From the NCBI GenBank assembly GCA_041601615.1, contig JBFIHX010000007.1:87805-151804 (forward strand): DNA of 64,000 nucleotides. Direction: 5' to 3'. This DNA is from Thermoplasmatota archaeon (GTDB lineage Archaea > Thermoplasmatota > E2 > JACPAO01 > JAHFTW01). The notes under the pieces were generated by a model. That model was not told the origin of the DNA and did no database searches. It saw only the letters and a program-made list of their open reading frames with translations. A program made the position numbers and the translations under genes. How positions within the stretch are numbered: the first letter of the stretch is position 1; every line of letters begins with the position of its first letter. This document shows, piece after piece, positions 1-64,000 of this stretch.

Positions 1-278
1 GGGGCACGCTTCGCTTCAATCAGTTGCGCGAGGAGTTGACGAGCGTGCAGCAGAAGGGTGTCTTGGGCCGTGTGCGGGACATGGCTGGTGTCGGCAGTCG
101 TACTTTGAGCGAGCGCTTGAAGGACCTCGAATCAAGGGGCTTGGTGCACCGTGAGGTGATCGCGGAGGTGCCTGTGCGCGTGGAGTATTCCTTGACGACG
201 AAGGGCCGCCGCTTTGGCGACTTGATGATGCCGGTGATTGCGTTTTTGCGCCTGAACCAACTGGAAGACCGCGATTAA
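1..278 (+). CDS. HxlR-family winged-helix transcriptional regulator (5' partial; enters from upstream of the window)
   Basis: C-terminal 84 aa 'GRVRDMAGVGSRTLSERLKDLESRGLVHREV...VRVEYSLTTKGRRF' matches the HxlR/MarR-like wHTH recognition helix plus wing. The track ORF starts at TTG 24 but the reading frame is open back to the window edge. Confidence 0.6.
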   Translation, partial: GTLRFNQLREELTSVQQKGVLGRVRDMAGVGSRTLSERLKDLESRGLVHREVIAEVPVRVEYSLTTKGRRFGDLMMPVIAFLRLNQLEDRD

Positions 279-418
279 CCTAGCCCAGATCGACCATGCT
301 GATGGCCCCGGCGGCAGCGCGGCGTGGATCCATCGGGTGTTGCATTCCGGCTGCATCGCGTCGAGTTTACGGCTGTATCGAGGGTGCCTAAGTAGCGGGG
401 GCGTGCGACGAGGATTCG

Positions 419-1885
419 GTGCATCCTATGCATGGAGATTCCCGTTTGTTCGTTCGACGCCTGCTCGTAGCTGCTTTGGTGACGCTGCTGATTGCGCCCG
501 TGGCCCATGGGCAAATCGGTGGGTCGGCATCGGGTTCTGGTTCCGTTACGGGAACGGGTACAGGTGCCGGTGCGGGAGCGGGTGTGGATTCGTCCGTGGG
601 CGGCTCCGTGTCGGGCGCTGGTTCCGGCACTTCGTCTGCGTCGGTGGATGCGGCGGGCACCGTGTTGGGTTCCGTTGCGACCACGTCCCAGGGTCCACTG
701 GATTTTTCTGCCGAAGTAGCGGCAACTGTGGATCGGGAGTCTGCGTCACGGGCGAAGGCGGATGCGTGGGCGGCCATGGATCCAGCGGAGCGTCAGGTGG
801 CACGCGCTCGAGCGGTTGCGTCCGGCATTTCGGGCCAATTTGAGGTCGTGGGGGATGTGCGCCAGGGTGACTTTTCGTTTGTTCGTGTGGATGCGGCAGG
901 AGCGGCCCTAGAAGGTCCGACGGTGCTGCGGGCGAGTGGCGACGTGCGTTTCTTGGACCGCGTGGGCCTCGTGGCCGGCGGCGATGCGCGGGTGTATGAG
1001 ACGGGCCGGAGCGTTGTTTTGTGGGCCGACGGCGCGCGCGTCGAGGCGGAGGACACGGTGAAGGGTTCGATTGTGGTGCAGGCAGCCCAGCAGCCCGTGG
1101 ATGTGGAGATCGAATTGGCGGCGGGCACCGAGGCCGCGTGGGCGGCGGGCGGGTGGTTGCGGTTGCAGCGCGGCGACCATGCGGGAGCGCTTTCCATCTC
1201 AGGAGCCGGGTTGTTCAACACGAGTGTTTCTGGCCAAATCTCGGTGCACTTGGAACCATGGGCCCGGTTGGGATTCGAGGCGCAGCGGCCGGACTCGGGG
1301 GGCCAGGAATTCGAGTCCGAACAGGATGCGCGCCAGGCATCCATGGTGGGTGGCGAGGCAAGGATTGTCGCGGCGCAAGGCGCCATGGACGCCCAGTTAT
1401 TGTCCCTCAGCGTCAACTTGTCCTCGGTTCGCGAACAAGGCAGTGAGGTGGTTTTGGAAGTCGAAAGCAGCGATCCAAGACCCCGCGTCGTCGAGGTGAC
1501 ACTGGACGCGGCGCTGTTTGCCAATGCTACGGATGTGCGCATGTCGTTCGATGGAGTGCCAGCAGTGCGCGCGTCGTCGGTGGCCGAAGTGTACGCAGGT
1601 GATCACGCGAAGACCACCTACGCCCTCACGTCCTCGAATGGCAACCATCGTGTCGTGGTTTGGGTAGAGGGATTCAGTACGCACGCGCTTGGGTTCCAAG
1701 CTGAAAACGGCACAGCGGCGGGCCAAGACCAAGAGGACGCTTCGAGTTCGCCGGGTGGCCGGGATGGTGCGGCCGTGGGCGGCGCCGGAAACGATCCAGA
1801 GGGAGTGGATTCACCGGTGCTCCCCCTGCCGATTTTGTTGTTGGGCATCGTGGTGGCAGCAGCCATACTTTCCCGGCGCACATAG
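419..1885 (+). CDS. secreted Gly/Ser/Thr-rich surface protein with C-terminal TM anchor + RRT (archaeosortase-type tail candidate)
   Basis: ATG with signal peptide 'RRLLVAALVTLLIAPVAHG'. N-terminal low-complexity region (GSGSG/TGTGAGAG). C-terminus '...SPVLPLPILLLGIVVAAAILSRRT*' is a hydrophobic helix followed by basic residues. Confidence 0.55.
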   Translation: MHPMHGDSRLFVRRLLVAALVTLLIAPVAHGQIGGSASGSGSVTGTGTGAGAGAGVDSSVGGSVSGAGSGTSSASVDAAGTVLGSVATTSQGPLDFSAEVAATVDRESASRAKADAWAAMDPAERQVARARAVASGISGQFEVVGDVRQGDFSFVRVDAAGAALEGPTVLRASGDVRFLDRVGLVAGGDARVYETGRSVVLWADGARVEAEDTVKGSIVVQAAQQPVDVEIELAAGTEAAWAAGGWLRLQRGDHAGALSISGAGLFNTSVSGQISVHLEPWARLGFEAQRPDSGGQEFESEQDARQASMVGGEARIVAAQGAMDAQLLSLSVNLSSVREQGSEVVLEVESSDPRPRVVEVTLDAALFANATDVRMSFDGVPAVRASSVAEVYAGDHAKTTYALTSSNGNHRVVVWVEGFSTHALGFQAENGTAAGQDQEDASSSPGGRDGAAVGGAGNDPEGVDSPVLPLPILLLGIVVAAAILSRRT

Positions 1886-1950
1886 TAAGCCGTAGGAGGA
1901 GACGCCGGGAGCGAGGACCGAACAAGTCCTGCTCCCGGCTTTTCACTCGA

Positions 1951-2045
1951 AACTACAACGGATGTTCGAGAATGAACGCTTCCGCCTTCAGCCGAGCAGC
2001 GGCATCCCATCCTTCTGCAAACATCGGACGCTGGAGCATTGCGGT
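1951..2045 (-). pseudogene. duplicated 3'-terminal fragment of the downstream BNR-repeat gene (about 31 codons plus stop)
   Basis: Minus-strand translation gives '...AMLQRPMFAEGWDAAARLKAEAFILEHPL*'. The intact gene tail at 2130..2224 is 'ATLQRPMFAKGWDPAARINAEAFILAHPL*'. DNA identity is about 75% over roughly 80 bp, and the similarity fades upstream. Confidence 0.5.
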
Positions 2046-2129
2046 GCACCACCACAGGGGCTCCGCCCCTTGTGTATACCTCGGGCGCGGCATTCTCTCC
2101 CTTCGGTCGAGAAGCCAAGCAGGGCGAAA

Positions 2130-3830
2130 TTACAGCGGATGCGCCAGAATGAACGCCTCTGCATTGATTCGCGCTGCAGGATCCCAGCCCTTGGCAAACA
2201 TCGGGCGCTGAAGCGTCGCGGTGTAGACATCGGCGTGGCCGTCGCGCGTATCGGGCCAGACAGGGTGGGCGGCTTGCCAACTGCTGTCGATGTCGTTGTA
2301 GTCGCCGATGAAGATGTTGCCATTCTGGTGGAAGCTCAACGCCGGGTCCCAGCCGCCGTCGTCGCTGTCGCGAACGCTGAATGGCTTGGCCCAGGTCTTG
2401 CCGCCGTCAAGCGAGTAGGTGTAGTGCTGCTCGAAGGTGGGGTGGCCGTCCACGAGGCGCGTGTTTTGGGTGTCCATCCAGCTGACATCGATGACGCCGC
2501 CGGGGCTGACGCTCACGGCGGGGAAGATGCTCCAGTTTTCGACGGTGCCATTGGTGACGTCCGTGGCGCTGATGCGGATGGGGTGGGTGAAGGAGTCGCC
2601 TTTGTCGTGGCTGGCGCTGAAGTAGATGCTGTTGGCTCCTTGTTCGGCGCATTCGGTGCGAGCGCTCCAGTTCTTGTCACCGCAGGCGTCGTTCCAGACG
2701 AAGTACATGGAGTCTGCAAAGGGCGAGTCGGGGTTGCGGTCGGTCGCCATGGCGGGGAAGCCAGTGCGGCGGTCGCGGGGCGACAGGCCAGGCATGCTCT
2801 GCGGGTTGGTGTCGGGGCCTTCGATGATTTCGCCCCAGGTTTCGCCGTAGTCCATGCTGCGCTTGAGGCGGATGCCGCCACTGTGCCAGGCCGCGTACAC
2901 CTCGCCGCCGGTGCCGACGTCCAAGAAGCTGCCTTGTCCGCTTTCCAAAAATTGCAGGGCAACGATTTCGGTGCAGAGGTAGGTGGCGCCGCCGTCGGTG
3001 CTGCGGCAGTATTGGTTGCCGGGCACGAAGAATGCGAGCCACATGACGTGGATGGTGCCGTCGGAGCTCGCAGCAATCCAGCCTTTGTCATGGAAGTTGA
3101 CGGGGAAGGTGCCTTCGAGCACGGGCGTGAAGGTGTGGAAGGAGTCGCCTCCGTCGCTGCTGACGGCGACGATTTGCGTTGCGCGGTTGAAGGCCCAGTC
3201 GTTGAGGGCTCCTTGGGGGCATTCTTCTTCGCAGGTCTTGCTGCCGGTGACGCGGTCGGCTTGGTACGCCATCAGCAAGTAGTACAGTTCGCCGTTTACG
3301 TCGAAGTAGGCGACGGGGTCGGTGGTGCACCAAAACTGGCTGGCGTAGTTGGCTTGGAAGGAGTTGCGGTCGGCCAGGAGGCGCCATGGGCTGCCGTCGA
3401 AGCTGCGGTCGGCAAATGTGGTGCGCCCGCCATCGTGGCTGACGTAGACGCCGTCCCAGACACATTCACCGGCATCGGTTGGGTAGTAGTCCTTGGCGCC
3501 GCCGACGATGTTGCGCGGATCGGCAGGATTCACAGCGATGGTGACTTCGTTGCCGCTGCGGCCTTCGTCAGGCGTCATCTCGAAGTCACACCGGCGCTCC
3601 ATGGCCTGCTGGTACGTCGTGGCTTTGGCGGGGTGCTCGACCAGGAAATGGCACACGGGCACCGGGATGGGCAAGCCCGCGTCGTCCACGGCGGTGAACT
3701 GAACGCCGGGCCCGTGGTTGAGGCTCGCGGGGCCAGCGCCCACGTCATCGTTGGGGGCAGGCGAGTCGCTGATGCACCCTGCGAGGGCGGTGATCAAAAA
3801 GAGAGGAGCCAGGAAGGCCTGGATACGCAT
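2130..3830 (-). CDS. BNR/Asp-box repeat lipoprotein (sialidase-like beta-propeller; secreted glycoside hydrolase-like)
   Basis: Start refined to M97 of the track ORF: 'MRIQAFLAPLFLITALAGC' is a signal peptide with lipobox. There are at least 6 SxDxGxT[WF] Asp-box motifs (SHDGGRTTF, SSDGGDSF, STDGGATY, SMDYGETW, SHDKGDSF, SLDGGKTW). Confidence 0.7.
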   Translation of the reverse strand: MRIQAFLAPLFLITALAGCISDSPAPNDDVGAGPASLNHGPGVQFTAVDDAGLPIPVPVCHFLVEHPAKATTYQQAMERRCDFEMTPDEGRSGNEVTIAVNPADPRNIVGGAKDYYPTDAGECVWDGVYVSHDGGRTTFADRSFDGSPWRLLADRNSFQANYASQFWCTTDPVAYFDVNGELYYLLMAYQADRVTGSKTCEEECPQGALNDWAFNRATQIVAVSSDGGDSFHTFTPVLEGTFPVNFHDKGWIAASSDGTIHVMWLAFFVPGNQYCRSTDGGATYLCTEIVALQFLESGQGSFLDVGTGGEVYAAWHSGGIRLKRSMDYGETWGEIIEGPDTNPQSMPGLSPRDRRTGFPAMATDRNPDSPFADSMYFVWNDACGDKNWSARTECAEQGANSIYFSASHDKGDSFTHPIRISATDVTNGTVENWSIFPAVSVSPGGVIDVSWMDTQNTRLVDGHPTFEQHYTYSLDGGKTWAKPFSVRDSDDGGWDPALSFHQNGNIFIGDYNDIDSSWQAAHPVWPDTRDGHADVYTATLQRPMFAKGWDPAARINAEAFILAHPL

Positions 3831-3885
3831 TGGGCGCGCGAGGCAAGCCACCACGCTTGGGCTTTGCGGCAGCGACCTCGGCCTG

Positions 3886-4527
3886 TTAGAGTGTCGTTTG
3901 ACGAGGTGCCAGCAAGCGCCGCACCGTTTCCCAACTGCGCCGGGCGCCCTCTGGAACGTCGCCGTGCGCTTGGACCCATGCTGCAAGAAACGCCTTGGTT
4001 TTCGGGTCGCTTGGGTATCCGGAGCCCATTTCCATCGGCAACACGCGCTCAAGACGCCTGGCAAGATCTGCAACCCGTCGGTCCCTGGTGACTTTGGCAA
4101 CGATGCTTGCGGCCGCAACCTCCACGTGCTCCTCGTCGGCGCGGTGTTGGCTGTGCACGTCGACGCCTTCGAGACCTTCCATCATGCGGCGGCCGAAGCG
4201 GGCGGCATCCACGTCAGCTGCATCCACCACGACGCGAGCCACTCCTAGTTCGGCCGCGATTTCACGAAATCGAACGAGTTCAATGTGGTTGAGGGTGTTC
4301 GTGGCGCGCTCTGCATCCAGTACATCGGCTTCGATGACCCGCACCACGACGCGCACATCTGGGTCGGCTTCGAGCAAGCGAGCGATGCGTTCGCGCTTGG
4401 CGGCGGTCAATTTCTTGGAGTCTTTGCAACCAAGTTGGTGCAGCTTGGCGGCGTCCCCCGCGACTCCTGCCACGACCAAAGGCCCCAGGACTGGTCCCCG
4501 TCCGGCCTCATCGATCCCACCCTGCAC
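3886..4527 (-). CDS. rnhB: ribonuclease HII
   Basis: N-terminus 'GIDEAGRGPVLGPLVVAGV' is the RNase HII catalytic DEAGRG motif. At 213 aa it has the typical archaeal RNase HII length. Confidence 0.9.
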   Translation of the reverse strand: MQGGIDEAGRGPVLGPLVVAGVAGDAAKLHQLGCKDSKKLTAAKRERIARLLEADPDVRVVVRVIEADVLDAERATNTLNHIELVRFREIAAELGVARVVVDAADVDAARFGRRMMEGLEGVDVHSQHRADEEHVEVAAASIVAKVTRDRRVADLARRLERVLPMEMGSGYPSDPKTKAFLAAWVQAHGDVPEGARRSWETVRRLLAPRQTTL

Positions 4528-4644
4528 AAACCATCCAGGTGGCCTCGGTCAGATAAAGCCGCCCGGGTTGCTGGCAATCCTTTAGCACCGCAAGGCCAAG
4601 GTTGTGCCGGGAACCGACCTCGCCAAGCACCCACTTGGAACACC

Positions 4645-4673
4645 GACCACCACCACCACCACCACCACCACCT
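4645..4673. repeat. (CCA)9 trinucleotide microsatellite in the divergent intergenic region between rnhB and the surface-protein gene
   Basis: The sequence 'caccaccaccaccaccaccaccaccacc' is seen directly. It reads as His8 in one frame, but no start or signal supports a coding role. Confidence 0.8.
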
Positions 4674-4821
4674 TGGGCCTCGCCGGACGCGCCTGCCGGC
4701 GGGGCCCTTCAGGCACGTTTGGAACGGCTTGTTCTCCTGTTGCAGCTCTCATTGGTTGGTTGTTCGGCGCGGACCCAACCACCGTGTGGCTTTTATTGCC
4801 TGGCGCAGAGCATGGGGACAT

Positions 4822-6837
4822 ATGACCCGAACCGGTCCCTGGACTCTCGTCCTGTTGTTCGTATTCGCCTCGACTGCCGTGATGGTCGATACTGCGCAGG
4901 CCCAATTGGAGCAAACGGGCTCCGTGGAAGGCATGACCTGCATCGATGGCTCGGATGGCTGCTGGAACGCCATCCCCAACGCCACCATTACTCTGGAGCG
5001 CACCGACGGTGTCGTACCTGCCTCCTACAAGACCACCAGCAACAGCGACGGCTGGTTTGGATTCAAGGAAGTCCCCGCGGGCACATACAAGGCAAGCGCA
5101 AGCCACACGGGCTTCTCTGTTGCATCCAGCTCCGTGCTCGTTAAGGCCGAAAACGCAAGCCGCATCGAGCTTCGCCTCGAACCCCAAAGCGTCACCCCCT
5201 CCGTAACTGTGGCAAACGAATCCGGCAGCGGCATCGACGCGACCGTCCGCTGGTGGTCCGACCGCACCTCAGGCTCCAGCAAAATCAGCGCCGGCAAAGG
5301 CAGCCTCTCCACCACGAGCGGCTACCACTCCTTCGAAATCAGCGCCCCCGGCTACGCCCAGACCAACAAGTGGTTCCTCGTAGACGGCACCGCAATCAGC
5401 TTCACCCTCGCCAAGGTGCCCCCGCAAACAGCCACCATCACCGGCGTCATCAAGGACCAAGACGGCACGCCTGTCTCTGGCGCCATTGTGGAAGTCTACC
5501 AATACGGCGGCTACGACTACGACTACGACTATGAGTACGAGGAAGCACCCCCTGAATCGTCCTCCTCCAGCCCAAGCCCAATTCGTGAACCCTACTACCC
5601 GCAATACGGCGGCAACAACCAAACCCGAACCGCCGCCGACGGCTCGTACCGCATCCACGTCTGGGCCGGTGAAGTCAATCTCAACATCCACAAGGCAGGC
5701 CACGCCCAACGCCACGACAACGTCGCGGTCAAAGACGGCCAGACCCTGAACCTCGACGTGAAACTGCTGAAGTTCCCCGAGAAAACCGCCCACATCGAAG
5801 GCCGCATCATCGGCAGCGACGGCAAGGCTCTGCGCTACGTCTCCCTGAACCTCTGGAGCCCTGCCTACGGCATTCGCGAATGCAGCATCCAAGCGGAAGA
5901 CGCCCAAAGCAAGCAAAGCGGAACCGGCAACAGTAGTAGCAGCGGCGGCAGCGGAAGCACCGGCAGCAGCACCGAACCGGCCATCGCCTACCCCGAACCA
6001 TACCCCTACTACGACCCCGGCTGCGTCATCACCATGTACGCCGACGGCACCTTCAATGGCGATGTGACCCCCGGCTACACCATCCTCGAAGCCTGGCACG
6101 ACCACTGGCGCACCTGCAACGAAACCAGCAGCAGCGACGGCAGCTTGAGCCGCACCTGCGGCCCCGAGTACCTCGGATACTCCCGCACACTCGACCTGCA
6201 AGCAGACCAAACCACCAAGATCGTCGTGCAGCTGGTTGCCCGCCCCGCCCCCGACGCCCGCGTCAGTGGCTACGTCGTCGACAAGGACACCAAGACGGCC
6301 ATCCCCGGCGTCCAAGTGCAATTCAGCAACGAAGAAAACTACGGCTGGGGCAACGCCGGCACCGACAAGGACGGCAGCTACAACGTCAAACTGCGCAACG
6401 GCTACCACCGAGTCCACGTCTGGGCCGAAGGCTACCTCCCCTGGCAAGGCACCCTGTTTGTCCCCGCCAAAGGCAACATCGACCTCGACATCGTGCTAAC
6501 CCCCGGCCAAGAAACCTACGGATACTGCTGCTACGCCTACGACGACATGGCCTACGCCGAATCCAGCGACGGATCCGTCAAAGCCTCCTCCTCGCCCCGG
6601 CCCGCAACGGCCCCGCCCATGGAGTCCAGCGCCGAAACATCTGAGTCCCGCAACACCAACAGCGGCGGCTCCGACGGCGAGACCGTGCAGGACCTCGGCG
6701 GCGGCCTCGGCCCCTACGACGCCAAGAAACGCGCAGCCCTGCAAGAGTCCAGCGACAACGGCGCTCCCGGCGCCGGCATCGCCCTGCTTGCCATGGCGCT
6801 GCTTGGTGCCCTGCTCATCGCCAGGCGACAACAGTAA
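4822..6837 (+). CDS. secreted surface protein with tandem carboxypeptidase-regulatory-like (CarbopepD_reg/transthyretin-like) domains and a PGF-CTERM-like tail
   Basis: Start refined to ATG 4822: 'MTRTGPWTLVLLFVFASTAVMVDTAQA'. Repeated 'xIxGxVxDxxGxPIxGAxV' beta-sandwich units occur throughout. C-terminus '...GAPGAGIALLAMALLGALLIARRQQ*'. The upstream part of the track ORF (4285..4821) has no signal peptide and is read as spurious. Confidence 0.7.
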   Translation: MTRTGPWTLVLLFVFASTAVMVDTAQAQLEQTGSVEGMTCIDGSDGCWNAIPNATITLERTDGVVPASYKTTSNSDGWFGFKEVPAGTYKASASHTGFSVASSSVLVKAENASRIELRLEPQSVTPSVTVANESGSGIDATVRWWSDRTSGSSKISAGKGSLSTTSGYHSFEISAPGYAQTNKWFLVDGTAISFTLAKVPPQTATITGVIKDQDGTPVSGAIVEVYQYGGYDYDYDYEYEEAPPESSSSSPSPIREPYYPQYGGNNQTRTAADGSYRIHVWAGEVNLNIHKAGHAQRHDNVAVKDGQTLNLDVKLLKFPEKTAHIEGRIIGSDGKALRYVSLNLWSPAYGIRECSIQAEDAQSKQSGTGNSSSSGGSGSTGSSTEPAIAYPEPYPYYDPGCVITMYADGTFNGDVTPGYTILEAWHDHWRTCNETSSSDGSLSRTCGPEYLGYSRTLDLQADQTTKIVVQLVARPAPDARVSGYVVDKDTKTAIPGVQVQFSNEENYGWGNAGTDKDGSYNVKLRNGYHRVHVWAEGYLPWQGTLFVPAKGNIDLDIVLTPGQETYGYCCYAYDDMAYAESSDGSVKASSSPRPATAPPMESSAETSESRNTNSGGSDGETVQDLGGGLGPYDAKKRAALQESSDNGAPGAGIALLAMALLGALLIARRQQ

Positions 6838-6863
6838 GACCCCCCTTCTCCCATCTTATTCCC

Positions 6864-7340
6864 ATGGAGCTTTGGTTGCTTCGCCATGCCCACGCTCCAT
6901 GGACCTCCTCCATTCCCGACGCCGAGCGCCCCCTTGACGCACTAGGCATGCAACAAGCAGACGAAACGGGAGCCTGGATGCGCCAACAACGCCTCCGCCC
7001 CGACCACATCCTCGTCAGTCCCGCCGTGCGCACGCGCCAAACAGCCGAGAGGGTTCTCGGCGCCCAGGCACAAAGATGCGTTGTCGATCCTCGACTCTAC
7101 GAAGCACGACTCGACGACCTGCTTCGCGCCCTACAAGACATCCCCGCTGACGCCCAGCGCGTCCTCCTCGTCGGCCACAACCCCGGCATGGAGCAACTGG
7201 TGCGATACCTTGCGCCTCGTTCCTCCACCGATGAACCGGAACTGGACGTCCAACCCTGCACCCTGGTCCGGCTCCGCATCCACGGATTCACCAACAACGG
7301 TGGCAAAATCTTAGAGATCCATCGAACCGGAACCCCGTGA
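6864..7340 (+). CDS. sixA: phosphohistidine phosphatase SixA-like (histidine phosphatase superfamily)
   Basis: 'LWLLRHAHA' is the RHG catalytic motif at the N-terminus. '...LLVGHNPGMEQLV' gives the second His. At about 158 aa it has SixA size. Confidence 0.7.
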   Translation: MELWLLRHAHAPWTSSIPDAERPLDALGMQQADETGAWMRQQRLRPDHILVSPAVRTRQTAERVLGAQAQRCVVDPRLYEARLDDLLRALQDIPADAQRVLLVGHNPGMEQLVRYLAPRSSTDEPELDVQPCTLVRLRIHGFTNNGGKILEIHRTGTP

Positions 7341-8189
7341 CTCCGCCTCTCGAAGCGACGAAGCCACGCTGGCCAACGCACGAAGACCCGGCACCGTACG
7401 CGTTCCAAACCAAGTAAGCGCCTCACCGTCGATCACAAGCTTTCGCTCCTGCACCCCGGCCCGCCCGAGCCCCGCCGTATCGATTTGCTCCAATTTCTTG
7501 TCAAATGGATACGGCTCCGTAGGCAACAAAGTCCAAGCCGCACCCGACGCCGCGACCTCGGCCGCATCGACTTGGAAATACTTGGGTCCCTGATGGCGCC
7601 CAAATACATTGGCAAGCCCCACCGCCGCCAGCATCGCATGCGGATACGCCGAGCGGTCAAACGTCATCCAAGGATCATACCAAATCGGACAAAACACCGG
7701 CACCGCCAACTGATTGCGCGTCGGCCGCACCGCCTCCAGAGTCTCGCGAATCAACATGGCCGCCGCCAAGCCCGCATCCGGAACCCCACACCGAATCCCA
7801 AGCTCATCCAAAAACGTTGCAGCATCCTCCACCGAATCAATTTCTGAGTGCAAAACCTCCACGCCCGCCGCCCGCAGCGCCTCCACGAGCGCCAACGGAT
7901 TCTCATCCTTGTCCACCACCACAAGATCAGGTTCAAGCGCCAAAATTTTCTCCAACTTGGCATCCTTCGTGCCGCCCACAACAGGAATGGAATCGACCCA
8001 AGGAGCCGGCGCGATGCAAAACCGAGTCCGGCCCACGACGCGGTTGGCCAAACCCAAATCATGCAAGCTCTCCGTGTGGCTCGGAACCAGGGACACAATA
8101 CGCTGCGGGGGCTGCACAAGGGCGCGGAGGCGCACGGGATGGAAACGGTTGCGTCCGGCAAACGACCACACCCAACCCACCAATTTCAT
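7311..8189 (-). CDS. ABC-transporter substrate-binding protein (TroA/BtuF/FecB-like cluster A metal/siderophore/cobalamin-binding)
   Basis: 'RIVSLVPSHTESLHDLGL...VVG' and 'LEPDLVVV' are typical of the periplasmic-binding-protein type 2 fold. Confidence 0.6.
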   Translation of the reverse strand: MKLVGWVWSFAGRNRFHPVRLRALVQPPQRIVSLVPSHTESLHDLGLANRVVGRTRFCIAPAPWVDSIPVVGGTKDAKLEKILALEPDLVVVDKDENPLALVEALRAAGVEVLHSEIDSVEDAATFLDELGIRCGVPDAGLAAAMLIRETLEAVRPTRNQLAVPVFCPIWYDPWMTFDRSAYPHAMLAAVGLANVFGRHQGPKYFQVDAAEVAASGAAWTLLPTEPYPFDKKLEQIDTAGLGRAGVQERKLVIDGEALTWFGTRTVPGLRALASVASSLREAESRGSGSMDL

Positions 8190-8282
8190 TCATCGACCCT
8201 GACCACAACCGTATTCACCCGCCGCCAAGTGGATTCCTTCGTGGATGGGCCCGGCGCCGACGCGGCACCCTCAAAACCCAGC

Positions 8283-9557
8283 ATGGGCAAGCGCATCGTC
8301 GAGCTCGTGCTCGGCAAACCCAAAACGGAACGCAAACCGCGCCCGCACCCCTTTGCCCACGAATCAACAAGCGACGCCGAAAGCCACTACACGGCCAAAC
8401 AAGTGCTCGCATTCTGGGGCGGCATCGCCACCCTCATCGCCGTCAGCAGCCTGCTTCTGGCCGACCGCTTCAGCCCCCACTCAGCCGGCTGGTTCGGCGG
8501 CCACGGCGCAAGCGGCCCAAGCTTAGCCTGGGAATCCTGGACCCTCGTCCCCCTCTTTGCAGGACTCACACTCCTCGGCTTCGGCTTCGTCCACCAACCC
8601 TGGGCCAAACGCCTCACCCTCGTCGGCTGGGTGCTGTTTGGAACCTACTGGGGCCTCACCGCCACCGACCTCTTTGTCAAAGAAGACAGCGACTACGTCA
8701 ACTTCGTCTTCGCCGTCGTCGGCGTCTACTTCTTCACCTACCTCGCCTACCACCAATGGCTGGACCTCGCCCGCAAAAGCGACACCCACGCCCTGCACTT
8801 TCTCAACGTCACCGCATTCATCGCCGCAGGCACCTACTTTCTAATTGCCAAAATCACCTTCCTCCGCGTCTGGCTCATCCACATCGTCGGAAACCACACA
8901 AAATGGATGCTCGACCTCTTTGGCCAAGGCAGCAAACAAAACATCCAATTCATCGTAGACAAGACCGACAGCCAAGGCCCTGTGACCTTCTTCTATCCGC
9001 AATACTACTGCGACTGGCAATACCGAGGCGACGCCGTGGGCCGATACTGCCTCGAAAACGGCCGCCTCTCCGAAAGCACCGTCGTAGCCAACTCCGGCTT
9101 CCTCGGCAACCTATGGACCTGGACCCCCGAAGTCGGCATCGAATATGTCGTACCCGTCAGCATCATCCTCGCCTGCACCGCCATCCAAAGCATCATGCTC
9201 TTCGTCGGCCTCTTTGCCGGCACCAAAGCGAACTTCCAACGCAAACTCAAGGCGAGCCTCATCGTCGGCGCCATCATCTACGTCCTCAACCTCGTGCGCA
9301 ACACCGGCATCATCTGGTTCTACGGCCAAGGCCACGCCAGTTTCTGGATGATGCACAACGCCATCGGCAAAGGCGGCAGTCTGCTGGCCATGGTCGGCAT
9401 CGCCTTCGCCGTCTTCAAGTGGTTCCCGGAGTTTTTCCACAGCCTCGTCTCCGTGCTCGACCTGCCCGACCGCGACGGCCCCATCGAACGCGCCCTCAAA
9501 GTCGGCCGGCGCCGACCAGAAGCCGCAGCACCCGTCAAGTTTGCCGGCGAAGACTAG
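8283..9557 (+). CDS. artA: archaeosortase A-like polytopic membrane protein (exosortase/archaeosortase family candidate)
   Basis: Start refined to ATG 8283 (MGKRIVEL...). It has 8 or more TM helices and a TM Cys in 'SIILACTAIQS' (Cys298). An 'NLVR' Arg follows 41 residues later (Arg339); for comparison H. volcanii ArtA has Cys173/Arg214, recalled from memory. It lies immediately upstream of psd-pssA, the neighbourhood conserved for ArtA. One hydrophilic loop is unusually long. Confidence 0.5.
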   Translation: MGKRIVELVLGKPKTERKPRPHPFAHESTSDAESHYTAKQVLAFWGGIATLIAVSSLLLADRFSPHSAGWFGGHGASGPSLAWESWTLVPLFAGLTLLGFGFVHQPWAKRLTLVGWVLFGTYWGLTATDLFVKEDSDYVNFVFAVVGVYFFTYLAYHQWLDLARKSDTHALHFLNVTAFIAAGTYFLIAKITFLRVWLIHIVGNHTKWMLDLFGQGSKQNIQFIVDKTDSQGPVTFFYPQYYCDWQYRGDAVGRYCLENGRLSESTVVANSGFLGNLWTWTPEVGIEYVVPVSIILACTAIQSIMLFVGLFAGTKANFQRKLKASLIVGAIIYVLNLVRNTGIIWFYGQGHASFWMMHNAIGKGGSLLAMVGIAFAVFKWFPEFFHSLVSVLDLPDRDGPIERALKVGRRRPEAAAPVKFAGED

Positions 9558-9636
9558 ACGCGCCGCCCAGCGGCACGCGACACCACGCAACGCCTCGCGC
9601 CAGCACCCTTAGAAGACGCCCCGAAGTCGCCGCCCT

Positions 9637-10266
9637 GTGCTGAAGATCGCCCAAGGAGGCGCCAACTGGCTCGTCACCCCGCTCGGACTCGCCATCCTCA
9701 TGGCCGGACTATCCAGCTACGCCGCCATCCTACTGCCCCTAAGCATGGTCCCCTTCAGCCTCGCGCTCGGCTTCTGGTACTTCTTTCGCGACCCCGACCG
9801 ACGCATCGCCGAAGGCATCGCCTGCCCCGCCGACGGCAAAGTGGTCCGCATCGACACCATCGAAGACCCCGACCTCGGCACCGTCGACCGACTGAGCATT
9901 TTCATGCGCCCCAGCGACGTTCACGTCAACCGATTCCCCATCAACGGAAGCGTACGCAGCGTCGTCCACCGCCCCGGCGGCCACGTCCCCGCCTTCAACA
10001 AAGACAGCGACCGCAACGAACGCGTCACCACCTGGATGAAAACCGACCTCGGCGAGATCAAAATCCACCAAATCGCCGGCGCCGTCGCACGCCGCATCGT
10101 CCCCTACAGCCGAAACGGCGACCACGTCAAGAAAGGCGAAAAACTGGGCCTCATCCGCCTCGGCAGCCGCTGCGACCTACTCGTGCCCACAGGAAGCGTC
10201 ACCTGGACCGTGCAGCTCGGACAACGCGTATTCGCCGGCAGCACGACCGTGGGTGAAGTGGCGTGA
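9637..10266 (+). CDS. psd: archaetidylserine decarboxylase proenzyme (phosphatidylserine decarboxylase family)
   Basis: GTG start. It has a Psd-like fold with a C-terminal 'LIRLGSRCDL' Gly-Ser self-cleavage site (pyruvoyl precursor). The 4-nt GTGA overlap with the next gene indicates translational coupling. Confidence 0.75.
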   Translation: MLKIAQGGANWLVTPLGLAILMAGLSSYAAILLPLSMVPFSLALGFWYFFRDPDRRIAEGIACPADGKVVRIDTIEDPDLGTVDRLSIFMRPSDVHVNRFPINGSVRSVVHRPGGHVPAFNKDSDRNERVTTWMKTDLGEIKIHQIAGAVARRIVPYSRNGDHVKKGEKLGLIRLGSRCDLLVPTGSVTWTVQLGQRVFAGSTTVGEVA

Positions 10267-10964
10267 ACGCAACCCCAGCCCTCTGGCGCGACGTACGCGT
10301 AGCCGACCTTGCCACCCTCCTCAACGCCCTGCTCGGCCTCACCGCCATCCTGTTTGCCGCCACCGGCCGCCCCGTGCTCGCCGCCGAATTGGTCATGGCC
10401 GGCATCATCGTCGACGGCATCGACGGCGCCCTCGCCCGCATCGGCCTCGGCGGCGGCCCCCTCGGCGGCATCCTCGACACCCTCGCCGACGTCGTCACCT
10501 TCGGCGTCGCCCCCGCCGTCGTGCTCGTCACCGCCACCACCTTCCACCCCCTGCTTGCCACCGCCGCCGGCCTCTATCTCTGCGGCGTCCTCCTACGGCT
10601 AGCACGATTCGAAGCCATGCGCACCACCGGCCCATCCGACACCCGCCACTTCATGGGACTCAGCAGCCCCGGCGCCGGCCTCCTCGTCGTCACCGCCGTC
10701 CTCCTCGACGCCCACCCCTTCGCCACCGTCGCCGTCGCATTGCTTGCCACCACCCTCATGCTGACCCGATTCCCCATGCCCAAGCTTCGCGGCAGCCTCG
10801 GCATCGTGGCGGTGCTGCTCATCCTGGCAGTCCTCGCGGGCCACGCTCGCACGTGGCAACCCTGGGCCGCCGCCCTCATGCTCGCCTTCCTAGCCGTGTA
10901 TGTCCTAGCCGGACCCTTATACGTCAAGGCCCGCCTGCGCCGACCCTCCCCGGAGACTCCCTGA
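10263..10964 (+). CDS. pssA: CDP-alcohol phosphatidyltransferase (archaetidylserine synthase)
   Basis: 'DGIDGALARIGLGGGPLGGILDTLADVVTFGVAP' fits the D-G-x2-A-R...G-x3-D-x3-D signature. The protein is all-TM. Confidence 0.8.
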   Translation: MNATPALWRDVRVADLATLLNALLGLTAILFAATGRPVLAAELVMAGIIVDGIDGALARIGLGGGPLGGILDTLADVVTFGVAPAVVLVTATTFHPLLATAAGLYLCGVLLRLARFEAMRTTGPSDTRHFMGLSSPGAGLLVVTAVLLDAHPFATVAVALLATTLMLTRFPMPKLRGSLGIVAVLLILAVLAGHARTWQPWAAALMLAFLAVYVLAGPLYVKARLRRPSPETP

Positions 10965-11776
10965 TGGCCCGCAAGCCCCAAAAAAAACAGAAGACCTCCA
11001 TCCGCACCGCCGCCGGCACCGCCCAGCGGTCCTTTAGCGAACGACTCAAAGCACTCCGCGCCGACCCATTGCGCGTCCTGCCCGACTGCCCCAACGGCGA
11101 ACCCAAGGCCATCGCCAAAATCCACGCAGGCCTCGACAAAATCGTCACCGGCAAAGTCGGATTCCTCCTCAAGCGCGACAAAGGCATCGTCGGCGCCGTC
11201 CTCTCCAGCATCGAACTGGCCGACCAAGAAGCATTCCCGCGCCTCATCGACCACAAAGTCGGCGGCACACGACGCTTCTTCATCCAGCGCGGCCACGTGC
11301 CCCGCTCCTGCCTACTCGGTGTCCAGAACCACGACGACGCCCGCACACTCCTGATGGCCTACCGGCCGCTTGCCAAGTCCGACAAACTGCACTTCTTTGC
11401 CGACCCCGGCATCACCTGCACCGGCACCGACGCCCAACCCCCACAAGCCTGGATCGACGCCCTCGCAAACCGCGCCGGCTTCAAACTCGAAACCACGGCA
11501 GAAGGCTGGACCTGCGGCCACGAAGACAAAGGCCAGGTGCGACTCGGATTCGGCGACTTGCGCGGCATCCACATCTGCGGCGCCTGTGGCAAAAAAACCG
11601 GCAACCTGCACTCCCTGATTCGCACCTGCTACGCCGGGCCCAAAGAACGGCAACCCGTCGAAGTGTCCGTCGTCGTGGAAGGCGTGGAAGGCGCCGCCCA
11701 CCCGGACAAAATCGCAGCCTACCGAGGCGGCGTCATCGACGAAAAGGCGCTCGTGGACAGTGTCACGCTCACCTAG
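10964..11776 (+). CDS. hypothetical protein with C-terminal Cys cluster (possible Zn ribbon)
   Basis: The ATG overlaps the pssA stop (TGATG). There is no recognisable domain. C-terminal 'HICGACGKK...TCYAG'. It is co-directional with artA-psd-pssA. Confidence 0.5.
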   Translation: MARKPQKKQKTSIRTAAGTAQRSFSERLKALRADPLRVLPDCPNGEPKAIAKIHAGLDKIVTGKVGFLLKRDKGIVGAVLSSIELADQEAFPRLIDHKVGGTRRFFIQRGHVPRSCLLGVQNHDDARTLLMAYRPLAKSDKLHFFADPGITCTGTDAQPPQAWIDALANRAGFKLETTAEGWTCGHEDKGQVRLGFGDLRGIHICGACGKKTGNLHSLIRTCYAGPKERQPVEVSVVVEGVEGAAHPDKIAAYRGGVIDEKALVDSVTLT

Positions 11777-12402
11777 AACCCAAGCCCGCCAAGGAAAAAG
11801 CCGACCTGCCCCGCTGCCTGCCGCTGCGCACCGCGCCAGAAATGGTCCGTGGGCACCGACGCGAACCGAGCGTCCGGGATGGCTTCGGCAAGATCCATGC
11901 CGTGCTGTACCGGAACGTCCACGTCCCGAAGGCCATGCAAAACGAGCGTCGGGCACGGGACGCGGGGAGCAAGTGCAATCGCTTCCTCGCTCGCTGGCAA
12001 TTCCCGCATCTCCTTCAACACCGCGTTGGGCTCGAAGCCGTACTTCTTGCCAAACACCGCCCACTGAGGCCGGAATTGCTTGTGCGCCTCCTCAGCGCGG
12101 CGGGCCCAACTGGCGACGGGCGACAAGAGAATCAGCGCGTCCACGGCGACATTGCCGAGGGCGACCTGACGAAGCAGCAAATTCGCACCGAAGCTGTAGC
12201 CCAAACCGATGCGGGGGCCGGCTGGCAAGGATTCGGCCGTGGATTGGATGGCATCCTCGCAGGCAGAGAACAGGAAGGAACCCGGGCGAGATTCAAGGCC
12301 TGGGTACGGGACCAGGGCGCGGGAATGGTCTGGGAGAAGCGCCTCGGCAAGCACGTCCATGAACGGGGAGGAGAAAGAGGGACATACGAGGGCGGAGGGC
12401 AC
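11773..12402 (-). CDS. alpha/beta-hydrolase fold protein
   Basis: Nucleophile elbow 'GYSFGA' (GxSxG); downstream 'LVLHGLRDVDVP...D' gives the catalytic Asp, and His follows in 'PTDHF'. Confidence 0.6.
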   Translation of the reverse strand: MPSALVCPSFSSPFMDVLAEALLPDHSRALVPYPGLESRPGSFLFSACEDAIQSTAESLPAGPRIGLGYSFGANLLLRQVALGNVAVDALILLSPVASWARRAEEAHKQFRPQWAVFGKKYGFEPNAVLKEMRELPASEEAIALAPRVPCPTLVLHGLRDVDVPVQHGMDLAEAIPDARFASVPTDHFWRGAQRQAAGQVGFFLGGLGF

Positions 12403-12534
12403 GGATCAGGCCAGATTGGGGGCAGGGTTCAAGGTAGCGGAGGGGCGTCGCGGCAAAATGATGAGGCACCGAGCAAGAGGCGGGCATCCAGCTCGCGGCC
12501 GTTCTTGGTGGCTTGCCATGCTTCGTTGGCAAGC

Positions 12535-12933
12535 TTAGCGAAGTCGGACATGCGCCTTGCCTCCGTCCTTTGGCGGATTCACTCGATATCGATTCGCACC
12601 CAGTTTTTCGACGTAACCGGTCTCCATCCAGGAACGCCAACGGAGTCCAGCTAGGTCAGAAAGCTCAACATCGCGTTTTCTGCGAAGGGCTTGGATTTGG
12701 TTTTGCTCCAAATGGCGGCCAATCACGAGGGGGGCATCCGTGTCCGTGATGCAATAGACGCCACGCGAGACGCGCTCAATGACGCCGGCTTGCTTGAGGC
12801 GATTCAAGGTGCTGTCGACATTGCGAATGCCCCAGACTTCCCTTGCCTCCGCCGCAGTGAACGGAGTCGTTCCGAATGCCCGACGCAAGGCTTCCGATTT
12901 CAGGCAAGCATCCACATATGGAAGGTTGTACAT
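12535..12933 (-). CDS. AbiEi_4-type winged-helix protein (antitoxin-like transcriptional regulator N-terminal domain)
   Basis: 'FTAAEAREVWGI...STLNRLKQAGVIERVSRGVYCI' matches the AbiEi N-terminal consensus (F-T-...-G-I-...-S-x-L-S-R-L-V-K-x-G-...-R-V-A-R-G-V-Y). Confidence 0.55.
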   Translation of the reverse strand: MYNLPYVDACLKSEALRRAFGTTPFTAAEAREVWGIRNVDSTLNRLKQAGVIERVSRGVYCITDTDAPLVIGRHLEQNQIQALRRKRDVELSDLAGLRWRSWMETGYVEKLGANRYRVNPPKDGGKAHVRLR

Positions 12934-12950
12934 GAAGGTATCTTGGATTT

Positions 12951-12962
12951 GGGGGGGGGGGG
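12951..12962. repeat. G12 (C12 on the coding strand) homopolymeric tract 18-30 nt upstream of the AbiEi_4-like gene start
   Basis: 'gatttggggggggggggaatg' is seen directly; the minus-strand ATG is at 12933. Confidence 0.8.
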
Positions 12963-13107
12963 AATGCTCTGGCGGGGGTTCGGCTGCGAAGGCGGATTGC
13001 GGAGTTGGGCTGAGAGGAGGGTTGGTGTCTAAACGACTGAGGTAAGCCGCCTCGACCGGAGGGAGAGGCGGCTTGAGCGATTTGTTAGCACGAGCAGAAC
13101 TACAACC

Positions 13108-13545
13108 CTATGCTGGCCTGAAGTCTTCGTAGATCTGGTCACTGAGGTCCAATCCAAGTCGCTTGTGCATGGGGCCGTAGGCCGTGTATCGTTCTGGGCG
13201 AACGTGCCGCAACTCATGGCCAGCATCTGTGACTACCCCCAATTGCTCAATGTTGGCATCCTTGTGGAGGTAAAATCGAACGCGGTCGGCTCCGTGCTTC
13301 GTCATCCAGGCCGCAAGCGGTGCCAGGTCATCGCGGGGGCAGACGATGACTGCCATGAACCAAGAGTCTGGAACGTGGGCGGGTAGGGCGTCAAGGAATT
13401 CGTGTTTCATCCAGCGGTCAATGTGTTGGACCTCGTCGGTTGCCATCTCCAGGCAATTTGGTTCCTGGCTGCTTACGATGAGGGCCAATGTGGAATGGGA
13501 ATGGGCCGCAACGACGCGAGTCCAGTCCTCAAGGCGTCCTTTCAT
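13108..13545 (-). CDS. hypothetical protein (145 aa)
   Basis: The ORF overlaps the upstream wHTH gene by 4 nt and has no recognisable motif. Local GC is lower than the flanks. Confidence 0.4.
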   Translation of the reverse strand: MKGRLEDWTRVVAAHSHSTLALIVSSQEPNCLEMATDEVQHIDRWMKHEFLDALPAHVPDSWFMAVIVCPRDDLAPLAAWMTKHGADRVRFYLHKDANIEQLGVVTDAGHELRHVRPERYTAYGPMHKRLGLDLSDQIYEDFRPA

Positions 13546-13916
13546 GCGTGAACAAGGCCGCGTTGGGTGGATTCGTGCCGGTATGCATCAGGAAGTATTT
13601 GCTGGCTGACGAGCAGGACTCTTGCGCCGAGGGCAGAGAGTTCAATTCTCTGCGTTTTCAAGTCAGGCATCAAGCCCAAGCGGATCAAGCCCTTCTGGTC
13701 GAGGGCACGAATTGCTTTCGTGACCGTGGCGGGGGCAGCGTCGCCTTGAATTTTTTTTGCCAATTCTGGCCGACTAAGAGCGTGCCCCATGAGGGCCTCT
13801 AGGGCCTCAAGTTGCCGTCGTGCACCTCGGCCACGAATCTCCATGGCAAGCTGATACTCATGGTCCTGGTCAAACTCATCGGGCCACATAGTTACCCATG
13901 GGTAAGCATAGGACAT
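13542..13916 (-). CDS. MarR-like winged-helix DNA-binding protein
   Basis: 'LSRPELAKKIQGDAAPATVTKAIRALDQKGLIRL' shows the helix-turn-helix plus wing pattern. It is translationally coupled to the 145-aa ORF. Confidence 0.45.
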   Translation of the reverse strand: MSYAYPWVTMWPDEFDQDHEYQLAMEIRGRGARRQLEALEALMGHALSRPELAKKIQGDAAPATVTKAIRALDQKGLIRLGLMPDLKTQRIELSALGARVLLVSQQILPDAYRHESTQRGLVHA

Positions 13917-14038
13917 AAGGGTGTCGGCAGACCCTGCACTTCCGCGCGTGCTAACGGTCGAGGTCAGCCGCTCCGAACGAAGTGAGGAGTCGGCTGGAGC
14001 GATTTGTTATCTTGCGCGGCTCGGCCTAACTAGGGCTT

Positions 14039-15814
14039 CTAGAATCCGAAGCCAGCCCAATGCCCCCTTCTGTACTCGCCCAGACCTTCGATGGCGGCGT
14101 TGACTCGCTCGAGCTTGCCGCCGAAAAGGTTAGTTTCGAGCGGCCCCCAGTTGGTGCCCCGCGCTTCGATGTCACTTTCCATGATTTTTAGAGCGGAATC
14201 ACCATGATGGTTGCTCAGCCATGGTCCGGCCGCATAGTGTGGCCGACGTTTCTCTTGGATGGCGTGGTCGGCCCGATGAAGGTTAACAATCGCGTCGAAA
14301 TTATCGAATGCCTGGGCTGCATCGCCCTCGGACCCAAGCACGTCTTTTACACACTCCACCACAGCCCCTTTGAACCGCTCTCGGAGCCAGAAAAGGTTGC
14401 GCTTCGCATCTGGGATGCCTTCCTTGATTTTGCCACAAATCCGGTTTGGCTCGAACGCGAAGGGTGCCCAATCCCGGTCGCCCGGCAACCCCATGTCGTT
14501 CAATTGCAGCAAAGCCGTAACCGATTCCCATTCGTCGCGGGCAATCATCGAGGTTCCGGCCGCCCACCACGCCATGGCCGCCGGAAGCACCATCGCTTCC
14601 TCAAGTGCGCTGTTCCACGGGCTCACGGTTCGGTTGTATGAAGACGCGTTTCGGAATGGCCGCTCAAGGTGCGGGGTGCTATTGGGGACCCAGAACGCGG
14701 TCGTACCGCTGATCGCAGCGAAGATGCGCCCCTCGCCGAGAAGCGCGTGAAAGCGCGCCTCCAAGTCGACGTCCCCGCCCGAGTGGATGGGGAAAGCATC
14801 GGTGTGGAGACGTTCTTGGATATGTTTTGCTTCGCGCATCAATGAATCATGGAGGCGCATGAAAGGGGGCCCGGCTTCTATTTGCTGCTTAGTTGCTTCG
14901 ACTGCAAGCCCGATGGACAGGGGAGTGCCCTCGCCCAAGCGCGCCAGGCTGGCTACGGAATCAGATAAACCCCCAAAAAATTCGTCGGCCGGGCCCACCG
15001 GCGCGTATGGAATCTGCTGTCGAGTGGAAATCTCCTTGATGGCGTCGCTCGCTTCGCCTCGGCCTGCCCACAACGACTCGAACCGACGTGATTGCCGTGC
15101 CTCAATCAAGGACAATAACGCCGTGTCGTGTTCGGCACTCCATCCTGATATGAGTAAACCATGCTCTTCAAGAATGCGGGCGACGAAATTTGCAAGGTCG
15201 CCATGATACTCGGCCAACTCATCCTGGGTGTTAAGGAATCCAGGGTCTTTGTAGTCCCCGTTGACCTTTACTACAACCACGCCGGATTGGCTGACCGGCA
15301 CGGCGCCTGCTGCCTGCGATGGATTGCTAATTACAACGGGTTCAATGCCCTGCTCAACCAACGCGGCTTCCATTAGCCTGTCAAAATTCGTAGTCAAAAT
15401 TACCTTGAGGTAACCCCCCGCTGCCAATTCTGCAATGGCTCGATGGGCCGCCGTTGGCTCGGGAATCTTGCCGTCCGGTTCAAAATAGCCGGCCAGTAAA
15501 GCGACGCGCTGTTCCTTCGAATTGGCTAGATCTTGGATAATCTCCGAGTACTGGGCCGGCTTGCCAAACGTTTCCTGGAACCATTGGAGCGGGGTGGCGG
15601 GGTCTTGAGCTTGGGCTGCTGCGATACGCCGTGCAAGATCCTCGACAACCTCGTACCCAGTTGGAATCTTTGCGGCGCGGCTTGCACCTGACCCCAGGAG
15701 CACCGCGATGCTCCCTGGGCGGTCATGCATGGCCATTGCAATGCGTACGGCCGGGTTCATATGTTGCCATCCGCGCCCCCGTTTGAAGCGTTGCCTGCCT
15801 TTGGCAGATTGCAA
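14039..15814 (-). CDS. SIR2-like (SIR2_2) domain protein with uncharacterised ~350-aa C-terminal domain; candidate NAD-dependent defense effector
   Basis: N-terminal 'IAVLLGSGASRAAKIPTGYEVV' is the GxGxS Rossmann motif that opens SIR2_2 domains. 'LKVILTTNFDRLMEAAL' corresponds to the TTNYD motif of ThsA-type sirtuins. The start could alternatively be M19 (15760). Confidence 0.7.
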   Translation of the reverse strand: MQSAKGRQRFKRGRGWQHMNPAVRIAMAMHDRPGSIAVLLGSGASRAAKIPTGYEVVEDLARRIAAAQAQDPATPLQWFQETFGKPAQYSEIIQDLANSKEQRVALLAGYFEPDGKIPEPTAAHRAIAELAAGGYLKVILTTNFDRLMEAALVEQGIEPVVISNPSQAAGAVPVSQSGVVVVKVNGDYKDPGFLNTQDELAEYHGDLANFVARILEEHGLLISGWSAEHDTALLSLIEARQSRRFESLWAGRGEASDAIKEISTRQQIPYAPVGPADEFFGGLSDSVASLARLGEGTPLSIGLAVEATKQQIEAGPPFMRLHDSLMREAKHIQERLHTDAFPIHSGGDVDLEARFHALLGEGRIFAAISGTTAFWVPNSTPHLERPFRNASSYNRTVSPWNSALEEAMVLPAAMAWWAAGTSMIARDEWESVTALLQLNDMGLPGDRDWAPFAFEPNRICGKIKEGIPDAKRNLFWLRERFKGAVVECVKDVLGSEGDAAQAFDNFDAIVNLHRADHAIQEKRRPHYAAGPWLSNHHGDSALKIMESDIEARGTNWGPLETNLFGGKLERVNAAIEGLGEYRRGHWAGFGF

Positions 15815-16022
15815 TAATCAACTGGCGCCCAAGCCCGCAGCCCGCAAGATAACTAGGAATTATGCCGACGCGGCATAACCATGCCCCGCCCGCCCGTTCC
15901 GCCACACGCAATGTTGGCACCAGGGCATTCCCCCTGCCCCCGGCTTTGCAATAGCTCGTGCAATCATCGGGAATCTAGGCGAGTGTCGAATAGATGAGGA
16001 GGAAGAGGAGGGGCAGAGGTGT

Positions 16023-16931
16023 CTACGCCAACCCAGCTTCCGCCAGAATCGCCCTCGCCGTAGGCGCCATGCCTTTGTCGTTGCCTTTGGCTGCTGCCTT
16101 GACAACGTTGGCTTGCGCTTGGCCCATCGTGGTGCGGATTTCTTCGTAGAAGACGCCGGTGACGAACGGGGCGCCCATGGCGGCGACTACGGCGGCGGTT
16201 TTGTCCGTCTTGTCGTGGGCGGGGTTCAGGTCGGTTTGCTCGCTGCGGGCCTTCTCGTAGATGTCGTGGAAGGTAACACAGGGGCTGATGACCTGGATGA
16301 AGGAGTAGCCGGGGTGTTCGAGGCCTTGCTTGATGAGCTCGACGAGTTCCTTCATTTTGCCGCTGTAGCCACGGGCGACGAACGAGGCGCCGGCCATGAT
16401 GGACAGGGCAAGCGGGTTCAGGGGCACGTCGCTGCTGGTGGCGGCGGTGTTGAAGGGCGTGGACTTGGTCTTGAGGCCGATCTCCGAGGTGGGACTGGCT
16501 TGTCCCTTGGTGAGGCCGTAGATTTCGTTGTCCATCATCACGTAGGTGATGTCAGGGTTGCGGCGGGCCGCGTGCAGGAAGTGGCCGGCTCCGATGGCCA
16601 TGCCGTCGCCGTCGCCGCCCACTGCGAGGACGGTGCGTTCGGGTTGGGCAAGCTTCGTGCCGATGGCGACCGGGAGGGCGCGTCCGTGGCAGGAGTGGAA
16701 GCCGTAGGCGTTCATGAAGTGGGGGAAGCGGCTGGAGCAGCCAATGCCACTGATGAAGACCGTGTCTTCGGGGAGTTTGCCGAGTTCCGCAAGGGCGCGT
16801 TGCATGGCGGCGAGTACGCCAAAGTCACCGCAGCCGGGGCACCAGACGGGGGGAAGGCGTCCCTTGTAGTCCTTGGGCTTTAGTTGCGTGGTTGCGGCGG
16901 CCGCGGGTGCGGCGGGGGTGGACTCGCTCAT
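16023..16931 (-). CDS. korB: 2-oxoacid:ferredoxin oxidoreductase beta subunit (TPP-binding)
   Basis: 'WCPGCGDFGVL' and 'GIGCSSRF' are the KorB/PorB Cys motifs; 'GGDGDGMAIGAGHFLHA' is the TPP-binding GDG motif. A 4-nt overlap with korA gives translational coupling. Confidence 0.9.
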   Translation of the reverse strand: MSESTPAAPAAAATTQLKPKDYKGRLPPVWCPGCGDFGVLAAMQRALAELGKLPEDTVFISGIGCSSRFPHFMNAYGFHSCHGRALPVAIGTKLAQPERTVLAVGGDGDGMAIGAGHFLHAARRNPDITYVMMDNEIYGLTKGQASPTSEIGLKTKSTPFNTAATSSDVPLNPLALSIMAGASFVARGYSGKMKELVELIKQGLEHPGYSFIQVISPCVTFHDIYEKARSEQTDLNPAHDKTDKTAAVVAAMGAPFVTGVFYEEIRTTMGQAQANVVKAAAKGNDKGMAPTARAILAEAGLA

Positions 16932-18688
16932 GCGTAGGCCTCCTTGGTGGGCATCTTGGCGTCGATCTCTTGCAGCTTCTCCAGGACTTCAAGCCAGGAG
17001 ACGGGGGTGCCGTGGACCTTGTTGAGGCGGTGGTAGTTGCGTGCGACTTCCTTGCGAAGCAGGCCCTCCAGTTGTCCCGTGTAGTTCATCTCGACGACCA
17101 CGACCTCTTTGGCGGCGGCGATCTTTTCGAGGAAACCAGTGCGGGGCAGGGGGTTGAGGATCTTGGGCACGAGGTAGCCGACAGACTTGCCTTCTTGGAT
17201 CATGTGCTGGACGGCTTCCTTGACGGGGCCTTTGCTGCTGCCCCAGGTGATGACCAGGAGATCGGGGTTCTCGTCGCCGTATGCTTCGAGCGCCATGGGG
17301 TATTGCCAGGCGTCCGCGATCTTGCCCATGCGCTTCTGCATCATGGCGGTGTGGTTCTCGCCCGTGTAGGTCGGATCACCTTTCTCGTTGTGCTCCAAGC
17401 CTTCGGCGACGTGCATGCCGCCCGGTTGGCCAGGGATGGCCTGGGGCGAAACACCGGAGGGGGTGAGCTTGTAGCGCTTGTAGTCCTCGGCGCGGTCCTC
17501 GTCGCTGGCAAATTCGCGGCGAATGATCGGCACGTCGCCCAGTGCGGGGACGGCGAGGTTTTCGCGGCGGTTGGCGAGCGCGTGGTCGGTTGCGAGAATG
17601 ACCGGGACTTGGTACTTCTCGGCGAGGTTGAAGGCCCAGATGGTTTGGTAGAAGCAGTCGCGCACGCCACTGGGGGCGAGGACAATGCGGCTGGCTTCGC
17701 CGTGGCTGCCGTAGACCATTTGGTTCAAGTCCGATTGCTCGGGCTTGGTGGGCAGGCCGGTGCTGGGTCCGCCGCGCATGGCATCCACGACCACGAGGGG
17801 TAGTTCGAGGGTGCTGGCGTGGCCGAACATTTCCTGCATGAGGCTGAGTCCGGGGCCGCTGGTGGCGGTCATGGACTTCTTGCCTGCGTAGGAGGCGCCG
17901 ACACACATGCTGATGGCGGCGATTTCGTCCTCGGCTTGGATCAGGGTGTTGCCGAACTTCGGCATTTCCTTGGCCAGTTCTTCGAGGATGCTGCTGGCGG
18001 GGGTGATCGGATAGCCTCCGAAGAATTCCACGCCGGCGACAAGGGCGCCGAGCACGATGGCGTCGTTGCCGTTGATGAGGATGCGGTCATCGTCGCCGCC
18101 CACCACTTGCAGGCTGTCGGCGTGCTGGCGGGGGATGGTCGCGATGTATTGGTACGCAGCGTCCACGGCCTCGTCGTTTTTGTCGAGGATTTTGGGGTTC
18201 TTGCCCTTGAACTTCTTGCGTACTGTTTTCTTGAGCGAATCGGCAGGAAGGTCGTACAGGGAGGCAAAGCATGCCACCGCGAAGACGTTCTTGCTCTTGG
18301 GCGAACCGACCATCTCTTTGACGAGGCGGTCGAAGTCAATTTCGTAGACGGTCAAGTCGGGTTTTTCGGGAACCGTCTTCACTTGTCCGGGGTCATAAAT
18401 CAGGACGCCGCCGGGGCGCACGGCGCCGAGGTGCTTGTCGATGCCTTCTTGGTTGAAGGCGACAAGAACGTCGACGGCGCTGCCCGCAGACAGAACCTCC
18501 TCACTACTGGCACGCAATTGGTACCAACAATGCCCGCCTTTGATTTCAGCGGGGTAAGACTCGAACGTGAATACGTTGAAACCGATGTCACTAATGGCAA
18601 GCGTAGCGATCTCGCCTGCCGAAATGACACCTTCACCTGACTCGCCGGCGACCCGGAACGTGAAGCTGGGGATAGGCTTGCACCTCAT
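16928..18688 (-). CDS. korA: 2-oxoacid:ferredoxin oxidoreductase alpha subunit (fused gamma-alpha type)
   Basis: At 586 aa it has an N-terminal gamma-like domain and an alpha domain 'GYPITPASSILE...'; 'ATSGPGLSLMQE' is the typical OFOR alpha motif. Confidence 0.9.
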   Translation of the reverse strand: MRCKPIPSFTFRVAGESGEGVISAGEIATLAISDIGFNVFTFESYPAEIKGGHCWYQLRASSEEVLSAGSAVDVLVAFNQEGIDKHLGAVRPGGVLIYDPGQVKTVPEKPDLTVYEIDFDRLVKEMVGSPKSKNVFAVACFASLYDLPADSLKKTVRKKFKGKNPKILDKNDEAVDAAYQYIATIPRQHADSLQVVGGDDDRILINGNDAIVLGALVAGVEFFGGYPITPASSILEELAKEMPKFGNTLIQAEDEIAAISMCVGASYAGKKSMTATSGPGLSLMQEMFGHASTLELPLVVVDAMRGGPSTGLPTKPEQSDLNQMVYGSHGEASRIVLAPSGVRDCFYQTIWAFNLAEKYQVPVILATDHALANRRENLAVPALGDVPIIRREFASDEDRAEDYKRYKLTPSGVSPQAIPGQPGGMHVAEGLEHNEKGDPTYTGENHTAMMQKRMGKIADAWQYPMALEAYGDENPDLLVITWGSSKGPVKEAVQHMIQEGKSVGYLVPKILNPLPRTGFLEKIAAAKEVVVVEMNYTGQLEGLLRKEVARNYHRLNKVHGTPVSWLEVLEKLQEIDAKMPTKEAYA

Positions 18689-18898
18689 AGTCTGCCCTGG
18701 GTACAGACCTATTTCCGGCCACTTCTGTTGCTTATTAAAGTGTTCAGGATGGAACTCGTCCGACCGTGGCGAGGTTGGCGCGGGCTATTCCGCCGTGCCA
18801 AAGCGCTTGGGGGTTGATGGGTTCACCCGAATGGGGCTGTGTTCGTGCCTCAGTCCGGGGGGCTCGTTGCGGGTCGATGATGACGGCTTCGGGCACGT

Positions 18899-20392
18899 TC
18901 AGTGGCGGCGACGGGCAACCACGACGGCGGCGCCGAGTCCTGCGAGAATGCCGAGGGCTCCGGGGCCGGGGCTGTCCTTCTTTACGTCGGGGTCCGCGGT
19001 GGTGGGCGCGGCGGTGTCGTTGGCGGTGACTCCGCCGACGTTTACCTGCAATTCCCAGGTGCGGTCCTTTTGTTGGGAGCCTTCGAGCCAGCTGATGGTG
19101 CCGTTGACTTGGTAGATGCCGTGCGGGACGTCGGTGCCGGGGCGGACGGTGAATTCCTGTTGTTGGTCTTCGCCGGGGCCGATGGCTTGGTGTTCGCGCC
19201 AGGCGACGCTCCATGCGCCGGGGGCTGGGGCTTGGGTGCTTTGGACGATGGGGTCGTCGTAGCTTGTGAACGGGTGGCCGGTGGCGCCACCGAGGTTGCG
19301 CATGGCGAACTGGAACACGGCGGCTTCCCCGGGAGAGACTGTCTTGGTTTGTTCGTCTACGCTGATTTGGAGGCGCGGTACGTCGAGCGTAATGGCGCCG
19401 CCGCCGGCGCTGCCGATGTGGATTTCTTTCTGGGCTAGGTTGCCTGCAAGGTCGCGGGCTTCCACGCGCACCACGTCGCTGTCTAGGATGGGGCGACCTG
19501 AGAGGGCCCAGGCTTCGCCGAGGGGGCCGCAGGTCTGGGGAGGTTGTTGGCTGCATTCGTTCGCGACGGTGCTGCCGGTGCCGTAGGGGCCGTAGCCGGG
19601 CAGCAAGTCGTCGTCCCAGATGCGCCCTTCAAAGGGAGTCATGTTCTGAACGGCGCCGTCCTTTTGGTGCACGAGTTTGCCGTTGATGAACACCCGCAGT
19701 TCGGAGAGGGGTTCGGCAAATTCGAGGGTGAGGGTGGAGCCGGCGGGGGCGGCGTTCTTGCTGATGTCCAGTTCACCGTCGCCAGGAAGCATAATGGCCC
19801 AGGGCTCCGTCTTGTCCTGGGCTTGGTGTTCTGCGGTGGGGTACGGTTCGTCGTTGCAATAACTGGGCGCCGGTTCGGTGCAGTTGTCGACGACGGCGAG
19901 GGTCCAAGCGCGTGCGATTTCGTTGTCGTTGGCGTCGTAGGCGTGGACTGCGGCCATGTAGTCGCCATCGGGGACGAGGGTCGTTTGGAGGTTGATGAAG
20001 AAGCCGTCCGAGGGGTCAATGTCGGCGCGGTAGTTGATGATGTAGGGGCCGCTGGGAATCCAGGGCTCCATGGCGCAGACTTCTGTTTCGCTGGCCATCT
20101 GGGACACGGGGCTGAAGCTGAAGCCGAAGGTGGCAATTTGGTCGGCGCCGTCGCCGATGGCTTGGAACTGCGCAAAGAGCTGTCCTTGCGCGTGCACTTT
20201 GCCGTCGCCCTTCTGTTTGAGTCCGGGGTTCAGGAAATCTAGAAGGATGTCGCCGCAGCAGTCGAAGTCGCTGTTGGCTTGACATTCGGTTCCCTGCTGG
20301 TCGAGTTCTGCGCCGGCAAACGCAGCGGGCACGGAGACTAGCAGGAGCAGGAAGCAAAGGCCGGCCTGGACCGGACGCATACACCACATCAT
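18899..20392 (-). CDS. secreted surface protein with PGF-CTERM-like tail
   Basis: Start refined to M92: 'MMWCMRPVQAGLCFLLLLVSVPAAFAG'. C-terminus '...SPGPGALGILAGLGAAVVVARRRH*'. There is no catalytic motif. Confidence 0.6.
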   Translation of the reverse strand: MMWCMRPVQAGLCFLLLLVSVPAAFAGAELDQQGTECQANSDFDCCGDILLDFLNPGLKQKGDGKVHAQGQLFAQFQAIGDGADQIATFGFSFSPVSQMASETEVCAMEPWIPSGPYIINYRADIDPSDGFFINLQTTLVPDGDYMAAVHAYDANDNEIARAWTLAVVDNCTEPAPSYCNDEPYPTAEHQAQDKTEPWAIMLPGDGELDISKNAAPAGSTLTLEFAEPLSELRVFINGKLVHQKDGAVQNMTPFEGRIWDDDLLPGYGPYGTGSTVANECSQQPPQTCGPLGEAWALSGRPILDSDVVRVEARDLAGNLAQKEIHIGSAGGGAITLDVPRLQISVDEQTKTVSPGEAAVFQFAMRNLGGATGHPFTSYDDPIVQSTQAPAPGAWSVAWREHQAIGPGEDQQQEFTVRPGTDVPHGIYQVNGTISWLEGSQQKDRTWELQVNVGGVTANDTAAPTTADPDVKKDSPGPGALGILAGLGAAVVVARRRH

Positions 20393-20501
20393 GGCATCGA
20401 GGCCGCTTTGCGGGCAAAAGGGTTGTTGTCGGTTTTGGAAGTTGGAGGCTTTTGAGAAATCCCCAGTCAACGTCAAACGAGGGGGTTTCATTTTGGGGGA
20501 T

Positions 20502-20921
20502 ATGCTCCGTTCTTTGGGCGTTCTTTGCATGCTGGCGGTCGTCACTCTGGCCGTACCGACCTCCGCAGCTTCGCTGGAAAAAGACACCGATGGCCTAGGC
20601 GTGTTCCCGGTGGATTGTTTGGCCGGGTACGCAGGTTGGCAAATCCGCGATACGGGATACTTCATCGGCGACCCGATGAACCGCTTTGGCTACTACCAAC
20701 AAGTCCTGGTGTTCAACAACTTCATCCTGGTCTTCTGTGCCTTGTATGAAGTCAACTGTGCCCAGGTGTACGCCTCCGATCTCCTGATGGACTTTGGCTC
20801 CAACCTCTCCAACGGTGCCTACTTTGCGGCGGTTGCGTCGACCATTCCAAACTCCTTGGACTACGCAAGTTGCGCAACGGGCGTGCCGATGCCGACACCC
20901 ACGGTGAACATCGCACAGTAA
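20502..20921 (+). CDS. small secreted hypothetical protein
   Basis: Internal ATG 20502 gives 'MLRSLGVLCMLAVVTLAVPTSAAS' as a signal peptide. The protein is about 139 aa and Cys-containing. Confidence 0.35.
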   Translation: MLRSLGVLCMLAVVTLAVPTSAASLEKDTDGLGVFPVDCLAGYAGWQIRDTGYFIGDPMNRFGYYQQVLVFNNFILVFCALYEVNCAQVYASDLLMDFGSNLSNGAYFAAVASTIPNSLDYASCATGVPMPTPTVNIAQ

Positions 20922-21180
20922 AACGACGAACATTCATTTGTTCCTTCGTCCCTCTGGGGCCATCTCCGCCTCCTTTCCCACCCCATTCTTCCTTGGCGCC
21001 CATTCGAGGCGCGGGCAGTTCCCCAGCCTCATTGGGCAAAGCGATACGCTCCCGTCCGCATCAGCGCCATGCAAAAACGGGGTCAGCGTCAAAAATGGAG
21101 AAAGGAAGGAAAGCCGGAATGGAAGAAAGAAGGAAAATCCTGAGCAAGCGGCTATCGAGGCCCCAAGCGATGGGGGGCAC

Positions 21181-21960
21181 TCAGCTTGCGTAGGTTCGAA
21201 TCAGGTCCGTCCTGGTGACGATACCTTCGATGGTGCCGCGACCGTCGACGATGGGCAGCGCTCCGACGTGGTGTTGCCGCATCAGACCCGCCGCCTCCAT
21301 GGCAGTCATGTCACTGCGGCCCGTGATCACTTCGCGTCGCATCCAGTCGCCTACTTGCATGTCGCGAATGGTCGCCTTCTGGACGCTTTGGTCGGCTTCC
21401 TTGAAGCCGGCAAAGGCGCTGGCAATTTCATGCTCGGCGATGATGCCGGCAATGCGGCCACCGTCAAGCACCGGCAAACGCGCCACATCGTTGTCGAGAA
21501 TCATGCGACGGGCATGAATCATGCGCTCGCCTGGACTGACGGAGTGCACTTGTCGGTGCATCAATTCCGCCAGGCGCCGATCGCTCTTGACCAGCGGCAG
21601 CAGGTCGCTCTTTGTGACGACGCCCACGAGGTGGTCGCCTTGGACCACGGGAATCATCGTCAGGCCTGGTTTGCCCACGTCGGCCAGCAGCGTTGCAAGC
21701 GGTTCGTCCGGGTGCGCGACGATGAAGTCCTTCTCCATCACGCCGCTCGCGTGGAGCGTACTGGTCTGAATGTTCTTGTTGTGGGCCCGACCCAGTTTGT
21801 CGGCAATGTGCCCATCCGTGACGATGCCTACAAGGCGGCCGTCTTCGGTCACGGGGATTTTGGTCATGTTGTGCTGCTCCATGAGAGCGAGCACGTCCTT
21901 CAGGTTGCGGTCTTTGTCCACAGTGATGAGTTCCGTGGACATTACTTCTCGTACTTTCAT
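21181..21960 (-). CDS. CBS-domain protein (two CBS pairs)
   Basis: Start at M42 'MKVREVMSTELITV'. Four CBS repeats each carry an 'xxLPVxDxGxLVGIVTxxDL' pattern. Confidence 0.8.
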   Translation of the reverse strand: MKVREVMSTELITVDKDRNLKDVLALMEQHNMTKIPVTEDGRLVGIVTDGHIADKLGRAHNKNIQTSTLHASGVMEKDFIVAHPDEPLATLLADVGKPGLTMIPVVQGDHLVGVVTKSDLLPLVKSDRRLAELMHRQVHSVSPGERMIHARRMILDNDVARLPVLDGGRIAGIIAEHEIASAFAGFKEADQSVQKATIRDMQVGDWMRREVITGRSDMTAMEAAGLMRQHHVGALPIVDGRGTIEGIVTRTDLIRTYAS

Positions 21961-22223
21961 AGGGTTGCGCCTCAGCGAAGCGTGCACCTGCCTCCAAGTG
22001 GGCTTTGGACCGCGCCGCCGGGAATCCCACCCGAGGTGCGCGCCCTTTGCAGTTGGTCGGTTCGATCCGGACCTTGCACGCAACCCATAGTATCAAGTTC
22101 CGAGCTTATCAGCGCTTCGTATGGACCCAGCGCCCGGGAGTACACAAGAGGGCATTCTGACCCCGAAGTAGTTTCACTGGCGTCTCCCGTTCCTTTGTAA
22201 TCCACGCCAAGGCTTCCTCATTC

Positions 22224-22718
22224 GTGCCCGCCGCCACGGCCTCCCGGCCGCCGAGCAAGATCAACCGCGCCGCCAAAGGAGCCGCCATCGAACTCAAGGC
22301 GATCAAACTTCTCGAACTCGAAGGCTACACCATCCACCGCTGCATTCGAACCGGAGTACGTCGTGGCGGACTCTGGATCAGCCAAAGCAACGACATCTTC
22401 GGCTGCATCGACCTCGTGGCCAAAAAACGCGGCGAACGCACGCGCTGGATCCAAGTCACCTCCCACAGCGGCGTTGGCCAGAAAAAAGAGGACCTCGCCG
22501 AAGTTCCATGGGACCCCATCCACGACTCCGTGGAAATCTGGCGCTGGATCGGCGGCGCGCGCCGCAAACACAAAACCACCGGCGCCTGGCTGGACCGCCA
22601 ATACTTCCAAATCTACCACCTCGACGACGACTACGCCCTCGTGCCCGAGCGACGCATACGCGAACCACCCGAATGGAACCCCGAAGAAGACTGCACCTTC
22701 GGAGGCGAGGAAGAATGA
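22224..22718 (+). CDS. Hjc-like PD-(D/E)XK nuclease-fold protein (Holliday-junction-resolvase homolog with degenerate E-x-K)
   Basis: 'KGAAIELKAIKLLELEGYTIHR' aligns to the Hjc N-terminal 'KG..ERELIKLLE..GFAVVR'. 'CIDLVAKK' corresponds to the catalytic Asp of 'VDLVAG'. The Hjc 'EVK' position reads 'IQVTS' (Q-x-T). The 3' end overlaps the mutS2-like start. Confidence 0.5.
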   Translation: MPAATASRPPSKINRAAKGAAIELKAIKLLELEGYTIHRCIRTGVRRGGLWISQSNDIFGCIDLVAKKRGERTRWIQVTSHSGVGQKKEDLAEVPWDPIHDSVEIWRWIGGARRKHKTTGAWLDRQYFQIYHLDDDYALVPERRIREPPEWNPEEDCTFGGEEE

Positions 22719-24637
22719 GTCCAAACGCCGCTCCGTCCCTGGAAACCCTGCCCGGAGTCGGCCCCGGACTCGCTGCGGCCCTGCGCAAACGCTTCGGCGG
22801 CGACCAAGGCTTCTTCGACGCCGCGACCCGGCTCGACGTACAAGCCATCAGCAGCGTCGAAGGCATCAGCGAACGACGCGCCGTAGACCTCGTGCGATTC
22901 GTGCGCGGAGACGCCGATGCCGGGCGCTTCCTAGCCACCCCCGCGGCGCGAAAGGTCCACGACGCCGTCATGGAACGACTCATGCGGTTTGCCGCCACCG
23001 ACGTGGGACGCAACCGCTTGCGCCTCCTGCACCCCCTTGCAACTCCAAAGGCCGCCAAGGAACGCGCGGCGCATGTGATGGCGCAAAAAGCGAAAGTCAC
23101 GGACCTCGACCGACGCCGCGTGCGCGACTTGCTGCGCCGCATCAAACCCCTGCAAGAACCGAACGCCATCTGCGACACCACTTGCTTGGTCATTGCCGGC
23201 GACGACGAGACCTACGAGAACCTGCACGGACTTGGCGTGCGCCGTTGGGCGATGCTCGGAACTGCGCGCGACGTAGAACAAGCCGGCGACGTGGAACTTC
23301 TTCTGCTCGTGGACGCAGAAGGCATCGAAGTGGACGTGCCCCACGCACACGACGTACTTTCTGCCGGTGGACTTGCAGCGATCACCCCGCAAGCGCTTCT
23401 GGCCTGGGCCCGCGCCAACCGAGGAACCCTCGAAGCGTGCCGTGACCTCGGCGTGCTGCTGGACCGCCCCAGCCGCGCCGCCGCCGTGCTCGAAACCGTG
23501 GACGGGCTCGGCCCCGCCGCCGCCCCAACCGACCTGATGGATTGTGTCGAGCGCGTGAAACTGGAACTTGACCAGCGCCTGGAAATCGCAGTGGCCGACC
23601 TTAGCCTCGGCGGCTCTGAATTGCTGCGCGCCGTGAGCAGCGGCACCCTCCCACCCGCCCTCAAAACCGCCGTGGACACCGTCCTACGCGAGGGTCGCAA
23701 CCTTTTGCGCGAACGCACCGGCGTCAGTTTCCAACCGTTTTTGCCAAAATACCCCGTGGAAATCGACGACGACGAGGTGCAACGCGTCGTGCAAGCCGCC
23801 CAAGCCCACACGCGCACCCAGACCTTCCAAAAACAACAAGCCGCCGCCAAAATCGTCGCCCAAACCCAAGAACCGCTGGCAGCCGAAGTAGCGCAATGGC
23901 TCGAATTCGACGCCGACTTCGCTCTCGGCTGCTTTGCCCACCACCACGACCTGCACCCAGCCCAATTCGGAGCGAACCTGCAATTTTCGTCCAGCATCCA
24001 CCTCGACCTTGCCGCAACACCCGGGGCCCAGCGCATCGCCTACCAAATTGGAGGCGAAGCACAGATTGCTGTCCTCACAGGGGCCAACAGTGGTGGAAAA
24101 TCGACGCTCCTCGAACACCTTTGCCAGCTTGCGCTCATGGCACGCATGGGCCTCCCCGTCGCGGGCCAAGACGTAGAAGTTCCTTGGGTCGATGAAGTGC
24201 ACCTCGTCACCGCCCGCCGCGGCATGGACGCGGGCGCCTTCGAGACTTTCCTCAAGGGCTTCCTTCCCGTCGTGCGCGGCGACGCCAAGCGCCTCGTGCT
24301 TGCTGACGAAGTGGAAAGTGTCACGGAACTAGAGGCAGCCGGCCGCATTCTGGCGTTCTTTGCCGACAAGCTCGCGGAAACCGAATCCCTCGGAGTCATT
24401 GTCACACACATGGCCGAACCGCTGCTTGCCAACGTCCGCACCGCTAAGCTGCGCGTGGACGGCATCGAGGCGACGGGGCTCGACGAGAACAACCAGTTGG
24501 TCGTGGACCGCTGCCCAAAGATGGGCGTGCGGGCGCGCTCGACTCCGGAGTTGATTGTGCAGCGGTTGGTGCGCATGGCGAATGCAGCAGATCGAGAGCT
24601 CTACGGGTCGTTGTTGACGCGGCTCGGAACACCCTAG
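22715..24637 (+). CDS. archaeal MutS2-like ATPase (MutS domain V) with N-terminal helix-hairpin-helix
   Basis: ATG overlaps the upstream stop. 'LETLPGVGPGLAAALRKRFG' is an HhH. Walker A 'LTGANSGGKSTLLE' and the MutS-type 'RLVLADEVESVTE' are present. No Smr domain. Confidence 0.8.
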   Translation: MSPNAAPSLETLPGVGPGLAAALRKRFGGDQGFFDAATRLDVQAISSVEGISERRAVDLVRFVRGDADAGRFLATPAARKVHDAVMERLMRFAATDVGRNRLRLLHPLATPKAAKERAAHVMAQKAKVTDLDRRRVRDLLRRIKPLQEPNAICDTTCLVIAGDDETYENLHGLGVRRWAMLGTARDVEQAGDVELLLLVDAEGIEVDVPHAHDVLSAGGLAAITPQALLAWARANRGTLEACRDLGVLLDRPSRAAAVLETVDGLGPAAAPTDLMDCVERVKLELDQRLEIAVADLSLGGSELLRAVSSGTLPPALKTAVDTVLREGRNLLRERTGVSFQPFLPKYPVEIDDDEVQRVVQAAQAHTRTQTFQKQQAAAKIVAQTQEPLAAEVAQWLEFDADFALGCFAHHHDLHPAQFGANLQFSSSIHLDLAATPGAQRIAYQIGGEAQIAVLTGANSGGKSTLLEHLCQLALMARMGLPVAGQDVEVPWVDEVHLVTARRGMDAGAFETFLKGFLPVVRGDAKRLVLADEVESVTELEAAGRILAFFADKLAETESLGVIVTHMAEPLLANVRTAKLRVDGIEATGLDENNQLVVDRCPKMGVRARSTPELIVQRLVRMANAADRELYGSLLTRLGTP

Positions 24638-25047
24638 GCCCACATGCGTGGGTCAAATTTCACGACCCCTTCCTTGCGCACCTCACCCCAGTCATCAGCG
24701 GCCGGATTCAGCAGCACATTCCGCCCCGGCACCACGACACTCGGAACCGTCGCCGCCAAGGCTCCCGAATCCAGAAATGCGGAGCCCCTGCGGCCGGAGC
24801 CTTCGTTGCGTTTCCCGGTCAATTCCGGTACGTCGTCGGGGATCTCGGCGCTGACGAGCCGCCATCGTTCGAGGTCTAAGGGCAGGACCCCTCCGGCCAT
24901 CACTTCGAGAACCGCAAGGGCGGCGTGTTCGCTGGCATACACCATAGGCCGGCCTTTTGGATTCCAGCGGCCGGGAAATTGCCTGGCTCCTTCTCCACTC
25001 CAGGCCTCCTTGACGAACCGTTCGTGGACGCATCGCCAGACCCGCAT
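24634..25047 (-). CDS. RES-domain toxin (RES-Xre TA system)
   Basis: 'GRWNPKGRPMVYASEHAALAVLE' and '...VPSVVVPGRNVLLNPAA' give the R...E...S residues of the RES domain. The start is taken at M41 (25047) abutting the antitoxin stop. A longer form to 25167 would overlap the antitoxin by 120 nt. Confidence 0.65.
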   Translation of the reverse strand: MRVWRCVHERFVKEAWSGEGARQFPGRWNPKGRPMVYASEHAALAVLEVMAGGVLPLDLERWRLVSAEIPDDVPELTGKRNEGSGRRGSAFLDSGALAATVPSVVVPGRNVLLNPAADDWGEVRKEGVVKFDPRMWA

Positions 25048-25460
25048 CAAAAGACACCGTGGGCGAGGCGGCCGAGCAGGGACTCCACTTCGGCGGCTCC
25101 GATCTCGGTACCTGCGGAAATCAAGGGAGTCCGTCCACCCAATCGAGGGTTTGCGGCCATAAGCCATTCCAAGGCGCGGGGTCCCGGAAAAAGCTCCAAG
25201 GCTGCGTCATAGATTCGTGCAATGCGTGCAATGCGCTCTGATTCATGCTCTGAAAATCCTTTTCCGGCAAGCCTTCGGCGCCCGGTGCTGACGGGAATGT
25301 GGGCGCTTACAAACAATTGCTCCTGCGTCATGCCTGTGATTTCAAGAAATCCCCTGATTTGGGCCGATCGGAGACCTCGGTGAATCTTCTCTGCGAGGGC
25401 CAATCGATCCTCCGCCTTCACCTGGAGACTCACAATCTCAGCACTCATTTGAGACTTCAT
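25047..25460 (-). CDS. Xre-like antitoxin (MbcA/ParS-type, DUF2384-like C-terminal domain)
   Basis: 'GMTQEQLFVSAHIPVSTGRRRLAGK' is an HTH and 'IARIARIYDAALELFPGPRALEWLMAANPRLGGRTPL' is the DUF2384-type C-terminus. It sits immediately upstream of the RES gene. Confidence 0.7.
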   Translation of the reverse strand: MKSQMSAEIVSLQVKAEDRLALAEKIHRGLRSAQIRGFLEITGMTQEQLFVSAHIPVSTGRRRLAGKGFSEHESERIARIARIYDAALELFPGPRALEWLMAANPRLGGRTPLISAGTEIGAAEVESLLGRLAHGVF

Positions 25461-26258
25461 AGCCTCTCAAATGATATCAACCAATCGCCCACCACGCCCC
25501 GCATCGACCCAAAAACAGGTAAATACCGACCTCGGCTCGGCGCCCGAGTGCCTCGCCCCGCGGACGTGGAAGCCCTGAAGCAACTGGCCCTTCTTGGTGG
25601 CCTGCACGACCCCGTCGAACTTGCGTCCGCAGAGTTCGCTGACCTCATCGACGTGTCGCAGCAAACCGCAAGCCGCCGCCTCATTGAATTGACCGAAGAG
25701 GGATTCATCCGCCGCGAAATGGGGGTTCGCAAACAACGCATCCGCATCACCTCCGACGGCGAATCGCTCCTGCGCGCGGAGCACATGCAATACCGCCGGC
25801 TCTTCGAGAAACAGGAAAACATCCACATCTCGGGCACCGTCCAAACCGGCCTCGGCGAGGGGCGCTACTACCTGTCCCGCCCAGGCTACGATGCGCAATT
25901 CCAGCAGCACCTTGGCTGGCGACCGTACCCCGGCACACTCAACCTAGACCTTGGCGGCGCAGAGGCAAACAAACTCAAATTCCTTCGCAAGAACCCAGTC
26001 CACCTCATCCAAGGATTCCAAGCGGAGGGGCGCAGTTTCGGCGGCGTTACTTGCTTCCCCGCTCGCATCGGCAAACAGGAAGTGGCAGCAATTCTGCCCA
26101 ACCGAACCCATTACACCACGGTGCTGGAAGTGATCGCCCCCGTCTGCTTGCGTGAAGAGCTACCGGTGGTGGACGGCGACCGCGTGGAGCTGGACTTGTT
26201 TCTGGACGGCGTACCAACCACCGACGTGATTCGTGCGCACCCGGAGGCAGAGTCGTGA
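25299..26258 (+). CDS. ribK: CTP-dependent riboflavin kinase fused to N-terminal winged HTH (RbkR-type regulator/kinase)
   Basis: C-terminal 'HISGTVQTGLGEGRYYLSRPGY...PYPGTLNLDL' is the MJ0056-type riboflavin kinase fold. N-terminal '...VSQQTASRRLIELTEEGFIRRE' is a wHTH. The start is uncertain: the maximal ORF overlaps the convergent antitoxin gene, and an in-frame GTG lies near 25590. Confidence 0.7.
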   Translation: MGAYKQLLLRHACDFKKSPDLGRSETSVNLLCEGQSILRLHLETHNLSTHLRLHSLSNDINQSPTTPRIDPKTGKYRPRLGARVPRPADVEALKQLALLGGLHDPVELASAEFADLIDVSQQTASRRLIELTEEGFIRREMGVRKQRIRITSDGESLLRAEHMQYRRLFEKQENIHISGTVQTGLGEGRYYLSRPGYDAQFQQHLGWRPYPGTLNLDLGGAEANKLKFLRKNPVHLIQGFQAEGRSFGGVTCFPARIGKQEVAAILPNRTHYTTVLEVIAPVCLREELPVVDGDRVELDLFLDGVPTTDVIRAHPEAES

Positions 26259-26800
26259 ACATCGAAGTGCTTCGGCTCGGGCACCGCCCACAACGAGACA
26301 AACGCATTACGACCCACGTTTGCCTTACCGCCCGCGCACTCGGCGCCAACCGTGTGTGCATCGCGGAAGAAGACGGCAGCATCGCCACATCCGTTACGGA
26401 TCTCACGGCCCGGTTCGGAGGCAATTTCGTCCTGGAACACAACACCGGCTGGAAAGGCGTGGTGCGTCGCTGGAAAGAGGCAGGGGGCCAAGTTGTGCAC
26501 CTTACCATGTACGGTCGACCCCTCGGCGTTGCTGTGCCGGAGATTCTTGCCCGAGGCTCGGATGTATTGGTGGTCGTGGGCGCCGAAAAGGTTCCCGGAG
26601 ACTTGTACAAACTGGCAGACGAAAACGTCGCGGTCGGCAACCAGCCACACTCGGAGGTCGCTGCATTGGCGCTTCTGATGGATCGGCTGCGGGATGGCGC
26701 TTGGGAGTCGGACGAGTTTGCCGGCGCGGAATTGCGAGTGGTTCCGGAGGCACACGGCAAACGCGTGCTCGGCGCATCGGACGAACCTGAAACAGAGTAG
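26255..26800 (+). CDS. trm56: tRNA (cytidine56-2'-O)-methyltransferase (SPOUT)
   Basis: 'MNIEVLRLGHRPQRDKRITTHVCLTARALGA' is the near-canonical aTrm56 N-terminus. At 181 aa the size is right. A GTGA overlap with ribK gives translational coupling. Confidence 0.9.
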   Translation: MNIEVLRLGHRPQRDKRITTHVCLTARALGANRVCIAEEDGSIATSVTDLTARFGGNFVLEHNTGWKGVVRRWKEAGGQVVHLTMYGRPLGVAVPEILARGSDVLVVVGAEKVPGDLYKLADENVAVGNQPHSEVAALALLMDRLRDGAWESDEFAGAELRVVPEAHGKRVLGASDEPETE

Positions 26801-26865
26801 CAAGCCGACTCCACGGGTATGATGCCAAACCGTTATCCCGACCTCGAAGGTCCCCAAGTTGGACC

Positions 26866-27396
26866 ATGACTGTACGCACGGCGGATTGGATTCCGAGCCT
26901 GGAAGACCCCGAAATTCAGCGCTACCTATTCGAGGAAGTGGGCGAGGAGGGCATGGAGATGTCCAAGTTCCTTCAGGACAATGAACCAATCTCCAGCGTG
27001 GACATTCTCGACCACTACGCCGAGCGCAAGCCGTCCGACGTGCGCAAAGTTCTCTATCGACTCATGGAGGCGCACGCTGCCGAGTACGAGAAGGACACCG
27101 ACAAAGCCGGCTGGGAGACGTTTACCTGGCGCCTAGACTTGGCCGAAGTGGCTTTGATTCTGCGCCGCCGCTGGGCCGATGAATTGGTGCACTTGCAGAA
27201 GCAATTGCGCTTCGAATTGGACCACGAGTACTACGCGTGCGATGACCTGCACCGCCGCATGGTGTTCGAGGATGCGATGGACATCAACTTCCACTGCCCC
27301 GTGTGCCAGAAGCCCATGGAGCCCGTGGACAACGCCATGGTCATTGAGGCACTGCGTGGCCGCGTCCAAGAACTGGAACCGTTCGTCACGGCCTAA
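26866..27396 (+). CDS. tfe: transcription factor E (TFIIE-alpha homolog)
   Basis: An N-terminal winged helix ('ISSVDILDHYAERKPSDVRKVLYRL') is followed by a Zn-ribbon 'YYACDDLHRRMVFEDAMDINFHCPVCQ'. At 176 aa the size is right. Confidence 0.85.
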   Translation: MTVRTADWIPSLEDPEIQRYLFEEVGEEGMEMSKFLQDNEPISSVDILDHYAERKPSDVRKVLYRLMEAHAAEYEKDTDKAGWETFTWRLDLAEVALILRRRWADELVHLQKQLRFELDHEYYACDDLHRRMVFEDAMDINFHCPVCQKPMEPVDNAMVIEALRGRVQELEPFVTA

Positions 27397-27436
27397 AGCC
27401 TGGCGCGCCCTCGTGGCCGCCGCCCCACCCGCGTGG

Positions 27437-27934
27437 GTGCTCGATCATGTGCTTGCCGTCGAAGGCCTCGCGGTCGCCATGGCCATGCGCGCCGAAGAAG
27501 TCGGACTCGAAGTGGACGTGGAACTTGTCAGCACCGGCTCATTGCTGCATGACATCGGTCGAAGCGTGACCCAGGATTTGCACCATGCCCATGTGGGCGC
27601 CGACCTCCTGCGCCAACCGCCGCCCTGGCCAGAACCGGTGTGTCGCATCGCCGAGACGCATACAGGCGCAGGTGTTACGCCCGAGGACGCAACGGCAGCA
27701 GGGTTGCCGGCACGCGACTACATGCCCAGGAGCCTAGAGGAACGCATCGTGGCGCACGCGGACAATTTGTTTTCAGGCACCCGGCGGCTGACGCTTGAAG
27801 AGGTTGTGGCCAAGTACGAAGCGAAGGGACTAGCGGAAGCCAGGGGCCAAATCATCCTTTTGCACCATACTTTATCGTGCAAACTTCGCATGGAAATGGA
27901 TTTAATGCCCATAATTGAACTAGATCACCCTTAG
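27437..27934 (+). CDS. HD-domain (HDIG-type) phosphohydrolase
   Basis: 'GSLLHDIGR' is the HD motif and '...HHAHVGADLL...' gives the additional His. The start is inferred from GTG 27437, with ATG 27479 as the alternative. TFE-HD adjacency is common in archaea. Confidence 0.55.
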   Translation: MLDHVLAVEGLAVAMAMRAEEVGLEVDVELVSTGSLLHDIGRSVTQDLHHAHVGADLLRQPPPWPEPVCRIAETHTGAGVTPEDATAAGLPARDYMPRSLEERIVAHADNLFSGTRRLTLEEVVAKYEAKGLAEARGQIILLHHTLSCKLRMEMDLMPIIELDHP

Positions 27935-27939
27935 CAAGA

Positions 27940-29160
27940 GAGAAAAGAGGTGAATAAACTAGCAGGTTCCGCCGGAACCATATCGGACGCACGGGCCGCC
28001 ACCGCCACCACCACCACCACCGCCGAACAAAGTGGGGCCGCAAGCGCCTTCGCGCATGAAATATACTCCGGTTTCAAGCTGCGTCTCAAAATACCTATAA
28101 TGCCCAGCACAAACGGTTGTACCACCATCCGAATCGCTAACTATGAGAATACACGCAGCATCCCCTTTTATATCGCCATTATTAACATTTGAGTAATCAT
28201 AAAGGCCAATACAGTATCCAATATTATCAGTTTCATCATATTGATCATAGAAATCTACGAAATGGTGGCAGATGCCAAATACATCATCTCGAACCCCGAC
28301 CTTATACAAGCAATTCAAGGGATCAGAAGAGGAAGTCTCTACCGATGGTATCGTAGGAGCAAAGGACCATGGGGCAGGAACATATTGAATGTCCAAACAG
28401 ACCTCATCCGGCGAAACACATGTCACGACCGGGACGGGAATCTCATCCGGGAGAATTCCCGTTACGAACCCTAGGTCGATGGGAATACACGAATTAATGC
28501 GGAACTGATTTTCATCCATCGGCCTTCCGGTGCAGAGCCACCACTCTAAGCCCAATGGGTGGCTGTGAAGACAAATGATGGAGGAACCGCCCCCAACCGC
28601 GTAAGCACTAATGGCCAGGCACAAATTGGTTTCTGCCAAATCTCTTTCGACACAAGTTGCGACAAACCAATAGTAAATACCTTGATTGGGCCATTCAAAC
28701 TCCAAATAATTGCAGTTAATGTCTCGATCTTGGCCTTCCCAAGTGGACGCTTGGGCGGGGCCAGTTGCTGAACTTAGTACCAAGGCAGCTAGAGCCACCA
28801 TCATGATCTTTTTTAACATTGTTACACCTTTTAGTTTTCTATCTACTCATATGTTGCACACAGCACAACATCAAATCCCAATGTTCAGGCGTATAAAAGC
28901 ATTCGCGTAAATTGACATTATTTTTCATGAAGTTCGCCTTGCGAATTTCTCCATCGTTCTTTGCCGAAGGTCGCATTTCGACTGAGTTCGTAGCAGATTT
29001 GAGGATATAACCTGATCACGAATTCAACAGTTCGAATTAAGCCCGTAAATAGTCATAAGTATGTTTATACCCGTCATTGGGACATGCGCGGAGATTTATA
29101 GTCTCCCATCCTCCACTATACAGCTAAAAAACCAAGAAAAATGTATAATTCCAACAGATG
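27940..29160. other. AT-rich (~45% GC) insert within a ~67% GC context; putative horizontally acquired islet
   Basis: Seen directly, for example 'tttatatcgccattattaacatttgagtaatcataaaggccaatacagtatccaatattatcag'. It contains one gene and an AT-rich promoter region with a TTTATA element (rc of 'gtataaaag' near 28885). Confidence 0.6.
27959..28819 (-). CDS. Cys-rich secreted protein (~22 Cys) ending in a Gly10 run; no homolog recognised
   Basis: 'MLKKIMMVALAALVLSSATGPAQAS' is a signal peptide. Cys residues are scattered in CxxC-free patterns. C-terminus '...ACGPTLFGGGGGGGGGGPCVRYGSGGTC*' is encoded by a (GGT)n/(ACC)n tract. Codon usage is AT-shifted relative to neighbours. Confidence 0.6.
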   Translation of the reverse strand: MLKKIMMVALAALVLSSATGPAQASTWEGQDRDINCNYLEFEWPNQGIYYWFVATCVERDLAETNLCLAISAYAVGGGSSIICLHSHPLGLEWWLCTGRPMDENQFRINSCIPIDLGFVTGILPDEIPVPVVTCVSPDEVCLDIQYVPAPWSFAPTIPSVETSSSDPLNCLYKVGVRDDVFGICHHFVDFYDQYDETDNIGYCIGLYDYSNVNNGDIKGDAACILIVSDSDGGTTVCAGHYRYFETQLETGVYFMREGACGPTLFGGGGGGGGGGPCVRYGSGGTC

Positions 29161-29164
29161 AAAG

Positions 29165-29860
29165 CTACCACCGCGTCGTGAACCGCTTCTTCCACAGCGC
29201 CTTCAGGTTGCCAAAGCCGTCGCGCCAGGATTCAATCACCGCGTCGCCGATGCGGGCGTGCAACTCGGAGGGAATCTCGGCAGAGGCCACGTCGCGCCGC
29301 TTGAACGCCTCCAATTTGATTTCCTGACTGAAGGCCATGCCGTCCGGGAGCGATTCGAAGGGAATGCGGTCTAGGGCGCTCCGGCGGATGATCCACATGC
29401 CGCTTTGGCTGTCGCGCACTCGGACCCAGAATAGGTTACGAAGCGTTGCGCTCAGGATGAAGTTGCCAAGGCGGTGCTTGGGGCTCATGCTGCCTTCGTG
29501 GAGGGTGCCGTAGCGGTCGCAGGTCACGAAGTCAAGGTCGTTGTCCAAGAGGTGCCGCACGTACTCGGAGGTCTTGTCGAAAGGATAGGTGCCGTCCGCG
29601 TCGCCGGTTACAATCACGTCGCCCGTTGCGGCAGCGAAACCAGTCTTGTAGGCGCGGCCATAGCCTTTGCGAGGTTCCACGATCACGCGGGCTCCTCGCA
29701 CCTCGGCCTCAGATTGGGTTCGGTCCTTGCTGTTGCCATCGACGACCAGCAACTCCCAAGACCAGCCGGCTTCCTGGAATGCGTCCGTGTCCACGGCGTC
29801 GAGGGTGGGGCCGATGCCTTGTTCTTCGTTCAGAGTCGGGATGACGATGCTTACTTTCAT
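29165..29860 (-). CDS. family 2 glycosyltransferase (dolichyl-phosphate hexose synthase-like)
   Basis: 'VSIVIPTLNEE', 'VVDGNSKDRT' and 'GDADGTY' are the GT2 DxD-type motifs. Confidence 0.8.
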   Translation of the reverse strand: MKVSIVIPTLNEEQGIGPTLDAVDTDAFQEAGWSWELLVVDGNSKDRTQSEAEVRGARVIVEPRKGYGRAYKTGFAAATGDVIVTGDADGTYPFDKTSEYVRHLLDNDLDFVTCDRYGTLHEGSMSPKHRLGNFILSATLRNLFWVRVRDSQSGMWIIRRSALDRIPFESLPDGMAFSQEIKLEAFKRRDVASAEIPSELHARIGDAVIESWRDGFGNLKALWKKRFTTRW

Positions 29861-30684
29861 GCGTGTCCTCCGGGAGGCTTGCGGCCCGCCTTCGCGGAAA
29901 GGTATCCGAGAAATCCGAAACCGGCGCGCAACAGGCCCCAGACGGAGCCACCTTGCAGGCGCAGCATTTCGTGGAGTTTGTATTGGTGCCAGAGCCGGCC
30001 GTGCTTGCGCGTCAGTTGCTTGCGGCCAAATCCGTTCCAGTAGGCTTGGCGAAGGAAGCTGCTGACCGATTCGCGGGCGCGGGCATACACAATGGCGTCC
30101 TTGGCGTGGATGATGGCGGCGCCGGCGGCCACGGCGCGGTAGTTGAGGTCGATGTCCTCGGCAGTAACGAAGCGGGCGTCGAAGCGCCCAAGTTCCTCAA
30201 ACAGCGCGCGTGGGTAGGCCAAGTTGCAACTGGGCCAAGTGGTGTCCTGTCCTTTGTGCGGAAGTTCGACGCGGTGCAGGCGGGTAAACGCCCAGAAGCC
30301 GATTACGTCGGTGCGGCCGGCTACGACGCGGCGCGGGTCGCTTTGCCAAGCATCCCACAGTCGTTGGGTCCAGTTCGCATTGGCAATGCAGTCGCCATCG
30401 ATGAATGCAAGTAGGTCGCCCGTGGCGGCTGCGGCTCCGATGTTGCGCCCTTCGCCGCGGCTGCATGGTTGTTGGATGATGCGCAGCGGCAGGAGTCCTT
30501 CGAAGCTGCGGGCACGTTCCACCGTGTTGTCCGTGCTCATGGCGTCCACGAGGATGACCTCGCGCAGATGCGCCTGGCGCATCAGGCTGTCCAATAGGTG
30601 CCGGATGTGGCGGGATTCGTTGCGAACGGTGACGACCACGCTGACGCCGCCCGACCCTTCGTGCGTCTGGGTCGTTTCGCTCAC
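29857..30684 (-). CDS. family 2 glycosyltransferase
   Basis: 'VSVVVTVRNESRHI', 'VILVDAMSTDNT' and 'FIDGDC' are GT2 motifs. There are 4-nt overlaps on both sides. Confidence 0.8.
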   Translation of the reverse strand: MSETTQTHEGSGGVSVVVTVRNESRHIRHLLDSLMRQAHLREVILVDAMSTDNTVERARSFEGLLPLRIIQQPCSRGEGRNIGAAAATGDLLAFIDGDCIANANWTQRLWDAWQSDPRRVVAGRTDVIGFWAFTRLHRVELPHKGQDTTWPSCNLAYPRALFEELGRFDARFVTAEDIDLNYRAVAAGAAIIHAKDAIVYARARESVSSFLRQAYWNGFGRKQLTRKHGRLWHQYKLHEMLRLQGGSVWGLLRAGFGFLGYLSAKAGRKPPGGHA

Positions 30685-32282
30685 GACTCCTTGACCTCCA
30701 GGTGCTTCTTGGGGCTTTGGCCCGATAGCATGCGCTTGACATCGGCCCAGTCGCCCCGGTGCAGTTCACCAAGGAGCGCCAGCAGCGCGCCGAAAATCAC
30801 GACGGTCATGACGCCATACAGGAGCAAATCCCAAATGCGTAGAATGGGCGGAAGCACGCGCCCCAGCGCCAGGAGCGTTGCGAGTGTCACGCCGGCGGCC
30901 AGAACGTGGATTTGGAGGTGGCGGCTGAAGAACGGGTGTTCGGTCCATTCGTACGCCTTGCCTCGATAAGCGGCAAACAAAACCACACCGGCGGCCAAGG
31001 TTGCGATGCTTGCGCCGACACCACCGAGGCCCCCGAGGCGCACTCCGAACAAGGACTCGGGGATGAGAACGACGTTGAGCACGAGGTTGACGCCGAGTGC
31101 CCAGAGCGCCGCGATGCCTGCAAATTTTTGCTCGCCAAAACCGAAGGCCTTGGTGCGCAGCGGAATCGTCATGGAGATCAGGAGGCTGTTGCCGAGCAGC
31201 AGAACCATCATGGGCGCTCCGGCCAGGAACGCATCGCTGAGCACAATGTGGATCGTGGGTCGTGTCGCGGTCCAGCCCACGAGCAGGACGGGCCAGACGA
31301 GAATGCTGATCCAGCGCTCGGCCTGCAAGACGGTGCGCGCCACGTCCTCGATGCGGCCTTCTTTGTGCAGGCGGCTAATGACGGGAAGCAGCGACACACG
31401 CACGCCGTTGGCAAGAATCAAGACGAATTCGCTGAGCTTGGTGGCTCCCGCGTAGTGGCCCACGTCGGCGTTGGTGCTCCAGAATCCAATCATCACTTGG
31501 TCCATGCGGCTCATGAGCACGGCGGCGGTGCTTACGACCATGATGGGCACCGTGGCATGCATGTAGTCACGGGCCACGTCCATTCGAGGCGCTCCAAAGG
31601 GAACACGGGTGCGCCACAGCAACAACAAACTAAGCACAAGCGCCACTATTTCTCCCGCAAGAAATGCCGCCATGAGCCAGAGCAATCCTTGCCCAAAGCC
31701 CACGGGCCCCGTGGCGCCAAACAAATCAGCGACGTACCGGCTGAGGCCGGGAACCGGACTCCAGCGGCCATGGCTTTCGGCGTAGGCGACCGAGGCAAGC
31801 ACCGTCAGCACGACTGTGACAAGGGTATTGGAAAATAGGGTCCATTCGCGGTACCGGATGCGCTCCAGTCCTCCAAAGGTGTTGACAGCTACATCCTTGA
31901 GACTCTTGGCCACCACCACCGCGACGCCCAGCCACAATGCTTGCACAGTCACGTCTTGCACGCCGCGACCCAGCACGACGAACCAAAGCCAACCAAAACC
32001 CACGGCTAGCAACACAAAGCCGGCAGTGAGCAGCAATTTGAGCGCAAGATAGGTCCCCATGGAGGCGGCCACGTCGTCGCCTCGGGCAATCCGCCGCGTA
32101 TGTGTAATGGGAAATCCAAGCCGGCACACAAGGCCGAAGAGGTACGCGATGGCGAGCACGTACGCCTGCGCGCCCACCAATTCGTCGCCCATGAATCGGG
32201 CCATCATGAACAGTCCGACGTAACCGAGGGCGGCGCCAAGGAGGCTGTTTGCGACCACCAGCACCGACCGACGGGCAAACAT
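30681..32282 (-). CDS. polysaccharide/oligosaccharide flippase (Wzx-like, MOP superfamily)
   Basis: It has 12 or more TM helices and the N-terminus 'SVLVVANSLLGAALGYVGLFMMARFMG' typical of Wzx/RfbX. At 533 aa the size is right. Confidence 0.75.
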   Translation of the reverse strand: MFARRSVLVVANSLLGAALGYVGLFMMARFMGDELVGAQAYVLAIAYLFGLVCRLGFPITHTRRIARGDDVAASMGTYLALKLLLTAGFVLLAVGFGWLWFVVLGRGVQDVTVQALWLGVAVVVAKSLKDVAVNTFGGLERIRYREWTLFSNTLVTVVLTVLASVAYAESHGRWSPVPGLSRYVADLFGATGPVGFGQGLLWLMAAFLAGEIVALVLSLLLLWRTRVPFGAPRMDVARDYMHATVPIMVVSTAAVLMSRMDQVMIGFWSTNADVGHYAGATKLSEFVLILANGVRVSLLPVISRLHKEGRIEDVARTVLQAERWISILVWPVLLVGWTATRPTIHIVLSDAFLAGAPMMVLLLGNSLLISMTIPLRTKAFGFGEQKFAGIAALWALGVNLVLNVVLIPESLFGVRLGGLGGVGASIATLAAGVVLFAAYRGKAYEWTEHPFFSRHLQIHVLAAGVTLATLLALGRVLPPILRIWDLLLYGVMTVVIFGALLALLGELHRGDWADVKRMLSGQSPKKHLEVKES

Positions 32283-32284
32283 GG

Positions 32285-32962
32285 TTACTCAAAGAGCGCG
32301 CGGGCTTGCTCCAGATCCTCGGGAAAATCAATCTCCATGGCTCGAAGTTCCCCCACGGGAACGCAGCGCACGGGCTTGGCGGTGAATGGAAGCATGTGCT
32401 CGATGGCCCGCTCGAAGTACGCCTGCATTTCCAGGTACTCCAAAGCTCGGCGGTACAGGGCTCGATCGTTGGCCGCGATGAAGTTGATGCCCACCGCTTC
32501 GCCCTCGCCGTGCACTTGCTTCGAGAGCGCTTGCAAGCGACCCTCGCGAATGCGGTACTTGATCTCCTCGTCGCCACACACACGCGGATCCACCGCGAGG
32601 CTCGTGGTCTCAGGGTCCGAGGTGACCAGGGGTACAATTTCGTCGTCGAACACCACGTCGCCATTCAAGCAAAGAACGCCGCCTTCTGGCACTGCCGAGA
32701 TTCCGACGAGTGTCGATTTGCCAGTGTTCGTGTCCATGTACATCGGGTTGTCCACGAACCGCACGCCGGGCCTGGCCGCGACCGCCCGCACTTCGTCTCC
32801 CTTGAATCCGGTGACGATCCACACATCCGTGACGCCGTGCGCGGCCAAATTGTCCAATTGGTGCTCGATGATGGTTTTGCCGGCGATTTTGATGAGGGCT
32901 TTGGGAACGTCATGTCCAAGGCGGCTGCCAAAGCCGGCGGCAAGGATCAGTGCATGCACCAT
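32285..32962 (-). CDS. sugar-phosphate nucleotidyltransferase (NTP_transferase fold)
   Basis: 'ALILAAGFGSRLG...PKALI' is the G-x-G-x-R-L nucleotidyltransferase signature. At 225 aa the size is right. Confidence 0.7.
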   Translation of the reverse strand: MVHALILAAGFGSRLGHDVPKALIKIAGKTIIEHQLDNLAAHGVTDVWIVTGFKGDEVRAVAARPGVRFVDNPMYMDTNTGKSTLVGISAVPEGGVLCLNGDVVFDDEIVPLVTSDPETTSLAVDPRVCGDEEIKYRIREGRLQALSKQVHGEGEAVGINFIAANDRALYRRALEYLEMQAYFERAIEHMLPFTAKPVRCVPVGELRAMEIDFPEDLEQARALFE

Positions 32963-33044
32963 ATCCAGTTGGACCCTGTCGTCGCCTTTAAATGACGTGC
33001 CTGAGTCGCGCGCCTAGCGCCCCTCCAGGAGGGCCGCCATGCCT

Positions 33045-33117
33045 GCCTCGGTGGCTTAGTTGGTAGAGCAGTTGATTCGTAATCAACAGGTCGGGGGTTC
33101 AAATCCCCCCCGGGGCT
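33045..33117 (+). tRNA. tRNA-Thr (anticodon CGU)
   Basis: Manual fold: acceptor GCCTCGG/CCGGGGC with one G-U, and T-arm GGGGG-TTCAAAT-CCCCC. The anticodon stem is GTTGA/TCAAC with loop TTCGTAA, giving CGT. Discriminator is T and no CCA is encoded. Confidence 0.85.
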
Positions 33118-33272
33118 TTTTTTGCAAAACGGGTTGCCAAGTGGCGGCTTCGTTTGGGCGGTTTCGCCTAGGGATGGGCAGTATCTTTGCGCATCGCTCT
33201 GCCAAGGCCCCCCCTGCAACCGGCGCCGGACTTGCATGTCAAGCGCCGATTGCAGGAGGCGAGCGGCTTTGC

Positions 33273-34649
33273 TTAGTCCCTGATTCCGTCTTCGCATACC
33301 ATCGCCACCGCCTCTCCCTCGGGCAGGTGCGGCGAGTCGATGAGGCGGCAGATGCGCTTGCCACCTTTGGACTTGCGCAAGTAGATGCGGAAGGTGCTGG
33401 TGTGGCCGACGATGTGGCCACCAATGGCGTGCGTCGGGTCGCCAAAGAATGCATCCGGCTTGGAGCTTACTTGGTTGGTGACGATGACGGCGGCATTGTT
33501 GAGGCCCGCGAGTTTCTGCAGGTCGTGCATGTGGCGGTTGAGTTTCTGTTGGCGGTCGGCGAGCATGCCACGACCGATGAATTCGGCGCGGAAGTGGGCC
33601 GTGAGGCTGTCCACGACGATGACGCGGATTGGGAATTGCTTGCAGATTTCTTGGGCGCGTTCGGCCAAGAGCATCTGGTGGTTGCTGTTGAAGGCGCGAG
33701 CAACGTGGATGCGGCCGAGCGCTTCGTGCGGGTCCATGCCGTTGGCGGTTGCCATTTGGATGATGCGCTCAGGCCGGAAGGTGTTCTCGGTGTCGATGAA
33801 CAAGGCGTGGCCGTTCAGGCCGCCGTCTTCTTCGCTGCGCTGGACGTTGACACAGAGCTGGTGGGCAAACTGGGTCTTGCACGATCCGAATTCTCCAAAG
33901 AACTCCGTGATGCACTGGGTCTCGACGCCGCCACCCATCAGTTCGTCAAAGGACTTGGAACCTGTGTGGATTTTGTTGACCGTGCTTCGTCGTTCAAGCA
34001 CCGTGATGCCGGATTCGAAGCCACCCACGTCTGCGAGTTTGCGGGCGGCATTGATGATTTTCTGGGCGACTCCTTCGCCCACGTCGCACTTGTCGGCCAA
34101 TTCCTTGGGGCTCGCGACGGCGATGCTCATGAGATCCTCGAAGCCGGCTTCCTTGAGCTTGTCTGCGGTGGCGGGGCCGACTCCGGGTAGGTCGTCGACG
34201 GTCATGCTGATGACTGCTTCTTGGGCAGCTTCAGGCACTTGGGCGTCGACGGGGTGTTCGGCGACGGAGGGCAGGCCGAGGATGTTTCGAGCGTCGTCGA
34301 TGGTTTTGCGTGCGACGGCGCGGCTTAGGCCGGCGAATTCCTTGATGTCCTCGGGGCTTGCCTTGGCGATGGATTCGACGGTTTCGAAGCCGCCACCGCG
34401 GAGTTTGTCGGCCTTCTGGGTGTTCATGGTGGGCAGGTCTTCGACGGCAATGCCGCCGTGGGCTTCCATGAGGCTCTTGGCATTGGCAATGATGGTGGCG
34501 GCGGTGGATGCAGGGAAACCGGTCTTGGCTGCAAGGTCTTCGGGAGTGGTCTCCACAATGAGGGTGACGCTTCCGAGGCCGGCTTCTGCGAGTTTTTCGG
34601 CTTTGGTGGCGCCGACGCCTGCAATCTGGGTGAGCGGCATCTTAGACAT
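33273..34649 (-). CDS. radA: DNA repair and recombination protein RadA with N-terminal extension carrying two extra HhH modules
   Basis: Walker A 'GEFGSCKTQ' and Walker B 'VIVVDSL' form the RecA-family core. The canonical '[20 protein letters not shown]...IAVASPKEL' HhH is preceded by '[20 protein letters not shown]' and '[27 protein letters not shown]'. The start is refined to MSKMP (34649); the upstream track ORF extension is non-coding-like. Confidence 0.9.
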
Positions 34650-35036
34650 GGGGTTCAACCCGACCAGTGTGCTGCCCATCATCAATGCAAGGGAGGGACG
34701 AGTGAATGTACTCGGGGACGGGAACAAGACGCGGCGCGAGGAGGGGGCGGATGGGGAGCAGAGGTGGGAACGGAGGAGGGGGCGGAGGAGGGAGCGGAGG
34801 GAGGAGCGGATAGGTGCACAACTGCAACGACGGTACCCGCGCACCGCGAGAAGGAAAGAAACTCGAACGGGCATCCGGTGGTTCTGGACCTCGGCTCTTG
34901 GTGGACTCGCCCCCGCCCGTCCAATCGCCCTGTCCCCCGGCCCGATGTGCAAAATAGTCCCGGGCTCAAGAATGCCTAGCCGCCGGGTGCTGCCGGTGCG
35001 CACCATCGAGCCTTAGCTTCGGCTTCGGTCCCGCAG

Positions 35037-35816
35037 GTGCTCCGTTTCGTGGCGCAACAATTTCAGGAGGGACAAGGGATGGATCGTGCATTCACGCACT
35101 TGATGCAAGAGCTGGCAGAACTTCGCCTGCGTCGACCGGAAGGCTCGACCTGCGACGAACACAAGGACGCAGTGGCCCAACGCGTGGACATGAACTGCAC
35201 CGCCGCCGGATTCGCACCGCCGCCCTGCGCCGTGCACATCCGCTTCGAGCAAGCATCCGCGGGGTGGAGACTCATCATTCTCACACCACCCGGCCGGCCG
35301 ATCGACGTGGTTCGATGGTTGAAACCATACAACCCAAGCCGCATCGAAATCGAACCCGGCCTCGGCCCAAAATCGCTTACCGTCCACTTCGAGCACCTAC
35401 CACTGCCCTGGCAAGGATTTCTGGCTACCGTCGCCGTGCATTGCATCGAAATGACTCCCGAAGGCACAGCCTCCTTTTTCACAGACTGCGCAGGCCATCG
35501 CCTGCAATCTGTTGTCCAAAATGGCACCGGCAAACCCGTCGTCCGCGTTCGAGAATCCCTCACCGGACCCGCCAGCACCACCTTAACGCGCCGGCAAATG
35601 GAAATTCTCGCGCTGGCCGTCGCCCTTGGATACTACGAAGTTCCCCGCCGCTTGAACTTGCGCGACCTTGCCGAACGCGTGGAATTGAGTCCCGCCGCGA
35701 CTTCCGAGTTGCTGCGCCGAGGCGAGCGATTGATCATCCTGAGCTATTTTGACGCCCACGCCGCAACGGTGTGCGCCGTTGCCGGCATGAGCCACGAAAC
35801 CGCCGAACTCCAATAG
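35037..35816 (+). CDS. HTH_10 (bacterio-opsin-activator-type) transcriptional regulator
   Basis: C-terminal 'LTRRQMEILALAVALGYYEVPRRLNLRDLAERVELSPAATSELLRRGERLII' is the HTH_10/Bat DNA-binding domain. The start may be M15 (35079). Confidence 0.65.
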   Translation: MLRFVAQQFQEGQGMDRAFTHLMQELAELRLRRPEGSTCDEHKDAVAQRVDMNCTAAGFAPPPCAVHIRFEQASAGWRLIILTPPGRPIDVVRWLKPYNPSRIEIEPGLGPKSLTVHFEHLPLPWQGFLATVAVHCIEMTPEGTASFFTDCAGHRLQSVVQNGTGKPVVRVRESLTGPASTTLTRRQMEILALAVALGYYEVPRRLNLRDLAERVELSPAATSELLRRGERLIILSYFDAHAATVCAVAGMSHETAELQ

Positions 35817-35940
35817 GGAGCCACGATTCTTCGAACACGGACCTAGAGCCACGCGTTGCCCCCGGCGCCTGCAAGTGCCCCCCCTCCGCGTCGTTTGCCG
35901 ATTTTGGTCCCCCAAGACGTCCTCAAACCCGTGTGCTACC

Positions 35941-36045
35941 CCCGCCCGGCCCCCGCAATCGTTCCTGCAATCGTTCCTGCATACGTTCCCGCAAACATCC
36001 CCTCCATCGTCCCCGCGAATACCCCTGCAATCGACCCTGACTGAT
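35941..36045. repeat. degenerate 12-bp tandem array (~8 units, consensus CC[CT]GCAATCGTT) in a CA-rich spacer
   Basis: 'cccgcaatcgttc ctgcaatcgttc ctgcatacgttc ccgcaaacatcc cctccatcgtcc ccgcgaataccc ctgcaatcgacc' is seen directly. It lies between the HTH_10 regulator gene and the secreted-protein gene. Confidence 0.6.
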
Positions 36046-36339
36046 CCCCCGCTCAGCCTTGGCGCTGGCCCCGCTTGTGTCCCCGATTGTGTCCCCGCTC
36101 CCATCCAGGCAGAGGCCCGCACCAGAGCCCACACGCCAGGACACATACACATCTCCCCATCGAACCAATCCATCCATTTGTCGAAGCTTTCGAGCATCAA
36201 TTTTCAAGCAATTTTCGGGCACCGGACCCAAACGCCCAAGGGGCCCCACACACCCACAGGGGACTCCGACAGCCGCACATGTACGGGTCGTAGAATGATT
36301 ATGTCGAACGCCCACCCAATGCACCTTGAGGTGGTCCAC

Positions 36340-37092
36340 ATGACCCAAAAAACAAGCTCCCACGCTCCGGCCCCACCCCGAACACCGGCCCACGGCCACG
36401 GCACACGCACCACGCGGACCGCCGCGCTCCTCGTCTTTGCCGCCATCGCCTTTGCACCCACCATTCCCGCCCAACCAGACACCTTGGACCCAACCTGCTT
36501 CGAACCAGGCATGAACGTTCAATGCAACGAATTTGGCTCCATCATGATGGAAAACCAACGCGACATCCGAGGCGAACCCATCCTCATCAACGTCACCGCC
36601 ATCCTGCACACCGTCCACCTGGACGCCGACGCACGCTGGATCATGTTCAGCGTCCGCCACAGCCCCGAAGACGGCAGCAGCCCCATCTCCATCGCACCCC
36701 TCAGCTTCACCAGCCCCTTCGGCGACATCATCACCTCCAGCGTCGACCAAGCAACACCCAGCGAAGTCAATTTCTGGGTCCATGTCATCGACGTACCCCT
36801 CGACACCCCGACAACCATTGAAGTCCTCGTCGGTGCAAGCGAACGCGGCGCCTTCCGCTTAGAAGCCCTGGTCATGGCCTTCGACCGAGCCTACGAGCCC
36901 ATCAAAGGCGCCGACGGAACGGACCAATCCTTGTTCTCGTTCACCCTCCTGGGTGTCAACGGCGAGACCAAGCGGACCGCCACCGCAAGCACCGGCGAGG
37001 ACAAGTTCCGCGCCCCCGGCCCCGGAGCCGCCCTCACCTTCGGCGCCCTCCTTGCCATCGCCGCACTCGTCACACGGAGGCGCCTCGGATGA
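36340..37092 (+). CDS. secreted protein with PGF-CTERM-like tail
   Basis: Start at ATG 36340 (alternative 36295). The signal region is '...TRTAALLVFAAIAFAPTIPAQ'. C-terminus '...FRAPGPGAALTFGALLAIAALVTRRRLG*'. The upstream 465 nt of the track ORF is low-complexity and treated as non-coding. Confidence 0.6.
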   Translation: MTQKTSSHAPAPPRTPAHGHGTRTTRTAALLVFAAIAFAPTIPAQPDTLDPTCFEPGMNVQCNEFGSIMMENQRDIRGEPILINVTAILHTVHLDADARWIMFSVRHSPEDGSSPISIAPLSFTSPFGDIITSSVDQATPSEVNFWVHVIDVPLDTPTTIEVLVGASERGAFRLEALVMAFDRAYEPIKGADGTDQSLFSFTLLGVNGETKRTATASTGEDKFRAPGPGAALTFGALLAIAALVTRRRLG

Positions 37093-37754
37093 GCCCCCCC
37101 GACCGCCGCACCAGTCCCGTAGGCAACCAATTGCTCGAAATCGTGCGCACCCAACCCGGCATCCACTTCCGAGCCCTCGAACGCGCCGCCGAACTACACT
37201 CCGCCGGCCAACTGCGCCACCACGTCGACCGCCTCCTCCACAAAGGAGCCCTCATCGAAGTGCCCGACGGCGGCTACACGCGCTACTTCGTCGCCAACGA
37301 ACACGACCGCCGCCTACGCCCACGCCTAGCACGATTCGCCCGCCCCATCCCCCGCCGCATCGGCATCCTCCTGCTCGAACAAAGCCTCAACCGCACCGAA
37401 CTACGCCACCGCCTACGCTGCGCCGACTCCACCCTCGGATACTACCTCAAACGCATGGAAAAAGAGGGAGACATCATCAAGTGCAAAGGCCGAACCTGCT
37501 GCCACTACCGACTCGCCGACGCCGACATTCTCCGCGAGGTGTTCAAAGTGCCCCGCCCCGTCCTCGGCGCCCTCGAACCCGCCACCGGGCCCCGCGCAAC
37601 CCAAACACCTCCCAGGAAATCCGACGCGCAACCCACGCCAACCACCCCGACCACCCCAAACCCACCACCCACACAACCGCCCCGAGGGACCCCCTGGAAC
37701 CGCCCCGCCCCAACCCGCCGCAGCGTGACCAACCAGGAGCTGGTCAGCCGTTGA
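37089..37754 (+). CDS. tandem winged-helix DNA-binding protein with Pro/Thr-rich tail
   Basis: Two wHTH units are present: 'GIHFRALERAAELHSAGQLRHHVDRLLHKGALIEV' and 'LNRTELRHRLRCADSTLGYYLKRMEKEGDIIKCK'. An ATGA overlap with the upstream gene gives translational coupling. Confidence 0.55.
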   Translation: MSPPDRRTSPVGNQLLEIVRTQPGIHFRALERAAELHSAGQLRHHVDRLLHKGALIEVPDGGYTRYFVANEHDRRLRPRLARFARPIPRRIGILLLEQSLNRTELRHRLRCADSTLGYYLKRMEKEGDIIKCKGRTCCHYRLADADILREVFKVPRPVLGALEPATGPRATQTPPRKSDAQPTPTTPTTPNPPPTQPPRGTPWNRPAPTRRSVTNQELVSR

Positions 37755-39052
37755 CCCACCCACAAACCCTGCCCAACCGAGCACGAAACCTCCTACAAAA
37801 CGCCCAGCACCGCACCACGTTCTACCTCCTCATGAACAACGCCATGGCCGCCGGCACCGGGCTGCTCTTCTGGTTCATCATGGTCCGCATCGCAGACATC
37901 CCCACAGGCCAAATCGGCGTCGGATACTCCATCATCGCACTCGGCACCACCGTCGCCCTCGTAGCCAAAGGCGGCCTCGACACCGCACTCCTGCGCAACG
38001 TCCCCAAAGCCAGCGACCGCGAAGGACTCCGCCTCCTCGGCGTCGGCATCCTCGTCGGCGCCAGCGCCGCCATCCTCCTCTCCGGCAGCCTCGCCCTCGC
38101 CGCCAGCACAGGAGGTCCCCTACCACAACTCGCCCGCTGGGGCTGGCTCCTCGTCGCCATCATTGCCATGCTCATGGTCGGCACCTCCCTGCAAGATGCC
38201 TGGTTTCTGGCCCAAGGCGACGCACGATCCACCTTCCGCCGCAACGTCGTCTTCAGCAGCGCACGGATCATCCTACCCCTCCCCATCCTCGCCCTCGCAC
38301 CACCCGAACCCGTCCCCCTCATCTGGCTGCTCGCCCTCATCGCCGCCACTCTCACCGGCATCGCACTCGCCCGCCACCGCCCCCACCACGACGGCGGCTC
38401 CGTACCCCGCCGCGCATTCCTAGGATGCGCACTGCGCAACATCACCAGCAGCGCCGCCGAATTCCTACCCGGCCTCCTGCTCGTCCCCCTCGTACTTGCC
38501 ACCCAAGGCCCCGCCGCCGCCGGCTACTTCGGCATGGCCTGGACCGCTGCCGCCCTCCTATTGCTCGGCTCCGCCACCATCGGACGAAGCGCCCTCACAT
38601 CCATGGTACGCGACGAACCACCCGCCACCGCCGTACGCCGCGCCGCCAACCAAGCCCTGTTGGTGCTCGGCCCCGTCGCCGTACTCGGCGCCCTCCTTGC
38701 CCGCTTTGTCATGGCCATCTTCGGCACCGACTATGCCACCGAATCCGCCCCCTCCTTCGCCATCCTCTGCGCAAGCACCCTATTCGTCGCCCCCTCCTTC
38801 CTCTACCTCGCATACCTACGCGCCCGCGATCGGCCCGCAACCCTCCTGCTGTTTCCCTTAGCCATGATCGCCGTCCTCTTCCTGCTCGCGCCGCCGCTCG
38901 CCCTCCTCTTCGGACTCGCCGGCGTCGCCCTCGCATGGCTCCTAGCCAACGCCCCCTTCGGCATCTTTGCCCTCTGGCGCCTCAGCCGCATCGCAAAGGA
39001 GGTGACAACCCATGCTACCCCGAATCTCTGTGGTGATCCTCACCCTGAATGA
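37751..39052 (+). CDS. polysaccharide biosynthesis membrane protein (Wzx-like flippase, MOP superfamily)
   Basis: It has 12 or more TM helices, and 'FYLLMNNAMAAGTGLLFWFIMVRIADIPTGQIGVGYS' resembles the Wzx N-terminal region. TTG 37751 (a TTGA overlap with the upstream gene) is the inferred start; the conservative alternative is ATG 37832. Confidence 0.6.
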   Translation: MTHPQTLPNRARNLLQNAQHRTTFYLLMNNAMAAGTGLLFWFIMVRIADIPTGQIGVGYSIIALGTTVALVAKGGLDTALLRNVPKASDREGLRLLGVGILVGASAAILLSGSLALAASTGGPLPQLARWGWLLVAIIAMLMVGTSLQDAWFLAQGDARSTFRRNVVFSSARIILPLPILALAPPEPVPLIWLLALIAATLTGIALARHRPHHDGGSVPRRAFLGCALRNITSSAAEFLPGLLLVPLVLATQGPAAAGYFGMAWTAAALLLLGSATIGRSALTSMVRDEPPATAVRRAANQALLVLGPVAVLGALLARFVMAIFGTDYATESAPSFAILCASTLFVAPSFLYLAYLRARDRPATLLLFPLAMIAVLFLLAPPLALLFGLAGVALAWLLANAPFGIFALWRLSRIAKEVTTHATPNLCGDPHPE

Positions 39053-40190
39053 AGCCCGCAACATCACAGACTGCCTGCAAGCACTCGCCACCCAAGACAA
39101 CCACGGCTTCGAAGTCATTGTCGTGGACGCAGCCAGCACCGACGACACCGTGGCCCGTGTTCGCGCCCTGCAAAACTCCTTCCCCGTCCCCCTGCGCATC
39201 GAAGCCTCCCCCCACCGACTCCCAATCGGCGAAGCACGCAACCTCGGCGTAGCCCTCGCCGACCACCCCGCCATCGCATTCATGAGCGCCGACGTCGAAC
39301 CACGCCCCGACTGGATCAGCCGCGCCCGACACCACCTCCAACACTACGCCATGGTGTTCGGACGACAACTCCACGCACCACAACACTGGACCGTCGCCGC
39401 CAGCGTGCGCGGACTCCGCTACAACTTCCCATCCTCACCCGTCGCAAACCCACTCCCCCTCTGCTCCAACGTCGCCAGCGCCTTCGACCGACACATCCTG
39501 ACCGCACACCCCTTCGAGCCCAACGCTGACGCCGCCGAAGACCTCCTACTCGCCCTGCGGGCCGCCGCCGACGGACACCAAGCCACCTACGACCCCGACC
39601 TCATCGTACGCCACCACGACATCCAAACCATGAGCGAAGAACTTCGCAAAGTACGCCGCGAAGGACGCGCCTGGGGCCGACACCACCACGAACTCGGACC
39701 CCTGCCCGCCCTGCTTGCCTGGGCCGCCGCCCTCGTCCTCGCCGCCCCCTTCGTACGCCTCGCACCACGCATCCTCGGCCCCGCCTACACCGGAATCCTC
39801 TGGGCCCCCGCCATGCGCCGAGCCCGCCGCCGACGCCACACCATGCCCGCCGATGCGCTGCTCGCAGGCACCCTCGCAAGCCCCACCTACGACCTCGCCT
39901 TCCTACTCAACTACCTCCGCGGCCGCGCCAACCCGGACGCCCCTCCACGCCCCGGACTCGCCCCGCGACCCACCCCGCCGCCGCCGCATCCATCCACCCA
40001 TCCCCGTCCAACCTCATCCCCTCCACCCCCACAGCCCTCCACCCAAACCTCAACCCCACCCTCCACCCCATCATCCACCCAAGCCTCTGCCCCACCTTCC
40101 ACCCCACCCTACGCCCCATCATCTACCCCACCTTCTACCTCGCCCTCTGCCCACCCCACCAGCCAAACCGACCAGGAGACCACAACATGA
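39012..40190 (+). CDS. family 2 glycosyltransferase with ~95-aa Pro/Ser/Thr-rich C-terminal tail
   Basis: 'ISVVILTLNEARNI', 'VIVVDAASTDDT' and 'MSADVEP' are GT2 motifs. The tail 'PRPTPPPPHPSTHPRPTSSPPPPQPSTQTSTPPSTPSST...' is in frame up to a stop overlapping the next start. Confidence 0.75.
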   Translation: MLPRISVVILTLNEARNITDCLQALATQDNHGFEVIVVDAASTDDTVARVRALQNSFPVPLRIEASPHRLPIGEARNLGVALADHPAIAFMSADVEPRPDWISRARHHLQHYAMVFGRQLHAPQHWTVAASVRGLRYNFPSSPVANPLPLCSNVASAFDRHILTAHPFEPNADAAEDLLLALRAAADGHQATYDPDLIVRHHDIQTMSEELRKVRREGRAWGRHHHELGPLPALLAWAAALVLAAPFVRLAPRILGPAYTGILWAPAMRRARRRRHTMPADALLAGTLASPTYDLAFLLNYLRGRANPDAPPRPGLAPRPTPPPPHPSTHPRPTSSPPPPQPSTQTSTPPSTPSSTQASAPPSTPPYAPSSTPPSTSPSAHPTSQTDQETTT

Positions 40191-41557
40191 CCCACGCCAC
40201 CGTATTCATCATCATGGACGCCGGACGCTCCGACTACGTCCGCCCCGAAACCATGCCTTTCATCCACGGCCTCGCCCAACAAAGTGTGCGCAGCGCCTTC
40301 GACAGCCCACCCGGATTCGCCCAACGCACCGTACTCTTCAGCGGCCGCTACCCCGACACCAGCGGCAACTTCAGCGCCTTCGTTTTCGACCCCGAACACA
40401 GCCCCTTCCAATGGGTGCGCAAACTCGGCCCCGCCCGCGCCCTCATCCGACCCCGCAAAGCCCTCTTCCCCACCCGCATCGCCGTCAACAAAACCACCAA
40501 GTGGATCACCAAGGCCTACCACACCGACCCCGCCTGGATCCCCCCCAAATTCCTACCCTTCTTCCGCCCCTGCGAAGACATGCGCCCCCTCTACGAACCC
40601 GGCGCCCTCGGAGCCAGCAGCATCTTCGACCTCTGCCGCAAACACGACCTCAAATTCCGCTACCTCGCCCACCCCGTCAGCGGCGATGACGAAGAAATCC
40701 ACGAAATCCTCACCCGCGAACTACGCGCCGGCGCCGACTACGACCTCTACGTTGCCCAATTCAGCGTCACCGACGAAAAAGGACACAAACACGGCCCCTT
40801 CAGCGACGCAATGCAGAAAGGCTTCCTACGCGACCTCGACCAAAAAATCGCCAGCATCCACGCCGCCCTCAGCGCCGGCTACGACGACTGGGACCTCTTC
40901 CTGTGCGGCGACCACGGCATGGCCCCCGTCGAACGCAAAGTCAACGTCCTCAAAGCCCTAGCAAAAGCCGACGCCAAACCCGCACGCGACTACGTCGTCT
41001 TCGTCAACAGCACCCTCGCCGTCTTCTGGTACCTCACCGACAAAGGCCGCCAAGCCATCGAACAAGTACTCCCCCACGTCCCCGGCACCCACGTCGTCGA
41101 CGAAGAAGAACGCAAACGCCGCCGCATCCCCACCGACCGCCAATGGGGCGACCGCATGCTCGCCGCCGAACCAGGCGTCCTGTTCTGGCCCGACTACTTC
41201 CATGTCACCGACTCCAAAATCGTCGGCATGCACGGCTACCTCGACAAACGCCACGAAACCTTGGGCATGGGCGTTCTCGCATCCAACAACGGCCACACCC
41301 GACCCCGCGACGCCGGCGCCCGACCCCTCGTAGACGTCTTCCCCACCCTCTGCGACCTCCTAGGCCTCCCAACACCACCCGGCCAAGAAGGAACCAGCAT
41401 CCTGCACAAGTACGACGAAACGCCAGAACCACCAGCCACACCCAGCACCGAAACCAGCTCCCAAACGGGGCCCGAACCCGACGCCCCCGCAACCGAGCAA
41501 CTCATCGCCGCACCCACCAAAACGCCGACCCAAACCAGGACAACTCCAGCCACCTAG
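40187..41557 (+). CDS. alkaline-phosphatase-superfamily protein (type I phosphodiesterase/nucleotide pyrophosphatase-like) with PT-rich tail
   Basis: 'VFIIMDAGRSDY' is the N-terminal metal-ligand Asp motif and 'LFLCGDHGM' the distal His motif of AP-superfamily enzymes. Confidence 0.7.
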   Translation: MTHATVFIIMDAGRSDYVRPETMPFIHGLAQQSVRSAFDSPPGFAQRTVLFSGRYPDTSGNFSAFVFDPEHSPFQWVRKLGPARALIRPRKALFPTRIAVNKTTKWITKAYHTDPAWIPPKFLPFFRPCEDMRPLYEPGALGASSIFDLCRKHDLKFRYLAHPVSGDDEEIHEILTRELRAGADYDLYVAQFSVTDEKGHKHGPFSDAMQKGFLRDLDQKIASIHAALSAGYDDWDLFLCGDHGMAPVERKVNVLKALAKADAKPARDYVVFVNSTLAVFWYLTDKGRQAIEQVLPHVPGTHVVDEEERKRRRIPTDRQWGDRMLAAEPGVLFWPDYFHVTDSKIVGMHGYLDKRHETLGMGVLASNNGHTRPRDAGARPLVDVFPTLCDLLGLPTPPGQEGTSILHKYDETPEPPATPSTETSSQTGPEPDAPATEQLIAAPTKTPTQTRTTPAT

Positions 41558-41568
41558 GAGGCAAAACC

Positions 41569-42624
41569 ATGCCCTACACGGCACACGACACCCCCGCCAT
41601 CGTCACCCGCATCCAATCCGACCTCCACCACATCGTACAAGTCGTTCGCAGCGCCGATCCCGGCCTACAAAGCCTCGTACTCACCGGCGGATTCGCACGC
41701 GGAGAAGGATCCGTACGAGGCGGCGAGCCCCAGAACGACTACGACCTCATCGCCATCCGCACCCGACGACACGGCAGGCCTTCCCCCTCCTACGACGCGC
41801 TTCGAGCCCGCCTCGAAAACGACCTCGGCCTCCACATGGACCTCGCCCCCGTCGGCGCCTGGAGACTCTCCTGGACCGCCCCCTCCATCTTCTGGTACGA
41901 AACCGCCCAACGCGGCCAAGTGCTCTACGGCAAAAACCTCCTCCACCGCATCCCCCGACGCAGCCCCCAAGACCTCGAACCCACCGAAGCGCTACGCCTA
42001 CTCGTCAACCGCGCCGCCGGCCTCCTACTCGCCACCCAAGACCATGACGACGAAAAACGACTGCAAGCAAGCAAAGCCCTCCTTGCCACCCTCGACACAC
42101 ACTTGCTCGCCGCCGGCCACTTCGCACCCAGCCAAACCGAACGCTGGAACCTCCTTCACCAACTACACCAACAAGGCAACGCCCCCGCCGCCCTTACCTA
42201 CATCCACGACGAACTGCACTGGGCCTTCGCCCACAAAACCAGCCCCGACACCACGCCCCACATGGACGCAAACACAGCCTGGCAAAGCGCCGCCCGCGCC
42301 CTAATCGACGCCATCCCCACCGCACTTCGACACGCCGCCCTCCCCTGCCTCGACGCCTACAAAACCCACGACGGCCTCCTCGACCGCCTCCACTTCTGGC
42401 TCCACGCAAACGAAGTGCCCGGCGCCAACCGAAGCAGCCCCCACCCCACAGGCCACGTCCGCGTCGCCACCCTCCGCCTCCTCGAAGCATCCCTCGACGG
42501 CAACGTTCCAGCCTCCGCCGCCCACACCCACCTAGATCCAATCCTTGGCCGCCGCAACCACGAAAGCACCCCCGGCGGCGCCCTCGGCCTCCTATCCGCC
42601 CTGCGCCGTGCGACCCTGCAATAA
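41569..42624 (+). CDS. nucleotidyltransferase-domain protein (Pol-beta-like NTase fold)
   Basis: 'LVLTGGFARGEGS...NDYDLIAI' is the G[GS]x9-13Dx[DE] NTase signature. The rest of the protein is helical. Confidence 0.5.
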   Translation: MPYTAHDTPAIVTRIQSDLHHIVQVVRSADPGLQSLVLTGGFARGEGSVRGGEPQNDYDLIAIRTRRHGRPSPSYDALRARLENDLGLHMDLAPVGAWRLSWTAPSIFWYETAQRGQVLYGKNLLHRIPRRSPQDLEPTEALRLLVNRAAGLLLATQDHDDEKRLQASKALLATLDTHLLAAGHFAPSQTERWNLLHQLHQQGNAPAALTYIHDELHWAFAHKTSPDTTPHMDANTAWQSAARALIDAIPTALRHAALPCLDAYKTHDGLLDRLHFWLHANEVPGANRSSPHPTGHVRVATLRLLEASLDGNVPASAAHTHLDPILGRRNHESTPGGALGLLSALRRATLQ

Positions 42625-43138
42625 CTCCCCCGCGTCGCCGCCACTCCCCCCGCCCCCAACCCAGCACCAAGCCAGCACCAAGCGCACACCAACATCGTCC
42701 CTCAACCACCATCCCCAGCCACACCCCAGTGCCTCCCGATGCAAACCCCGCATCAGGAACCCTTCATGCACCAAAACAACCACCGACACACAAGCAACGG
42801 ACGCAGCCACCCCACGCGCCCCCAACGACCCGCACGAAATACAGACACCGGCCCCGCCCGCGCGGACCACTCCAACCACGCCGCCGACGACGAAAGCACC
42901 ACCACCCAGCGGCAAATCCACCGCAGCTACTTCTGAACACCCGATCCCCATTCTTCCCCCCTTGCGCCGCACCCCACACCCGGGAAGACCCGCGGCAACC
43001 CATTGCAATAACTAGGAAACAAACCTCCCACGCCCGGTGAAAACCACGCCTTCCAACCGGCTCCAAAATCGTCCCCAAACCACCATGGTTCTCCCGCAAC
43101 AAGTGATTCTCAGCGCCCACTGGCGTTAGGAAATCACC

Positions 43139-43786
43139 ATGCAAAAAACCGGACAACCCCAGAACCATCGAGTCAGCTTCTCCCTCGCGTTGGCCTTCAC
43201 CGTCGCCGCGTTCCTCCTCATCCCCACCGCCGCCTCAGCCGGCGAAGACCACGACGAATGCGACGACATCGACATGTTCAGCTACGGCGACCACGACGGC
43301 TGCCGTCCGCCCTGCGAATACGAAAACGGCACCCTGTCGATCTTCTACGGCAACTACGACCGCTGCAAACCCCGCTGCCCCGTCGACACCGGCGCAGGCG
43401 CCATTGCCCTCAACTACGGCGAGAACAAGCACTGCCGACCGTACTGTGAGAAGGACCAGATCCCCACCGCCGCCGTCATTGGAAACGGCGACCACGAACA
43501 CTGCAAACCCCGCTGTGAAAAGGAATACGACAACAACGTCGCACACCTCGGTAACGGCGACCACAAACACTGCAAACCGCGCTGCGAACGAAACGGCGAG
43601 AACCCCATGAGTTACGGCTACCGCCACTGCAAGCCCGAGTGCGAACGCGACGAACCGATGCAATCCAACATCTTCGGCTACAAGGATGAATGCGTCGAAA
43701 TCCCCGTGTTCCCAACCATCGCAGCCGGCATGTTCGCCGTCGTCGGCGGAGGCCTCGCCTACGCCGCAATCCTGCGCCGCCAGTGA
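43139..43786 (+). CDS. secreted Cys/His-rich repeat protein with 'IPVFP' C-terminal sorting tail
   Basis: Signal peptide 'VSFSLALAFTVAAFLLIPTAASA'. Six ~20-aa repeats run 'GDH.HCKPRCE...' (for example 'NGDHEHCKPRCEKEYDNN' and 'NGDHKHCKPRCERNGENP'). C-terminus 'EIPVFPTIAAGMFAVVGGGLAYAAILRRQ*'. Confidence 0.7.
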   Translation: MQKTGQPQNHRVSFSLALAFTVAAFLLIPTAASAGEDHDECDDIDMFSYGDHDGCRPPCEYENGTLSIFYGNYDRCKPRCPVDTGAGAIALNYGENKHCRPYCEKDQIPTAAVIGNGDHEHCKPRCEKEYDNNVAHLGNGDHKHCKPRCERNGENPMSYGYRHCKPECERDEPMQSNIFGYKDECVEIPVFPTIAAGMFAVVGGGLAYAAILRRQ

Positions 43787-43883
43787 AGCAAATCGCCACT
43801 CAAGACCCCCTGACCCCCACCTTCTCGATTCCACCTTGCACCTCCCGATCCCATTCGGGCGGATGTGGCCCCTTCGGGCGTTG

Positions 43884-43928
43884 CCACCACCACCACCACC
43901 ACCACCACCACCACCACCACCACCACCA
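43884..43928. repeat. (CCA)15 perfect trinucleotide microsatellite, intergenic
   Basis: 45 nt of uninterrupted 'cca' units are seen directly. They lie between the Cys/His-repeat gene and the second archaeosortase-like gene. Confidence 0.85.
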
Positions 43929-44109
43929 ATCCTGTCCCTGAACCCCCATCGCCTTCGCCACCCCATCCGTACGCAGTGCGCCCGCCAGAGAGGATGACCA
44001 TGCCACGAACACCACCCACCACCACACTCCACACCCGCCTGCAAACCTGGAACCGCCCACAAAACCACCGACGCAATCGCCCCACAACCAACCCAGGAGG
44101 CAAACCCGC

Positions 44110-44994
44110 GTGAAACGCAGCCTCTGGAGCCTCATGGGCCTCGGACTCGCCGGCTACGGCACCCTCGTCCTGCTGCGCGTCATCACCCACGAATCCATGT
44201 TCGCCGGCGCCGCCAGCCTGATCGCCGGCCTCGCTCTTTTGGTCGTCGGCCTACCCCCCCTGCACCTACGCCACGGCAAAATCGTCGCAGCCATCGGCGG
44301 CATCTGTGTCGCTGGCGTGCTCCTCTACAACCTCGCCCGCCGCTCCGACCTCGGCATCCCCGAATGGGGCATCCTCGCCTACGGCCTCCTCTTGCTTCTG
44401 GCCGCATCCCGACTCGACCACCGCATCCGCCGCCTCGACGTAGGCACCCTCGTCGCCTGGTCCTTCCCGTTGATACTGGCTCCCTTAACCATGTTCAGCC
44501 TCAACGCCGGCATCAGCGCCGGCCAAGGCGAAACCGCCGCCAGCCCCATCGTACACGCCCTCGTCGTCCTCCCCTCCGCCGCCCTCCTCGGCATCATGGG
44601 CACCTCCCTCGACGTGGTCGGCAACAGCTTCGTCATGGACACCCCCCGAGGCTCCCTCACCCTCGGCGTCGGCCTCGTCTGCGCCGGCCTATATCCCATG
44701 GTCCTCTTTGGCGGCCTCGTCGCCCTCCACGGCTGGCAAAACAAACTCCGCCCCGGACGCCTCGCCGCCTACCTCGGCACCGGCATCCTCGGCCTCTGGT
44801 TCGTCAACCTCATCCGACTCGTCATCCTCACCCGCGTCGGCGCACGGTGGGGCGTCCACGCCCTCGAAACCGTCCACGCCCACATCGGCTGGATCCTCTT
44901 TGCGGGCTTCATGGTGCTGTTTTGGGGCATCGTGCTGCGCAAAATCGAAGGCCGCCTGCCCCCAGCCCAAGCAGCACAACCCGACGAGACCTAG
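44110..44994 (+). CDS. exosortase/archaeosortase-family candidate (7-8 TM, 294 aa) flanked by IPVFP-tailed genes
   Basis: TM Cys in 'GVGLVCAGLYPMVLF' (Cys191), then 'FVNLIRLVIL' (Arg236) and 'IVLRKIE' (Arg277). The spacing C-45-R-41-R resembles ArtA C173/R214/R253 (recalled from memory). Size and topology fit; the assignment is by pattern only. Confidence 0.4.
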   Translation: MKRSLWSLMGLGLAGYGTLVLLRVITHESMFAGAASLIAGLALLVVGLPPLHLRHGKIVAAIGGICVAGVLLYNLARRSDLGIPEWGILAYGLLLLLAASRLDHRIRRLDVGTLVAWSFPLILAPLTMFSLNAGISAGQGETAASPIVHALVVLPSAALLGIMGTSLDVVGNSFVMDTPRGSLTLGVGLVCAGLYPMVLFGGLVALHGWQNKLRPGRLAAYLGTGILGLWFVNLIRLVILTRVGARWGVHALETVHAHIGWILFAGFMVLFWGIVLRKIEGRLPPAQAAQPDET

Positions 44995-45140
44995 GCCGCC
45001 CACTACGGCCCCGACCTCGGTCCCGAGCCCTCTCCCATCCCCCCCTTTGCGACCACCCCAACGACCCTGTCCCTGAATCTCCATGCCACGCGGAGACGAG
45101 TTCCACCCAGGCTCGCACACAGCGACCAGGAGACAGACAC

Positions 45141-45962
45141 ATGAACCAAAAACCGACCCGCAAACACCCGCAACGAAGCACATGGGGCATCGCCGCCCTC
45201 GTGCTCCTTGCAGCCGCAGTGGTGCTCGCCTCGACGCCCCAAGCCACGGCGCACAACGGCAACGTCGGCACCATCAAAGTACACGACAGCGAACAAGTGG
45301 ACACGCCCCAGAGCAACGACCCGCACGTCACTTGCCAATTCTGGATCCAAGGCTTCGGCATGGACGGCGACGAAGGCACCCTCGTCTTCATCGACTGGCC
45401 CCCCACAGGCAACAAAGACATCGTCATGGACGACGACTGGTTCGGTACCCCCGACGGCAACGGCGGCTTTGACTTCCTCAACGGCCCCTACAGCCTGCCC
45501 CCCGGACACTACCGCGTCGAAGCCTACAGCACCGACGGCCACCCCGGCAACCACGGACACTTTGCCAAATCCAAGATGTTCTGGGTCGACCCCTGCGACG
45601 ACGTACCCGAATTGAGGTGCCCCACGGATTTGACCGCCATCGAAACCGAGAACGGCAACATCCTCGTGAACTTCACGCCCGCCCCCGGCAGCGACGGCAC
45701 CAACATCTACCGCAGCGTCAACGGCGGCCCCTTCGACTACCTCGACACCCTCGCACCCGCCGCCACGCAATACCTCGACACGGACGCAAATCCCTTGACC
45801 GGATACGCATACTACGTCACGGCATTGTACGACGACCGCGAAAGCCAAGACTGCCCGATCACGGAGCTACGGACCATCCCGGTGTTCCCCGGCGTCTTTG
45901 CTGGGGTAATGGCCGCGGTGGTTGGAGTTGTGGCGTATGGAGGGTTGAGGAGGAAGACGTAG
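45141..45962 (+). CDS. secreted protein with FN3-like domain and 'IPVFP' C-terminal sorting tail
   Basis: ATG 45141: 'MNQKPTRKHPQRSTWGIAALVLLAAAVVLASTPQATA'. The FN3-like region is '...ILVNFTPAPGSDGTNIYRSVNGGPFDYLDT...YYVTALYDD'. C-terminus 'TIPVFPGVFAGVMAAVVGVVAYGGLRRKT*'. Confidence 0.7.
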   Translation: MNQKPTRKHPQRSTWGIAALVLLAAAVVLASTPQATAHNGNVGTIKVHDSEQVDTPQSNDPHVTCQFWIQGFGMDGDEGTLVFIDWPPTGNKDIVMDDDWFGTPDGNGGFDFLNGPYSLPPGHYRVEAYSTDGHPGNHGHFAKSKMFWVDPCDDVPELRCPTDLTAIETENGNILVNFTPAPGSDGTNIYRSVNGGPFDYLDTLAPAATQYLDTDANPLTGYAYYVTALYDDRESQDCPITELRTIPVFPGVFAGVMAAVVGVVAYGGLRRKT

Positions 45963-46092
45963 GGGATTTTGTTGGAAATTAGGAATTGATTTGATTGATA
46001 TTTTTCCGTTTTTTTCTATACTCTGAGCATTCACTTCAAGGAACCTTTGTCAATTCCTACGCCATGCCCCCGCCCGACTGAACTGGCTTTAA

Positions 46093-47169
46093 TCACTCGA
46101 TGCGAGGGCCTGAGTGAAGCGCCCAGGCCTCCCTAAGGCCAACGAGACCGTCGAGATTTTTCGCAATCTCAGGATGGGTTGAAAGTGCGCCATTATCCAT
46201 CCAGGCCTTTCGGGGCTCCAATTGAACCTGAGGACGCCAGGAATCCTGCCAATTCAGGTCCTCGGCCAAGATTCCACTCAATGCGTCATGCGCACATCCA
46301 GCCACGCGTCGAAGGTCAAGCTCAGAAAACTTGCCTTCAATCGTGCTGCGCACTTGCGAGTAGGCACGCCAAAGACTCCGAACAAGTCCTGTTCCCGCCG
46401 CTCGATTGGCCACCAACAACCGGAGTTGTAACTGTGCGTCAGCGATTACGGCCTCAAGTTTGAATGTACCACTAAGATAATCGCGTTTTCGCACAATATC
46501 CTCGTGTGCGGCGGCAGTAATTGCGTTGCTGTCTAGGTCAATTGGAGCCAAGCAAAGTAGGTCGAATAAATCTTTGATTCTGCTCTTTCTGCCATGGTCA
46601 ACGCCCAAATTTCTCCCATACGGGTACTCCGAACACATGAGGAGTTTCTGGGCGGCCTGGGTGTTTTCGTCTGGACCCAGTACAATGGGTCCGGATTTCC
46701 AAGGTGCCGGTAATTTCCACTCGGCTAACCCCTGAGGCCAGTTCGAATATTCCAGAACATCAATTCGCAGCGAGTAGCCAACGCCACCTTGAGCCAATGG
46801 GAAGAAAACTCCAAGTGTATTCCCTTGAAGAGGAGATTTTCCCTGGGTGAGTTGAAGGCCGCTGGCTGAAAAATCATCAACAAATTGCTGAATTGCTCTT
46901 GTAATGGCGGACGAATCATGCGTCTCAAGGTCTACGTCAATGCTGGCCCTTCGCGGAGGCCATCGAAGGCGGCTTTGCAGCAGCGTTCCCCCTTTGAACA
47001 AAAAGGGTTCATCTGCCCGAGTCGAAATTTGACTCAGTACTTCGAGTGCGAGTGCATTGCGAAGCCGTTGTTGGCCCCAAGCACCATGTACATCCAATAG
47101 TCTGCCTTCATCAAATTCTTCTGAATCGGCAAAAAGGTTCGGATGGTCCGGCTTCGCAAATGGACTCAT
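46093..47169 (-). CDS. AbiEii/AbiGii-family nucleotidyltransferase toxin (type IV TA / abortive infection)
   Basis: 'FLFKGGTLLQSRLRWPPRRASIDVDL' matches the AbiEii KGGTAL...DxD NTase motif. The start is refined to M49 (MSPFAKP). Local GC is lower than the flanks. Confidence 0.75.
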   Translation of the reverse strand: MSPFAKPDHPNLFADSEEFDEGRLLDVHGAWGQQRLRNALALEVLSQISTRADEPFLFKGGTLLQSRLRWPPRRASIDVDLETHDSSAITRAIQQFVDDFSASGLQLTQGKSPLQGNTLGVFFPLAQGGVGYSLRIDVLEYSNWPQGLAEWKLPAPWKSGPIVLGPDENTQAAQKLLMCSEYPYGRNLGVDHGRKSRIKDLFDLLCLAPIDLDSNAITAAAHEDIVRKRDYLSGTFKLEAVIADAQLQLRLLVANRAAGTGLVRSLWRAYSQVRSTIEGKFSELDLRRVAGCAHDALSGILAEDLNWQDSWRPQVQLEPRKAWMDNGALSTHPEIAKNLDGLVGLREAWALHSGPRIE

Positions 47170-48008
47170 GCCAACTCCGCAATATATGAACCCACGAGTC
47201 CAGGGACCAAAACCTGGAAGCAGTCTTGCTGATCTCTTGTCAACCTCGGATATACTGCAGTTACAAATGCAGTGAACTCCGGCAGGATGTCGAGGGCTAC
47301 CGCACATTGCCATGCCCGACGTATGTCAAATCCCTGTCGTATCTGATGCTCAACAATGGCTCGACCCACATCGATCTCTGCATCCATCGAAAGGAATTCG
47401 AGCATGATTCGCTCCGAAAAAGGTGTCCGAAATCCCCTGCGGTTCACGGCAGTCCCCCCGATGCGTTCCTCCGCAACGAGGGCAATATCCATCCCTGGGT
47501 CATGCCCCCTCGGCTCACTCGTTAGAGCACCGCCGAGCGGTCCAGCTCGATTGTGTTGGCGCGGCACCAACCACGCCCCATGCCCCTTCCTAGATTCATA
47601 TTCACTATTGAGAACCTCTAGCAATTGCGTCGCAAGGCGGGTCTCGACAACAACGTGCCGCCCTTGGACCCCATCTTCCGACAGGGCGAGATAGGGTGTT
47701 GCGTCCCAGACTACCGTGCGCGCCATTTCCTCCGGGCGCAGATAGGAATGCAAAAACTCGACAAGCCCTTCAATCGGTTCGCCCAGTGCCTCATGAGACC
47801 GAGTTAATGTGTATCGGGCTTTTCCAATTTGGTCGACGACTCCAATCTGAAGCAGTTCCGATAGTCGCCCTCGAAGCGGCCCCGTCGCGGCAGGAGTTCC
47901 CTGTTTTTCCAATTGGTCATGCAATTCTTGGACCGACAATCCTTCCTCTTTGGCCTCGAGCAGCAGGGCTAGGATGTGGTCGCGAAGGCGCAGTATCACA
48001 GCAGTCAT
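47166..48008 (-). CDS. AbiEi-family antitoxin/transcriptional regulator
   Basis: N-terminal wHTH 'LLLEAKEEGLSVQELHDQL' and a C-terminal AbiEi-type domain. The 4-nt overlap with the AbiEii gene is the standard AbiE operon organisation. Confidence 0.7.
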   Translation of the reverse strand: MTAVILRLRDHILALLLEAKEEGLSVQELHDQLEKQGTPAATGPLRGRLSELLQIGVVDQIGKARYTLTRSHEALGEPIEGLVEFLHSYLRPEEMARTVVWDATPYLALSEDGVQGRHVVVETRLATQLLEVLNSEYESRKGHGAWLVPRQHNRAGPLGGALTSEPRGHDPGMDIALVAEERIGGTAVNRRGFRTPFSERIMLEFLSMDAEIDVGRAIVEHQIRQGFDIRRAWQCAVALDILPEFTAFVTAVYPRLTRDQQDCFQVLVPGLVGSYIAELA

Positions 48009-48073
48009 TCATTCTGAGAGTATTTCTACTCTGCGAGTGAATTCATTCTGAGAGTGCCCCTTCTCTGCGCGTG
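48006..48073. promoter_or_regulatory. 34-bp tandem direct repeat (x2) spanning the AbiEi start codon and upstream region; candidate autoregulatory operator
   Basis: 'attcattctgagagtatttctactctgcgagtga' followed by 'attcattctgagagtgccccttctctgcgcgtga' is seen directly. Confidence 0.5.
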
Positions 48074-48139
48074 AAAACAGGACGGGAGCTCGAGTGATAC
48101 CCGCCAGCACACCCGAAAAGAAGACCCAGAGCACCATCC

Positions 48140-49522
48140 TCACCCACCCCAAACCACCACCCCTCCCTCCACAACTTCCCCCAATCCGTCAACGGCCACA
48201 AACCGCACCTCCGTCCCCGCAAAGATGTGCACGCTCCCAGACCAACTGCCCCATCCGTTCCTCGCAAGCGCCTTGGCGCCATGGTCAGGAAGCATCACCC
48301 ACACCTCCTCCACCGGATGATTCCCGACGACGCGGACCTCGACCCACCATTCGTTGATGTTGTTGGAGATTTCAAAGAGGGCGCGGAATTCGGGGTCGCC
48401 GCGTTCGGCGAGGACGCCGGCGATCCAGGCGTGGGCGGCGGGTTTGAGTTGTCCTCGTGCGTCGACGAGTCCCCAGTGTCGTTCCGCGGGTCCGTATCGG
48501 TTGGCGGGGTCCATGGTGGGGGTGTCGCGCCAGGATCGGTAGAGGATGGCTTCGACGCCGGCTTCTTCGAGTGCGTCGAGTCCTGCTAGGAGTTCTTGGA
48601 CGGCGTCGGCTTGGGGTTGGGCAAATTCGTCTTCGGGGTAGGAGCTGAGGGCGAGGTCGGTGAGGATGACGGGTTTGGCAAATAGGCGTTGGAGTTCTTT
48701 GGCGCCTTGGAGGGTTTCTTCGTAGAGGGTTTGGTAGTCGTCGGCGCTGTCGTGGGTGGAGCCTCGGACGGCTTGGAGGCCGATGGCGTCGCTGGCTTCG
48801 GCGGCTCTGTCCCAGGTTGTCCATGCGGCGGGGTTCCAGTTGCCAAAAGAGAGGACGACGCGGGCGGCGGGGTAGCGTTCGTGGAGGAAGTTGGCCATGT
48901 CGGCGAGGCGTCCGTCGAGTTCTTCGTAGGTTTGGACGGTTTGTTTGTTGAATTCGGATTCGAGGAGAATGAGGACGGGTTCGCCCCCCATGTGTTCGTC
49001 GAGGTGGTCGACGAGTTGGCCGGCGAGGGCGTACCAGCCGTGGTTGTCTTTGTAGGCGTCGTGGAGTTCGGACCAGCAGCCGTCTTGGAAGCAGGCGGGT
49101 TGGATGTCGTCGCCCCAGTAGTAGAAGTGGAGGGCGGGGGTGATGTTGGCGGCGCGCATTCGATGGAGGGCTTGGTCGACGGGTCGCCAACCATTGGTGA
49201 GGGTCCAGGCGCCGATCCATTCGGAGGCATAGTCGGGTTGGATGCCGAGGATGGTTTGTTGTTCGAGTGATCCGTGGCTGATGCCGAATTTCATCACGGG
49301 GCCGGGTGGCGAGGTAGGGGTTGGCGGTGGGTTGGGTGGTGTTTGGGGGGTGGGTGGTTGCGCGGGGCCGGGCGTCGGTGTGCCTTGGTTTGGGTCGATG
49401 GTGGGGGATGGCTCGGGGTCGGCTTGGATGGGCCAGAAGCCGGGTTCGTGCCAGAGGGGCCAGGAGGTGGTGATAAGAAATCCCGCTAGCAGGACGACGA
49501 TGATTCCATGGATTGCTTTCAT
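48140..49522 (-). CDS. secreted glycoside-hydrolase-like TIM-barrel enzyme (family unassigned) + PT linker + one C-terminal CBM-like beta-sandwich module
   Basis: Signal 'MKAIHGIIVVLLAGFLITTSW'. 'HFYYWGDD', 'ILLESEFNK' and 'VLSFGNWNP' are shared with the paralog at 52804. C-terminal 'NEWWVEVRVVGNHPV...GWGSWSGSV...VRFVAVDG' is the repeat module. Confidence 0.6.
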   Translation of the reverse strand: MKAIHGIIVVLLAGFLITTSWPLWHEPGFWPIQADPEPSPTIDPNQGTPTPGPAQPPTPQTPPNPPPTPTSPPGPVMKFGISHGSLEQQTILGIQPDYASEWIGAWTLTNGWRPVDQALHRMRAANITPALHFYYWGDDIQPACFQDGCWSELHDAYKDNHGWYALAGQLVDHLDEHMGGEPVLILLESEFNKQTVQTYEELDGRLADMANFLHERYPAARVVLSFGNWNPAAWTTWDRAAEASDAIGLQAVRGSTHDSADDYQTLYEETLQGAKELQRLFAKPVILTDLALSSYPEDEFAQPQADAVQELLAGLDALEEAGVEAILYRSWRDTPTMDPANRYGPAERHWGLVDARGQLKPAAHAWIAGVLAERGDPEFRALFEISNNINEWWVEVRVVGNHPVEEVWVMLPDHGAKALARNGWGSWSGSVHIFAGTEVRFVAVDGLGEVVEGGVVVWGG

Positions 49523-49585
49523 GGCGGCTCAACTCGGGGGGTCGGGGGGGTCGGAGGCCTGGGGCCGTGGGTTGGTGGGAAGGGA

Positions 49586-50821
49586 TTAGGGTGTGTTTTG
49601 GGTGGTGGCGGCGCGTCCGAGCACTTGTTCGGTGGCTTGGGTGATGTGGTCCCAGTTGTGGTGTTGCAGGACGCGGGCGCGGCCTCGTTTTCCCATGGCG
49701 TGGGCTTCGTCGGGGTCTTGGAGGATGGCGAGGAGTTTTTTGGCGAGGTCTTGGGGGTTGCTTGGTTGGGCTAGGAGGCCGTTGTCGCCGTGGCGCACGA
49801 AGTCGGGGATGCCGCCGATGTTGGAGGCGACGACGGGGGTGCCGCAGGCGTTGGCTTCGGCGAGGACCATGCCGAAGGATTCGGCGTCGGTGGTGCTGGG
49901 TAGGGCGAGGACGCTGGCTTGTTGGTAGGCGGCGACGAGTTGTTCTTGGTTGAGTCGAGGGTGGAGGTGGATGGTGTCGCCGCTGGCGTGTGCGAGGCGT
50001 TGGAATTCGGGGAGGCGGTCGCCGGTCCCTACCAATTCGAGGGTGGCGTTGGGGATGCGCTGGCGGATGGTTTCGAAGGCGTGGCAGAGGGTGTCGATGC
50101 CTTTCCAGCGGTAGGATCGGCTGAGGGGGGCGACGAAGAGGATGGAGGGTGCGTCGTGCTTCGTGGGTTTTGATGGGGCTTGCGACTTGGGTGGGCTTGG
50201 TGGGTCGGTGGGCAGGGGAGTGGCGAGCTTGGCGGTGTTGGTTGTGTCGTGGTTGGGGGGTGTGAATTGCTGTGCGTCGACGCCGGGGGGGATGATGGTG
50301 GTGCGGTCGCGGTGGGCGGCAAGGGCGTTGTCGCGCACGAAGGGGCTGACGGCGATGAGGCCGGCGGAGCCGTGGAACATGCGTTGTTCGATAGTGGCGT
50401 CTAGGAGGTGGGCGATGGTTTCGAGGAGGATGTTGCTGCCGTGGAGGCGGCCGGCGTGGTAGGTGGTGACGAAGGGGATGCCTCGGCGGGCGGCTTGTTT
50501 GTAGGCGGTTTCGGCGGCGAAGGGTACGGGGCAGTGGGCGACGATGACGTCGGGGTCGAATTCTTGGATGCCGTGGTCGAGGAGGCGGCGGTAGCGTGGG
50601 TCGATGGGGGTGTGGCCGAGTTCGAGGCGGGCGCGGGTGCGGTGGACGTGGACGCCGTGGCTGGTGCTTCCGGCTTGGTAGCTGGGCAGTGCTTGACGGG
50701 TCATGGTTGCGACCTGGACTTGGTGGCCTCGGGCGGCGAGTCTTGTGAGGATGGCGCGCGCGTAGTGCTCGAGGCCGCCGCCTTCGGGCTCATAGTAGGG
50801 CGTGGCGCAGAGGATGCGCAA
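49586..50821 (-). CDS. family 4 glycosyltransferase (GT-B)
   Basis: 'MRILCATPYYEPEGGGLEHYA' and the E-x7-E region 'DAESFGMVLAEANACGTPVVASNIGGIPDFV' identify GT4. Confidence 0.85.
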   Translation of the reverse strand: MRILCATPYYEPEGGGLEHYARAILTRLAARGHQVQVATMTRQALPSYQAGSTSHGVHVHRTRARLELGHTPIDPRYRRLLDHGIQEFDPDVIVAHCPVPFAAETAYKQAARRGIPFVTTYHAGRLHGSNILLETIAHLLDATIEQRMFHGSAGLIAVSPFVRDNALAAHRDRTTIIPPGVDAQQFTPPNHDTTNTAKLATPLPTDPPSPPKSQAPSKPTKHDAPSILFVAPLSRSYRWKGIDTLCHAFETIRQRIPNATLELVGTGDRLPEFQRLAHASGDTIHLHPRLNQEQLVAAYQQASVLALPSTTDAESFGMVLAEANACGTPVVASNIGGIPDFVRHGDNGLLAQPSNPQDLAKKLLAILQDPDEAHAMGKRGRARVLQHHNWDHITQATEQVLGRAATTQNTP

Positions 50822-52007
50822 GGACAGTCACCTCCGAGGCATGGGGTTGGGGCGGGTTGCCCGATGCGGAGCCGGGTTTGCTGGGGCTTTGGAGGATTTC
50901 TTCGTAGATGTCAAGGAGTCGTGTGGTGACGGCGTTCCAGGAGTAGGTGGCGCGAACGGGGCTGGCGAGGGTTTCGCCGCGGGGGAGTTTGCGGTTGCGG
51001 AGGGCTTCTTGGATGCAGGCGGCGAGGGCGGCGGGGTCGCCGGGGGGTGCGACGAGTCCGCCGACTTGGGCGACGTCGGCGACTCCGGGGAGGGCGGAGG
51101 CGACGACGGGGGTGCCGCAGGCCATGCTTTCGAGAAGCGAGATGCCGAAGGCTTCCTGGCGGTTGATGCTTGGGAGGATGGTGAGGGCGGCGCCTCGGTA
51201 GAGGGCGGGGAGGTCGGTGTCGTCGACGCGGCCTAGGAATCGTGCGGCAACACCGAGGCGTCGGGCGAGTGCTTCGAGGGGTTTGCGAAGGGGTCCGTCG
51301 CCGGCGATGACGAGGGGGGGTGCTTCGGGGATGCGGGCGAGGGCGTGGAGGAGGATTTCGATGCCTTTGTAGGGTACGAGTCGGCCGACGACGAGGAGGT
51401 GTCCGCCGCCGAGGACTCGGCCGAGGGGGTGGAAGCGCTCGGGGTCGATGCCGTTGGGGACGACGCGCCAGCGTTCTTCGGGGATGCTGCGGAGGCTTGG
51501 GGCGCTGCGGCCGTAGGAAAGGGAGCGTACGAGGGTGGTGTGGGCGAGGCGGTAGTTTGGGGGGCCGATGTAGCGGTAGGCGGCGGCGGCGAGGCGGCCG
51601 AGGGGGGTGCCGGGGGCGGGTTCAAAGTGGAAGTCGAGGACGCCGGGGACGCCGAGGGTTGTGGCTTTGCGCAGGACGCCGGGGGTGGTGAATGGGTAGG
51701 TGGCGGCGACGTGGATGAGATCGGCGCTGCGGGGGATGAAGCGGGCAAGATCCGCGACGGGGGCGCGTAGGATGAGGCCGCGTCGTCGTACGCGGACGGT
51801 TTGGACGCCGGATTTCAGTTGGATGTCGTTGCGGTGGGCGCTGGAGCAGACTACGGTGACTTGGTGGCCGCGGGCGGCGAGGCGTCGGGAGACTTCGGAG
51901 AATACGCGCTCTACGCCGCCGACGTGTGCGCCTCGGTCGCCTGGTCGCGTGGGGCCTGGACCGCTGCCGGGGTCGGGGTCGAAGGGCGAGACGAGCGCGA
52001 TGTGCAT
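50790..52007 (-). CDS. family 4 glycosyltransferase (GT-B)
   Basis: Start refined to 'MHIALVSPFDPD'. '...QEAFGISLLESMACGTPVVASALPGVADV' is the GT4 motif. It overlaps the 5' end of the downstream GT4 by about 30 nt. Confidence 0.8.
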   Translation of the reverse strand: MHIALVSPFDPDPGSGPGPTRPGDRGAHVGGVERVFSEVSRRLAARGHQVTVVCSSAHRNDIQLKSGVQTVRVRRRGLILRAPVADLARFIPRSADLIHVAATYPFTTPGVLRKATTLGVPGVLDFHFEPAPGTPLGRLAAAAYRYIGPPNYRLAHTTLVRSLSYGRSAPSLRSIPEERWRVVPNGIDPERFHPLGRVLGGGHLLVVGRLVPYKGIEILLHALARIPEAPPLVIAGDGPLRKPLEALARRLGVAARFLGRVDDTDLPALYRGAALTILPSINRQEAFGISLLESMACGTPVVASALPGVADVAQVGGLVAPPGDPAALAACIQEALRNRKLPRGETLASPVRATYSWNAVTTRLLDIYEEILQSPSKPGSASGNPPQPHASEVTVLAHPLRHALL

Positions 52008-52156
52008 GCTTGTTTCTGGGTGGTGGCGCGAGCATAGGGTTTCAGGGACAGATTGGAGTGTTGCTTGGTTGGGCGGTGGCCCTCGGGGCCGAAAGTTGTG
52101 CCAGTTCGTCCCTGAAATTGGATGGTGGTTGGGGTCGACCATCAAGTCAGGGCCGC

Positions 52157-52663
52157 ATGGCCCCATGGAGCGTGAATCACGTGCGTTCGATAAGCAAAGC
52201 AGGAGAAAATCGGTGTGCGTCGGTTCGACGTGTGACGCTGGCAAGCGTAGGGCTTGGTTTGGCCTTGGCGTTGCTGGGCGCAGTACCCCAAGTCGGGGCG
52301 TCGGCCCCTCCTGCTGCACTCATCGAATTGGAGTGGTCCGAGAACAACCGAGGCGTTGAGATTTTATCAGACGACTATTTATTCTCATTTTTGGCCGAGG
52401 ATTGTGATGGACTCTTCTTTGAAACCTATTGGAGCTTTCCAGGCACCAAAACCTACGTCTTTTTCCTCAATATCCCCATCGTCAAAGTGTGGGTCACTGC
52501 CGGGTGGAATGAGACGGAGACCGGCCCCAGTGGCGAGGCACAGTTGTTTGTGAATGAGGGTGTTGATTGCAGCAAAATTCCGGTGTTCCCGACCATGCTG
52601 GCCGGGGTTGCGGCGGTGGCTGTGGGCGCGGCGTCGTATGCGACGGTCCGTCGCCGAAAGTAG
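52157..52663 (+). CDS. small secreted protein with 'IPVFP' C-terminal sorting tail
   Basis: ATG 52157. The signal region is '...RRVTLASVGLGLALALLGAVPQVGASA'. C-terminus 'SKIPVFPTMLAGVAAVAVGAASYATVRRRK*'. The gene body is locally lower-GC. It is the only plus-strand gene inside a minus-strand cluster. Confidence 0.55.
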   Translation: MAPWSVNHVRSISKAGENRCASVRRVTLASVGLGLALALLGAVPQVGASAPPAALIELEWSENNRGVEILSDDYLFSFLAEDCDGLFFETYWSFPGTKTYVFFLNIPIVKVWVTAGWNETETGPSGEAQLFVNEGVDCSKIPVFPTMLAGVAAVAVGAASYATVRRRK

Positions 52664-52803
52664 GATGGTGCAGCTAGAGGACAGAGCGGGAGAAAGGGTT
52701 CCCACGGAGCCGTTTCCGACCCCGCGGGGAGTGTTTCACACCGGGTTCGTGGTGCTGCCGCCGATCCTGGCGTGAGGGGGAAGAGTGGGCGTAGGATGCG
52801 TTC

Positions 52804-55263
52804 TTAGAACCAGGTGATGGCGCCGCTGATGGCGGTTTGGCCGCTGGTGCTGGTGGCGCGGAATTCCACGACCGAGCCTTTGGAGAGCTTGGTGGAGGTG
52901 GAGTAGGAGTTCCACTGGGTCTCGTCCATGGTGTTCCAGGCGCCGCCGTTGATGCGGGCGTCGACCTTGGCTAAGGGCGCGGTTGCGTCCACGTTGGTTT
53001 CGATCCACCACTTGTTGCCTTGGGTCTTTGGCGCGAAGGTGGCGGTGAACGGCGCGGGGGCTGGTTCGGGGGTGGGCACGGGCACCGGGGTGGGTGCGGG
53101 TTCGGCGCCGAGCCAGGCGTACGCTTGGGAGGTCACGGTTTGTCCGTCGGTGCTGGTGGCTTGGAAGACCACGCTGCTGCCGGGGGCGACGTGGAAGCTC
53201 TTGGCGTAGGTGCCCCAGCTTGTCGCGGGCAGCACAACCGGGGCGCCGCCGTTGACGATGGCTTCGACTTTGGCGATGGTTCCGGTGCTGGTGGCGGTTG
53301 CTTCGACCCACCAGGCGTTGACGTTGGCCGTGGGGGCCATGGTCGCTTGGAAGGTTGGCAGGGTGGTCGTGACGGTTTTGCTGGATGTTCCGGTGAGGCT
53401 GCCGTCGCTGACGGTGAGCTTCACGGTGTAGGTGCCGGGGGCGGCGTAGGTGTGGGTGGCGGTTTTGCCGCCGGCCATGGCGCCGTCGCCGAAGTTCCAG
53501 GTGTAGCTGAGGGCGTCGCCGTCGGGGTCCGTGGAGCTGCTTGCGTCGAGGCTGGCGGTGAGGCGGGCCGTGGTGGCGCTAAAGCGGGCTGTGGGGGCTT
53601 GGTTGACCGGTTCCGGTTCAGGCTCGGGCTCCGGTTCGGGGGCGGGGGTGCTGCCGCCGAGCCAGGAGAACGCTTCGGAGGTGACGGTTTGGCCGCCGCC
53701 GTTGGTGGCACGGAAGACCATGGAGCCCGCGGGAGCGTAGAAGCTCTTGGCGTAGCTGCCCCAGTTGGTGGCAGAGAGCGCGATGGCGGTGCCGCCGTTG
53801 TGGATGGCTTCGACTTTGCTGATGGTTTGATCGCTGCTGACTTGCACGTCGACCCACCATTCGTTGACGTTTTTGGAGGGCGTGAAGTCGGCGGTGAAGT
53901 CCGGCGTGGGTTCCGGAGCAGGAGCGGGCGCGGGCGCGGGCGCTGGAGTTGCGCCGCCGAGCCAGGACATGGCGGACGAGGTGACGGTTGCGCCGCTTGT
54001 ATCGGTGGCTCGGAAGACCATGGAGCCCGCGGGAGCGTAGAAGCTCTTGGCGTGGGTGCCCCAGCTGGTAGCGGATAGTTGGACCGGTGCGCCGCCGTTG
54101 TGCATGGCTTCGACTTTGCTGATGGCGTGGTTGCCGGTGACTTTCACGTCGACCCACCATTCGTTGCTGCCGGAGGACGGCGTGAAGCTGGCGGTGAAGT
54201 CGGTGTTCGGTGTCGGGGGCGTGGTTGGGTTGCCGCCGCTGCTTGGGCTGCCGCGTTCGGCGAGTACGCCGTTGATCCAGACGTGTCCGGCGGGCTTCAG
54301 GTCGCCGCTGCCGCTCCAAGCGATTCCCCAGTGGCGTTCGGCTTCGCCGTAGTAGTTGGCGAGGTTCATGCCGGGGCTGTCGCGGAAGCTGCGGTAGATG
54401 AGGGCCTCGACGCCGGCTTCTTTGAGCTCGCTCATTCCGTCGAAGAATTGGCGCATTTCATTGGCTTGCAGGTCGAGGTATTGGGGCTCGGGGTAGGAGC
54501 TTAGGGCGAGGTCTTGGATGAAGATGGGTTTCTGGAAGAGGTTGTTGAGGTAGTTGGCGTTGTTGACGGTGTCTTCGAAGAGGTTGTTGTAGTGGGTTTG
54601 GCTGTCGCGGGTGGAGCCACGCATGCCTTGGATGCCGACGAAGTCGCTGGCGGCCGCGGTGCGGTCCCAGGTGCTCCAGGCGTTGGGGTTCCAACTGCCG
54701 AGGCTCAAGACAATCTTGGCGTTCGGGTAGCCGGCGTGGAGGCGGTCGGCCATGGTGGCCAGCATGGCGTCGAGGGGTTCGTAGTATTGGACGTCGCCTT
54801 TGTTGAATTCGGATTCGAGGAAGATGACCACTTCGTCGCCGCCCATGCGGCTGTGGAGGTGGTTGATGAGTTGGTCGGCGAGGTTGTTCCAGCCGGCTTG
54901 GTCTTTTTGGGCGCCGTGCAGGCTGCTCCAGCAACCGTAGTTGAGGCAGTTTTGGCTGATGTCGTCGCCCCAGTAGTAGAAGTGGATCGCGGGCGTGACG
55001 CCGGCGTTCTTCATGGTGGTGAGTTGGCTGTCGGGGCTTCCCCAACCGCCGCCGTTAAGCGTCCAGGGGCCGACCCAGAAGGTGCCGTAGTCGGGGGCTA
55101 CGCCGGCATTGGTTTGGTAGCCGATGGAGGCGGCTTCCATGCCGAATCCCATCGTGCCTGGGGATGATGTGGTTGCGCCGACGGAATCGACGACGAGCGG
55201 GAGACCTCCCATAATGAGGCCAAGGCTGAGTATGGCTGTCGCTAGTTTGTTCATATGCAGCAC
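52804..55263 (-). CDS. secreted GH-like TIM-barrel enzyme + 5 tandem CBM-like modules + PKD domain
   Basis: Signal '[22 protein letters not shown]'. It is a paralog of 48140 ('HFYYWGDD', 'FLESEFNK'). Five ~75-aa repeats run 'NEWWVDV.V....ISKVEA.HNGG....[21 protein letters not shown]...G..VTS.A.SWLGG'. The PKD domain is '[10 protein letters not shown]...[18 protein letters not shown]'. Confidence 0.7.
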
Positions 55264-55825
55264 CGATGGCCAGGCGGGTCGGCGGGGAGCCTGTGGAGGT
55301 CAGGTGCTGGTGTTGCACCGTGTTCCTGCCCCGTCTGGACAAAGACCCATTCACCCTTGTGGAATATAGGCCGGCACGGTGGTTGTTAAAGGCGATGAAC
55401 GAAATTTCTTGTTTTGTATAAGAAGTTTTGTTGCATTTTTGGGCCCCTAGGGAGGGGCGGTTCGGAGGGGCATTGGGAGCGTTTCCGGAGGCCTGTATGC
55501 CTTTTTACCTCCCGTTGGGCGTTTGGGCGGGCGGGCGTTTGGGACCGGTTTTTGCCTTTTTGGCGCGAACAATTCGTGCAACAAATCAACCGAACAATGA
55601 TTGGTGTGGATGGGGGGAGTCGCGGCGGCGGGTTGACCGTGCAAAGTGGGCAGGGGCAATCGCTTGATCAATGGAAGGGAGGTGGCGGGAAGATTTCAGG
55701 AAAGGAGCCGGGCTGGGAAGGGCCGGGCAAAGAAAGCGACAAGATCAATGGAAACAAACGGGGGGAAGGGGATGGAGAAAGGCGGGGAAGGGCCGCACGG
55801 GTGGGCCGGCGTCAATGATGGTGGG

Positions 55826-58492
55826 CTAGATCCACACCACCGTTTGGCTGGTCACGACGGTTCCTCCAGTGCTCGTGGCTCTGAATACTACGTTGGCGCC
55901 GTCGGGAACAAAGAAGCTCTTGGCCCAGGTGCCCCAGGAGGTTTTGGGGAGGTTGACCCATGCGCCGCCGTTGACTTGGGCTTCGACGCTGGCGGGTGGT
56001 TGTGAGGAGGTTACGCTCACTTCGACCCACCAGTTGTTGCTTGGGTCACTTGGCTTGAAGGTGGCGGTGAATGCGCCGCCGCTTGAGAGCCAGGTGTAGG
56101 TGGTGGATTTTACGGCTGCTCCATCGGTGTCGGTGGCGGTGAATTGCACTTTGGCACCGGAGGGGACGTGGAAGCTCTTGGCCCAATTGCCCCAGCTTTG
56201 TTTGGTGAGTGCTACGGGTGCGCCTCCGTCCACGGTGGCGGTGACGGTTCCGACGGGGTGGTTGCCGGTCACTTTCACTTCGACCCACCAGTTGTTGACG
56301 CTGCCGGGGACTTGGAAGGTGGCAGTGAAGTCACCAGAGGGCGGGGGAGGAGGCGGGGGCGCGGAGCCGAGCCATTGGAAGGGGTCGCTTGTGACGCTGT
56401 CTCCGACGGTGTTGGTGGCTTTGAAGACCACCGTGCTGCCGGTTGCCACGAAGAAGCTCTTGGCCCAATTGCCCCAGCTTTGATGCGGGAGGTCGATGGG
56501 TGTGCCGCCGTCCACGGTGGCGGTTACACTCGCGATTGCGTGGACACTGGCCACTTCCACTTCGACCCACCAGTTGTTGACGCTGCCAGGGACTTTGAAC
56601 GTCGCTTCGAAGGTGCCGCTGGGTGGCGGAGGCGTGCTAAGCGGCACGCTGCCTTTGGTGTGGACGCCGTCGAGCCAAGTAAACGGTGCACTTTGGCTTG
56701 CAAAGTTACCGGCGTCCATTGCGCGGAATTCGACTTTGGTGCCGGCGACGGTGTGGTGGGAGGAGGTCCAGGCGCCCCAGGAGCTCATGGTCATGGGGTT
56801 CCAGCCGCCGTCATTGATGCGGATGGACATGCCAGTAATCGCGCGCGCCGGGGAGGGGTTTGCGGTCACTTCTTGCCACCATTGGTTGGGGTTTTTGATG
56901 GTGAATGTAGCGTCGAAATCGCCTGTGGGTGGCGGAGTTCCGCCTCCTGCTGTGGGGTACGGCAGGTGGGGCCAGGCGGCGTTGTAGGCGGCGTGGGTGT
57001 CGTAGACGAGGATGGCGCCGCCGCTGACGGCGTTGGTGGCGGCTTCGACGGGCACGATCCATTGCATGGTGCCGGTGTTCCAGAGGTCTTCGACGATGGG
57101 ACCTCGGCTGACTTTCCATGGGGTGGTGCCGATGAAGGTTTCTTTGGCGCCGGTGATTCCGTTGAGGTACCAGATGCCGTCGCCGTTGTGGCCGGGGCCA
57201 TTGGCAAACAGTTCCTGAACACCGTCTTCATCTATGTCGGCAAGCGCCAGGTCCTTGTTGTTCCAGTAGGTGTTCATGGTCTGTTTCCAGACGAGGTTGC
57301 CTGTGGAGTCGTAGCGGTAGAAGTGGGCGGGGCCGGTGATTTGCCAGGCGTTGGTGGGGTCGCCGGGGAAGGGCGGCTTGTGTCCGACGGTGTTCCAGTC
57401 GGCCCAGAATACGTCGGCTTTGCCGTTGCCGTCGATGTCGTACACGATGGGGTGGGTGTAGGTGAGTGGGGCGCCGCCGTTGAAGTCTTGGCGCATCCAT
57501 AGGAGACCGCCGCTGCCTTTGACCACGAACAGCGCCGCGTGGTTCTTGGAAAAGTCGTAGCGGTCGTGGCTGTCGCGGGCGCCGAAGACGATGTCTAGGG
57601 GGCCTACGCCGTCCACTTGGGCGATGGTGGCTCCGACGGGGATGGACGCGGCGCCGAGGTTGTATTGCGGGTGTCCGGCCCAGAATGTCCACTTCGTGGC
57701 GCCGGTTTGGCCGTTGCTGACGGTGACGACGCCGCCGTCGCTGACCCAGACTACTTCGAGGGTTCCGTCGAAGTTGAGGTCGGCTACGGCGGGTTCGGAG
57801 TTGCCGCCACTAATGCAGGTTTTCCACATGATGCTGCCGTCGAGGCGCAGTGCGAAGCCGCCTTTTTCTTCGGTGTAGGCAAGAATTTCTAGGTCGCCGT
57901 CGCCGTCAAGGTCTGCGAGCACGGGTTTGCTGTCCATGCCGGGGTTGGGTTCGCAGTCGTTCAGGCGTCGTTCCCAGAGTTTGGTGAATTGGAAGTGTCC
58001 AGGGTTGCTTGCGCTGTCTTCGTAGCGAAACAGCGTGATGTAGGATGCGGAGTTGGCGACGACCACATGCGGCACGCCGCCTTCGACGAGTACGACTGCT
58101 TCGGGGCCGTTGATGGGGCGGGCTCCCCAGCCTCCCGGGTACTTGGTTTGTAGTTCAGACAGGAGGGCGCCGGTTTTGGAGTCGAAGACATAGACGTAGC
58201 GGTTGTCGTTTTGGACGACGATTTCTTTTTTGCCGTCGCCGTTGAAGTCGAACACTTTGGGGGGTGCTGCGTCGAAGGCTTCGAACGGTACGGTGGGGTT
58301 GGCGCTGGCGGTGTCGATGGTGAGCACGCGAGCGGTGGGCGCGGGTGCTGCTTCTACGCTGGGCACGGGCACGACCACCAACAGTGCGGCGCCGAGCAAG
58401 ACGGCGCAGGCGAGGAGGGTCCATGGAAGTTGGTGCTTGGGAGTGGTTGTTTTTGGGGGGGTTCGGGGGTTCGGTTGCGTCGCGAGCTTCAT
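55826..58492 (-). CDS. secreted FG-GAP/integrin-alpha-like beta-propeller protein + 4-5 C-terminal CBM-like modules
   Basis: FG-GAP Ca-binding loops include 'FDFNGDGKKEIVV', 'LADLDGDGDLEIL', 'VADLNFDGTLEVV', 'VYDIDGNGKADVF' and 'LADIDEDGVQELF'. C-terminal repeats 'NNWWVEVEV...SWGNWAKSFFV..GS.VVFKATN..G..VTS' belong to the same family as in 52804. Confidence 0.75.
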   Translation of the reverse strand: MKLATQPNPRTPPKTTTPKHQLPWTLLACAVLLGAALLVVVPVPSVEAAPAPTARVLTIDTASANPTVPFEAFDAAPPKVFDFNGDGKKEIVVQNDNRYVYVFDSKTGALLSELQTKYPGGWGARPINGPEAVVLVEGGVPHVVVANSASYITLFRYEDSASNPGHFQFTKLWERRLNDCEPNPGMDSKPVLADLDGDGDLEILAYTEEKGGFALRLDGSIMWKTCISGGNSEPAVADLNFDGTLEVVWVSDGGVVTVSNGQTGATKWTFWAGHPQYNLGAASIPVGATIAQVDGVGPLDIVFGARDSHDRYDFSKNHAALFVVKGSGGLLWMRQDFNGGAPLTYTHPIVYDIDGNGKADVFWADWNTVGHKPPFPGDPTNAWQITGPAHFYRYDSTGNLVWKQTMNTYWNNKDLALADIDEDGVQELFANGPGHNGDGIWYLNGITGAKETFIGTTPWKVSRGPIVEDLWNTGTMQWIVPVEAATNAVSGGAILVYDTHAAYNAAWPHLPYPTAGGGTPPPTGDFDATFTIKNPNQWWQEVTANPSPARAITGMSIRINDGGWNPMTMSSWGAWTSSHHTVAGTKVEFRAMDAGNFASQSAPFTWLDGVHTKGSVPLSTPPPPSGTFEATFKVPGSVNNWWVEVEVASVHAIASVTATVDGGTPIDLPHQSWGNWAKSFFVATGSTVVFKATNTVGDSVTSDPFQWLGSAPPPPPPPSGDFTATFQVPGSVNNWWVEVKVTGNHPVGTVTATVDGGAPVALTKQSWGNWAKSFHVPSGAKVQFTATDTDGAAVKSTTYTWLSSGGAFTATFKPSDPSNNWWVEVSVTSSQPPASVEAQVNGGAWVNLPKTSWGTWAKSFFVPDGANVVFRATSTGGTVVTSQTVVWI

Positions 58493-60021
58493 GCTGCATC
58501 ACCTGTCTTTGTGGCGGATGCTCCGAGGTCGAAGACCAGCACCGCGCCGTTTCGTGGGCCGTCGATGGGCTCCACGGGAAACACGAGGCTCATGCTACCA
58601 TCGTGTTGAAGATCGAACAGTTGCGGACCGCGCATGAGCTTCCACCCGCCTGCTGCAAGGTACCCTTCTTTCTTGCCGGTGGCGCTATCGAGGCGCCAGA
58701 TGCCGTCTCCGCCGAGGCCTTCGCCGTTGACGAGCAGTTCCATTGTGCCGTCGCCGTTGGTGTCTGCCGCGGCGATGGCTTTGTTGGACCACCAAGCGTC
58801 TAGGGTTCGCACCCAGACTTCCTCGCCGTCGGCGGTGAGTCGAAAGGCGTGGGCGGGGCCGAGGTGTTGCCAGTTGCCGGGCCAGTGTCCGATGGTGTTC
58901 CAGTCCATGCCGAGGATGTCGGTGGCGCCGTCGTTGTCGATGTCCATGGCGAGGAGTGGGGTGTAGCTCATGGGGTTGGCCCATTCGGGTTGCTTCATCC
59001 AGACCAGTTCGGATTTCCAGGTCTCGGGGTTTTGGCGCACGGCAAAGATGGCCATGTGGTAGTCGCTGAAGGCGTCGGGGTCGTCGCTGGGGGCGTGGCG
59101 GGCGGTGAACAGGATTTCGAGGGGGAGTTTGCCGTCCAGGTCTGCCACGGTGGGTGCGACGGGGATGGATGCAGGCGCGATGCCGTAGCGTGGGTCGGCG
59201 GCGTGAAAGGACCATTGCGGTGCGCCTGTGGCGCCATCGAGCACGGAGAGGAGGCCGTCGTCGGAGGCGAAGATTGCTTCGAGGTCGCCGTCGCCGTCAA
59301 GGTCGGCTACCACGGGGCTTGCGTTGCCGCCGGCCCAGCAGTGGCTCCACCTGGTTGTGCCGTTGGATTCGAGGGCAAAGAATCCCACTTGTTCCGTTTG
59401 TACGAGCACTTCGAGCGCTCCGTCGCCGTCAAGATCGGCAAGCACCGCGCCTGCGTCCATGCCGGCACCTGGATAGCAACCGTCCATGCGTACTTCCCAG
59501 GCTTTGTCAAATTGGAACGTGCCGTCAAGGTCGGTACCCTGAAAGGTCCAGGCGGTAACGTAGGCGGCGGGACTGGTGGCCAGGAGGGCAATGGGTCCAT
59601 CGGGTTCCAATCGTCCAGCGGCGACTTGGTTGAGGACATTGTCGACGTGCCAGGAGGGAGGAAATCGTAGCGGCAGCCGGGCGAGCACTTGGCCGGTGTC
59701 CGAGTCGAAGACGTAGACGTGGCGGTCACGGCTTGCAGCGACCAATTCGTCGCGGCCGTCCCCGTCCAAATCGATTGCGGTCAAGGCGGTGTCGATGGAG
59801 CCGGGCCATGCGTCCAGGCCGGACGTTGCGGGGTCGCCAAAGGCGCCGAGCCAACGGGCTTGCGAGCCTGCGCCGACGGACCAGCCATCCAAAACCGGGG
59901 CGGCGACAGGATCGGGGCCTTCTGCGCCGGTCTCGCGGCCACCTCCTTGGAGACATCCGGCGATGGCGGCGCTGCCCACAAAGCACGCTGCAAGGACCAT
60001 GCGGCGGGTGGACCGGCTCAT
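58489..60021 (-). CDS. FG-GAP beta-propeller lipoprotein (paralog of 55826 without CBM modules)
   Basis: Start refined to M179: 'MSRSTRRMVLAACFVGSAAIAGC' is a Tat-like RR plus lipobox. Loops include 'IDLDGDGRDELV', 'LADLDGDGALEVL', 'VADLDGDGDLEAI', 'MDIDNDGATDIL' and 'ADTNGDGTMELL'. Confidence 0.75.
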   Translation of the reverse strand: MSRSTRRMVLAACFVGSAAIAGCLQGGGRETGAEGPDPVAAPVLDGWSVGAGSQARWLGAFGDPATSGLDAWPGSIDTALTAIDLDGDGRDELVAASRDRHVYVFDSDTGQVLARLPLRFPPSWHVDNVLNQVAAGRLEPDGPIALLATSPAAYVTAWTFQGTDLDGTFQFDKAWEVRMDGCYPGAGMDAGAVLADLDGDGALEVLVQTEQVGFFALESNGTTRWSHCWAGGNASPVVADLDGDGDLEAIFASDDGLLSVLDGATGAPQWSFHAADPRYGIAPASIPVAPTVADLDGKLPLEILFTARHAPSDDPDAFSDYHMAIFAVRQNPETWKSELVWMKQPEWANPMSYTPLLAMDIDNDGATDILGMDWNTIGHWPGNWQHLGPAHAFRLTADGEEVWVRTLDAWWSNKAIAAADTNGDGTMELLVNGEGLGGDGIWRLDSATGKKEGYLAAGGWKLMRGPQLFDLQHDGSMSLVFPVEPIDGPRNGAVLVFDLGASATKTGDAA

Positions 60022-60973
60022 TCGGGTCCACGCCCCTTCTTGGGCACCGGTTCTTCGGCCCAGCGCAAATGTGCGGGCACTGCATGCGTGCCGAGTCCGC
60101 CCCCTCCGGGTGCCCCGTTTCCTCGGACCATGCGGGGAGTGTTCGGGTTGGTTGCGGGGGCACGGGGCCGGCGTTCGGGTCGCGTGGTGCGTGGTAGCGA
60201 ACGGAACCGGGAGCGCACGAGGCACCATCCGATGCGGGCGCCGTCGCGGGTGGCGGAGAGTTTGGTGGTGCCGGCGCGGGGCAGGTAGTCGGCTTGGATG
60301 TGGGCGATGCGCAGGTGCTGCCGGGAGGCGAGGGCAAACAGTTCGGCCTCCAATTCGAAGCCCTTGCTTTCGAGCGGCATGTGCAAGAGCACGTCGGCGC
60401 GGAAGGCCCAGAGGCCGGTGCAAAGATCCGGGCAGCGGCGGCCGTAGAGCACTGCGGCGCCCGCTGAGAGTAGCGCGTTGCCCACTTTGTGTAGGCCAGA
60501 CATGGAGCCGGGCAGCGGGCGTCGGTCTCCCATCACCACATCTGCGTCGCCCCAAGCCAGTGGTTCGAGAACGCGCGGGATGGCGTCGGCGGCGTAGCTT
60601 CCGTCGGCGTCGAGCATCACGACGTAGTTGCAGGTAAGCCCTTGGCGGGCGTTGCGGACGGCGGAGCCTTTGCCATCGGATTCGTCGGGGATGACCGTTG
60701 CGCCTTCAGCTCGCGCGATGTCGGGCGTGCCGTCGTTGCTGTGGCCATCAAGTACGATGGTTTCCACTTCGTAGCCCAGTGCTTCTAGGGTGGCGACCGG
60801 GATGGCGCGCAGCGTGGCTCGGATTGCTTCGGCCTCGTTTTTGGCGGGCACAACGATGGTAACCTTGCCCGCTTTGTGCGACGATGTTGTCGGCGCCGAT
60901 GAGTCGCGTGTGCGCGTGTTGCGTTGCGGTCCGGCCCCGGGTTTGACCTCCATTGCAAAGCCAGTGTCGCTCA
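60018..60973 (-). CDS. family 2 glycosyltransferase (Dpm1/DPG-synthase-like)
   Basis: 'VTIVVPAKNEAEAI', 'IVLDGHSNDGT' and 'MLDADGSY' are GT2 motifs. The start is refined to MSDTGF. An ATGA overlap with the propeller gene gives translational coupling. Confidence 0.75.
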
Positions 60974-62794
60974 TTGCGGCACCTCCGAGATTCGATAGGT
61001 CAAGACACGAGAATGGGCAAGACCCATGCCGCTGCATAGCGAGTCTACGGGTTGCCAAGGCTCTTGATGCAAGAACGATAGGTCAAGGCCCGGATTCTCC
61101 AGCACGAGGTAGCGATCCACGAGCACCAGCACATTCCTACCTCCAAGAATTTGGTCCGTGAGCACCTTGTTTCGGTGCGGTTCGTCCCAGTAGAAGCCTT
61201 GGCTTGGCCAGACGTTCAATGGCTCGGGAGCAAAGGCCGCGAGGACCAATTTGGCTTGCCAGCCGCCCGTGATGATGATCGTGGAACCGTCTTGTTCCTG
61301 GGCCAAGCCGCGCAGCGCCTCGAACTCGCAGTCCGGGTAGAGTCGATACCAGCCACCTTCGTATTCGGGCGGCGAAGCGGCGTAGACTGTGCCCGTGAGT
61401 GCCACGGTCAAGAACAAGGAAAGCACGCCGCCCGCCATGGCAGAGCGTGCCCCATTTCGAGAGCCGGAAACATGACCCTTGTGCAGGGCTGCGTTGTTCC
61501 ATGCCCGCACAAATGTCCGGACGGCGGCACCCGCGAATGATCCGGCAAGCAGAACGAGTCCGATGCCAAGGTACGCGGCGGTGCGGTGGGGCCAGTATTC
61601 GCTGTTGAATGGATTGTGCACCACGAAGGGCAACGTCGCCGCCGCCAATCCCGCGCCCAGCAAGGCAGCCGGCGTGCGCACAAAGGGCAGCGCCACGAGG
61701 CCAGCCCCGGCGAGAACAAGAATTGGCCACCCCATCATGCGTGGCAAATCAACCTGGTCCGGCATTCCGGCTCGAATGGCAGGCACCATCACCACGACAA
61801 TCGCCACTGCAATGAGGCTGCTCAAGACCACCTTTGAAGGTGCTCGCGCAAGCCACGAACCGATGCCATTTCGTGCACGCTCTAGGGGCCGTTGCAAAGC
61901 CACGAGGACGACGCCGAGGCCTACGCTGGTTCCACTGACGGCAAGCGCGATGCGATCCAGGTCGGCATCTAGTGTGGGCACATTGATGTCTTGGAAACCG
62001 AGGCCACAATCTTCCCAGCATGCAAACACCGCGACTCCAAGCGTCATGCCGCTCACAAGCAGCACAGCACCAATGCCGGCGATGGTGGTGCCTACGGCCG
62101 ATCGCTTCTGCGCCGCCGCACCCGCACCAGCGCCAATACTAGGACCCGCGTTGCTGCGCTGCCGATTCGTGGGTGCGTGCACCAACAAAGCCAGCACCGC
62201 CGTCGCGAGAATCGCCGGGCCAAGAATGCCCAATACCCACGGGTGGGAGACAATCAAAAACAACGAGAAGGGCGCGGCGACCCCGAGCCACACGAACCGG
62301 CCCCGCATCAGTTCCAATAAGGCAAAGAACAGGAAGGGCAACAGCGCCAAGTCAAGAGCCGTCGGTGCCATCATGGTGGTGCGAAAGATCGCCTCTGGTG
62401 CGACCGCGAAAGCCATGCCACCTGTGAGCCCAGCAGCGAGGCCGCCCCATCGCGACAACAGCACGGCACATCCAAGCACTCCGACGGCGCCAAAAACCGC
62501 TGGCCCGACACGGAAAATATCGTACAAATCGAGCCCAGTGTACACCCAAGCGGCGCCCAGCACTGCGTGAAGCCCGGGCGGATAGGTGGTGCCGGTGGTG
62601 TACAATGGTTCAATGTTTCCGTCCGCCAAATGGCTGCGCGTGAGCGCCATGTGGGTGTATGGATCCTCAGCCGGAACTGCCGGCGACGAGAGCGGGTCCT
62701 GCAGCCGCAGTACGAGGCCGAGCGCGACCGTGGCCGCCAAAGCCACGAGCATGACGGCTGTGGCAAGATGATGCACCGTAGAATCCCTGGTCAT
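60971..62794 (-). CDS. large polytopic membrane protein, GT-C-fold glycosyltransferase-like (PMT/ArnT-like) candidate
   Basis: Start refined to 'MTRDSTVHHLATAVMLVALA'. An N-terminal lumenal loop 'EDPYTHMALTRSHLADG' resembles the D-E/D-x-Y motif of PMT/ArnT-type enzymes. It has 12 or more TM helices plus a C-terminal soluble domain. Confidence 0.45.
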   Translation of the reverse strand: MTRDSTVHHLATAVMLVALAATVALGLVLRLQDPLSSPAVPAEDPYTHMALTRSHLADGNIEPLYTTGTTYPPGLHAVLGAAWVYTGLDLYDIFRVGPAVFGAVGVLGCAVLLSRWGGLAAGLTGGMAFAVAPEAIFRTTMMAPTALDLALLPFLFFALLELMRGRFVWLGVAAPFSLFLIVSHPWVLGILGPAILATAVLALLVHAPTNRQRSNAGPSIGAGAGAAAQKRSAVGTTIAGIGAVLLVSGMTLGVAVFACWEDCGLGFQDINVPTLDADLDRIALAVSGTSVGLGVVLVALQRPLERARNGIGSWLARAPSKVVLSSLIAVAIVVVMVPAIRAGMPDQVDLPRMMGWPILVLAGAGLVALPFVRTPAALLGAGLAAATLPFVVHNPFNSEYWPHRTAAYLGIGLVLLAGSFAGAAVRTFVRAWNNAALHKGHVSGSRNGARSAMAGGVLSLFLTVALTGTVYAASPPEYEGGWYRLYPDCEFEALRGLAQEQDGSTIIITGGWQAKLVLAAFAPEPLNVWPSQGFYWDEPHRNKVLTDQILGGRNVLVLVDRYLVLENPGLDLSFLHQEPWQPVDSLCSGMGLAHSRVLTYRISEVPQ

Positions 62795-62961
62795 GATGGT
62801 CCGTTTTTCCTTCGCGGCCTGCCTAGTTGCGCGTGTTGGGACAACGCTGCGGCAAAAACGGGACCACGGGCCATGGGAGGAACGGCCCCCATCTGCCTTG
62901 CCCCGCCGGCACGAATCGTCGTGGCACAAACCTCAACCTCCTCTAGCTCCGAACGTCCATC

Positions 62962-63411
62962 ATGGCCAGTTCCCTCGCGTCCGCTTCCAAAACAACATCG
63001 CAGACCGCTCCCGCCTGGCCCCTGCGGCTTGCTCAATCCACGGATTTGTTGCTAGCACTCGCGGTCGTCGCAGGTGCAGCAGCGGCTCGTTCGTTGCCCG
63101 GCGGAAGCACGCTTCGACTCGTATTGACGCTACCGGTGATCCTGTTTGTTCCCGGCTACCTGTTGCTCCAGGCGCTGTTGGTTCCCGTGCGCCCCGGTGC
63201 CGGCCACTTGCTTCAAACTCTGCTCGCCGTCGGCATCAGCTTGCCTTTGGTGGGATTGTTTGCCCTCTCCACGTCCCTTGTGGCAGGCGGCTTTCGACCC
63301 ACGCCAATCGTGCTTGCCATTTCGCTTGGGTGCCTGACACTGGCGGCGGTGGCGTTGGTGCGACGATTGCTCCTACGAGCCCCGGCCGAGGCAGCTGGGG
63401 GCTTGGCTTGA
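62962..63411 (+). CDS. small membrane protein (3-4 TM), function unknown
   Basis: Hydrophobic helices 'LLLALAVVAGAAAA', 'LVLTLPVILFVPGYLLL', 'LLAVGISLPLVGLFAL' and 'IVLAISLGCLTLAAVAL'. Confidence 0.4.
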   Translation: MASSLASASKTTSQTAPAWPLRLAQSTDLLLALAVVAGAAAARSLPGGSTLRLVLTLPVILFVPGYLLLQALLVPVRPGAGHLLQTLLAVGISLPLVGLFALSTSLVAGGFRPTPIVLAISLGCLTLAAVALVRRLLLRAPAEAAGGLA

Positions 63412-64000
63412 GCTGAAACCGCGCGTCAAATTCGGCAACCTAGCGCCGCGCACAAGTTCTGGCTGCTCCAGGCACCAAGGGTTTTCCCTGCCGTTGTTGC
63501 GCCGTGACGCTCTGAGCCAAGTCGCGCACCATCTTGCCACCGATTGCGAGTCCGATTTCAGCGCCAATCACCCTTCCAATTCCTACACCACACCCTGCTC
63601 CGATTCCTGCTGTGACCCCGACCCGCCCTTCCGTTCCCGTCACGGACCCAACAACTGAGTAGGGGAGCCGCGCCAAGGTCCGCCGCTGAACTTTGCAACC
63701 AGCGAAGTGAGCCGAGGCCAAGGAAGAGTCAGCAACCCGGACCAACAACCCAGATTAGCAACCCTCAGTTGCCGGGGGCAAGACACGCGCCAATCCGCGC
63801 CAAGCACGGACGGCGCACCGCCACCCACTCGCCCACATTCCCTGGGAACGAAACCATGGCCTCGCCCATGGAAGCCGCCAATGCACGCCCTAACGCCGAC
63901 TCACTCCCGCAAGCACCCGCACAGCCTTGAGCGGCCGTATTGAGCGTGGATGAGGCTCGGGTTCGATGACATCCTCGGCGTGCTTGGAGTTTCCCAGCGG

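Follow-up and report, generated by a model that had tools for sequence, protein, structure and literature searches.

To our knowledge, the way in which archaeosortase substrates receive their lipid is still described only by a model, and we know of no cytoplasmic partner in the process. The closest described system joins archaeosortase A to two lipid enzymes: an artA-pssD-pssA gene cluster occurs in Methanosarcina, and ArtA depends on PssA and PssD in H. volcanii (Abdul-Halim et al. 2020, PMC7157517). The catalytic Cys and first catalytic Arg of H. volcanii ArtA, C173 and R214, lie 41 residues apart (PMC9263693). In the bacterial analogues, rhombosortase/GlyGly-CTERM and exosortase/PEP-CTERM, a membrane enzyme likewise removes a C-terminal signal, and rhombosortase, as cited in PMC7157517, attaches a glycerophosphoethanolamine-containing moiety. 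Rhombosortase is non-homologous to ArtA, whereas exosortase is homologous but bacterial and paired with other signals. We know of no psd-pssA operon partner described for either of them. For the Thermoplasmatota we are aware of no tractable model organisms, and their membrane-lipid chemistry is, as far as we know, disputed.

Here we analyze a 64-kb window of a Thermoplasmatota contig in which artA, psd, a pssA-like gene and a fourth, uncharacterized gene (g4) follow one another as a single co-directional unit. The artA-psd-pssA trio is the known system, here in another phylum. The unit and its upstream neighbor comprise:

7311..8189, minus strand: TroA-like periplasmic-binding-protein homologue (NF038402, 123.5 bits; PF01497)
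8283..9557, plus strand: artA, archaeosortase A, 424 aa (TIGR04125, 127.8 bits, cutoff 75)
9174..9176, plus strand: ArtA Cys298 codon, catalytic-Cys candidate in VSIILACTAIQS ('ACTAIQS')
9297..9299, plus strand: ArtA Arg339 codon ('NLVR'), 41 residues after Cys298
9637..10266, plus strand: psd, phosphatidyl-/archaetidylserine decarboxylase, 209 aa (PF02666, 138 bits, cutoff 22; NF003685, 192, cutoff 183)
10263..10964, plus strand: pssA-like CDP-alcohol phosphatidyltransferase, 233 aa (PF01066, 38.4 bits, cutoff 22)
10964..11776, plus strand: g4, soluble basic protein, 270 aa (no family match; coding-type codon-position GC)

The co-directional arrangement and the junctions reported in a sequence-only reading of this DNA were confirmed, coordinates included. 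The artA frame runs from ATG 8283 to TAG 9555-9557 (public gene calls place the start at GTG 8241 instead, giving 438 aa) and is separated by a 79-nt spacer from psd, which starts with GTG at 9637. The psd and pssA genes overlap in GTGA (10263-10266), and the pssA stop TGA (10962-10964) has one A in common with the g4 start ATG (10964-10966), a TGATG overlap. Such a layout suggests that g4 is co-transcribed with pssA and probably translationally coupled to it. The operon closes with g4, whose stop codon (TAG, 11774-11776) overlaps that of an alpha/beta-hydrolase gene converging on it. On the other side, the TroA-like gene is transcribed divergently from artA, a pairing shared by the majority of related artA-bearing loci.

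The first gene had been called archaeosortase-like from its Cys in 'ACTAIQS' and the 'NLVR' Arg 41 residues later, and that assignment holds. Rather than an unrelated transporter, the product is placed by TIGR04125 among the archaeosortases A, it carries the exosortase/archaeosortase signature (TIGR04178, 60.3 bits, cutoff 23), it falls far under the cutoffs of the other archaeosortase subtype models (ArtE, ArtH and others), and its homologues bear the source name 'archaeosortase A (PGF-CTERM-specific)'. Hydropathy indicates at least seven hydrophobic segments. Cys298 and Arg339 are invariant in the window protein and 13 distinct orthologs and, judged by spacing and HMM coverage rather than direct alignment, would correspond to H. 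volcanii C173 and R214; at the spacing of a further catalytic Arg of H. volcanii, R253, some 39-40 residues past R339, F378/K379 are found, a placement made by counting residues. The locus thus shares with the ArtA/PssA/PssD system the Cys...Arg(+41) pair, the artA, psd, pssA order and a tripartite C-terminal substrate signal. It differs from the H. volcanii and Methanosarcina versions in its phylum and in an ArtA about 120-140 aa longer, which adds about 40 aa at its N-terminus, a conserved cytoplasmic extension, and an insertion of about 75 aa in a Cys-containing loop. It also differs in its substrate motif (PG[VLAP]G instead of PGF), in lipid enzymes that miss the cutoffs of the sorting-system-specific models, and in the probably translationally coupled g4 after pssA.

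The two lipid genes match at family level. Psd has 'LGSR' at residues 174-177 of 209, the expected self-cleavage position, and scores 161.7 on the sorting-system model NF038088 (cutoff 240). The pssA-like protein carries the motif DG-x2-AR-x8-G-x3-D-x3-D at residues 54-76. Its best NCBIfam matches are archaetidylserine synthases, all under cutoff; every equivalog cutoff was missed (TIGR04217, 108.6/200; NF038087, 101.7/240; TIGR00473, 96.5/107), as was that of the sorting-system model NF038086 (71.3/200). Serine as the acceptor is suggested by these best matches together with the adjoining psd. With NF038086 and NF038088 both unmatched at cutoff, psd and pssA may be housekeeping head-group enzymes.

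The order psd-pssA-g4 recurs in about 21 distinct related Thermoplasmatota genomes and is therefore not due to chance. Across 20 distinct loci the distance from pssA to g4 is always between -14 and +44 nt, whereas artA stands 11 to 3449 nt from psd, with unrelated inserts in at least five lineages. It is with pssA and psd that g4 is tightly and invariantly linked, and not with artA. Insertions in the linked clade occur on either side of the psd-pssA-g4 block and never between pssA and g4, and two loci found independently via ArtA (L035 and L036) carry the block as well. The whole region, including the POR, CBS and RNase HII genes, is syntenic within the clade, so conserved adjacency by itself is weak evidence. 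The association of g4 with artA that the sequence-only reading had put forward is borne out among these relatives, where artA lies upstream of the block in all but one genome (L031, in which it is more than 10 kb away), but not for distant members: none of the five distant g4-family loci examined adjoins artA, psd or pssA.

Little about g4 itself connects it to a known family. Searches of Pfam, NCBIfam and PDB sequences gave no match, Foldseek against PDB and BFVD (E <= 0.001) returned nothing for either the 270-aa protein or the 512-aa form of the family, and public records list its homologues as 'hypothetical protein'. The frame has coding-type GC by codon position (0.66/0.46/0.79), and its product has a pI of 9.5, a net charge of +12 and no transmembrane segment. 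The AlphaFold model is confident (pLDDT 89.5) and the predicted fold is apparently new; its resemblance to known families is only generic and consists of the zinc-ribbon-like CxH...CxxC element and the basic tail at the N-terminus. We assembled 179 family representatives, archaeal and mostly 480-530 aa long with two domains, a basic N-domain (pI 9.1-10.4, no transmembrane segment) and an acidic C-domain, and by this sequence comparison g4 is the N-domain-only form of an uncharacterized two-domain family. Its conserved elements are:

10964..11023, plus strand: Lys/Arg-rich N-terminal tail (MARKPQKKQKTSIRTAAGTA), local net charge +5.5
11324-11326, plus strand: Gln121 codon, conserved in 94% of 172 family sequences
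11417..11419, plus strand: Cys152 codon ('ITCTG'), conserved in 91% of 172 family sequences
11513..11587, plus strand: C184-x-H186...C205-x-x-C208, each ligand in 80-83% of 172 family sequences

The N-terminal tail is predicted to be disordered (pLDDT 53-67) yet is highly conserved in sequence, with T11, I13, R14, T15, A17 and G18 invariant in 19 clade members. In the model both the CxH and the CxxC knuckles follow beta-hairpins, and together they probably form a zinc-ribbon-like metal site. The Cys cluster that had been pointed out in this protein ('HICGACGKK', residues 203-211, and 'TCYAG', 221-225) is present but is no conserved core: the full set of zinc ligands is missing in 13 of the 39 linked-clade members, and the sole Cys kept throughout that clade is Cys152 (39/39). 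Outside the linked clade all four ligands are kept in 111 of 133 sequences and at least one is absent in the other 22. Short forms without the C-domain make up 23/39 of the linked clade against 4/133 elsewhere. Short and long forms are interleaved on the family tree, which argues for a changed constraint after recruitment.

Substrates for this ArtA were sought by a scan for C-terminal tails, with the following candidates:

4822..6837, plus strand: surface protein with tail GAPGAG, hydrophobic helix and RRQQ (PF13620, 133 bits, three stretches)
18899..20665, minus strand: second putative substrate, tail DSPGPGALGILAGLGAAVVVARRRH (SPGPG), from the tail scan (PGF_CTERM, 11.0 bits, cutoff 24.5)
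about 36340..37092 (start approximate), plus strand: third putative substrate, tail RAPGPGAALTFGALLAIAALVTRRRLG (APGPG), from the tail scan
about 45141-45962: probable fourth tail, 'IPVFPGVFAG', of a different class (IPVFP)

The first of these has three CarboxypepD_reg domains and a signal-peptide-like start (MTRTGPWTLVLLFVFASTAVMV) at ATG 4822. Related genomes keep this putative ArtA substrate immediately upstream of their PBP-artA pair, with 'GGLGPYD...(S/A)PGxG-TM-RRR' orthologs upstream of artA in L006, L013, L019-21, L024, L026, L028, L029, L035 and L036. The true start of the second is uncertain and probably near 20380; on the far side of the POR genes in L001 and L036, the syntenic position is occupied by NPCBM_assoc-like proteins that also bear tails. 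For the third, codon-position GC is coding-like from about 36400. Four PG-type tails had been claimed for the window; we count three, of the form PG[A/P]G, the probable fourth belonging to the IPVFP class. Like PGF-CTERM (TIGR04126), the tails have Pro-Gly with a Gly one residue on, a hydrophobic helix of about 17-20 residues and a terminal Arg cluster, and sit on large secreted surface proteins; unlike it, they have Val, Leu, Ala or Pro in place of Phe. Some 25 tails from related genomes have (S/A)PG[VLAP]G, a transmembrane segment and RRR in common. None of the three window tails has Phe at the motif position, and among relatives' tails only APGPF (L006) does; some clade tails read SP[VIML]P[VL], without Gly. 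The proposal of a relaxed PGF motif is therefore right about the Phe position, but the window tails, submitted alone, fail the PGF_CTERM model (9.2, 11.0 and no hit; cutoff 24.5), as do three from relatives (8.0, no hit and, at best, 19.5).

We consider it reasonably likely that the locus is the archaeosortase A system for protein lipidation in its Thermoplasmatota form, with g4 recruited into its psd-pssA operon. The steps would be those of the published H. volcanii model, and the neighborhood, claimed earlier to reflect lipid attachment, fits the ArtA/PssA/PssD link described in PMC7157517. Secreted proteins would bear the C-terminal (S/A)-P-G-x-G motif, membrane helix and Arg cluster, ArtA would cleave them through a Cys298 acyl-enzyme intermediate, and the new C-terminus would be transferred onto an ethanolamine lipid, at its amine group. 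The PssA-like enzyme would make a serine lipid from CDP-lipid and serine, and Psd would decarboxylate it to the ethanolamine lipid. Lipid attachment itself is put forward by analogy. A g4 family that is otherwise free-standing would have been recruited into this clade's psd-pssA operon and would then have lost its acidic C-domain and zinc site repeatedly. It is the operon structure that makes g4 a candidate component of anchoring, and our preferred, tentative reading is that it may act on the cytoplasmic face as an adaptor or regulator, an accessory to the head-group synthesis by PssA/Psd that feeds ArtA, and dock at the membrane by way of its basic surface and the conserved tail at its N-terminus. 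The bolder proposal of a new anchoring component agrees with an uncharacterized, conserved operon partner in the clade and sits poorly with a family far wider than the operon. In its full form, g4 would be an unrecognized lipidation component with a new fold, a basic adaptor binding PssA/Psd, possibly also the ArtA N-extension or the anionic serine lipid, and channeling ethanolamine lipid to ArtA in a new anchoring step; we think this improbable.

It is somewhat doubtful that g4 is instead a housekeeping nucleic-acid-binding protein whose gene ended up downstream of pssA in a single clade and is co-transcribed without any part in lipids or anchoring. The basic N-domain, Lys/Arg-rich tail and CxH...CxxC ribbon suit nucleic-acid binding equally well, the family also occurs in Thermoplasmata and Altiarchaeales without a link to psd/pssA having been seen, and distant relatives adjoin genes for Trm5/TYW2 (three loci), TyrRS/TrpRS-type, ProRS, CBS, the primase small subunit or UbiA instead of lipid or sortase genes. 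The Trm5 genes are convergent, however, and not operonic with g4; in the linked clade g4 is never parted from pssA in spite of the flanking inserts, and a housekeeping role would be expected to retain the zinc site and C-domain, whose decay is confined to that clade. A related question is whether psd-pssA(-g4) is a general ethanolamine/serine-lipid operon, with artA nearby through inherited order and no dedicated supply of anchor lipid. Both enzymes score higher on general PSD/PssA than on sorting-system-specific models, and the inserts, the distant artA of L031 and the wider synteny point the same way. We nevertheless regard this as unlikely, as the artA-psd pairing recurs across phyla, in Methanosarcina (PMC7157517) and in L037, a distant lineage of Thermoplasmata whose ArtA is short and in which the two genes adjoin and overlap. 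Unclustered homologues in H. volcanii, moreover, are still needed for ArtA processing (PMC7157517), so that housekeeping and anchor supply are not mutually exclusive. We give least credence to the view that the (S/A)PGxG tails serve as plain membrane anchors at the C-terminus, or are recognized by a different processing enzyme, and do not mark ArtA substrates. They miss the PGF_CTERM cutoff, generic anchor models such as MYXO-CTERM score them equally or higher, and the IPVFP tail in the same window makes more than one sorting system likely. Against this, the tripartite layout with P-G and the following G is kept in the relatives' tails, one protein with such a tail has been retained next to artA, the tails align, albeit weakly, with the C-terminal ends of proteins known to be PGF-anchored (TIGR04281, TIGR04216, NF041431), and no second sortase was found within the 64-kb window.

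These results extend the artA-psd-pssA cluster to the phylum Thermoplasmatota. If ArtA signals tolerate loss of the Phe that gives the motif its name, HMM-based substrate catalogues will miss such proteins. In g4 the locus offers a concrete candidate fourth component, small and soluble, with a confident predicted structure and without characterized relatives. Should it prove unrelated to anchoring, it would still represent a conserved archaeal orphan family whose fold is apparently new.

We are confident that the locus is best read as a lipid-anchoring system built on archaeosortase A and using a variant sorting signal, in which a fourth gene (g4) follows the sortase and two lipid genes on the same strand:

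8283-9557, forward strand: artA, ATG at 8283 and TAG at 9555-9557, 424-aa product
from GTG 9637, forward strand: psd, after a 79-nt spacer
10263-10964, forward strand: pssA
10964-11776, forward strand: g4, stop TAG at 11774-11776, 270-aa product

These four frames and their junctions, start and stop coordinates and overlaps included, were reproduced as the sequence-only reading gave them: GTGA at 10263-10266 is common to the psd end and the pssA start, and the A of the pssA stop TGA (10962-10964) is the first base of the g4 ATG (10964-10966). The artA-psd spacer is without an AT-rich tract, public gene calls start artA at GTG 8241, 14 codons upstream of ATG 8283, and the g4 stop overlaps that of a convergent alpha/beta-hydrolase gene. 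An Rfam scan found no RNA element in the operon, its sole match being a tRNA at 33045-33117. In all four genes GC content varies with codon position as in real genes (~0.6/0.45/0.8) of this 63% GC genome. High GC gives the window many long spurious antisense or out-of-frame ORFs (e.g., 7817-9643 and 10253-11776); that g4 is another of these was ruled out by its conserved orthologs, coding-type GC3 and confident fold. Strand asymmetry is strong across the whole window, with C-rich and A-rich coding strands and a GC skew to -0.39 over 36-44 kb, and two segments (28001-30000 and 46001-48000) have lower GC, 52-53% vs about 63%.

The first gene had been called archaeosortase-like from its motifs, and profile searches bear this out: its product reaches 127.8 bits against a cutoff of 75 on the archaeosortase A model (NCBIfam TIGR04125) and 60.3 bits on the exosortase/archaeosortase signature. 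The 41-residue spacing between the Cys of 'ACTAIQS' and the Arg of 'NLVR' also holds. These residues, Cys298 and Arg339, are unchanged in the window ArtA and 13 distinct orthologs, and their spacing equals that of Cys173 and Arg214, both experimentally critical in H. volcanii ArtA, where R253 is the third critical residue (PMC9263693). Relative to the 271-position model the window protein has two additions: a conserved, cytoplasmic N-extension of ~40 aa (residues 1-45, with invariant positions within 'RPHPFAHE..SDAE'), possibly a docking site for a cytoplasmic partner, and a loop of ~75 aa (residues ~215-290) with two conserved cysteines, C243 and C256. Thermoplasmatota ArtAs are typically long (410-570 aa), and several are named 'archaeosortase A (PGF-CTERM-specific)' at source. 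A TroA-like binding-protein homologue (7311-8189, reverse strand), in which neither a signal peptide nor a C-terminal tail is obvious, forms a divergent pair with artA in most related artA-bearing loci.

Behind artA, the proposed psd and pssA-like genes are supported by family-level HMM matches and catalytic motifs. Psd matches PF02666 at 138 bits and passes the PSD equivalog NF003685 (192 vs 183); an LGSR sequence occupies its residues 174-177. The pssA product scores above the PF01066 threshold, and the CDP-alcohol phosphatidyltransferase motif spans residues 54-76. The closest models to this product are archaetidylserine synthases, yet it scores under every equivalog cutoff, so we infer the serine specificity of this PssA-like enzyme; both proteins fell short of NF038086 and NF038088, the 'protein sorting system' models of NCBIfam. 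In Methanosarcina, pssD is flanked by artA and pssA, the same gene order as in the window, and in H. volcanii ArtA-dependent processing and lipidation require HvPssA and HvPssD, the amine of archaetidylethanolamine being proposed to resolve the ArtA thioester intermediate (Abdul-Halim et al. 2020, PMC7157517). The artA-psd-pssA core is therefore known biology, now in another phylum. A literature search for archaeosortase or PGF-CTERM in Thermoplasmatota/Marine Group II found nothing relevant.

Four window proteins had been read as ending in PGF-like tails with the Phe replaced. Three do end in (S/A)PG[A/P]G followed by ~17-20 hydrophobic residues and RR(R). The probable fourth, ~45141-45962, belongs to another tail class (below), and a further window protein, 419-1885, has a different motif:

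4822-6837, forward strand: (S/A)PG[A/P]G tail protein
18899-20665, reverse strand: (S/A)PG[A/P]G tail protein
~36340-37092, forward strand: (S/A)PG[A/P]G tail protein
419-1885: tail protein with SPVLPLP in place of the PG motif

Nor do the tails fit the PGF-CTERM model: submitted alone they gave 9.2 bits, 11.0 bits and no match, all below the 24.5-bit cutoff, and generic anchor models such as MYXO-CTERM give them 22-23 bits. Some 25 tails from related loci share the consensus (D/G)(S/A)-P-G-[VLAP]-G, with occasional SP[VIML]P[VL] variants; compared with the PGFG signal the clade keeps the Pro-Gly and the next Gly, and the Phe alone is replaced. The 4822-6837 protein has a signal peptide and three CarboxypepD_reg domains, and its orthologs, with a 'GGLGPYD...PGxG' ending, lie just upstream of the pair formed by the TroA-like gene and artA in at least eleven loci. 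A putative substrate, the sortase and the lipid enzymes thus make up a single conserved neighbourhood.

A second class of tail was also seen, consisting of a Cys, 3-9 residues, IPVFP, a ~20-residue helix containing 'AY', and RR[QKR]. The three proteins that bear it are small and secreted, and their starts resemble signal peptides; the third has weak coding evidence. Expansin EXLX1-like domains, unusual for an archaeon, are encoded nearby:

~43139-43786, ~45141-45962 and ~52223-52663, forward strand: IPVFP-tail proteins
52804-55263 and 55826-58492, reverse strand: expansin EXLX1-like cellulose-binding-domain proteins, 819 and 888 aa

No NCBIfam sorting-signal model matched the IPVFP tails, no second sortase was found in the window, and a search for one around these genes, which sit among glycosyltransferase genes, gave only glycosyltransferases and the expansin-like proteins; the tails are possibly an undescribed sorting signal.

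The fourth gene is, as had been claimed, uncharacterised. Neither its product nor 23 tested relatives match Pfam or NCBIfam, PDB sequence-profile searches from two family alignments (A1 and A3) gave no match, and Foldseek against PDB and BFVD (E <= 0.001) found none for any form modelled, AlphaFold pLDDT being 89.5 for the 270-aa protein and 89.3 for a 512-aa relative. Among 5.8 billion proteins searched by word index, only 21 close relatives emerged; all come from Thermoplasmatota MAGs, and all either lack a name or are labelled 'hypothetical protein'. When 1.84 billion cluster representatives were searched exhaustively by profile, 179 family members were found, mostly of 480-530 aa, so the window protein represents the N-terminal domain alone of a family that has two domains; neither tblastn nor a C-domain HMM found the C-domain anywhere in the 64-kb window. 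One apparent domain fusion (P0153) was rejected as uninformative, its N-terminal half resembling out-of-frame high-GC sequence. Conserved family-wide (window numbering) are P35, P40, Q121, C152, P160, C184, H186, C205, C208, Y253 and G256. The protein is soluble (19-residue hydropathy maximum 1.0) and basic (net charge +12, pI 9.5), and in long forms a C-domain of pI about 5 follows an N-domain of pI 9.1-10.4. Its Lys/Arg-rich N-terminal tail is nearly invariant (TSIRTAAG) despite predicted disorder.

To place g4 in its genomic context, one genome per GTDB species was scanned, returning 19 loci, 18 titled Thermoplasmatota/Thermoplasmata MAGs and one an uncultured Halobacteriales archaeon; with individual-protein loci and two found independently through ArtA homologues (L035 and L036), about 21 distinct genomes were covered. 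Wherever upstream sequence exists, pssA is directly 5' of g4 (gap -14 to +44 nt, 20 loci), and psd is directly 5' of pssA in g4-linked loci. In 19 loci artA precedes these genes in the same orientation, but its distance varies from 11 to 3449 nt, and in at least five lineages the artA-psd gap holds inserts that are mutually unrelated, no gene recurring among them. One locus (L031) lacks artA within 10 kb, and an ArtA homologue is listed on a contig of 487,170 bp, the same length as the one that holds this locus. Given the fixed pssA-g4 gap and the variable artA distance, the invariant unit is psd-pssA-g4, with artA a looser neighbour. In a distant Thermoplasmata MAG (L037, 7001-8502) a short 306-aa ArtA gene overlaps the psd start with no adjoining pssA or g4, so the artA-psd pairing predates the four-gene unit or extends more widely. 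Adjacency of artA to the operon may partly reflect general regional synteny, since POR, CBS and RNase HII genes are also conserved neighbours. Between g4 and the POR genes the window has a lower-GC (58-59%) segment, 11773-15814, which also holds two ORFs of no assigned family:

11773-12402, reverse strand: alpha/beta hydrolase
12535-12933, reverse strand: AbiEi_4 antitoxin-like regulator
14039-15814, reverse strand: SIR2_2-domain protein, 591 aa

Since the POR genes directly follow g4 in two related loci (L001 and L036), this segment appears to be an insertion of accessory or defence-like genes.

Our preferred reading of g4, though taken by itself less likely than not, is that it is an accessory of PssA/Psd at the cytoplasmic membrane face. 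The main rival, which fits the data as well, is that it is a nucleic-acid-binding housekeeping protein, merely co-transcribed. The family does occur outside the operon: distant members (512-536 aa) from other Thermoplasmata and one Altiarchaeales bin were apart from psd, pssA and artA in 5/5 loci, with a convergent Trm5/TYW2 gene (three loci), CBS, aminoacyl-tRNA synthetase, primase small subunit and UbiA-family genes as neighbours. We prefer the accessory role because g4 keeps a strict, translationally coupled position, has a basic surface and shows relaxation of its other parts specifically in the clade linked to psd-pssA. This relaxation is seen in the 39 sequences of that clade. Short forms (263-270 aa) make up 23/39 there vs 4/133 elsewhere, and on a neighbour-joining tree they interleave with long ones (469-508 aa), the window and L013, for instance, being short and their sister L014 long. 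The interleaving implies that the C-domain, acidic, all-helical, ~215 aa and ending '...SGSGE/GSTE', was lost repeatedly, in several independent events within one clade; no separate copy was detectable nearby in loci L001-L036. The Cys cluster by which the sequence-only reading described the protein is a CxH...CxxC knuckle pair and likely a zinc ribbon, as each knuckle follows a beta-hairpin in the model. It does not survive as the functional core: the full ligand set is missing in 13/39 of these sequences and kept in 111/133 elsewhere, while C152 is kept in 39/39. We read this as suggesting that selective constraint changed once the gene joined the psd-pssA operon, and such clade-specific decay, though short of proof, argues better than any other indirect evidence for a functional tie.

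The original observation is thus confirmed, and its anchoring-operon interpretation holds in part: it stands for the ArtA/psd/pssA unit with its conserved orphan partner, and is weakened where the tails fail PGF-CTERM and the g4 family extends outside the operon. What is new beside the known core is that the sorting signal is a variant one and that a conserved orphan gene stands fourth.

Follow-up and report, generated by a model that had tools for sequence, protein, structure and literature searches.

The lower-GC islet between korB and an alpha/beta-hydrolase gene, in the 64,000-nucleotide stretch of Thermoplasmatota DNA analysed here (the window), is probably a CALIN that lies in a variable, defence-prone korB-pssA interval of this lineage and carries a single-gene SIR2 cassette next to an unrelated second cassette. 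The initial annotation placed the islet and its four minus-strand ORFs correctly, and the AT shift that it described is real, with islet genes at a GC of 0.56-0.58 and a GC3 of 0.57-0.66 as compared to a GC3 of 0.76-0.87 for korA, korB, psd, pssA and the hydrolase gene. Its proposal that the four genes constitute one defence system does not hold, as none of the small genes accompanies any of 80 SIR2 homolog loci and attC sites divide the islet into separate, independent units. The genes are thus adjacent because of site-specific cassette stacking and not operon formation, which corrects a tempting over-reading of the islet as one operon. The annotation also noted that the islet has no integrase, and a tblastn search of the 64-kb window with an integron integrase agrees (best E 0.42). 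This is explained by the islet being a group of integron cassettes that has no integron integrase nearby.

Both cassettes end in an attC site. The first, attC1 (13949..14012, minus strand), closes the SIR2 cassette and features the R'' box AGATAAC, the R' box GTTAGCA and a crossover at G(13955)|TT. The second, attC2 (13028..13090, minus strand), closes cassette B with R'' TGCTAAC, R' GTTTAGA and a crossover at G(13034)|TT. The two sites are 63-64 nt long, lie 922 nt apart and share the strand of the genes, and each contains R''(..AAC), L'', L' and R'(GTT..) in a paired structure with extrahelical bases. attC1 has its 3' box, spacing and pairs in common with 24 metagenomic attCs, and an attC 98% identical to it occurs at another locus with unrelated flanks (L127), while attC2 features a perfect 9-bp central stem and a DNA fold z of -3.9. 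When metagenomic sites were retrieved with the 17-nt 5' box as query, 33 of 120 displayed the full RYYYAAC...GTTRRRY architecture over 56-124 nt. In a 26-site alignment, pairing extends to 92% of cells and none of 500 shuffles reaches the observed covariation, with columns 17/62 occupied by a C:G or an A:T pair in 13 and 12 cases, respectively. The covariance model R1 scores attC1 at 70.9 bits and attC2 at 59.5 bits, values that are partly by construction as both sites are in the training alignment. It finds exactly these two sites and no third in the window, and in metagenome contigs it detects arrays in which 2-7 sites share a strand. One contig of this attC family (L170) encodes an integron integrase (TIGR02249, 451 bits; cutoff 265), and a second such integrase on another contig (L156) is divergent from the array that it accompanies.

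The crossovers delimit cassette A (13955..15852, minus strand, 1898 bp), which comprises the SIR2 gene and attC1, and cassette B (13034..13954, minus strand, 921 bp), which comprises a small winged helix-turn-helix (wHTH) gene, a gene for a 145-aa protein and attC2. A size of 1.9 kb is large for an integron cassette. The start of cassette A, GTTATCTTGCG (15853-15843), matches the reverse complement of CGCAAGATAAC (14016-14006) exactly, at 11/11 positions, and the start of cassette B, GTTAGCACG (13955-13947), does the same with CGTGCTAAC (13092-13084) at 9/9. Complementarity between a cassette start and R'' is the signature expected from a cassette circularised at G|TT. Assemblies were also found to end at attCs, and it is very likely that A and B are attC-bounded cassettes. 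Neither an IntI homolog nor an attI was found in the 64-kb window, and korB lies directly upstream; within the window, this is not a complete integron. A CALIN is defined by at least 2 attCs within 4 kb (PMC9668308), and the islet has that number within that distance, on the strand of the genes. Thermoplasmatota MAGs are among the CALIN hosts already described (Ghaly et al., 2022; PMC9668308). With two attCs in less than 4 kb and no IntI, the islet agrees with the CALIN definition of that study, and the attCs are of bacterial-type appearance. The islet differs in that its cassettes lie inside a 157-kb contig amid archaeal marker genes, beside korAB, and in that one gene is a defence candidate; the word "defense" is absent from the main text of that paper.

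The host is archaeal and the site is variable. The 157-kb contig also encodes archaeosortase A, archaetidylserine synthase and decarboxylase, RadA and Trm56, and the nearest named relatives of KorB are from Thermoplasmatota. The variable interval extends from korB to a block containing a 270-aa protein gene, pssA and psd (11777..16022), and its content is different in every relative examined. Nucleotide homology to two relatives, L211 and L212, ends at the korB stop codon (16023) and returns near 11673 in L212, while L211 carries CARF-like and Bil-like genes at the same site. The interval also contains a 22-nt inverted repeat with its left arm at 15920-15941 and its right arm at 12951-12972, matching at 19/22 positions.

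Cassette B carries two small genes that recur as a pair. The wHTH gene (13542..13916, minus strand) is its first gene and encodes 124 aa as an ORF, although it probably starts at ATG 13889 (115 aa), as in all homologs. The second gene (13108..13545, minus strand) encodes the 145-aa orphan protein, which the initial annotation listed as an unknown; profile searches returned no match in Pfam, NCBIfam, PADLOC, PHROGs or the PDB. The translational coupling proposed for the pair is borne out by an ATGA overlap, but the MarR label is not (15.3 bits; cutoff 24.6). As all HTH matches are sub-threshold (HVO_A0261_N, MarR, LexA), the product is a generic small wHTH protein. The 145-aa family comprises 32 proteins, most of them on contigs of 0.9-2.3 kb, and in 10/10 other loci examined the 145-aa gene is immediately preceded by the wHTH gene (79-93% identity). 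One whole contig, 86% identical (L204), is exactly cassette B. In the homologous cassettes of L217-L220, an attC with the same R'' is found 16-18 nt past the stop codon, and downstream of cassette B homologs there is an attC and, after it, a VapBC cassette or a HerA-like gene. The suggestion that the wHTH and 145-aa genes belong to a SIR2 system is thus contradicted by the recurrence of this cassette in other samples with different genes after it.

That SIR2, wHTH, 145-aa and AbiEi-like genes nevertheless form one new four-gene defence operon is very improbable. Their common strand, close spacing and similarly low GC3, together with the coupling of two of them, would fit such an operon. On the other side are the 0/80 SIR2 homolog loci with any of the three partners, the two attC sites between the units, the 10 loci in which cassette B is found with neither the SIR2 nor the AbiEi-like gene, and the PADLOC model, which treats SIR2 singly. 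It is likewise hardly credible that the 64-nt elements are terminators or generic repeats, or that the islet consists of bacterial reads mis-assembled into an archaeal contig. Each element is a GC-rich hairpin that follows a gene, there are only 2 copies in the window, and contigs end there. However, no T-tract is listed after either hairpin, and their canonical attC ends, spacing, extrahelical positions and covariation, as well as the arrays of this attC family beside integron integrases, speak against terminators, from which boundary complementarity is not expected either. Mis-assembly is countered by separate contigs that cover both junctions with archaeal genes, one running korA-korB-SIR2 (L001) and one from cassette B to psd (L202), and by a second MAG contig that is 99.5% identical (L203).

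The CALIN reading leaves the SIR2 gene as a stand-alone cargo. Its ORF was called mechanically as 14039-15814 (minus strand, 591 aa from TTG 15814). The ORF itself stands while its length probably does not, as the start is most likely ATG 15760, which gives a gene at 14039..15760 (573 aa plus stop) that retains the PDC-S65 and SIR2_2 matches. This start is favoured because the exact 573-aa product is already on record (P0001) and because the PADLOC profile alignment begins at residue 18 of the 591-aa form. The protein is almost certainly a member of the PADLOC candidate family PDC-S65 (PDLC05061; E 1.7e-134, 448 bits; residues 18-582 aligned to positions 11-586 of the 592-position profile). 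The initial annotation had taken it for an undescribed variant, which this full-length match to a catalogued family overturns. In the literature, no experimental test of PDC-S65 was found and the family stands as a prediction. More than 1400 homologs of ~580 aa, at 30-36% identity, are spread patchily over bacterial and archaeal phyla, and the window protein is only 32-36% identical to any other member. It is like them in length, in its combination of SIR2 with an all-alpha C-terminal region and in being a stand-alone gene, and differs in its archaeal host, its carriage in an integron cassette and its low identity. Among 663 neighbours of 80 loci, no conserved neighbour was found, nor was HerA a recurrent one, and both these loci and the PADLOC model point to a single-gene organisation with no obligatory partner. 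Cassette carriage is not a family trait, because the window attC type was found in 0/80 other loci.

The homologs occur in mobile or defence contexts: 11/80 loci have Type I R-M genes no more than 5 genes away, 45 copies are on plasmids (0 in phages), and a Halobacterium plasmid copy adjoins integrase, DUF4365, Dcm and PLD genes in a defence-island-like setting. The homologs were not found in housekeeping deacetylase operons, nor was the C-terminal region found to be a metabolic domain, and the assignment to the SIR2_2-type, defence-associated kind is supported. Homologs are present on plasmids of Halobacterium salinarum, which is a tractable archaeon.

The N-terminal SIR2 Rossmann domain (14996..15760, minus strand; residues 1 to about 255) is defined by an AF2 model (pLDDT 84.7) and by fold matches, the best of which in the PDB are SPARSA Sir2-APAZ, DSR2, ThsA and KomC, all confined to this domain. 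Pfam SIR2_2 scores 38.3 bits (cutoff 24.5), and the motifs on which the SIR2_2-type call was originally made, GSGAS...PTGYEVV and LKVILTTNFDRLMEAAL, are both present. The domain contains GSGAS, TTNFD (N125, D127) and KVNGDY; the last of these places Asn167 at the canonical catalytic His position, where ThsA, DSR2 and KomC have the His of a K-x-H-G-D motif. In the family alignment, G23/S24/G25, N125 and D127 are invariant, and among 197 members the catalytic position is His in 123 and Asn in 71 (about 36%), with frequent switches between close relatives. The C-terminal all-alpha domain (14042..14995, minus strand; residues 256-573) is family-specific. The initial annotation saw no recognisable domain here, and indeed Pfam leaves the C-terminal ~320 aa unassigned; fold and sequence searches found no solved structural relative of the isolated domain, and its model has no DSR2 or SLOG match. 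It is presumed to be a sensor or regulatory domain.

Of the known systems, DSR2 offers the best functional analogy, in which sensing of a viral protein would lead to NAD+ loss. DSR2 senses a viral protein and this triggers loss of NAD+. Like the window protein, it combines an N-terminal SIR2 effector and an alpha-helical C-terminal region in a single chain, and Foldseek superposes the two SIR2 domains (E ~1e-7 to 1e-8). It differs in its size of ~1000 aa, in having His171 where the window protein has Asn, and in C-terminal domains that show no detectable similarity. Membership in DSR1/DSR2, taken as ~1000-1260 aa long, was rejected (NCBIfam Dsr1, 16.8 bits, cutoff 1400; no C-terminal DSR2 match). 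The closest solved SIR2 domain is that of SPARSA Sir2-APAZ (sequence E 8.5e-18 to 8jkz/8in8; fold E 1.7e-10 to 8y80_E), a protein of similar total length (~585 aa), although the match is limited to roughly residues 113-263, or to 317 alignment columns. The reported lack of SLOG, TIR, APAZ and HerA signatures and of a pAgo partner was confirmed. SPARSA and other SIR2-APAZ systems were rejected, as Aga_SIR2 profiles cover residues 31-237 only and there is no APAZ and no adjacent pAgo. Thoeris ThsA, whose profiles match the SIR2 part only (E 1e-5 to 3e-6) with no SLOG and no TIR nearby, and SIR2-HerA, as the islet has no HerA, were rejected as well.

An antiviral role for the SIR2 protein is somewhat favoured. 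By analogy with DSR2, ThsA and SPARSA, the protein is proposed to act alone, with the all-alpha C-terminal domain keeping the SIR2 domain off until a viral cue is sensed; the freed SIR2 domain would then consume, or transfer from, NAD+ and the infection would be aborted. NAD+ hydrolysis as the chemistry, again by analogy, is proposed only tentatively because the canonical catalytic His is Asn. An alternative, considered rather unlikely, is that the protein is related to defence or conflict without acting as an NAD+ hydrolase; it could be an ADP-ribosyltransferase, a switch that binds NAD+, or cargo that is inactive and decaying. N167 and the frequent His/Asn switches in the family are in line with this, as is a KomC variant with the same substitution, H146N, deposited in complex with NAD fragments (PDB 9xvc). 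However, the remaining pocket residues (GSG, TTNFD, K165, G168, D169 and Y170) are invariant across both H and N forms, which argues for purifying selection on the active site, the ORF is intact and its structure model is confident. In addition, in sirtuin chemistry generally, nicotinamide cleavage is less His-dependent than the deacylation steps that come later. A role as a protein deacylase, be it housekeeping or regulatory, is most improbable. Weak local matches to CobB-type deacetylases exist (NCBIfam, E 4.5e-4), but their 19.5 bits are far below the cutoff of 320 and the families matched are SIR2_2 and PDC-S65; the patchy spread, the plasmid and R-M contexts and, here, a mobile cassette in a variable site also oppose this role.

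The islet presents clean, chromosomally anchored archaeal integron cassettes with archaeal marker genes on both sides, and its defence-candidate cassette connects the recent theme of archaeal integrons with that of integrons as defence-gene reservoirs. Work on the latter likewise describes compact, promoter-poor cassettes with an autonomous defence gene, although in bacteria (Vibrio), and SIR2 is unmentioned in its text (bioRxiv 10.1101/2024.07.02.601686). PDC-S65 is flagged as worth testing as a large single-gene family with a sensor-like, family-specific domain and a natural His/Asn split. A more speculative and, in our estimate, improbable extension is that cassettes bring antiviral genes to archaeal chromosomes across domains, with two bacterial-type ones inserted here at a non-attI site, the centre of the inverted repeat with 22-nt arms that lies downstream of korB, in a defence hotspot specific to the lineage and with no resident integrase, and that the natural, recurrent His-to-Asn pocket of PDC-S65 marks a chemistry other than plain NAD+ hydrolysis.

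The AbiEi-like gene and the hydrolase gene are further, independent cargo of the variable interval. The former (12535..12933, minus strand; GC3 0.59) encodes a 132-aa protein and has no attC after it and no AbiEii partner. Its designation as an AbiEi_4-type wHTH protein is upheld by Pfam (28.3 bits; cutoff 25), over residues 25-63 only, and the PADLOC AbiEi match (E 1.3e-7) is limited to the N-terminal part. A full AbiE system, in which AbiEi is ~200-290 aa long with an adjacent AbiEii nucleotidyltransferase, was ruled out (NCBIfam TAA_AbiEi, 19.3 bits against a cutoff of 150; no AbiEii ORF). The G12/C12 tract noted before this gene is present as a C12 homopolymer (12951..12962, minus strand), 17 nt upstream of the ATG and included in the right arm of the inverted repeat; in the 99.5% identical contig, the tract reads T+C8.

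Four open reading frames lie on the minus strand within 12535-15814, as the initial annotation had described. A mechanical ORF listing gives a SIR2 gene (591 aa from a TTG at 15814), a wHTH gene (13542-13916, 124 aa), a gene for a 145-aa protein (13108-13545) and an AbiEi-like wHTH gene (12535-12933, 132 aa). The SIR2 gene more likely starts at ATG 15760, since a 573-aa product is recorded as such (P0001) and the PADLOC profile alignment begins at residue 18 of the longer form. Similarly, ATG 13889 is the more likely start of the wHTH gene (115 aa, MWPDEF...), because the upstream ATG is not kept in an 86%-identical contig (L204) and the homologs are annotated at that length. Several features first read by eye were also borne out: the SIR2 motifs are present in the protein, the wHTH and 145-aa genes are translationally coupled through an ATGA overlap, a homopolymer run (C12, 12951-12962) stands 17 nt before the ATG of the AbiEi-like gene, and the AT shift is visible in GC3 values of 0.57-0.66 for the islet genes vs. 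0.76-0.87 for korA, korB, the hydrolase, pssA and psd. Profile searches support the flanking korA and korB (TIGR03710, 669 bits; NF008820, 308 bits), and the other flanking gene, for an alpha/beta-fold hydrolase, has weak profile matches.

The only Pfam match of the SIR2 protein is SIR2_2 (38.3 bits, residues 138-239), and the ThsA, pAgo-associated SIR2 and Dsr1 models match its N-terminal third only. The profile of PDC-S65, a single-gene phage-defence candidate family in PADLOC, covers the protein over its whole length (E 1.7e-134). The protein is therefore of SIR2 type, as had been proposed, and belongs to a catalogued family rather than being undescribed. Its nearest family members are only 32-36% identical, and by sequence comparison the gene is a divergent archaeal member of PDC-S65. 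At E≤1e-5 the family numbers at least 1419 proteins, about 580 aa in length. Among the best 80 loci, taken with one genome per species, bacteria are represented by Desulfobacterota, Chloroflexota, Acidobacteriota, Planctomycetota, Sphingomonas, Stenotrophomonas, Bacteroides and Streptomyces, and archaea by Methanocrinis, Methanosarcina, Methanothrix, Heimdallarchaeota and a Halorarius plasmid. By tblastn, the family is present on 45 plasmids, eight of them from Halobacterium, and no member was found in phage genomes. On the Halobacterium salinarum plasmid pKBTZ01_286 (38650-54371), a family member carrying the annotation 'SIR2 family protein' is flanked by an integrase/HTH pair on one side and by DUF4365, Dcm methyltransferase and phospholipase D genes on the other. 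The Halobacterium plasmid homologs, among them the H. salinarum copy WP_136361728.1, offer an experimental entry point to PDC-S65 in a tractable archaeal host.

The AlphaFold model of the SIR2 protein is confident (pLDDT 84.7) and predicts that a Rossmann SIR2 domain (residues 1 to about 255) precedes an all-alpha domain. The closest solved structures, which cover the SIR2 domain only, are SPARSA Sir2-APAZ (sequence E 8.5e-18, fold E 1.7e-10), DSR2, ThsA and KomC. The family alignment has invariant GSG, TTNFD (N125, D127) and K165/G168/D169/Y170. The canonical catalytic His of defence SIR2 enzymes, seen in SPARSA Sir2 (KIHGDF), aligns with an Asn in the window protein (KVNGDY; N167, codon 15260-15262). 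Among 197 full-length members, this position is His in 123 and Asn in 71, and 21 of the 71 Asn-type proteins have a His-type nearest relative, so the switch between the two residues has recurred and both seem to be tolerated there. A KomC H146N variant has also been deposited with NAD fragments (PDB 9xvc). Given the Asn, its recurrent exchange with His and the KomC deposit, plain NADase activity is not to be assumed for the SIR2 protein, and the His/Asn split of the pocket is a point worth follow-up.

A plausible mode of action is that the SIR2 protein works alone. Its C-terminal helical domain would sense a viral component and free the SIR2 domain, by analogy with DSR2, and the freed domain would consume NAD+, causing infection to abort. 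An antiviral role is somewhat favored, while NAD+ hydrolysis as the specific chemistry is a more tentative proposal owing to the Asn at the His position. Expression of the gene may come from read-through of korAB, which lies directly upstream on the same strand, or from a promoter inside the cassette.

The same element of about 64 nt is found 3' of the SIR2 stop codon and of the 145-aa stop codon, and by eye it seems to resemble the class 1 aadA attC. When metagenome contigs were scanned with a 17-nt box taken from the 5' part of the element, 33 of 120 matches showed the full attC architecture over 56-124 nt. In these sites R'' (e.g., GCCTAAC, GTCTAAC, GCCCAAC) is followed by a conserved spacer, L'', a variable central hairpin, L' (GGCT[G/T]AGCTC) and R' (e.g., GTTAGGC, GTTGGGC). 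The 3' half lies outside the search pattern and is still common to the matches and both window elements. On 26 aligned sites, 92% of cells are paired, vs. 23-48% in every slid register, covariation exceeds that of all 500 shuffles, and one L''/L' pair divides the sites into 13 with C:G and 12 with A:T. The covariance model built from the aligned sites (R1) detects two sites and no others in the 64-kb window, attC1 (14012-13949) and attC2 (13090-13028), both on the gene (minus) strand and both part of its training set. In metagenome contigs (L171, L126, L170, L156, L092 and L093) it detects arrays of 2-7 sites that all lie on one strand; an integron integrase is encoded by L170 (TIGR02249, 451 bits vs. 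a cutoff of 265) and another by L156, where the gene is divergent from the attC array. Flanks are unrelated around an attC 98% identical to attC1 (contig L127) and around one 95% identical to attC2 (contig L162). A blastn search of plasmids with attC2, a query too short and diverged, gave no match, and R1 gave none in 1.1 Mb around other PDC-S65 genes.

Integron crossover occurs at G|TT of R', and a linearised cassette thus begins with the TT... of its own R'. In the islet, GTTATCTTGCG at 15853-15843 exactly complements CGCAAGATAAC at the 5' end of attC1 (11/11), and GTTAGCACG at the 3' end of attC1 exactly complements CGTGCTAAC at the 5' end of attC2 (9/9). These complementarities define the bounds of cassette A (15852-13955, minus strand), which holds the SIR2 gene, and of cassette B (13954-13034, minus strand), which holds the wHTH and 145-aa genes. 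Such complementarity at cassette boundaries would not arise from terminators or REP-like repeats; scans for terminators and sigma-70 promoters, which do not apply to an archaeon, were no better than shuffles. Assemblies also break at the attCs, with one contig ending at 13980 (L001), another starting at 14007 (L202) and one from a second MAG starting at 13959 (L203). The islet had been noted to lack an integrase, and no integron integrase homolog is found elsewhere in the 64-kb window either; korB is directly upstream. Archaeal CALINs, attC clusters without an integron integrase, have been defined by the absence of IntI together with two attCs no more than 4 kb apart, and Thermoplasmatota MAGs are already in the published list (PMC9668308). 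The islet fits this definition, with two attCs at such a spacing and no IntI homolog in the window, and is a two-cassette CALIN.

The initial annotation had proposed that the four genes may form one defence system. By tblastn, relatives of the wHTH, 145-aa, AbiEi-like and hydrolase genes occur at none of the 80 PDC-S65 loci, and clustering of 663 neighbors (five genes on each side) gave no conserved partner, which largely rules out the SIR2 and small genes as a single system. The sole recurrent neighbors are Type I R-M subunits (HsdM-like at 11 loci, HsdS at 8, HsdR at 6), and the 150 immediate neighbors span 119 different Pfam families, R-M, Type ISP, AbiEii-like AAA_21, Schlafen and DUF4238 among them. 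These varied R-M and defence contexts fit the origin of PDC candidates, which come from 'guilt-by-embedding' (PMC12988326). The original observation of the islet stands, and its interpretation stands in part: the SIR2 family is a known one, and the islet is a two-cassette CALIN rather than one four-gene system.

Cassette B has its own distribution. The 145-aa family has 32 members, mostly on contigs of 0.9-2.3 kb, and the wHTH gene precedes the 145-aa gene in 10/10 loci examined. Contig L204 holds exactly one cassette-B homolog and nothing else. In four further contigs (L217-L220) the pair is followed by an attC with the same R'', beyond which the content varies, with a 500-aa ATPase resembling HerA in some cases and in others a VapBC cassette bearing an attC of its own. 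This recurrence with differing downstream genes indicates that cassette B is an independent mobile unit. The ATPase in L217 (840-2339), directly after the attC, was identified by eye only as a HerA-like P-loop protein (AKTGAGKSY, VVEEAHNF). The 145-aa protein has no match in any profile library or in the PDB. Toxin-antitoxin pairs are common in cassette arrays, and the shape of cassette B, a small DNA binder coupled to a small protein, might be likened to such pairs. In two other contigs (L206 and L207), the wHTH and 145-aa pair lies in series of small two-gene modules that adjoin archaeal pilus genes: HicA with a partner, DUF7718 with an HVO_A0114 HTH (twice, in opposite orientations), RHH with a 133-aa protein, and GNAT. 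Only one R1-type attC was detected there, and these series may be arrays with divergent attCs or another kind of island.

The AbiEi-like protein matches only the N-terminal wHTH of AbiEi, and no AbiEii partner or third attC 3' of the gene (R1, E≤10) was found; it is treated as separate cargo. A perfect 8-bp hairpin (GCTTGCCA-N8-TGGCAAGC, 12510-12533) lies directly 3' of its stop codon and is not accepted as an attC by R1. The C12 tract reads T+C8 in a 99.5%-identical contig of another MAG (L203, 975-985), reflecting either a length-variable homopolymer, and possibly an expression switch, or assembly noise. Both cassettes are bracketed near-symmetrically by a 22-nt inverted repeat (19/22; arms 15920-15941 and 12951-12972), which lies 67 and 61 nt away from their ends. 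Folding of the reconstructed empty site gives -40.9 kcal/mol and a z of only -2.47; the repeat may be a structure into which the cassettes inserted, a suggestive rather than established reading, or may reflect G-rich vs. C-rich composition.

The host of these cassettes is archaeal. Among the genes of the window are those for archaeosortase A, archaetidylserine synthase and decarboxylase, RadA, tRNA Cm56 methyltransferase and CTP-dependent riboflavin kinase, and the nearest named KorB relatives are from Thermoplasmatota MAGs. Junctions between cassettes and archaeal genes are covered independently by L001 (korA-korB-SIR2) and L202 (cassette B through psd). Nucleotide homology to relatives ends at the korB stop codon (16023), and that to contig L212 restarts near 11673. 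Between korB and a conserved 270-aa/pssA/psd block, L213 carries a 469-aa protein and a histidine kinase, L212 a protein of 184 aa with no relation to the hydrolase, and L211 (2804-5618; KorB 91% identical) a CARF-like/HFX_2341_N protein (PADLOC CARF3, E 2.4e-20), DUF2604 and genes weakly matching BilB, BilC (Prok-JAB) and BilD, possibly a ubiquitin-like Bil defence system in an archaeon. Because each relative carries different genes here, the korB-pssA site behaves as a variable, defence-prone hotspot. An archaeal chromosomal cassette that bears a defence candidate, set in a hotspot where the nearest relative has Bil/CARF-like genes, is a combination worth follow-up. Elsewhere in the window, a 588-aa secreted protein (18899-20665, minus strand) ends in a PGF-CTERM-like tail (PGPGALGILAGLGAAVVVARRRH), and the archaeosortase A gene adjoins the archaetidylserine synthase and decarboxylase genes (7848-9557, plus strand); together these make up the complete archaeal protein-anchoring set.

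Follow-up and report, generated by a model that had tools for sequence, protein, structure and literature searches.

A candidate DNA-junction module of uncultured Thermoplasmatota archaea: a small Hjc-related protein encoded in overlap with a probable MutS5-like ATPase

In the window, i.e., the whole stretch of 64,000 nucleotides of Thermoplasmatota DNA that was analyzed, we found a small gene whose stop codon overlaps the start of a gene for a MutS-family ATPase, and we found the same arrangement in every sufficiently long orthologous locus fetched from one archaeal clade. The small protein belongs to an unnamed family related to Hjc-type PD-(D/E)XK proteins. We give a probability of about 0.5 to the reading that the two genes are one operon and that their products cooperate on DNA as a branched-DNA or junction-processing module. 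The features of the locus are listed below; residue conservation was counted over 145 diverse representatives of the small-protein family, 144 of which were aligned at D57, D63, Q77, and T79.

22224..22718, plus strand: small-protein gene, an open reading frame with a GTG start, 164 aa; unnamed PD-(D/E)XK-like family related to Hjc
22290..22292, plus strand: E23 in helix 1, aligning with Hjc E9; E in 112/145 (77%), Q in 26/145 (18%)
22392..22394, plus strand: D57 of the N-D motif, 144/144; inside an insertion peculiar to this family, ahead of strand 2 and without an Hjc counterpart
22410..22412, plus strand: D63, 144/144; aligning with the catalytic Hjc D33 (IDLVA)
22452..22460, plus strand: Q77-V78-T79 (caa gtc acc), aligning with the catalytic E46-x-K48 motif of Hjc (hhalign)
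22715..22718, plus strand: ATGA stop/start overlap of the two genes, read from the sequence
22715..24637, plus strand: MutS-family ATPase gene, ATG start at 22715, 640 aa; HhH domain plus MutS domain V, probably MutS5-like
22739..22897, plus strand: N-terminal helix-hairpin-helix (HhH) domain, residues 9-61 (Pfam HHH_5, E = 7.9e-5; at 23.5 bits it misses the gathering score of 27)
24071..24508, plus strand: MutS domain V ATPase, residues 453-598 (PF00488, 30.4 bits, just over the gathering score of 30.2)
24077-24106, plus strand: Walker A motif TGANSGGKST, within MutS domain V

The small protein and its relationship to Hjc

The preliminary description had pointed out an N-terminal likeness of the small protein to archaeal Hjc, and this was confirmed. 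In a single BLASTP comparison, KGAAIELKAIKLLELEGYTIHR aligned with residues 4-25 of Pyrococcus furiosus Hjc with 11/22 identities (E = 0.002). In a profile-profile comparison by hhalign, the family matched the Hjc profile with a probability of 88.6 to 89.6% (E = 2-3e-6), which is below 95%, over 59 to 62 columns limited to the N-terminal half of the small protein; reversed and column-shuffled Hjc controls gave ≤1.9% and an unrelated profile 0.15%. In the hhalign register, E23, D63, Q77, and T79 fall on Hjc E9, D33, E46, and K48, pointing to a remote homology to Hjc over the catalytic core. Weak matches among family members were found with our own Hjc HMM (two members, E = 0.008 and 0.016) and with two PD-(D/E)XK families, UPF0102 and Mrr_cat (two members each). 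On the other hand, the Pfam Hjc model (PF01870) did not match the window protein or 69 family members at E ≤ 1. The small protein had no match in Pfam, NCBIfam, PHROGs, or PADLOC, nothing meaningful was found for it in PDB searches with the single sequence or the profile, and tblastn, run for this protein and for two remote relatives from its family, gave no match in GenBank phages or PLSDB plasmids. The Hjc HMM search found no canonical Hjc in the window or in any fetched locus.

An AlphaFold model of the small protein (pLDDT 92.2, pTM 0.82) is predicted to run helix, strand, hairpin insert, strand, strand, helix, strand, strand, which contains the alpha-beta-beta-beta-alpha-beta order. Neither this model nor an earlier one (pLDDT 81) matched any PDB structure at E < 1e-3 in Foldseek, and the matches obtained were weak (E = 0.01-0.7, TM 0.2-0.4). 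About two-thirds of the top 30 were PD-(D/E)XK or related folds, including the R2 endonuclease domain, SPARDA, I-Ssp6803I, AF1548, 3ijm, Cas4 SSO0001, splicing endonuclease, McrC, VRR-NUC, SfsA, and the cap-snatching/PA endonucleases. No Hjc structure was among the top 50, and a search of BFVD gave a single match, to an uncharacterized marine-virus protein. The profile-profile comparison, the predicted topology, and the kind of these weak fold matches together support a relationship to Hjc-type PD-(D/E)XK proteins. Canonical Hjc membership cannot be claimed: Pfam Hjc does not match, Foldseek ranked no Hjc structure in its top 50, and only two of the four catalytic positions keep the Hjc residue.

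With respect to the Hjc catalytic set of E, D, and E-x-K, the small protein retains the first two as E23 and D63, while E46 and K48 are replaced by Q77 and T79, so that D63...Q77-x-T79 does not conform to the PD-(D/E)XK signature D...(D/E)-x-K. The preliminary description had taken this position for a degenerate E-x-K motif. It does read Q-x-T, but Q77 was found in 142/144 representatives and T79 in 129 (about 90%; with S in 6 more, T/S in 135/144), next to the invariant D57 and D63. Q-x-T is a conserved signature of the family and not a degenerate remnant, and a decayed pseudo-nuclease was rejected because these polar residues are invariant across the family. Position 87 is K or R in 139/145 (96% basic), and the whole signature reads G19...E/Q23...N-D57-x5-D63...Q77-x-T79...K/R87...W106. 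The protein is basic (core pI 9.6; family median 9.8). With Q and T standing in for the E and K of E-x-K, Hjc-type catalysis of the canonical kind is unlikely. Any nuclease activity seems doubtful, since half of the four-residue Hjc catalytic set is replaced and E23 is Q in 18% of the members.

The family is sizeable but has no entry in Pfam, NCBIfam, or PHROGs. We collected 147 close homologues, none of which has a Pfam domain, and 465 cluster representatives of the wider family (50% identity clusters, E ≤ 1e-3). Most members occur without MutS, on phage contigs or in tyrosine-recombinase cassettes. Those in phages lie in replication modules beside a DnaD-like loader, DnaB helicase, RecT, and methyltransferases, and paralogues in the same genomes as the gene pair are overlap-coupled to two tyrosine-recombinase-like genes. 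Such recurring company, together with the strictly conserved but noncanonical N-D...D...Q-x-T motif, suggests that the small protein may be an overlooked accessory factor of recombination.

These observations also bear on a possible, if tentative, alternative, in which the small protein would be a fully active structure-specific endonuclease or nickase activated by the ATPase. Its site would have been relocated, with D57 and D63 binding the metal, Q77 serving as a ligand in the manner of TnsA or HinP1I, and K/R87 in place of the lysine, and the pair would be a MutS-MutH-like system or a MutS2 in two pieces. The conservation of D57, D63, and Q77 together with the basic position 87 favors a chemical over a purely structural role, phage members fill the replication-module slot usual for resolvases, and the MutS-like chain itself contains no nuclease domain. 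There are precedents as well: active PD-(D/E)XK enzymes exist with Q at the E position (TnsA and HinP1I) or without the lysine (BamHI and BglII). However, we know of none that is active with both the E and the K replaced, and E104, like E23, tolerates Q among family members.

Conservation of the gene pair

The gene junction reads gaagaATGAgtcc, in which the TGA of the small open reading frame overlaps the ATG of the MutS-like gene by 4 nt, as originally noticed, and the overlap is also present in independent gene calls. By automatic start assignment, the junction is NTGA, TGATG, or a gap of 1 to 2 nt in 26/32 loci; the assignment failed in the remaining 6, with an in-line NTGA visible in 5 of them. 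The MutS-like gene lies directly 3′ of the small gene in all of the fetched orthologous loci that reach far enough (>30, Thermoplasmatota). The small-protein orthologues are 62 to 89% identical and their MutS partners only 39 to 89%, which, with the homologues counted above, marks the small gene as real and under constraint. The preliminary description had proposed looking for the pairing across archaeal MutS2 loci. The pairing does extend beyond one genome, but the small gene is absent at 80 metagenomic and 4 genomic loci whose MutS-like homologues are 26 to 40% identical. It is confined to one clade of uncultured Thermoplasmatota archaea, and the idea that it is a general trait of archaeal MutS-like genes (MutS2/MutS5) was rejected because of its absence at these more distant loci. 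No description of the pair was found in the searched literature, in agreement with the initial impression of a two-gene module that had not been described, and we know of no Hjc gene coupled to a mutS-like gene.

The genes downstream of the pair, RFK, Trm56, TFE, and HD, are likewise syntenic in this lineage, and the two genes may therefore have stayed adjacent in part through common descent and not through selection. Taken to its end, this would make the two genes merely cotranscribed neighbors of unrelated function, the overlap being kept by genome compaction and shared ancestry. The equally syntenic downstream block, the missing pairing at all more distant MutS-like loci, and a small-protein family that works without MutS elsewhere would all fit. 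We nevertheless consider this improbable, as the overlap persists at almost every fetched locus even though the MutS partner has diverged to 39% identity, and both products have DNA-related features. Moreover, the genes upstream of the pair change between loci (CBS, CN_hydrolase, and FG-GAP), and an insertion, the RES-Xre pair found directly 3′ of the two genes in the window, is tolerated right after the pair but not inside it.

The ATPase and the proposed joint function

The domain V match and its Walker A motif place the large protein in the MutS family, as judged from sequence. Across 24 homologues, the most distant of them 26% identical, T455-K462, T464, D531-E532 (Walker B), and the TH histidine H565 do not vary; 81 homologues were found in total, and the HHH_5 domain is also precomputed for many of them. 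Only 42 residues follow the ATPase domain, and neither Smr nor KOW was detected in the protein, which bears out the earlier view of an Smr-less ATPase. Its label as MutS2-like reflects no more than a weak similarity. The best PDB matches were MutS2 (7vuf, E = 2.7e-7) and MutS, whereas the MutS2 model TIGR01069 reached only 54 bits against a cut-off of 400 (E = 9e-15, residues 363-496 only), which argues against membership of MutS2 proper. There was also a weak KamC match, and a haloarchaeal "MutS-related protein" of Halococcoides showed 37% identity over the ATPase part, which covers 37% of the length. The large protein lacks a nuclease domain and is most likely a functional ABC ATPase of the MutS type that resembles archaeal MutS5. 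To our knowledge, archaeal MutS5-type proteins have no established function and are not needed for mismatch repair, and their sole biochemical clue is Holliday-junction binding. The protein with this activity is the MutS5 of Pyrococcus horikoshii, according to a secondary account (Ohshita 2017, cited in PMC11276520).

In the cooperation on DNA that we favor, the small protein would supply the recognition of branched DNA or junctions and might possibly cut strands through a noncanonical metal site of D57, D63, and Q77, and a dimer of the MutS-like protein would clamp or license recombination or repair intermediates in an ATP-dependent manner. The gene anatomy, the homology signal to Hjc, the conserved motif, the intact ATPase motifs, the overlap coupling, and the recurrent company of replication and recombination genes are shown by the sequence data, and a physical interaction of the two proteins, their DNA substrate, and any cleavage are inferred.

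Bacterial MutS2 rescues collided ribosomes (PMC10897456), and the pair might similarly act on RNA or ribosomes, with the small protein replacing the missing Smr nuclease. MutS2 proteins are the best characterized relatives of the ATPase by both TIGR01069 and 7vuf, and Trm56 and TFE are among the neighbor genes in the window. We consider this very improbable, given that the ATPase carries an HhH DNA-binding domain, that the reported ligand of archaeal MutS5 is the Holliday junction, and that the small-protein family keeps company with DNA replication and recombination genes. Just as remote is a domesticated or still mobile module for defense against foreign DNA or mobile elements, with the ATPase serving a nuclease-like effector: although ATPase plus PD-(D/E)XK is a common defense architecture and family members often turn up in phages and in integrative elements that carry restriction-modification genes, PADLOC was silent on the small protein and gave only P-loop noise for the ATPase, every fetched genome of the clade has the pair at the same chromosomal site, surrounded by housekeeping genes, and the small protein is unusually conserved (62 to 89%), unlike fast-evolving defense genes; the missing PADLOC signal and the fixed housekeeping context led us to downgrade this reading.

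Comparison with known systems

The small protein resembles Hjc and Hje (PF01870; PDB 1GEF, 2WCZ, 1HH1, and 1OB8) in being small and basic, in its N-terminal K-G-x3-E helix, the subsequent strands with I-D-L-V-A, and a third strand where Hjc has E-x-K, and in the same order of secondary-structure elements in the predicted model. It differs from Hjc in the 16-residue insertion with the invariant N-D before strand 2, in the conserved Q and T in place of E46 and K48, and in a C-terminal half that cannot be aligned. Its paralogues, but not the pair, recall the ginABCD islands (GInts), in which a small overlapping accessory gene is likewise in tandem with tyrosine-recombinase-like genes and the cargo, such as restriction-modification genes, is variable. 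However, GInts are bacterial and were reported to be absent from archaea (PMC5385486), their accessory protein is helix-loop-helix whereas the paralogues are PD-(D/E)XK-like, and in the archaeal cassette there are two recombinase-like genes, which include zinc ribbons.

As in bacterial MutS2, the best characterized sequence relative of the ATPase, a MutS-family ATPase is combined with a small nuclease-type module. MutS2 has its core, KOW, and Smr in one chain, whereas the nuclease-like module here is separate, upstream, and of the PD-(D/E)XK type, and KOW is absent. Archaeal MutS5 shares only the MutSac ATPase region with other MutS proteins (Lin, Nei, and Ma, 2007; PMC2190696), and the ATPase of the pair is alike in having this region without mismatch-binding or Smr domains. 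Going by the published descriptions of MutS5, it is distinguished by its HhH domain and by a dedicated upstream partner gene; no partner protein for MutS5 was described in the searched literature. A conserved, overlap-coupled, Hjc-related partner is a concrete and cheaply testable lead on the role of orphan archaeal MutS proteins.

The arrangement can finally be compared, as a putative functional analogy, with MutS-MutL-MutH and with MutS-gamma plus MutL-gamma, in which a separate endonuclease is licensed by a clamp of the MutS family. The MutH endonuclease is itself a PD-(D/E)XK enzyme. Eukaryotic MutS-gamma acts on Holliday junctions, as summarized in PMC11276520. Unlike these systems, the locus of the pair has no MutL homologue, and its nuclease-like protein is without the canonical E-x-K. 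It is conceivable, though we would not expect it, that the Q-x-T family is an unrecognized junction-processing class, common across phages and integrative elements, which one Thermoplasmatota lineage recruited as the dedicated partner of a MutS5-type ATPase, forming a two-component, MutS-licensed resolving or nicking machine that operates without MutL. Such a machine, if real, would be an archaeal counterpart of MutS-gamma/MutL-gamma or MutS/MutH and the first functional handle on archaeal MutS5.

The small protein and its relation to Hjc

Two overlapping genes make up the pair:

22224-22718, + strand, small-protein gene (GTG start, 164 aa, TGA stop)
22715-24637, + strand, MutS-like ATPase gene (ATG at 22715, 640 aa)

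The small protein had no match in Pfam, NCBIfam, PHROGs, or PADLOC. It is a genuine, conserved protein, with 147 close relatives (62 to 99% identity), none of them annotated and every one from a Thermoplasmatota MAG. Searching 1.8 billion cluster representatives with its profile gathered a family of 465 clusters at E ≤ 1e-3. The family is basic (median pI, 9.8), and so is the core of the window copy (pI 9.6), whose tail is acidic. Most orthologues carry an N-terminal D-P-T-[LYF]-P motif (orthologue alignment A1; e.g., proteins P0005, P0009, and P0032) preceding a variable Pro/Ala-rich linker; the motif is absent from the window copy and the orthologues nearest to it. The C-terminal tails PAPTPGGTAT or QDPDNRxLWEVSA are conserved among several orthologues. 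These terminal motifs could be short interaction motifs.

The likeness to archaeal Hjc noted in the preliminary description was upheld by BLASTP (11/22 identities with P. furiosus Hjc over KGAAIELKAIKLLELEGYTIHR) and by profile comparison. In hhalign, the family profile matched a Thermococcales Hjc profile with a probability of 89.6% (E 1.9e-6) and a broader one, including Archaeoglobus and Sulfolobales PDB sequences, with 88.6% (score 41.6, 62 columns). Control Hjc profiles (reversed and eight column-shuffled) scored 8 to 19 with probabilities of ≤1.9%, and an unrelated profile gave 0.15%. A 16-residue insertion (residues 44 to 60) with an N-D motif was left unmatched. The AlphaFold model, built with a diverse alignment (pLDDT 92.2, pTM 0.82), has helix 15-32, strand 36-39, hairpin 43-54, strand 64-67, strand 73-79, helix 84-92, strand 101-109, and strand 127-132, a predicted order that is that of the PD-(D/E)XK core. 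Foldseek found nothing in the PDB at E<1e-3. About two-thirds of the top 30 weak matches were PD-(D/E)XK or related folds (R2 endonuclease domain, SPARDA, I-Ssp6803I, AF1548, 3ijm, Cas4, splicing endonuclease, McrC, VRR-NUC, SfsA, and PA/cap-snatching endonucleases), with lambda exonuclease and Exo5 lower in the list; among family members, two weakly matched UPF0102 and two Mrr_cat. On this basis, an Hjc-related PD-(D/E)XK-like fold is probable. Membership of Hjc itself, whose structures were absent from the top 50 Foldseek matches, was not accepted.

The hhalign register places E23 on Hjc E9, D63 on D33, Q77 on E46, and T79 on K48 (P. furiosus Hjc numbering), so the E-x-K position does read Q-x-T as first described. 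Its characterization as degenerate has to be abandoned: among 145 family representatives, D57 and D63 were each present in 144/144, Q77 in 142/144, and T79 as T in 129 and S in 6, a family-wide conservation that rules out motif decay. Other conserved positions were G19 (136 representatives), W106 (133), K/R87 (139/145), E23 (E in 112, Q in 26), and E104 (E in 110, Q in 19). This pattern of conservation indicates a functional polar site, which may bind metal and cleave DNA or may serve for DNA binding alone. It departs from canonical Hjc chemistry, for which E46 and K48 are required, as established by mutational data on Hjc. The small protein might instead be a genuinely active nuclease with a relocated active site, which we consider possible but rather unlikely.

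Coupling to the MutS-like gene and its range

As previously proposed, the TGA of the small gene overlaps the ATG of the MutS-like gene at 22715 (junction, gaagaATGAgtcc), and gene calls around three orthologues likewise showed the two genes overlapping, by 4 nt or 1 nt. When one genome per species was scanned, 33 loci were recovered, 28 of them with orthologues of 62 to 89% identity, and the MutS-like gene lay immediately downstream in every orthologous locus reaching far enough. The junction was NTGA, TGATG, or a 1- to 2-nt gap in 26/32 loci; automatic start assignment failed in the other six, five of which show an in-line NTGA. Identity of the MutS partner fell as low as 39%, whereas that of the small protein did not drop below 62%, and the genes upstream of the pair varied among genomes. 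Conservation across archaeal MutS loci, raised in the preliminary description, thus holds among orthologous loci but does not extend further. There was no small gene beside the Thermoplasmatota MutS-like homologues of 30 to 38% identity or the haloarchaeal ones, and 0/80 metagenomic loci with full-length MutS-like homologues (27 to 40% identical) had a member of the small-protein family or an Hjc within 4 kb. The pair is restricted to one clade. Such an arrangement could reflect co-transcription of two genes that share no function, a reading that we regard as improbable.

In three distant loci, from a different Thermoplasmatota lineage, a gene for a 208-aa RecA/KaiC-superfamily ATPase replaces the Hjc-like gene and overlaps the MutS-like start by 13 nt, a possible further recombination link for this MutS subfamily:

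L038, 3387-4013, RecA/KaiC-type ATPase gene
L118, 3351-3977, RecA/KaiC-type ATPase gene
L119, 1742-2374, RecA/KaiC-type ATPase gene

The neighbors of the pair in the window are as follows:

21181-22083, opposite strand to the pair, gene with four CBS domains, upstream of the small gene
24634-25167, - strand, RES-domain toxin gene, downstream of the MutS-like gene
25047-25460, - strand, Xre/MbcA/ParS-type antitoxin gene, paired with the RES toxin gene

Beyond the RES/Xre pair (24634-25460) come the genes for CTP-dependent riboflavin kinase, Trm56, and TFE. The toxin-antitoxin pair is an insertion separating the MutS-like gene from the riboflavin-kinase gene, which lies directly 3′ of the MutS-like gene in three relatives (loci L001, L003, and L004). 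The window is archaeal DNA of high GC content (~62%), and two stretches, 28001-30000 and 46001-48000, with 0.52 to 0.53 versus ~0.63 elsewhere, may be horizontally acquired islands. The first includes a gene (27959-28819, - strand) whose 286-aa product is predicted to be secreted, has a poly-glycine C-terminus, and gave no Pfam match.

The MutS-like ATPase

Pfam searches of the large protein gave MutS_V at residues 453 to 598 (30.4 bits versus a gathering score of 30.2) and HHH_5 at residues 9 to 61 (23.5 bits, under the gathering score of 27). Neither Smr nor KOW domains were detected by Pfam in the 640 aa, and the chain ends 42 residues past the ATPase domain, in agreement with its earlier description as Smr-less. 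The label "MutS2-like" reflects weak similarity: the closest PDB sequences are MutS2 (7vuf, E 2.7e-7) and MutS, and the only NCBIfam matches, mutS2 (54 bits; cut-off, 400) and KamC, were sub-threshold. By its architecture, the protein fits the archaeal MutS5 subfamily defined by Lin et al. (PMC2190696), of which the Pyrococcus member has been reported as a Holliday-junction binder (Ohshita 2017, as cited in PMC11276520). Across 24 homologues with identity down to 26%, there is no variation in Walker A (TGANSGGKST), D531-E532, H565, or the C-terminal MutS segment, so the ATPase should be active, as judged from its sequence. A MutS2-like role at the ribosome is highly unlikely because this protein lacks SMR and KOW, the domains by which MutS2 is recruited to ribosomes (PMC10897456).

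Paralogues, viral relatives, and a reading of the pair

Four of the same genomes hold a paralogue of the small protein (~50% identity) without MutS. In 4/4 it sits behind two genes (~449 and 413 aa), overlapping or nearly so, that encode divergent tyrosine-recombinase-like proteins with C-terminal zinc ribbons (PDB XerA 4a8e, E 6.5e-6; NCBIfam XerA, E 6e-6; Pfam Phage_integrase, E 1e-5):

L033, 5515-8399, two recombinase-like genes followed by the paralogue
L034, 5352-8444, same three-gene cassette
L035, 5415-8438, same three-gene cassette
L036, about 5163-8381, same three-gene cassette

The cassette has restriction-modification or defense cargo nearby, its neighbors including a further integrase, methyltransferases, a type II restriction enzyme, Mrr, and ParB/GmrSD-like and SNF2 genes, and this context is that of an integrative element. 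The Thermoplasmatota cassette is similar to the multi-recombinase islands of bacteria, for example GInts, which are reported to be missing from archaea (PMC5385486). At least 35 IMG/VR viral contigs (L041-L075, low-GC phage; e.g., L062 5998-6408 and L043 6001-6429) carry distant family members, which adjoin genes of replication modules (DNA helicase, DnaD-like loader, DnaB-like helicase, RecT, and methyltransferases) and in one case a large terminase. In a subfamily among the distant and viral members, position 23 is Q rather than E. Members of the family were not found in PHROGs, Pfam, GenBank phages, or PLSDB.

Time and again, the family is coupled with proteins making or binding DNA junctions, which is the main reason why a role on branched DNA is favored. 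In the most likely reading, to which we give a probability of about 50%, the pair is a two-protein DNA-processing module, in which the small protein would recognize branched DNA and the HhH-MutS-like ATPase would provide clamping or licensing. A defense module is very improbable, given the lack of a PADLOC signal and the fixed housekeeping context of the pair. In line with the preliminary description, the pair was not found described in the searched literature, and neither was the small-protein family. The components of this putative DNA-processing module are members of known superfamilies, and MutS is already known in combination with a nuclease, as in MutS2-Smr and MutS-MutL-MutH.
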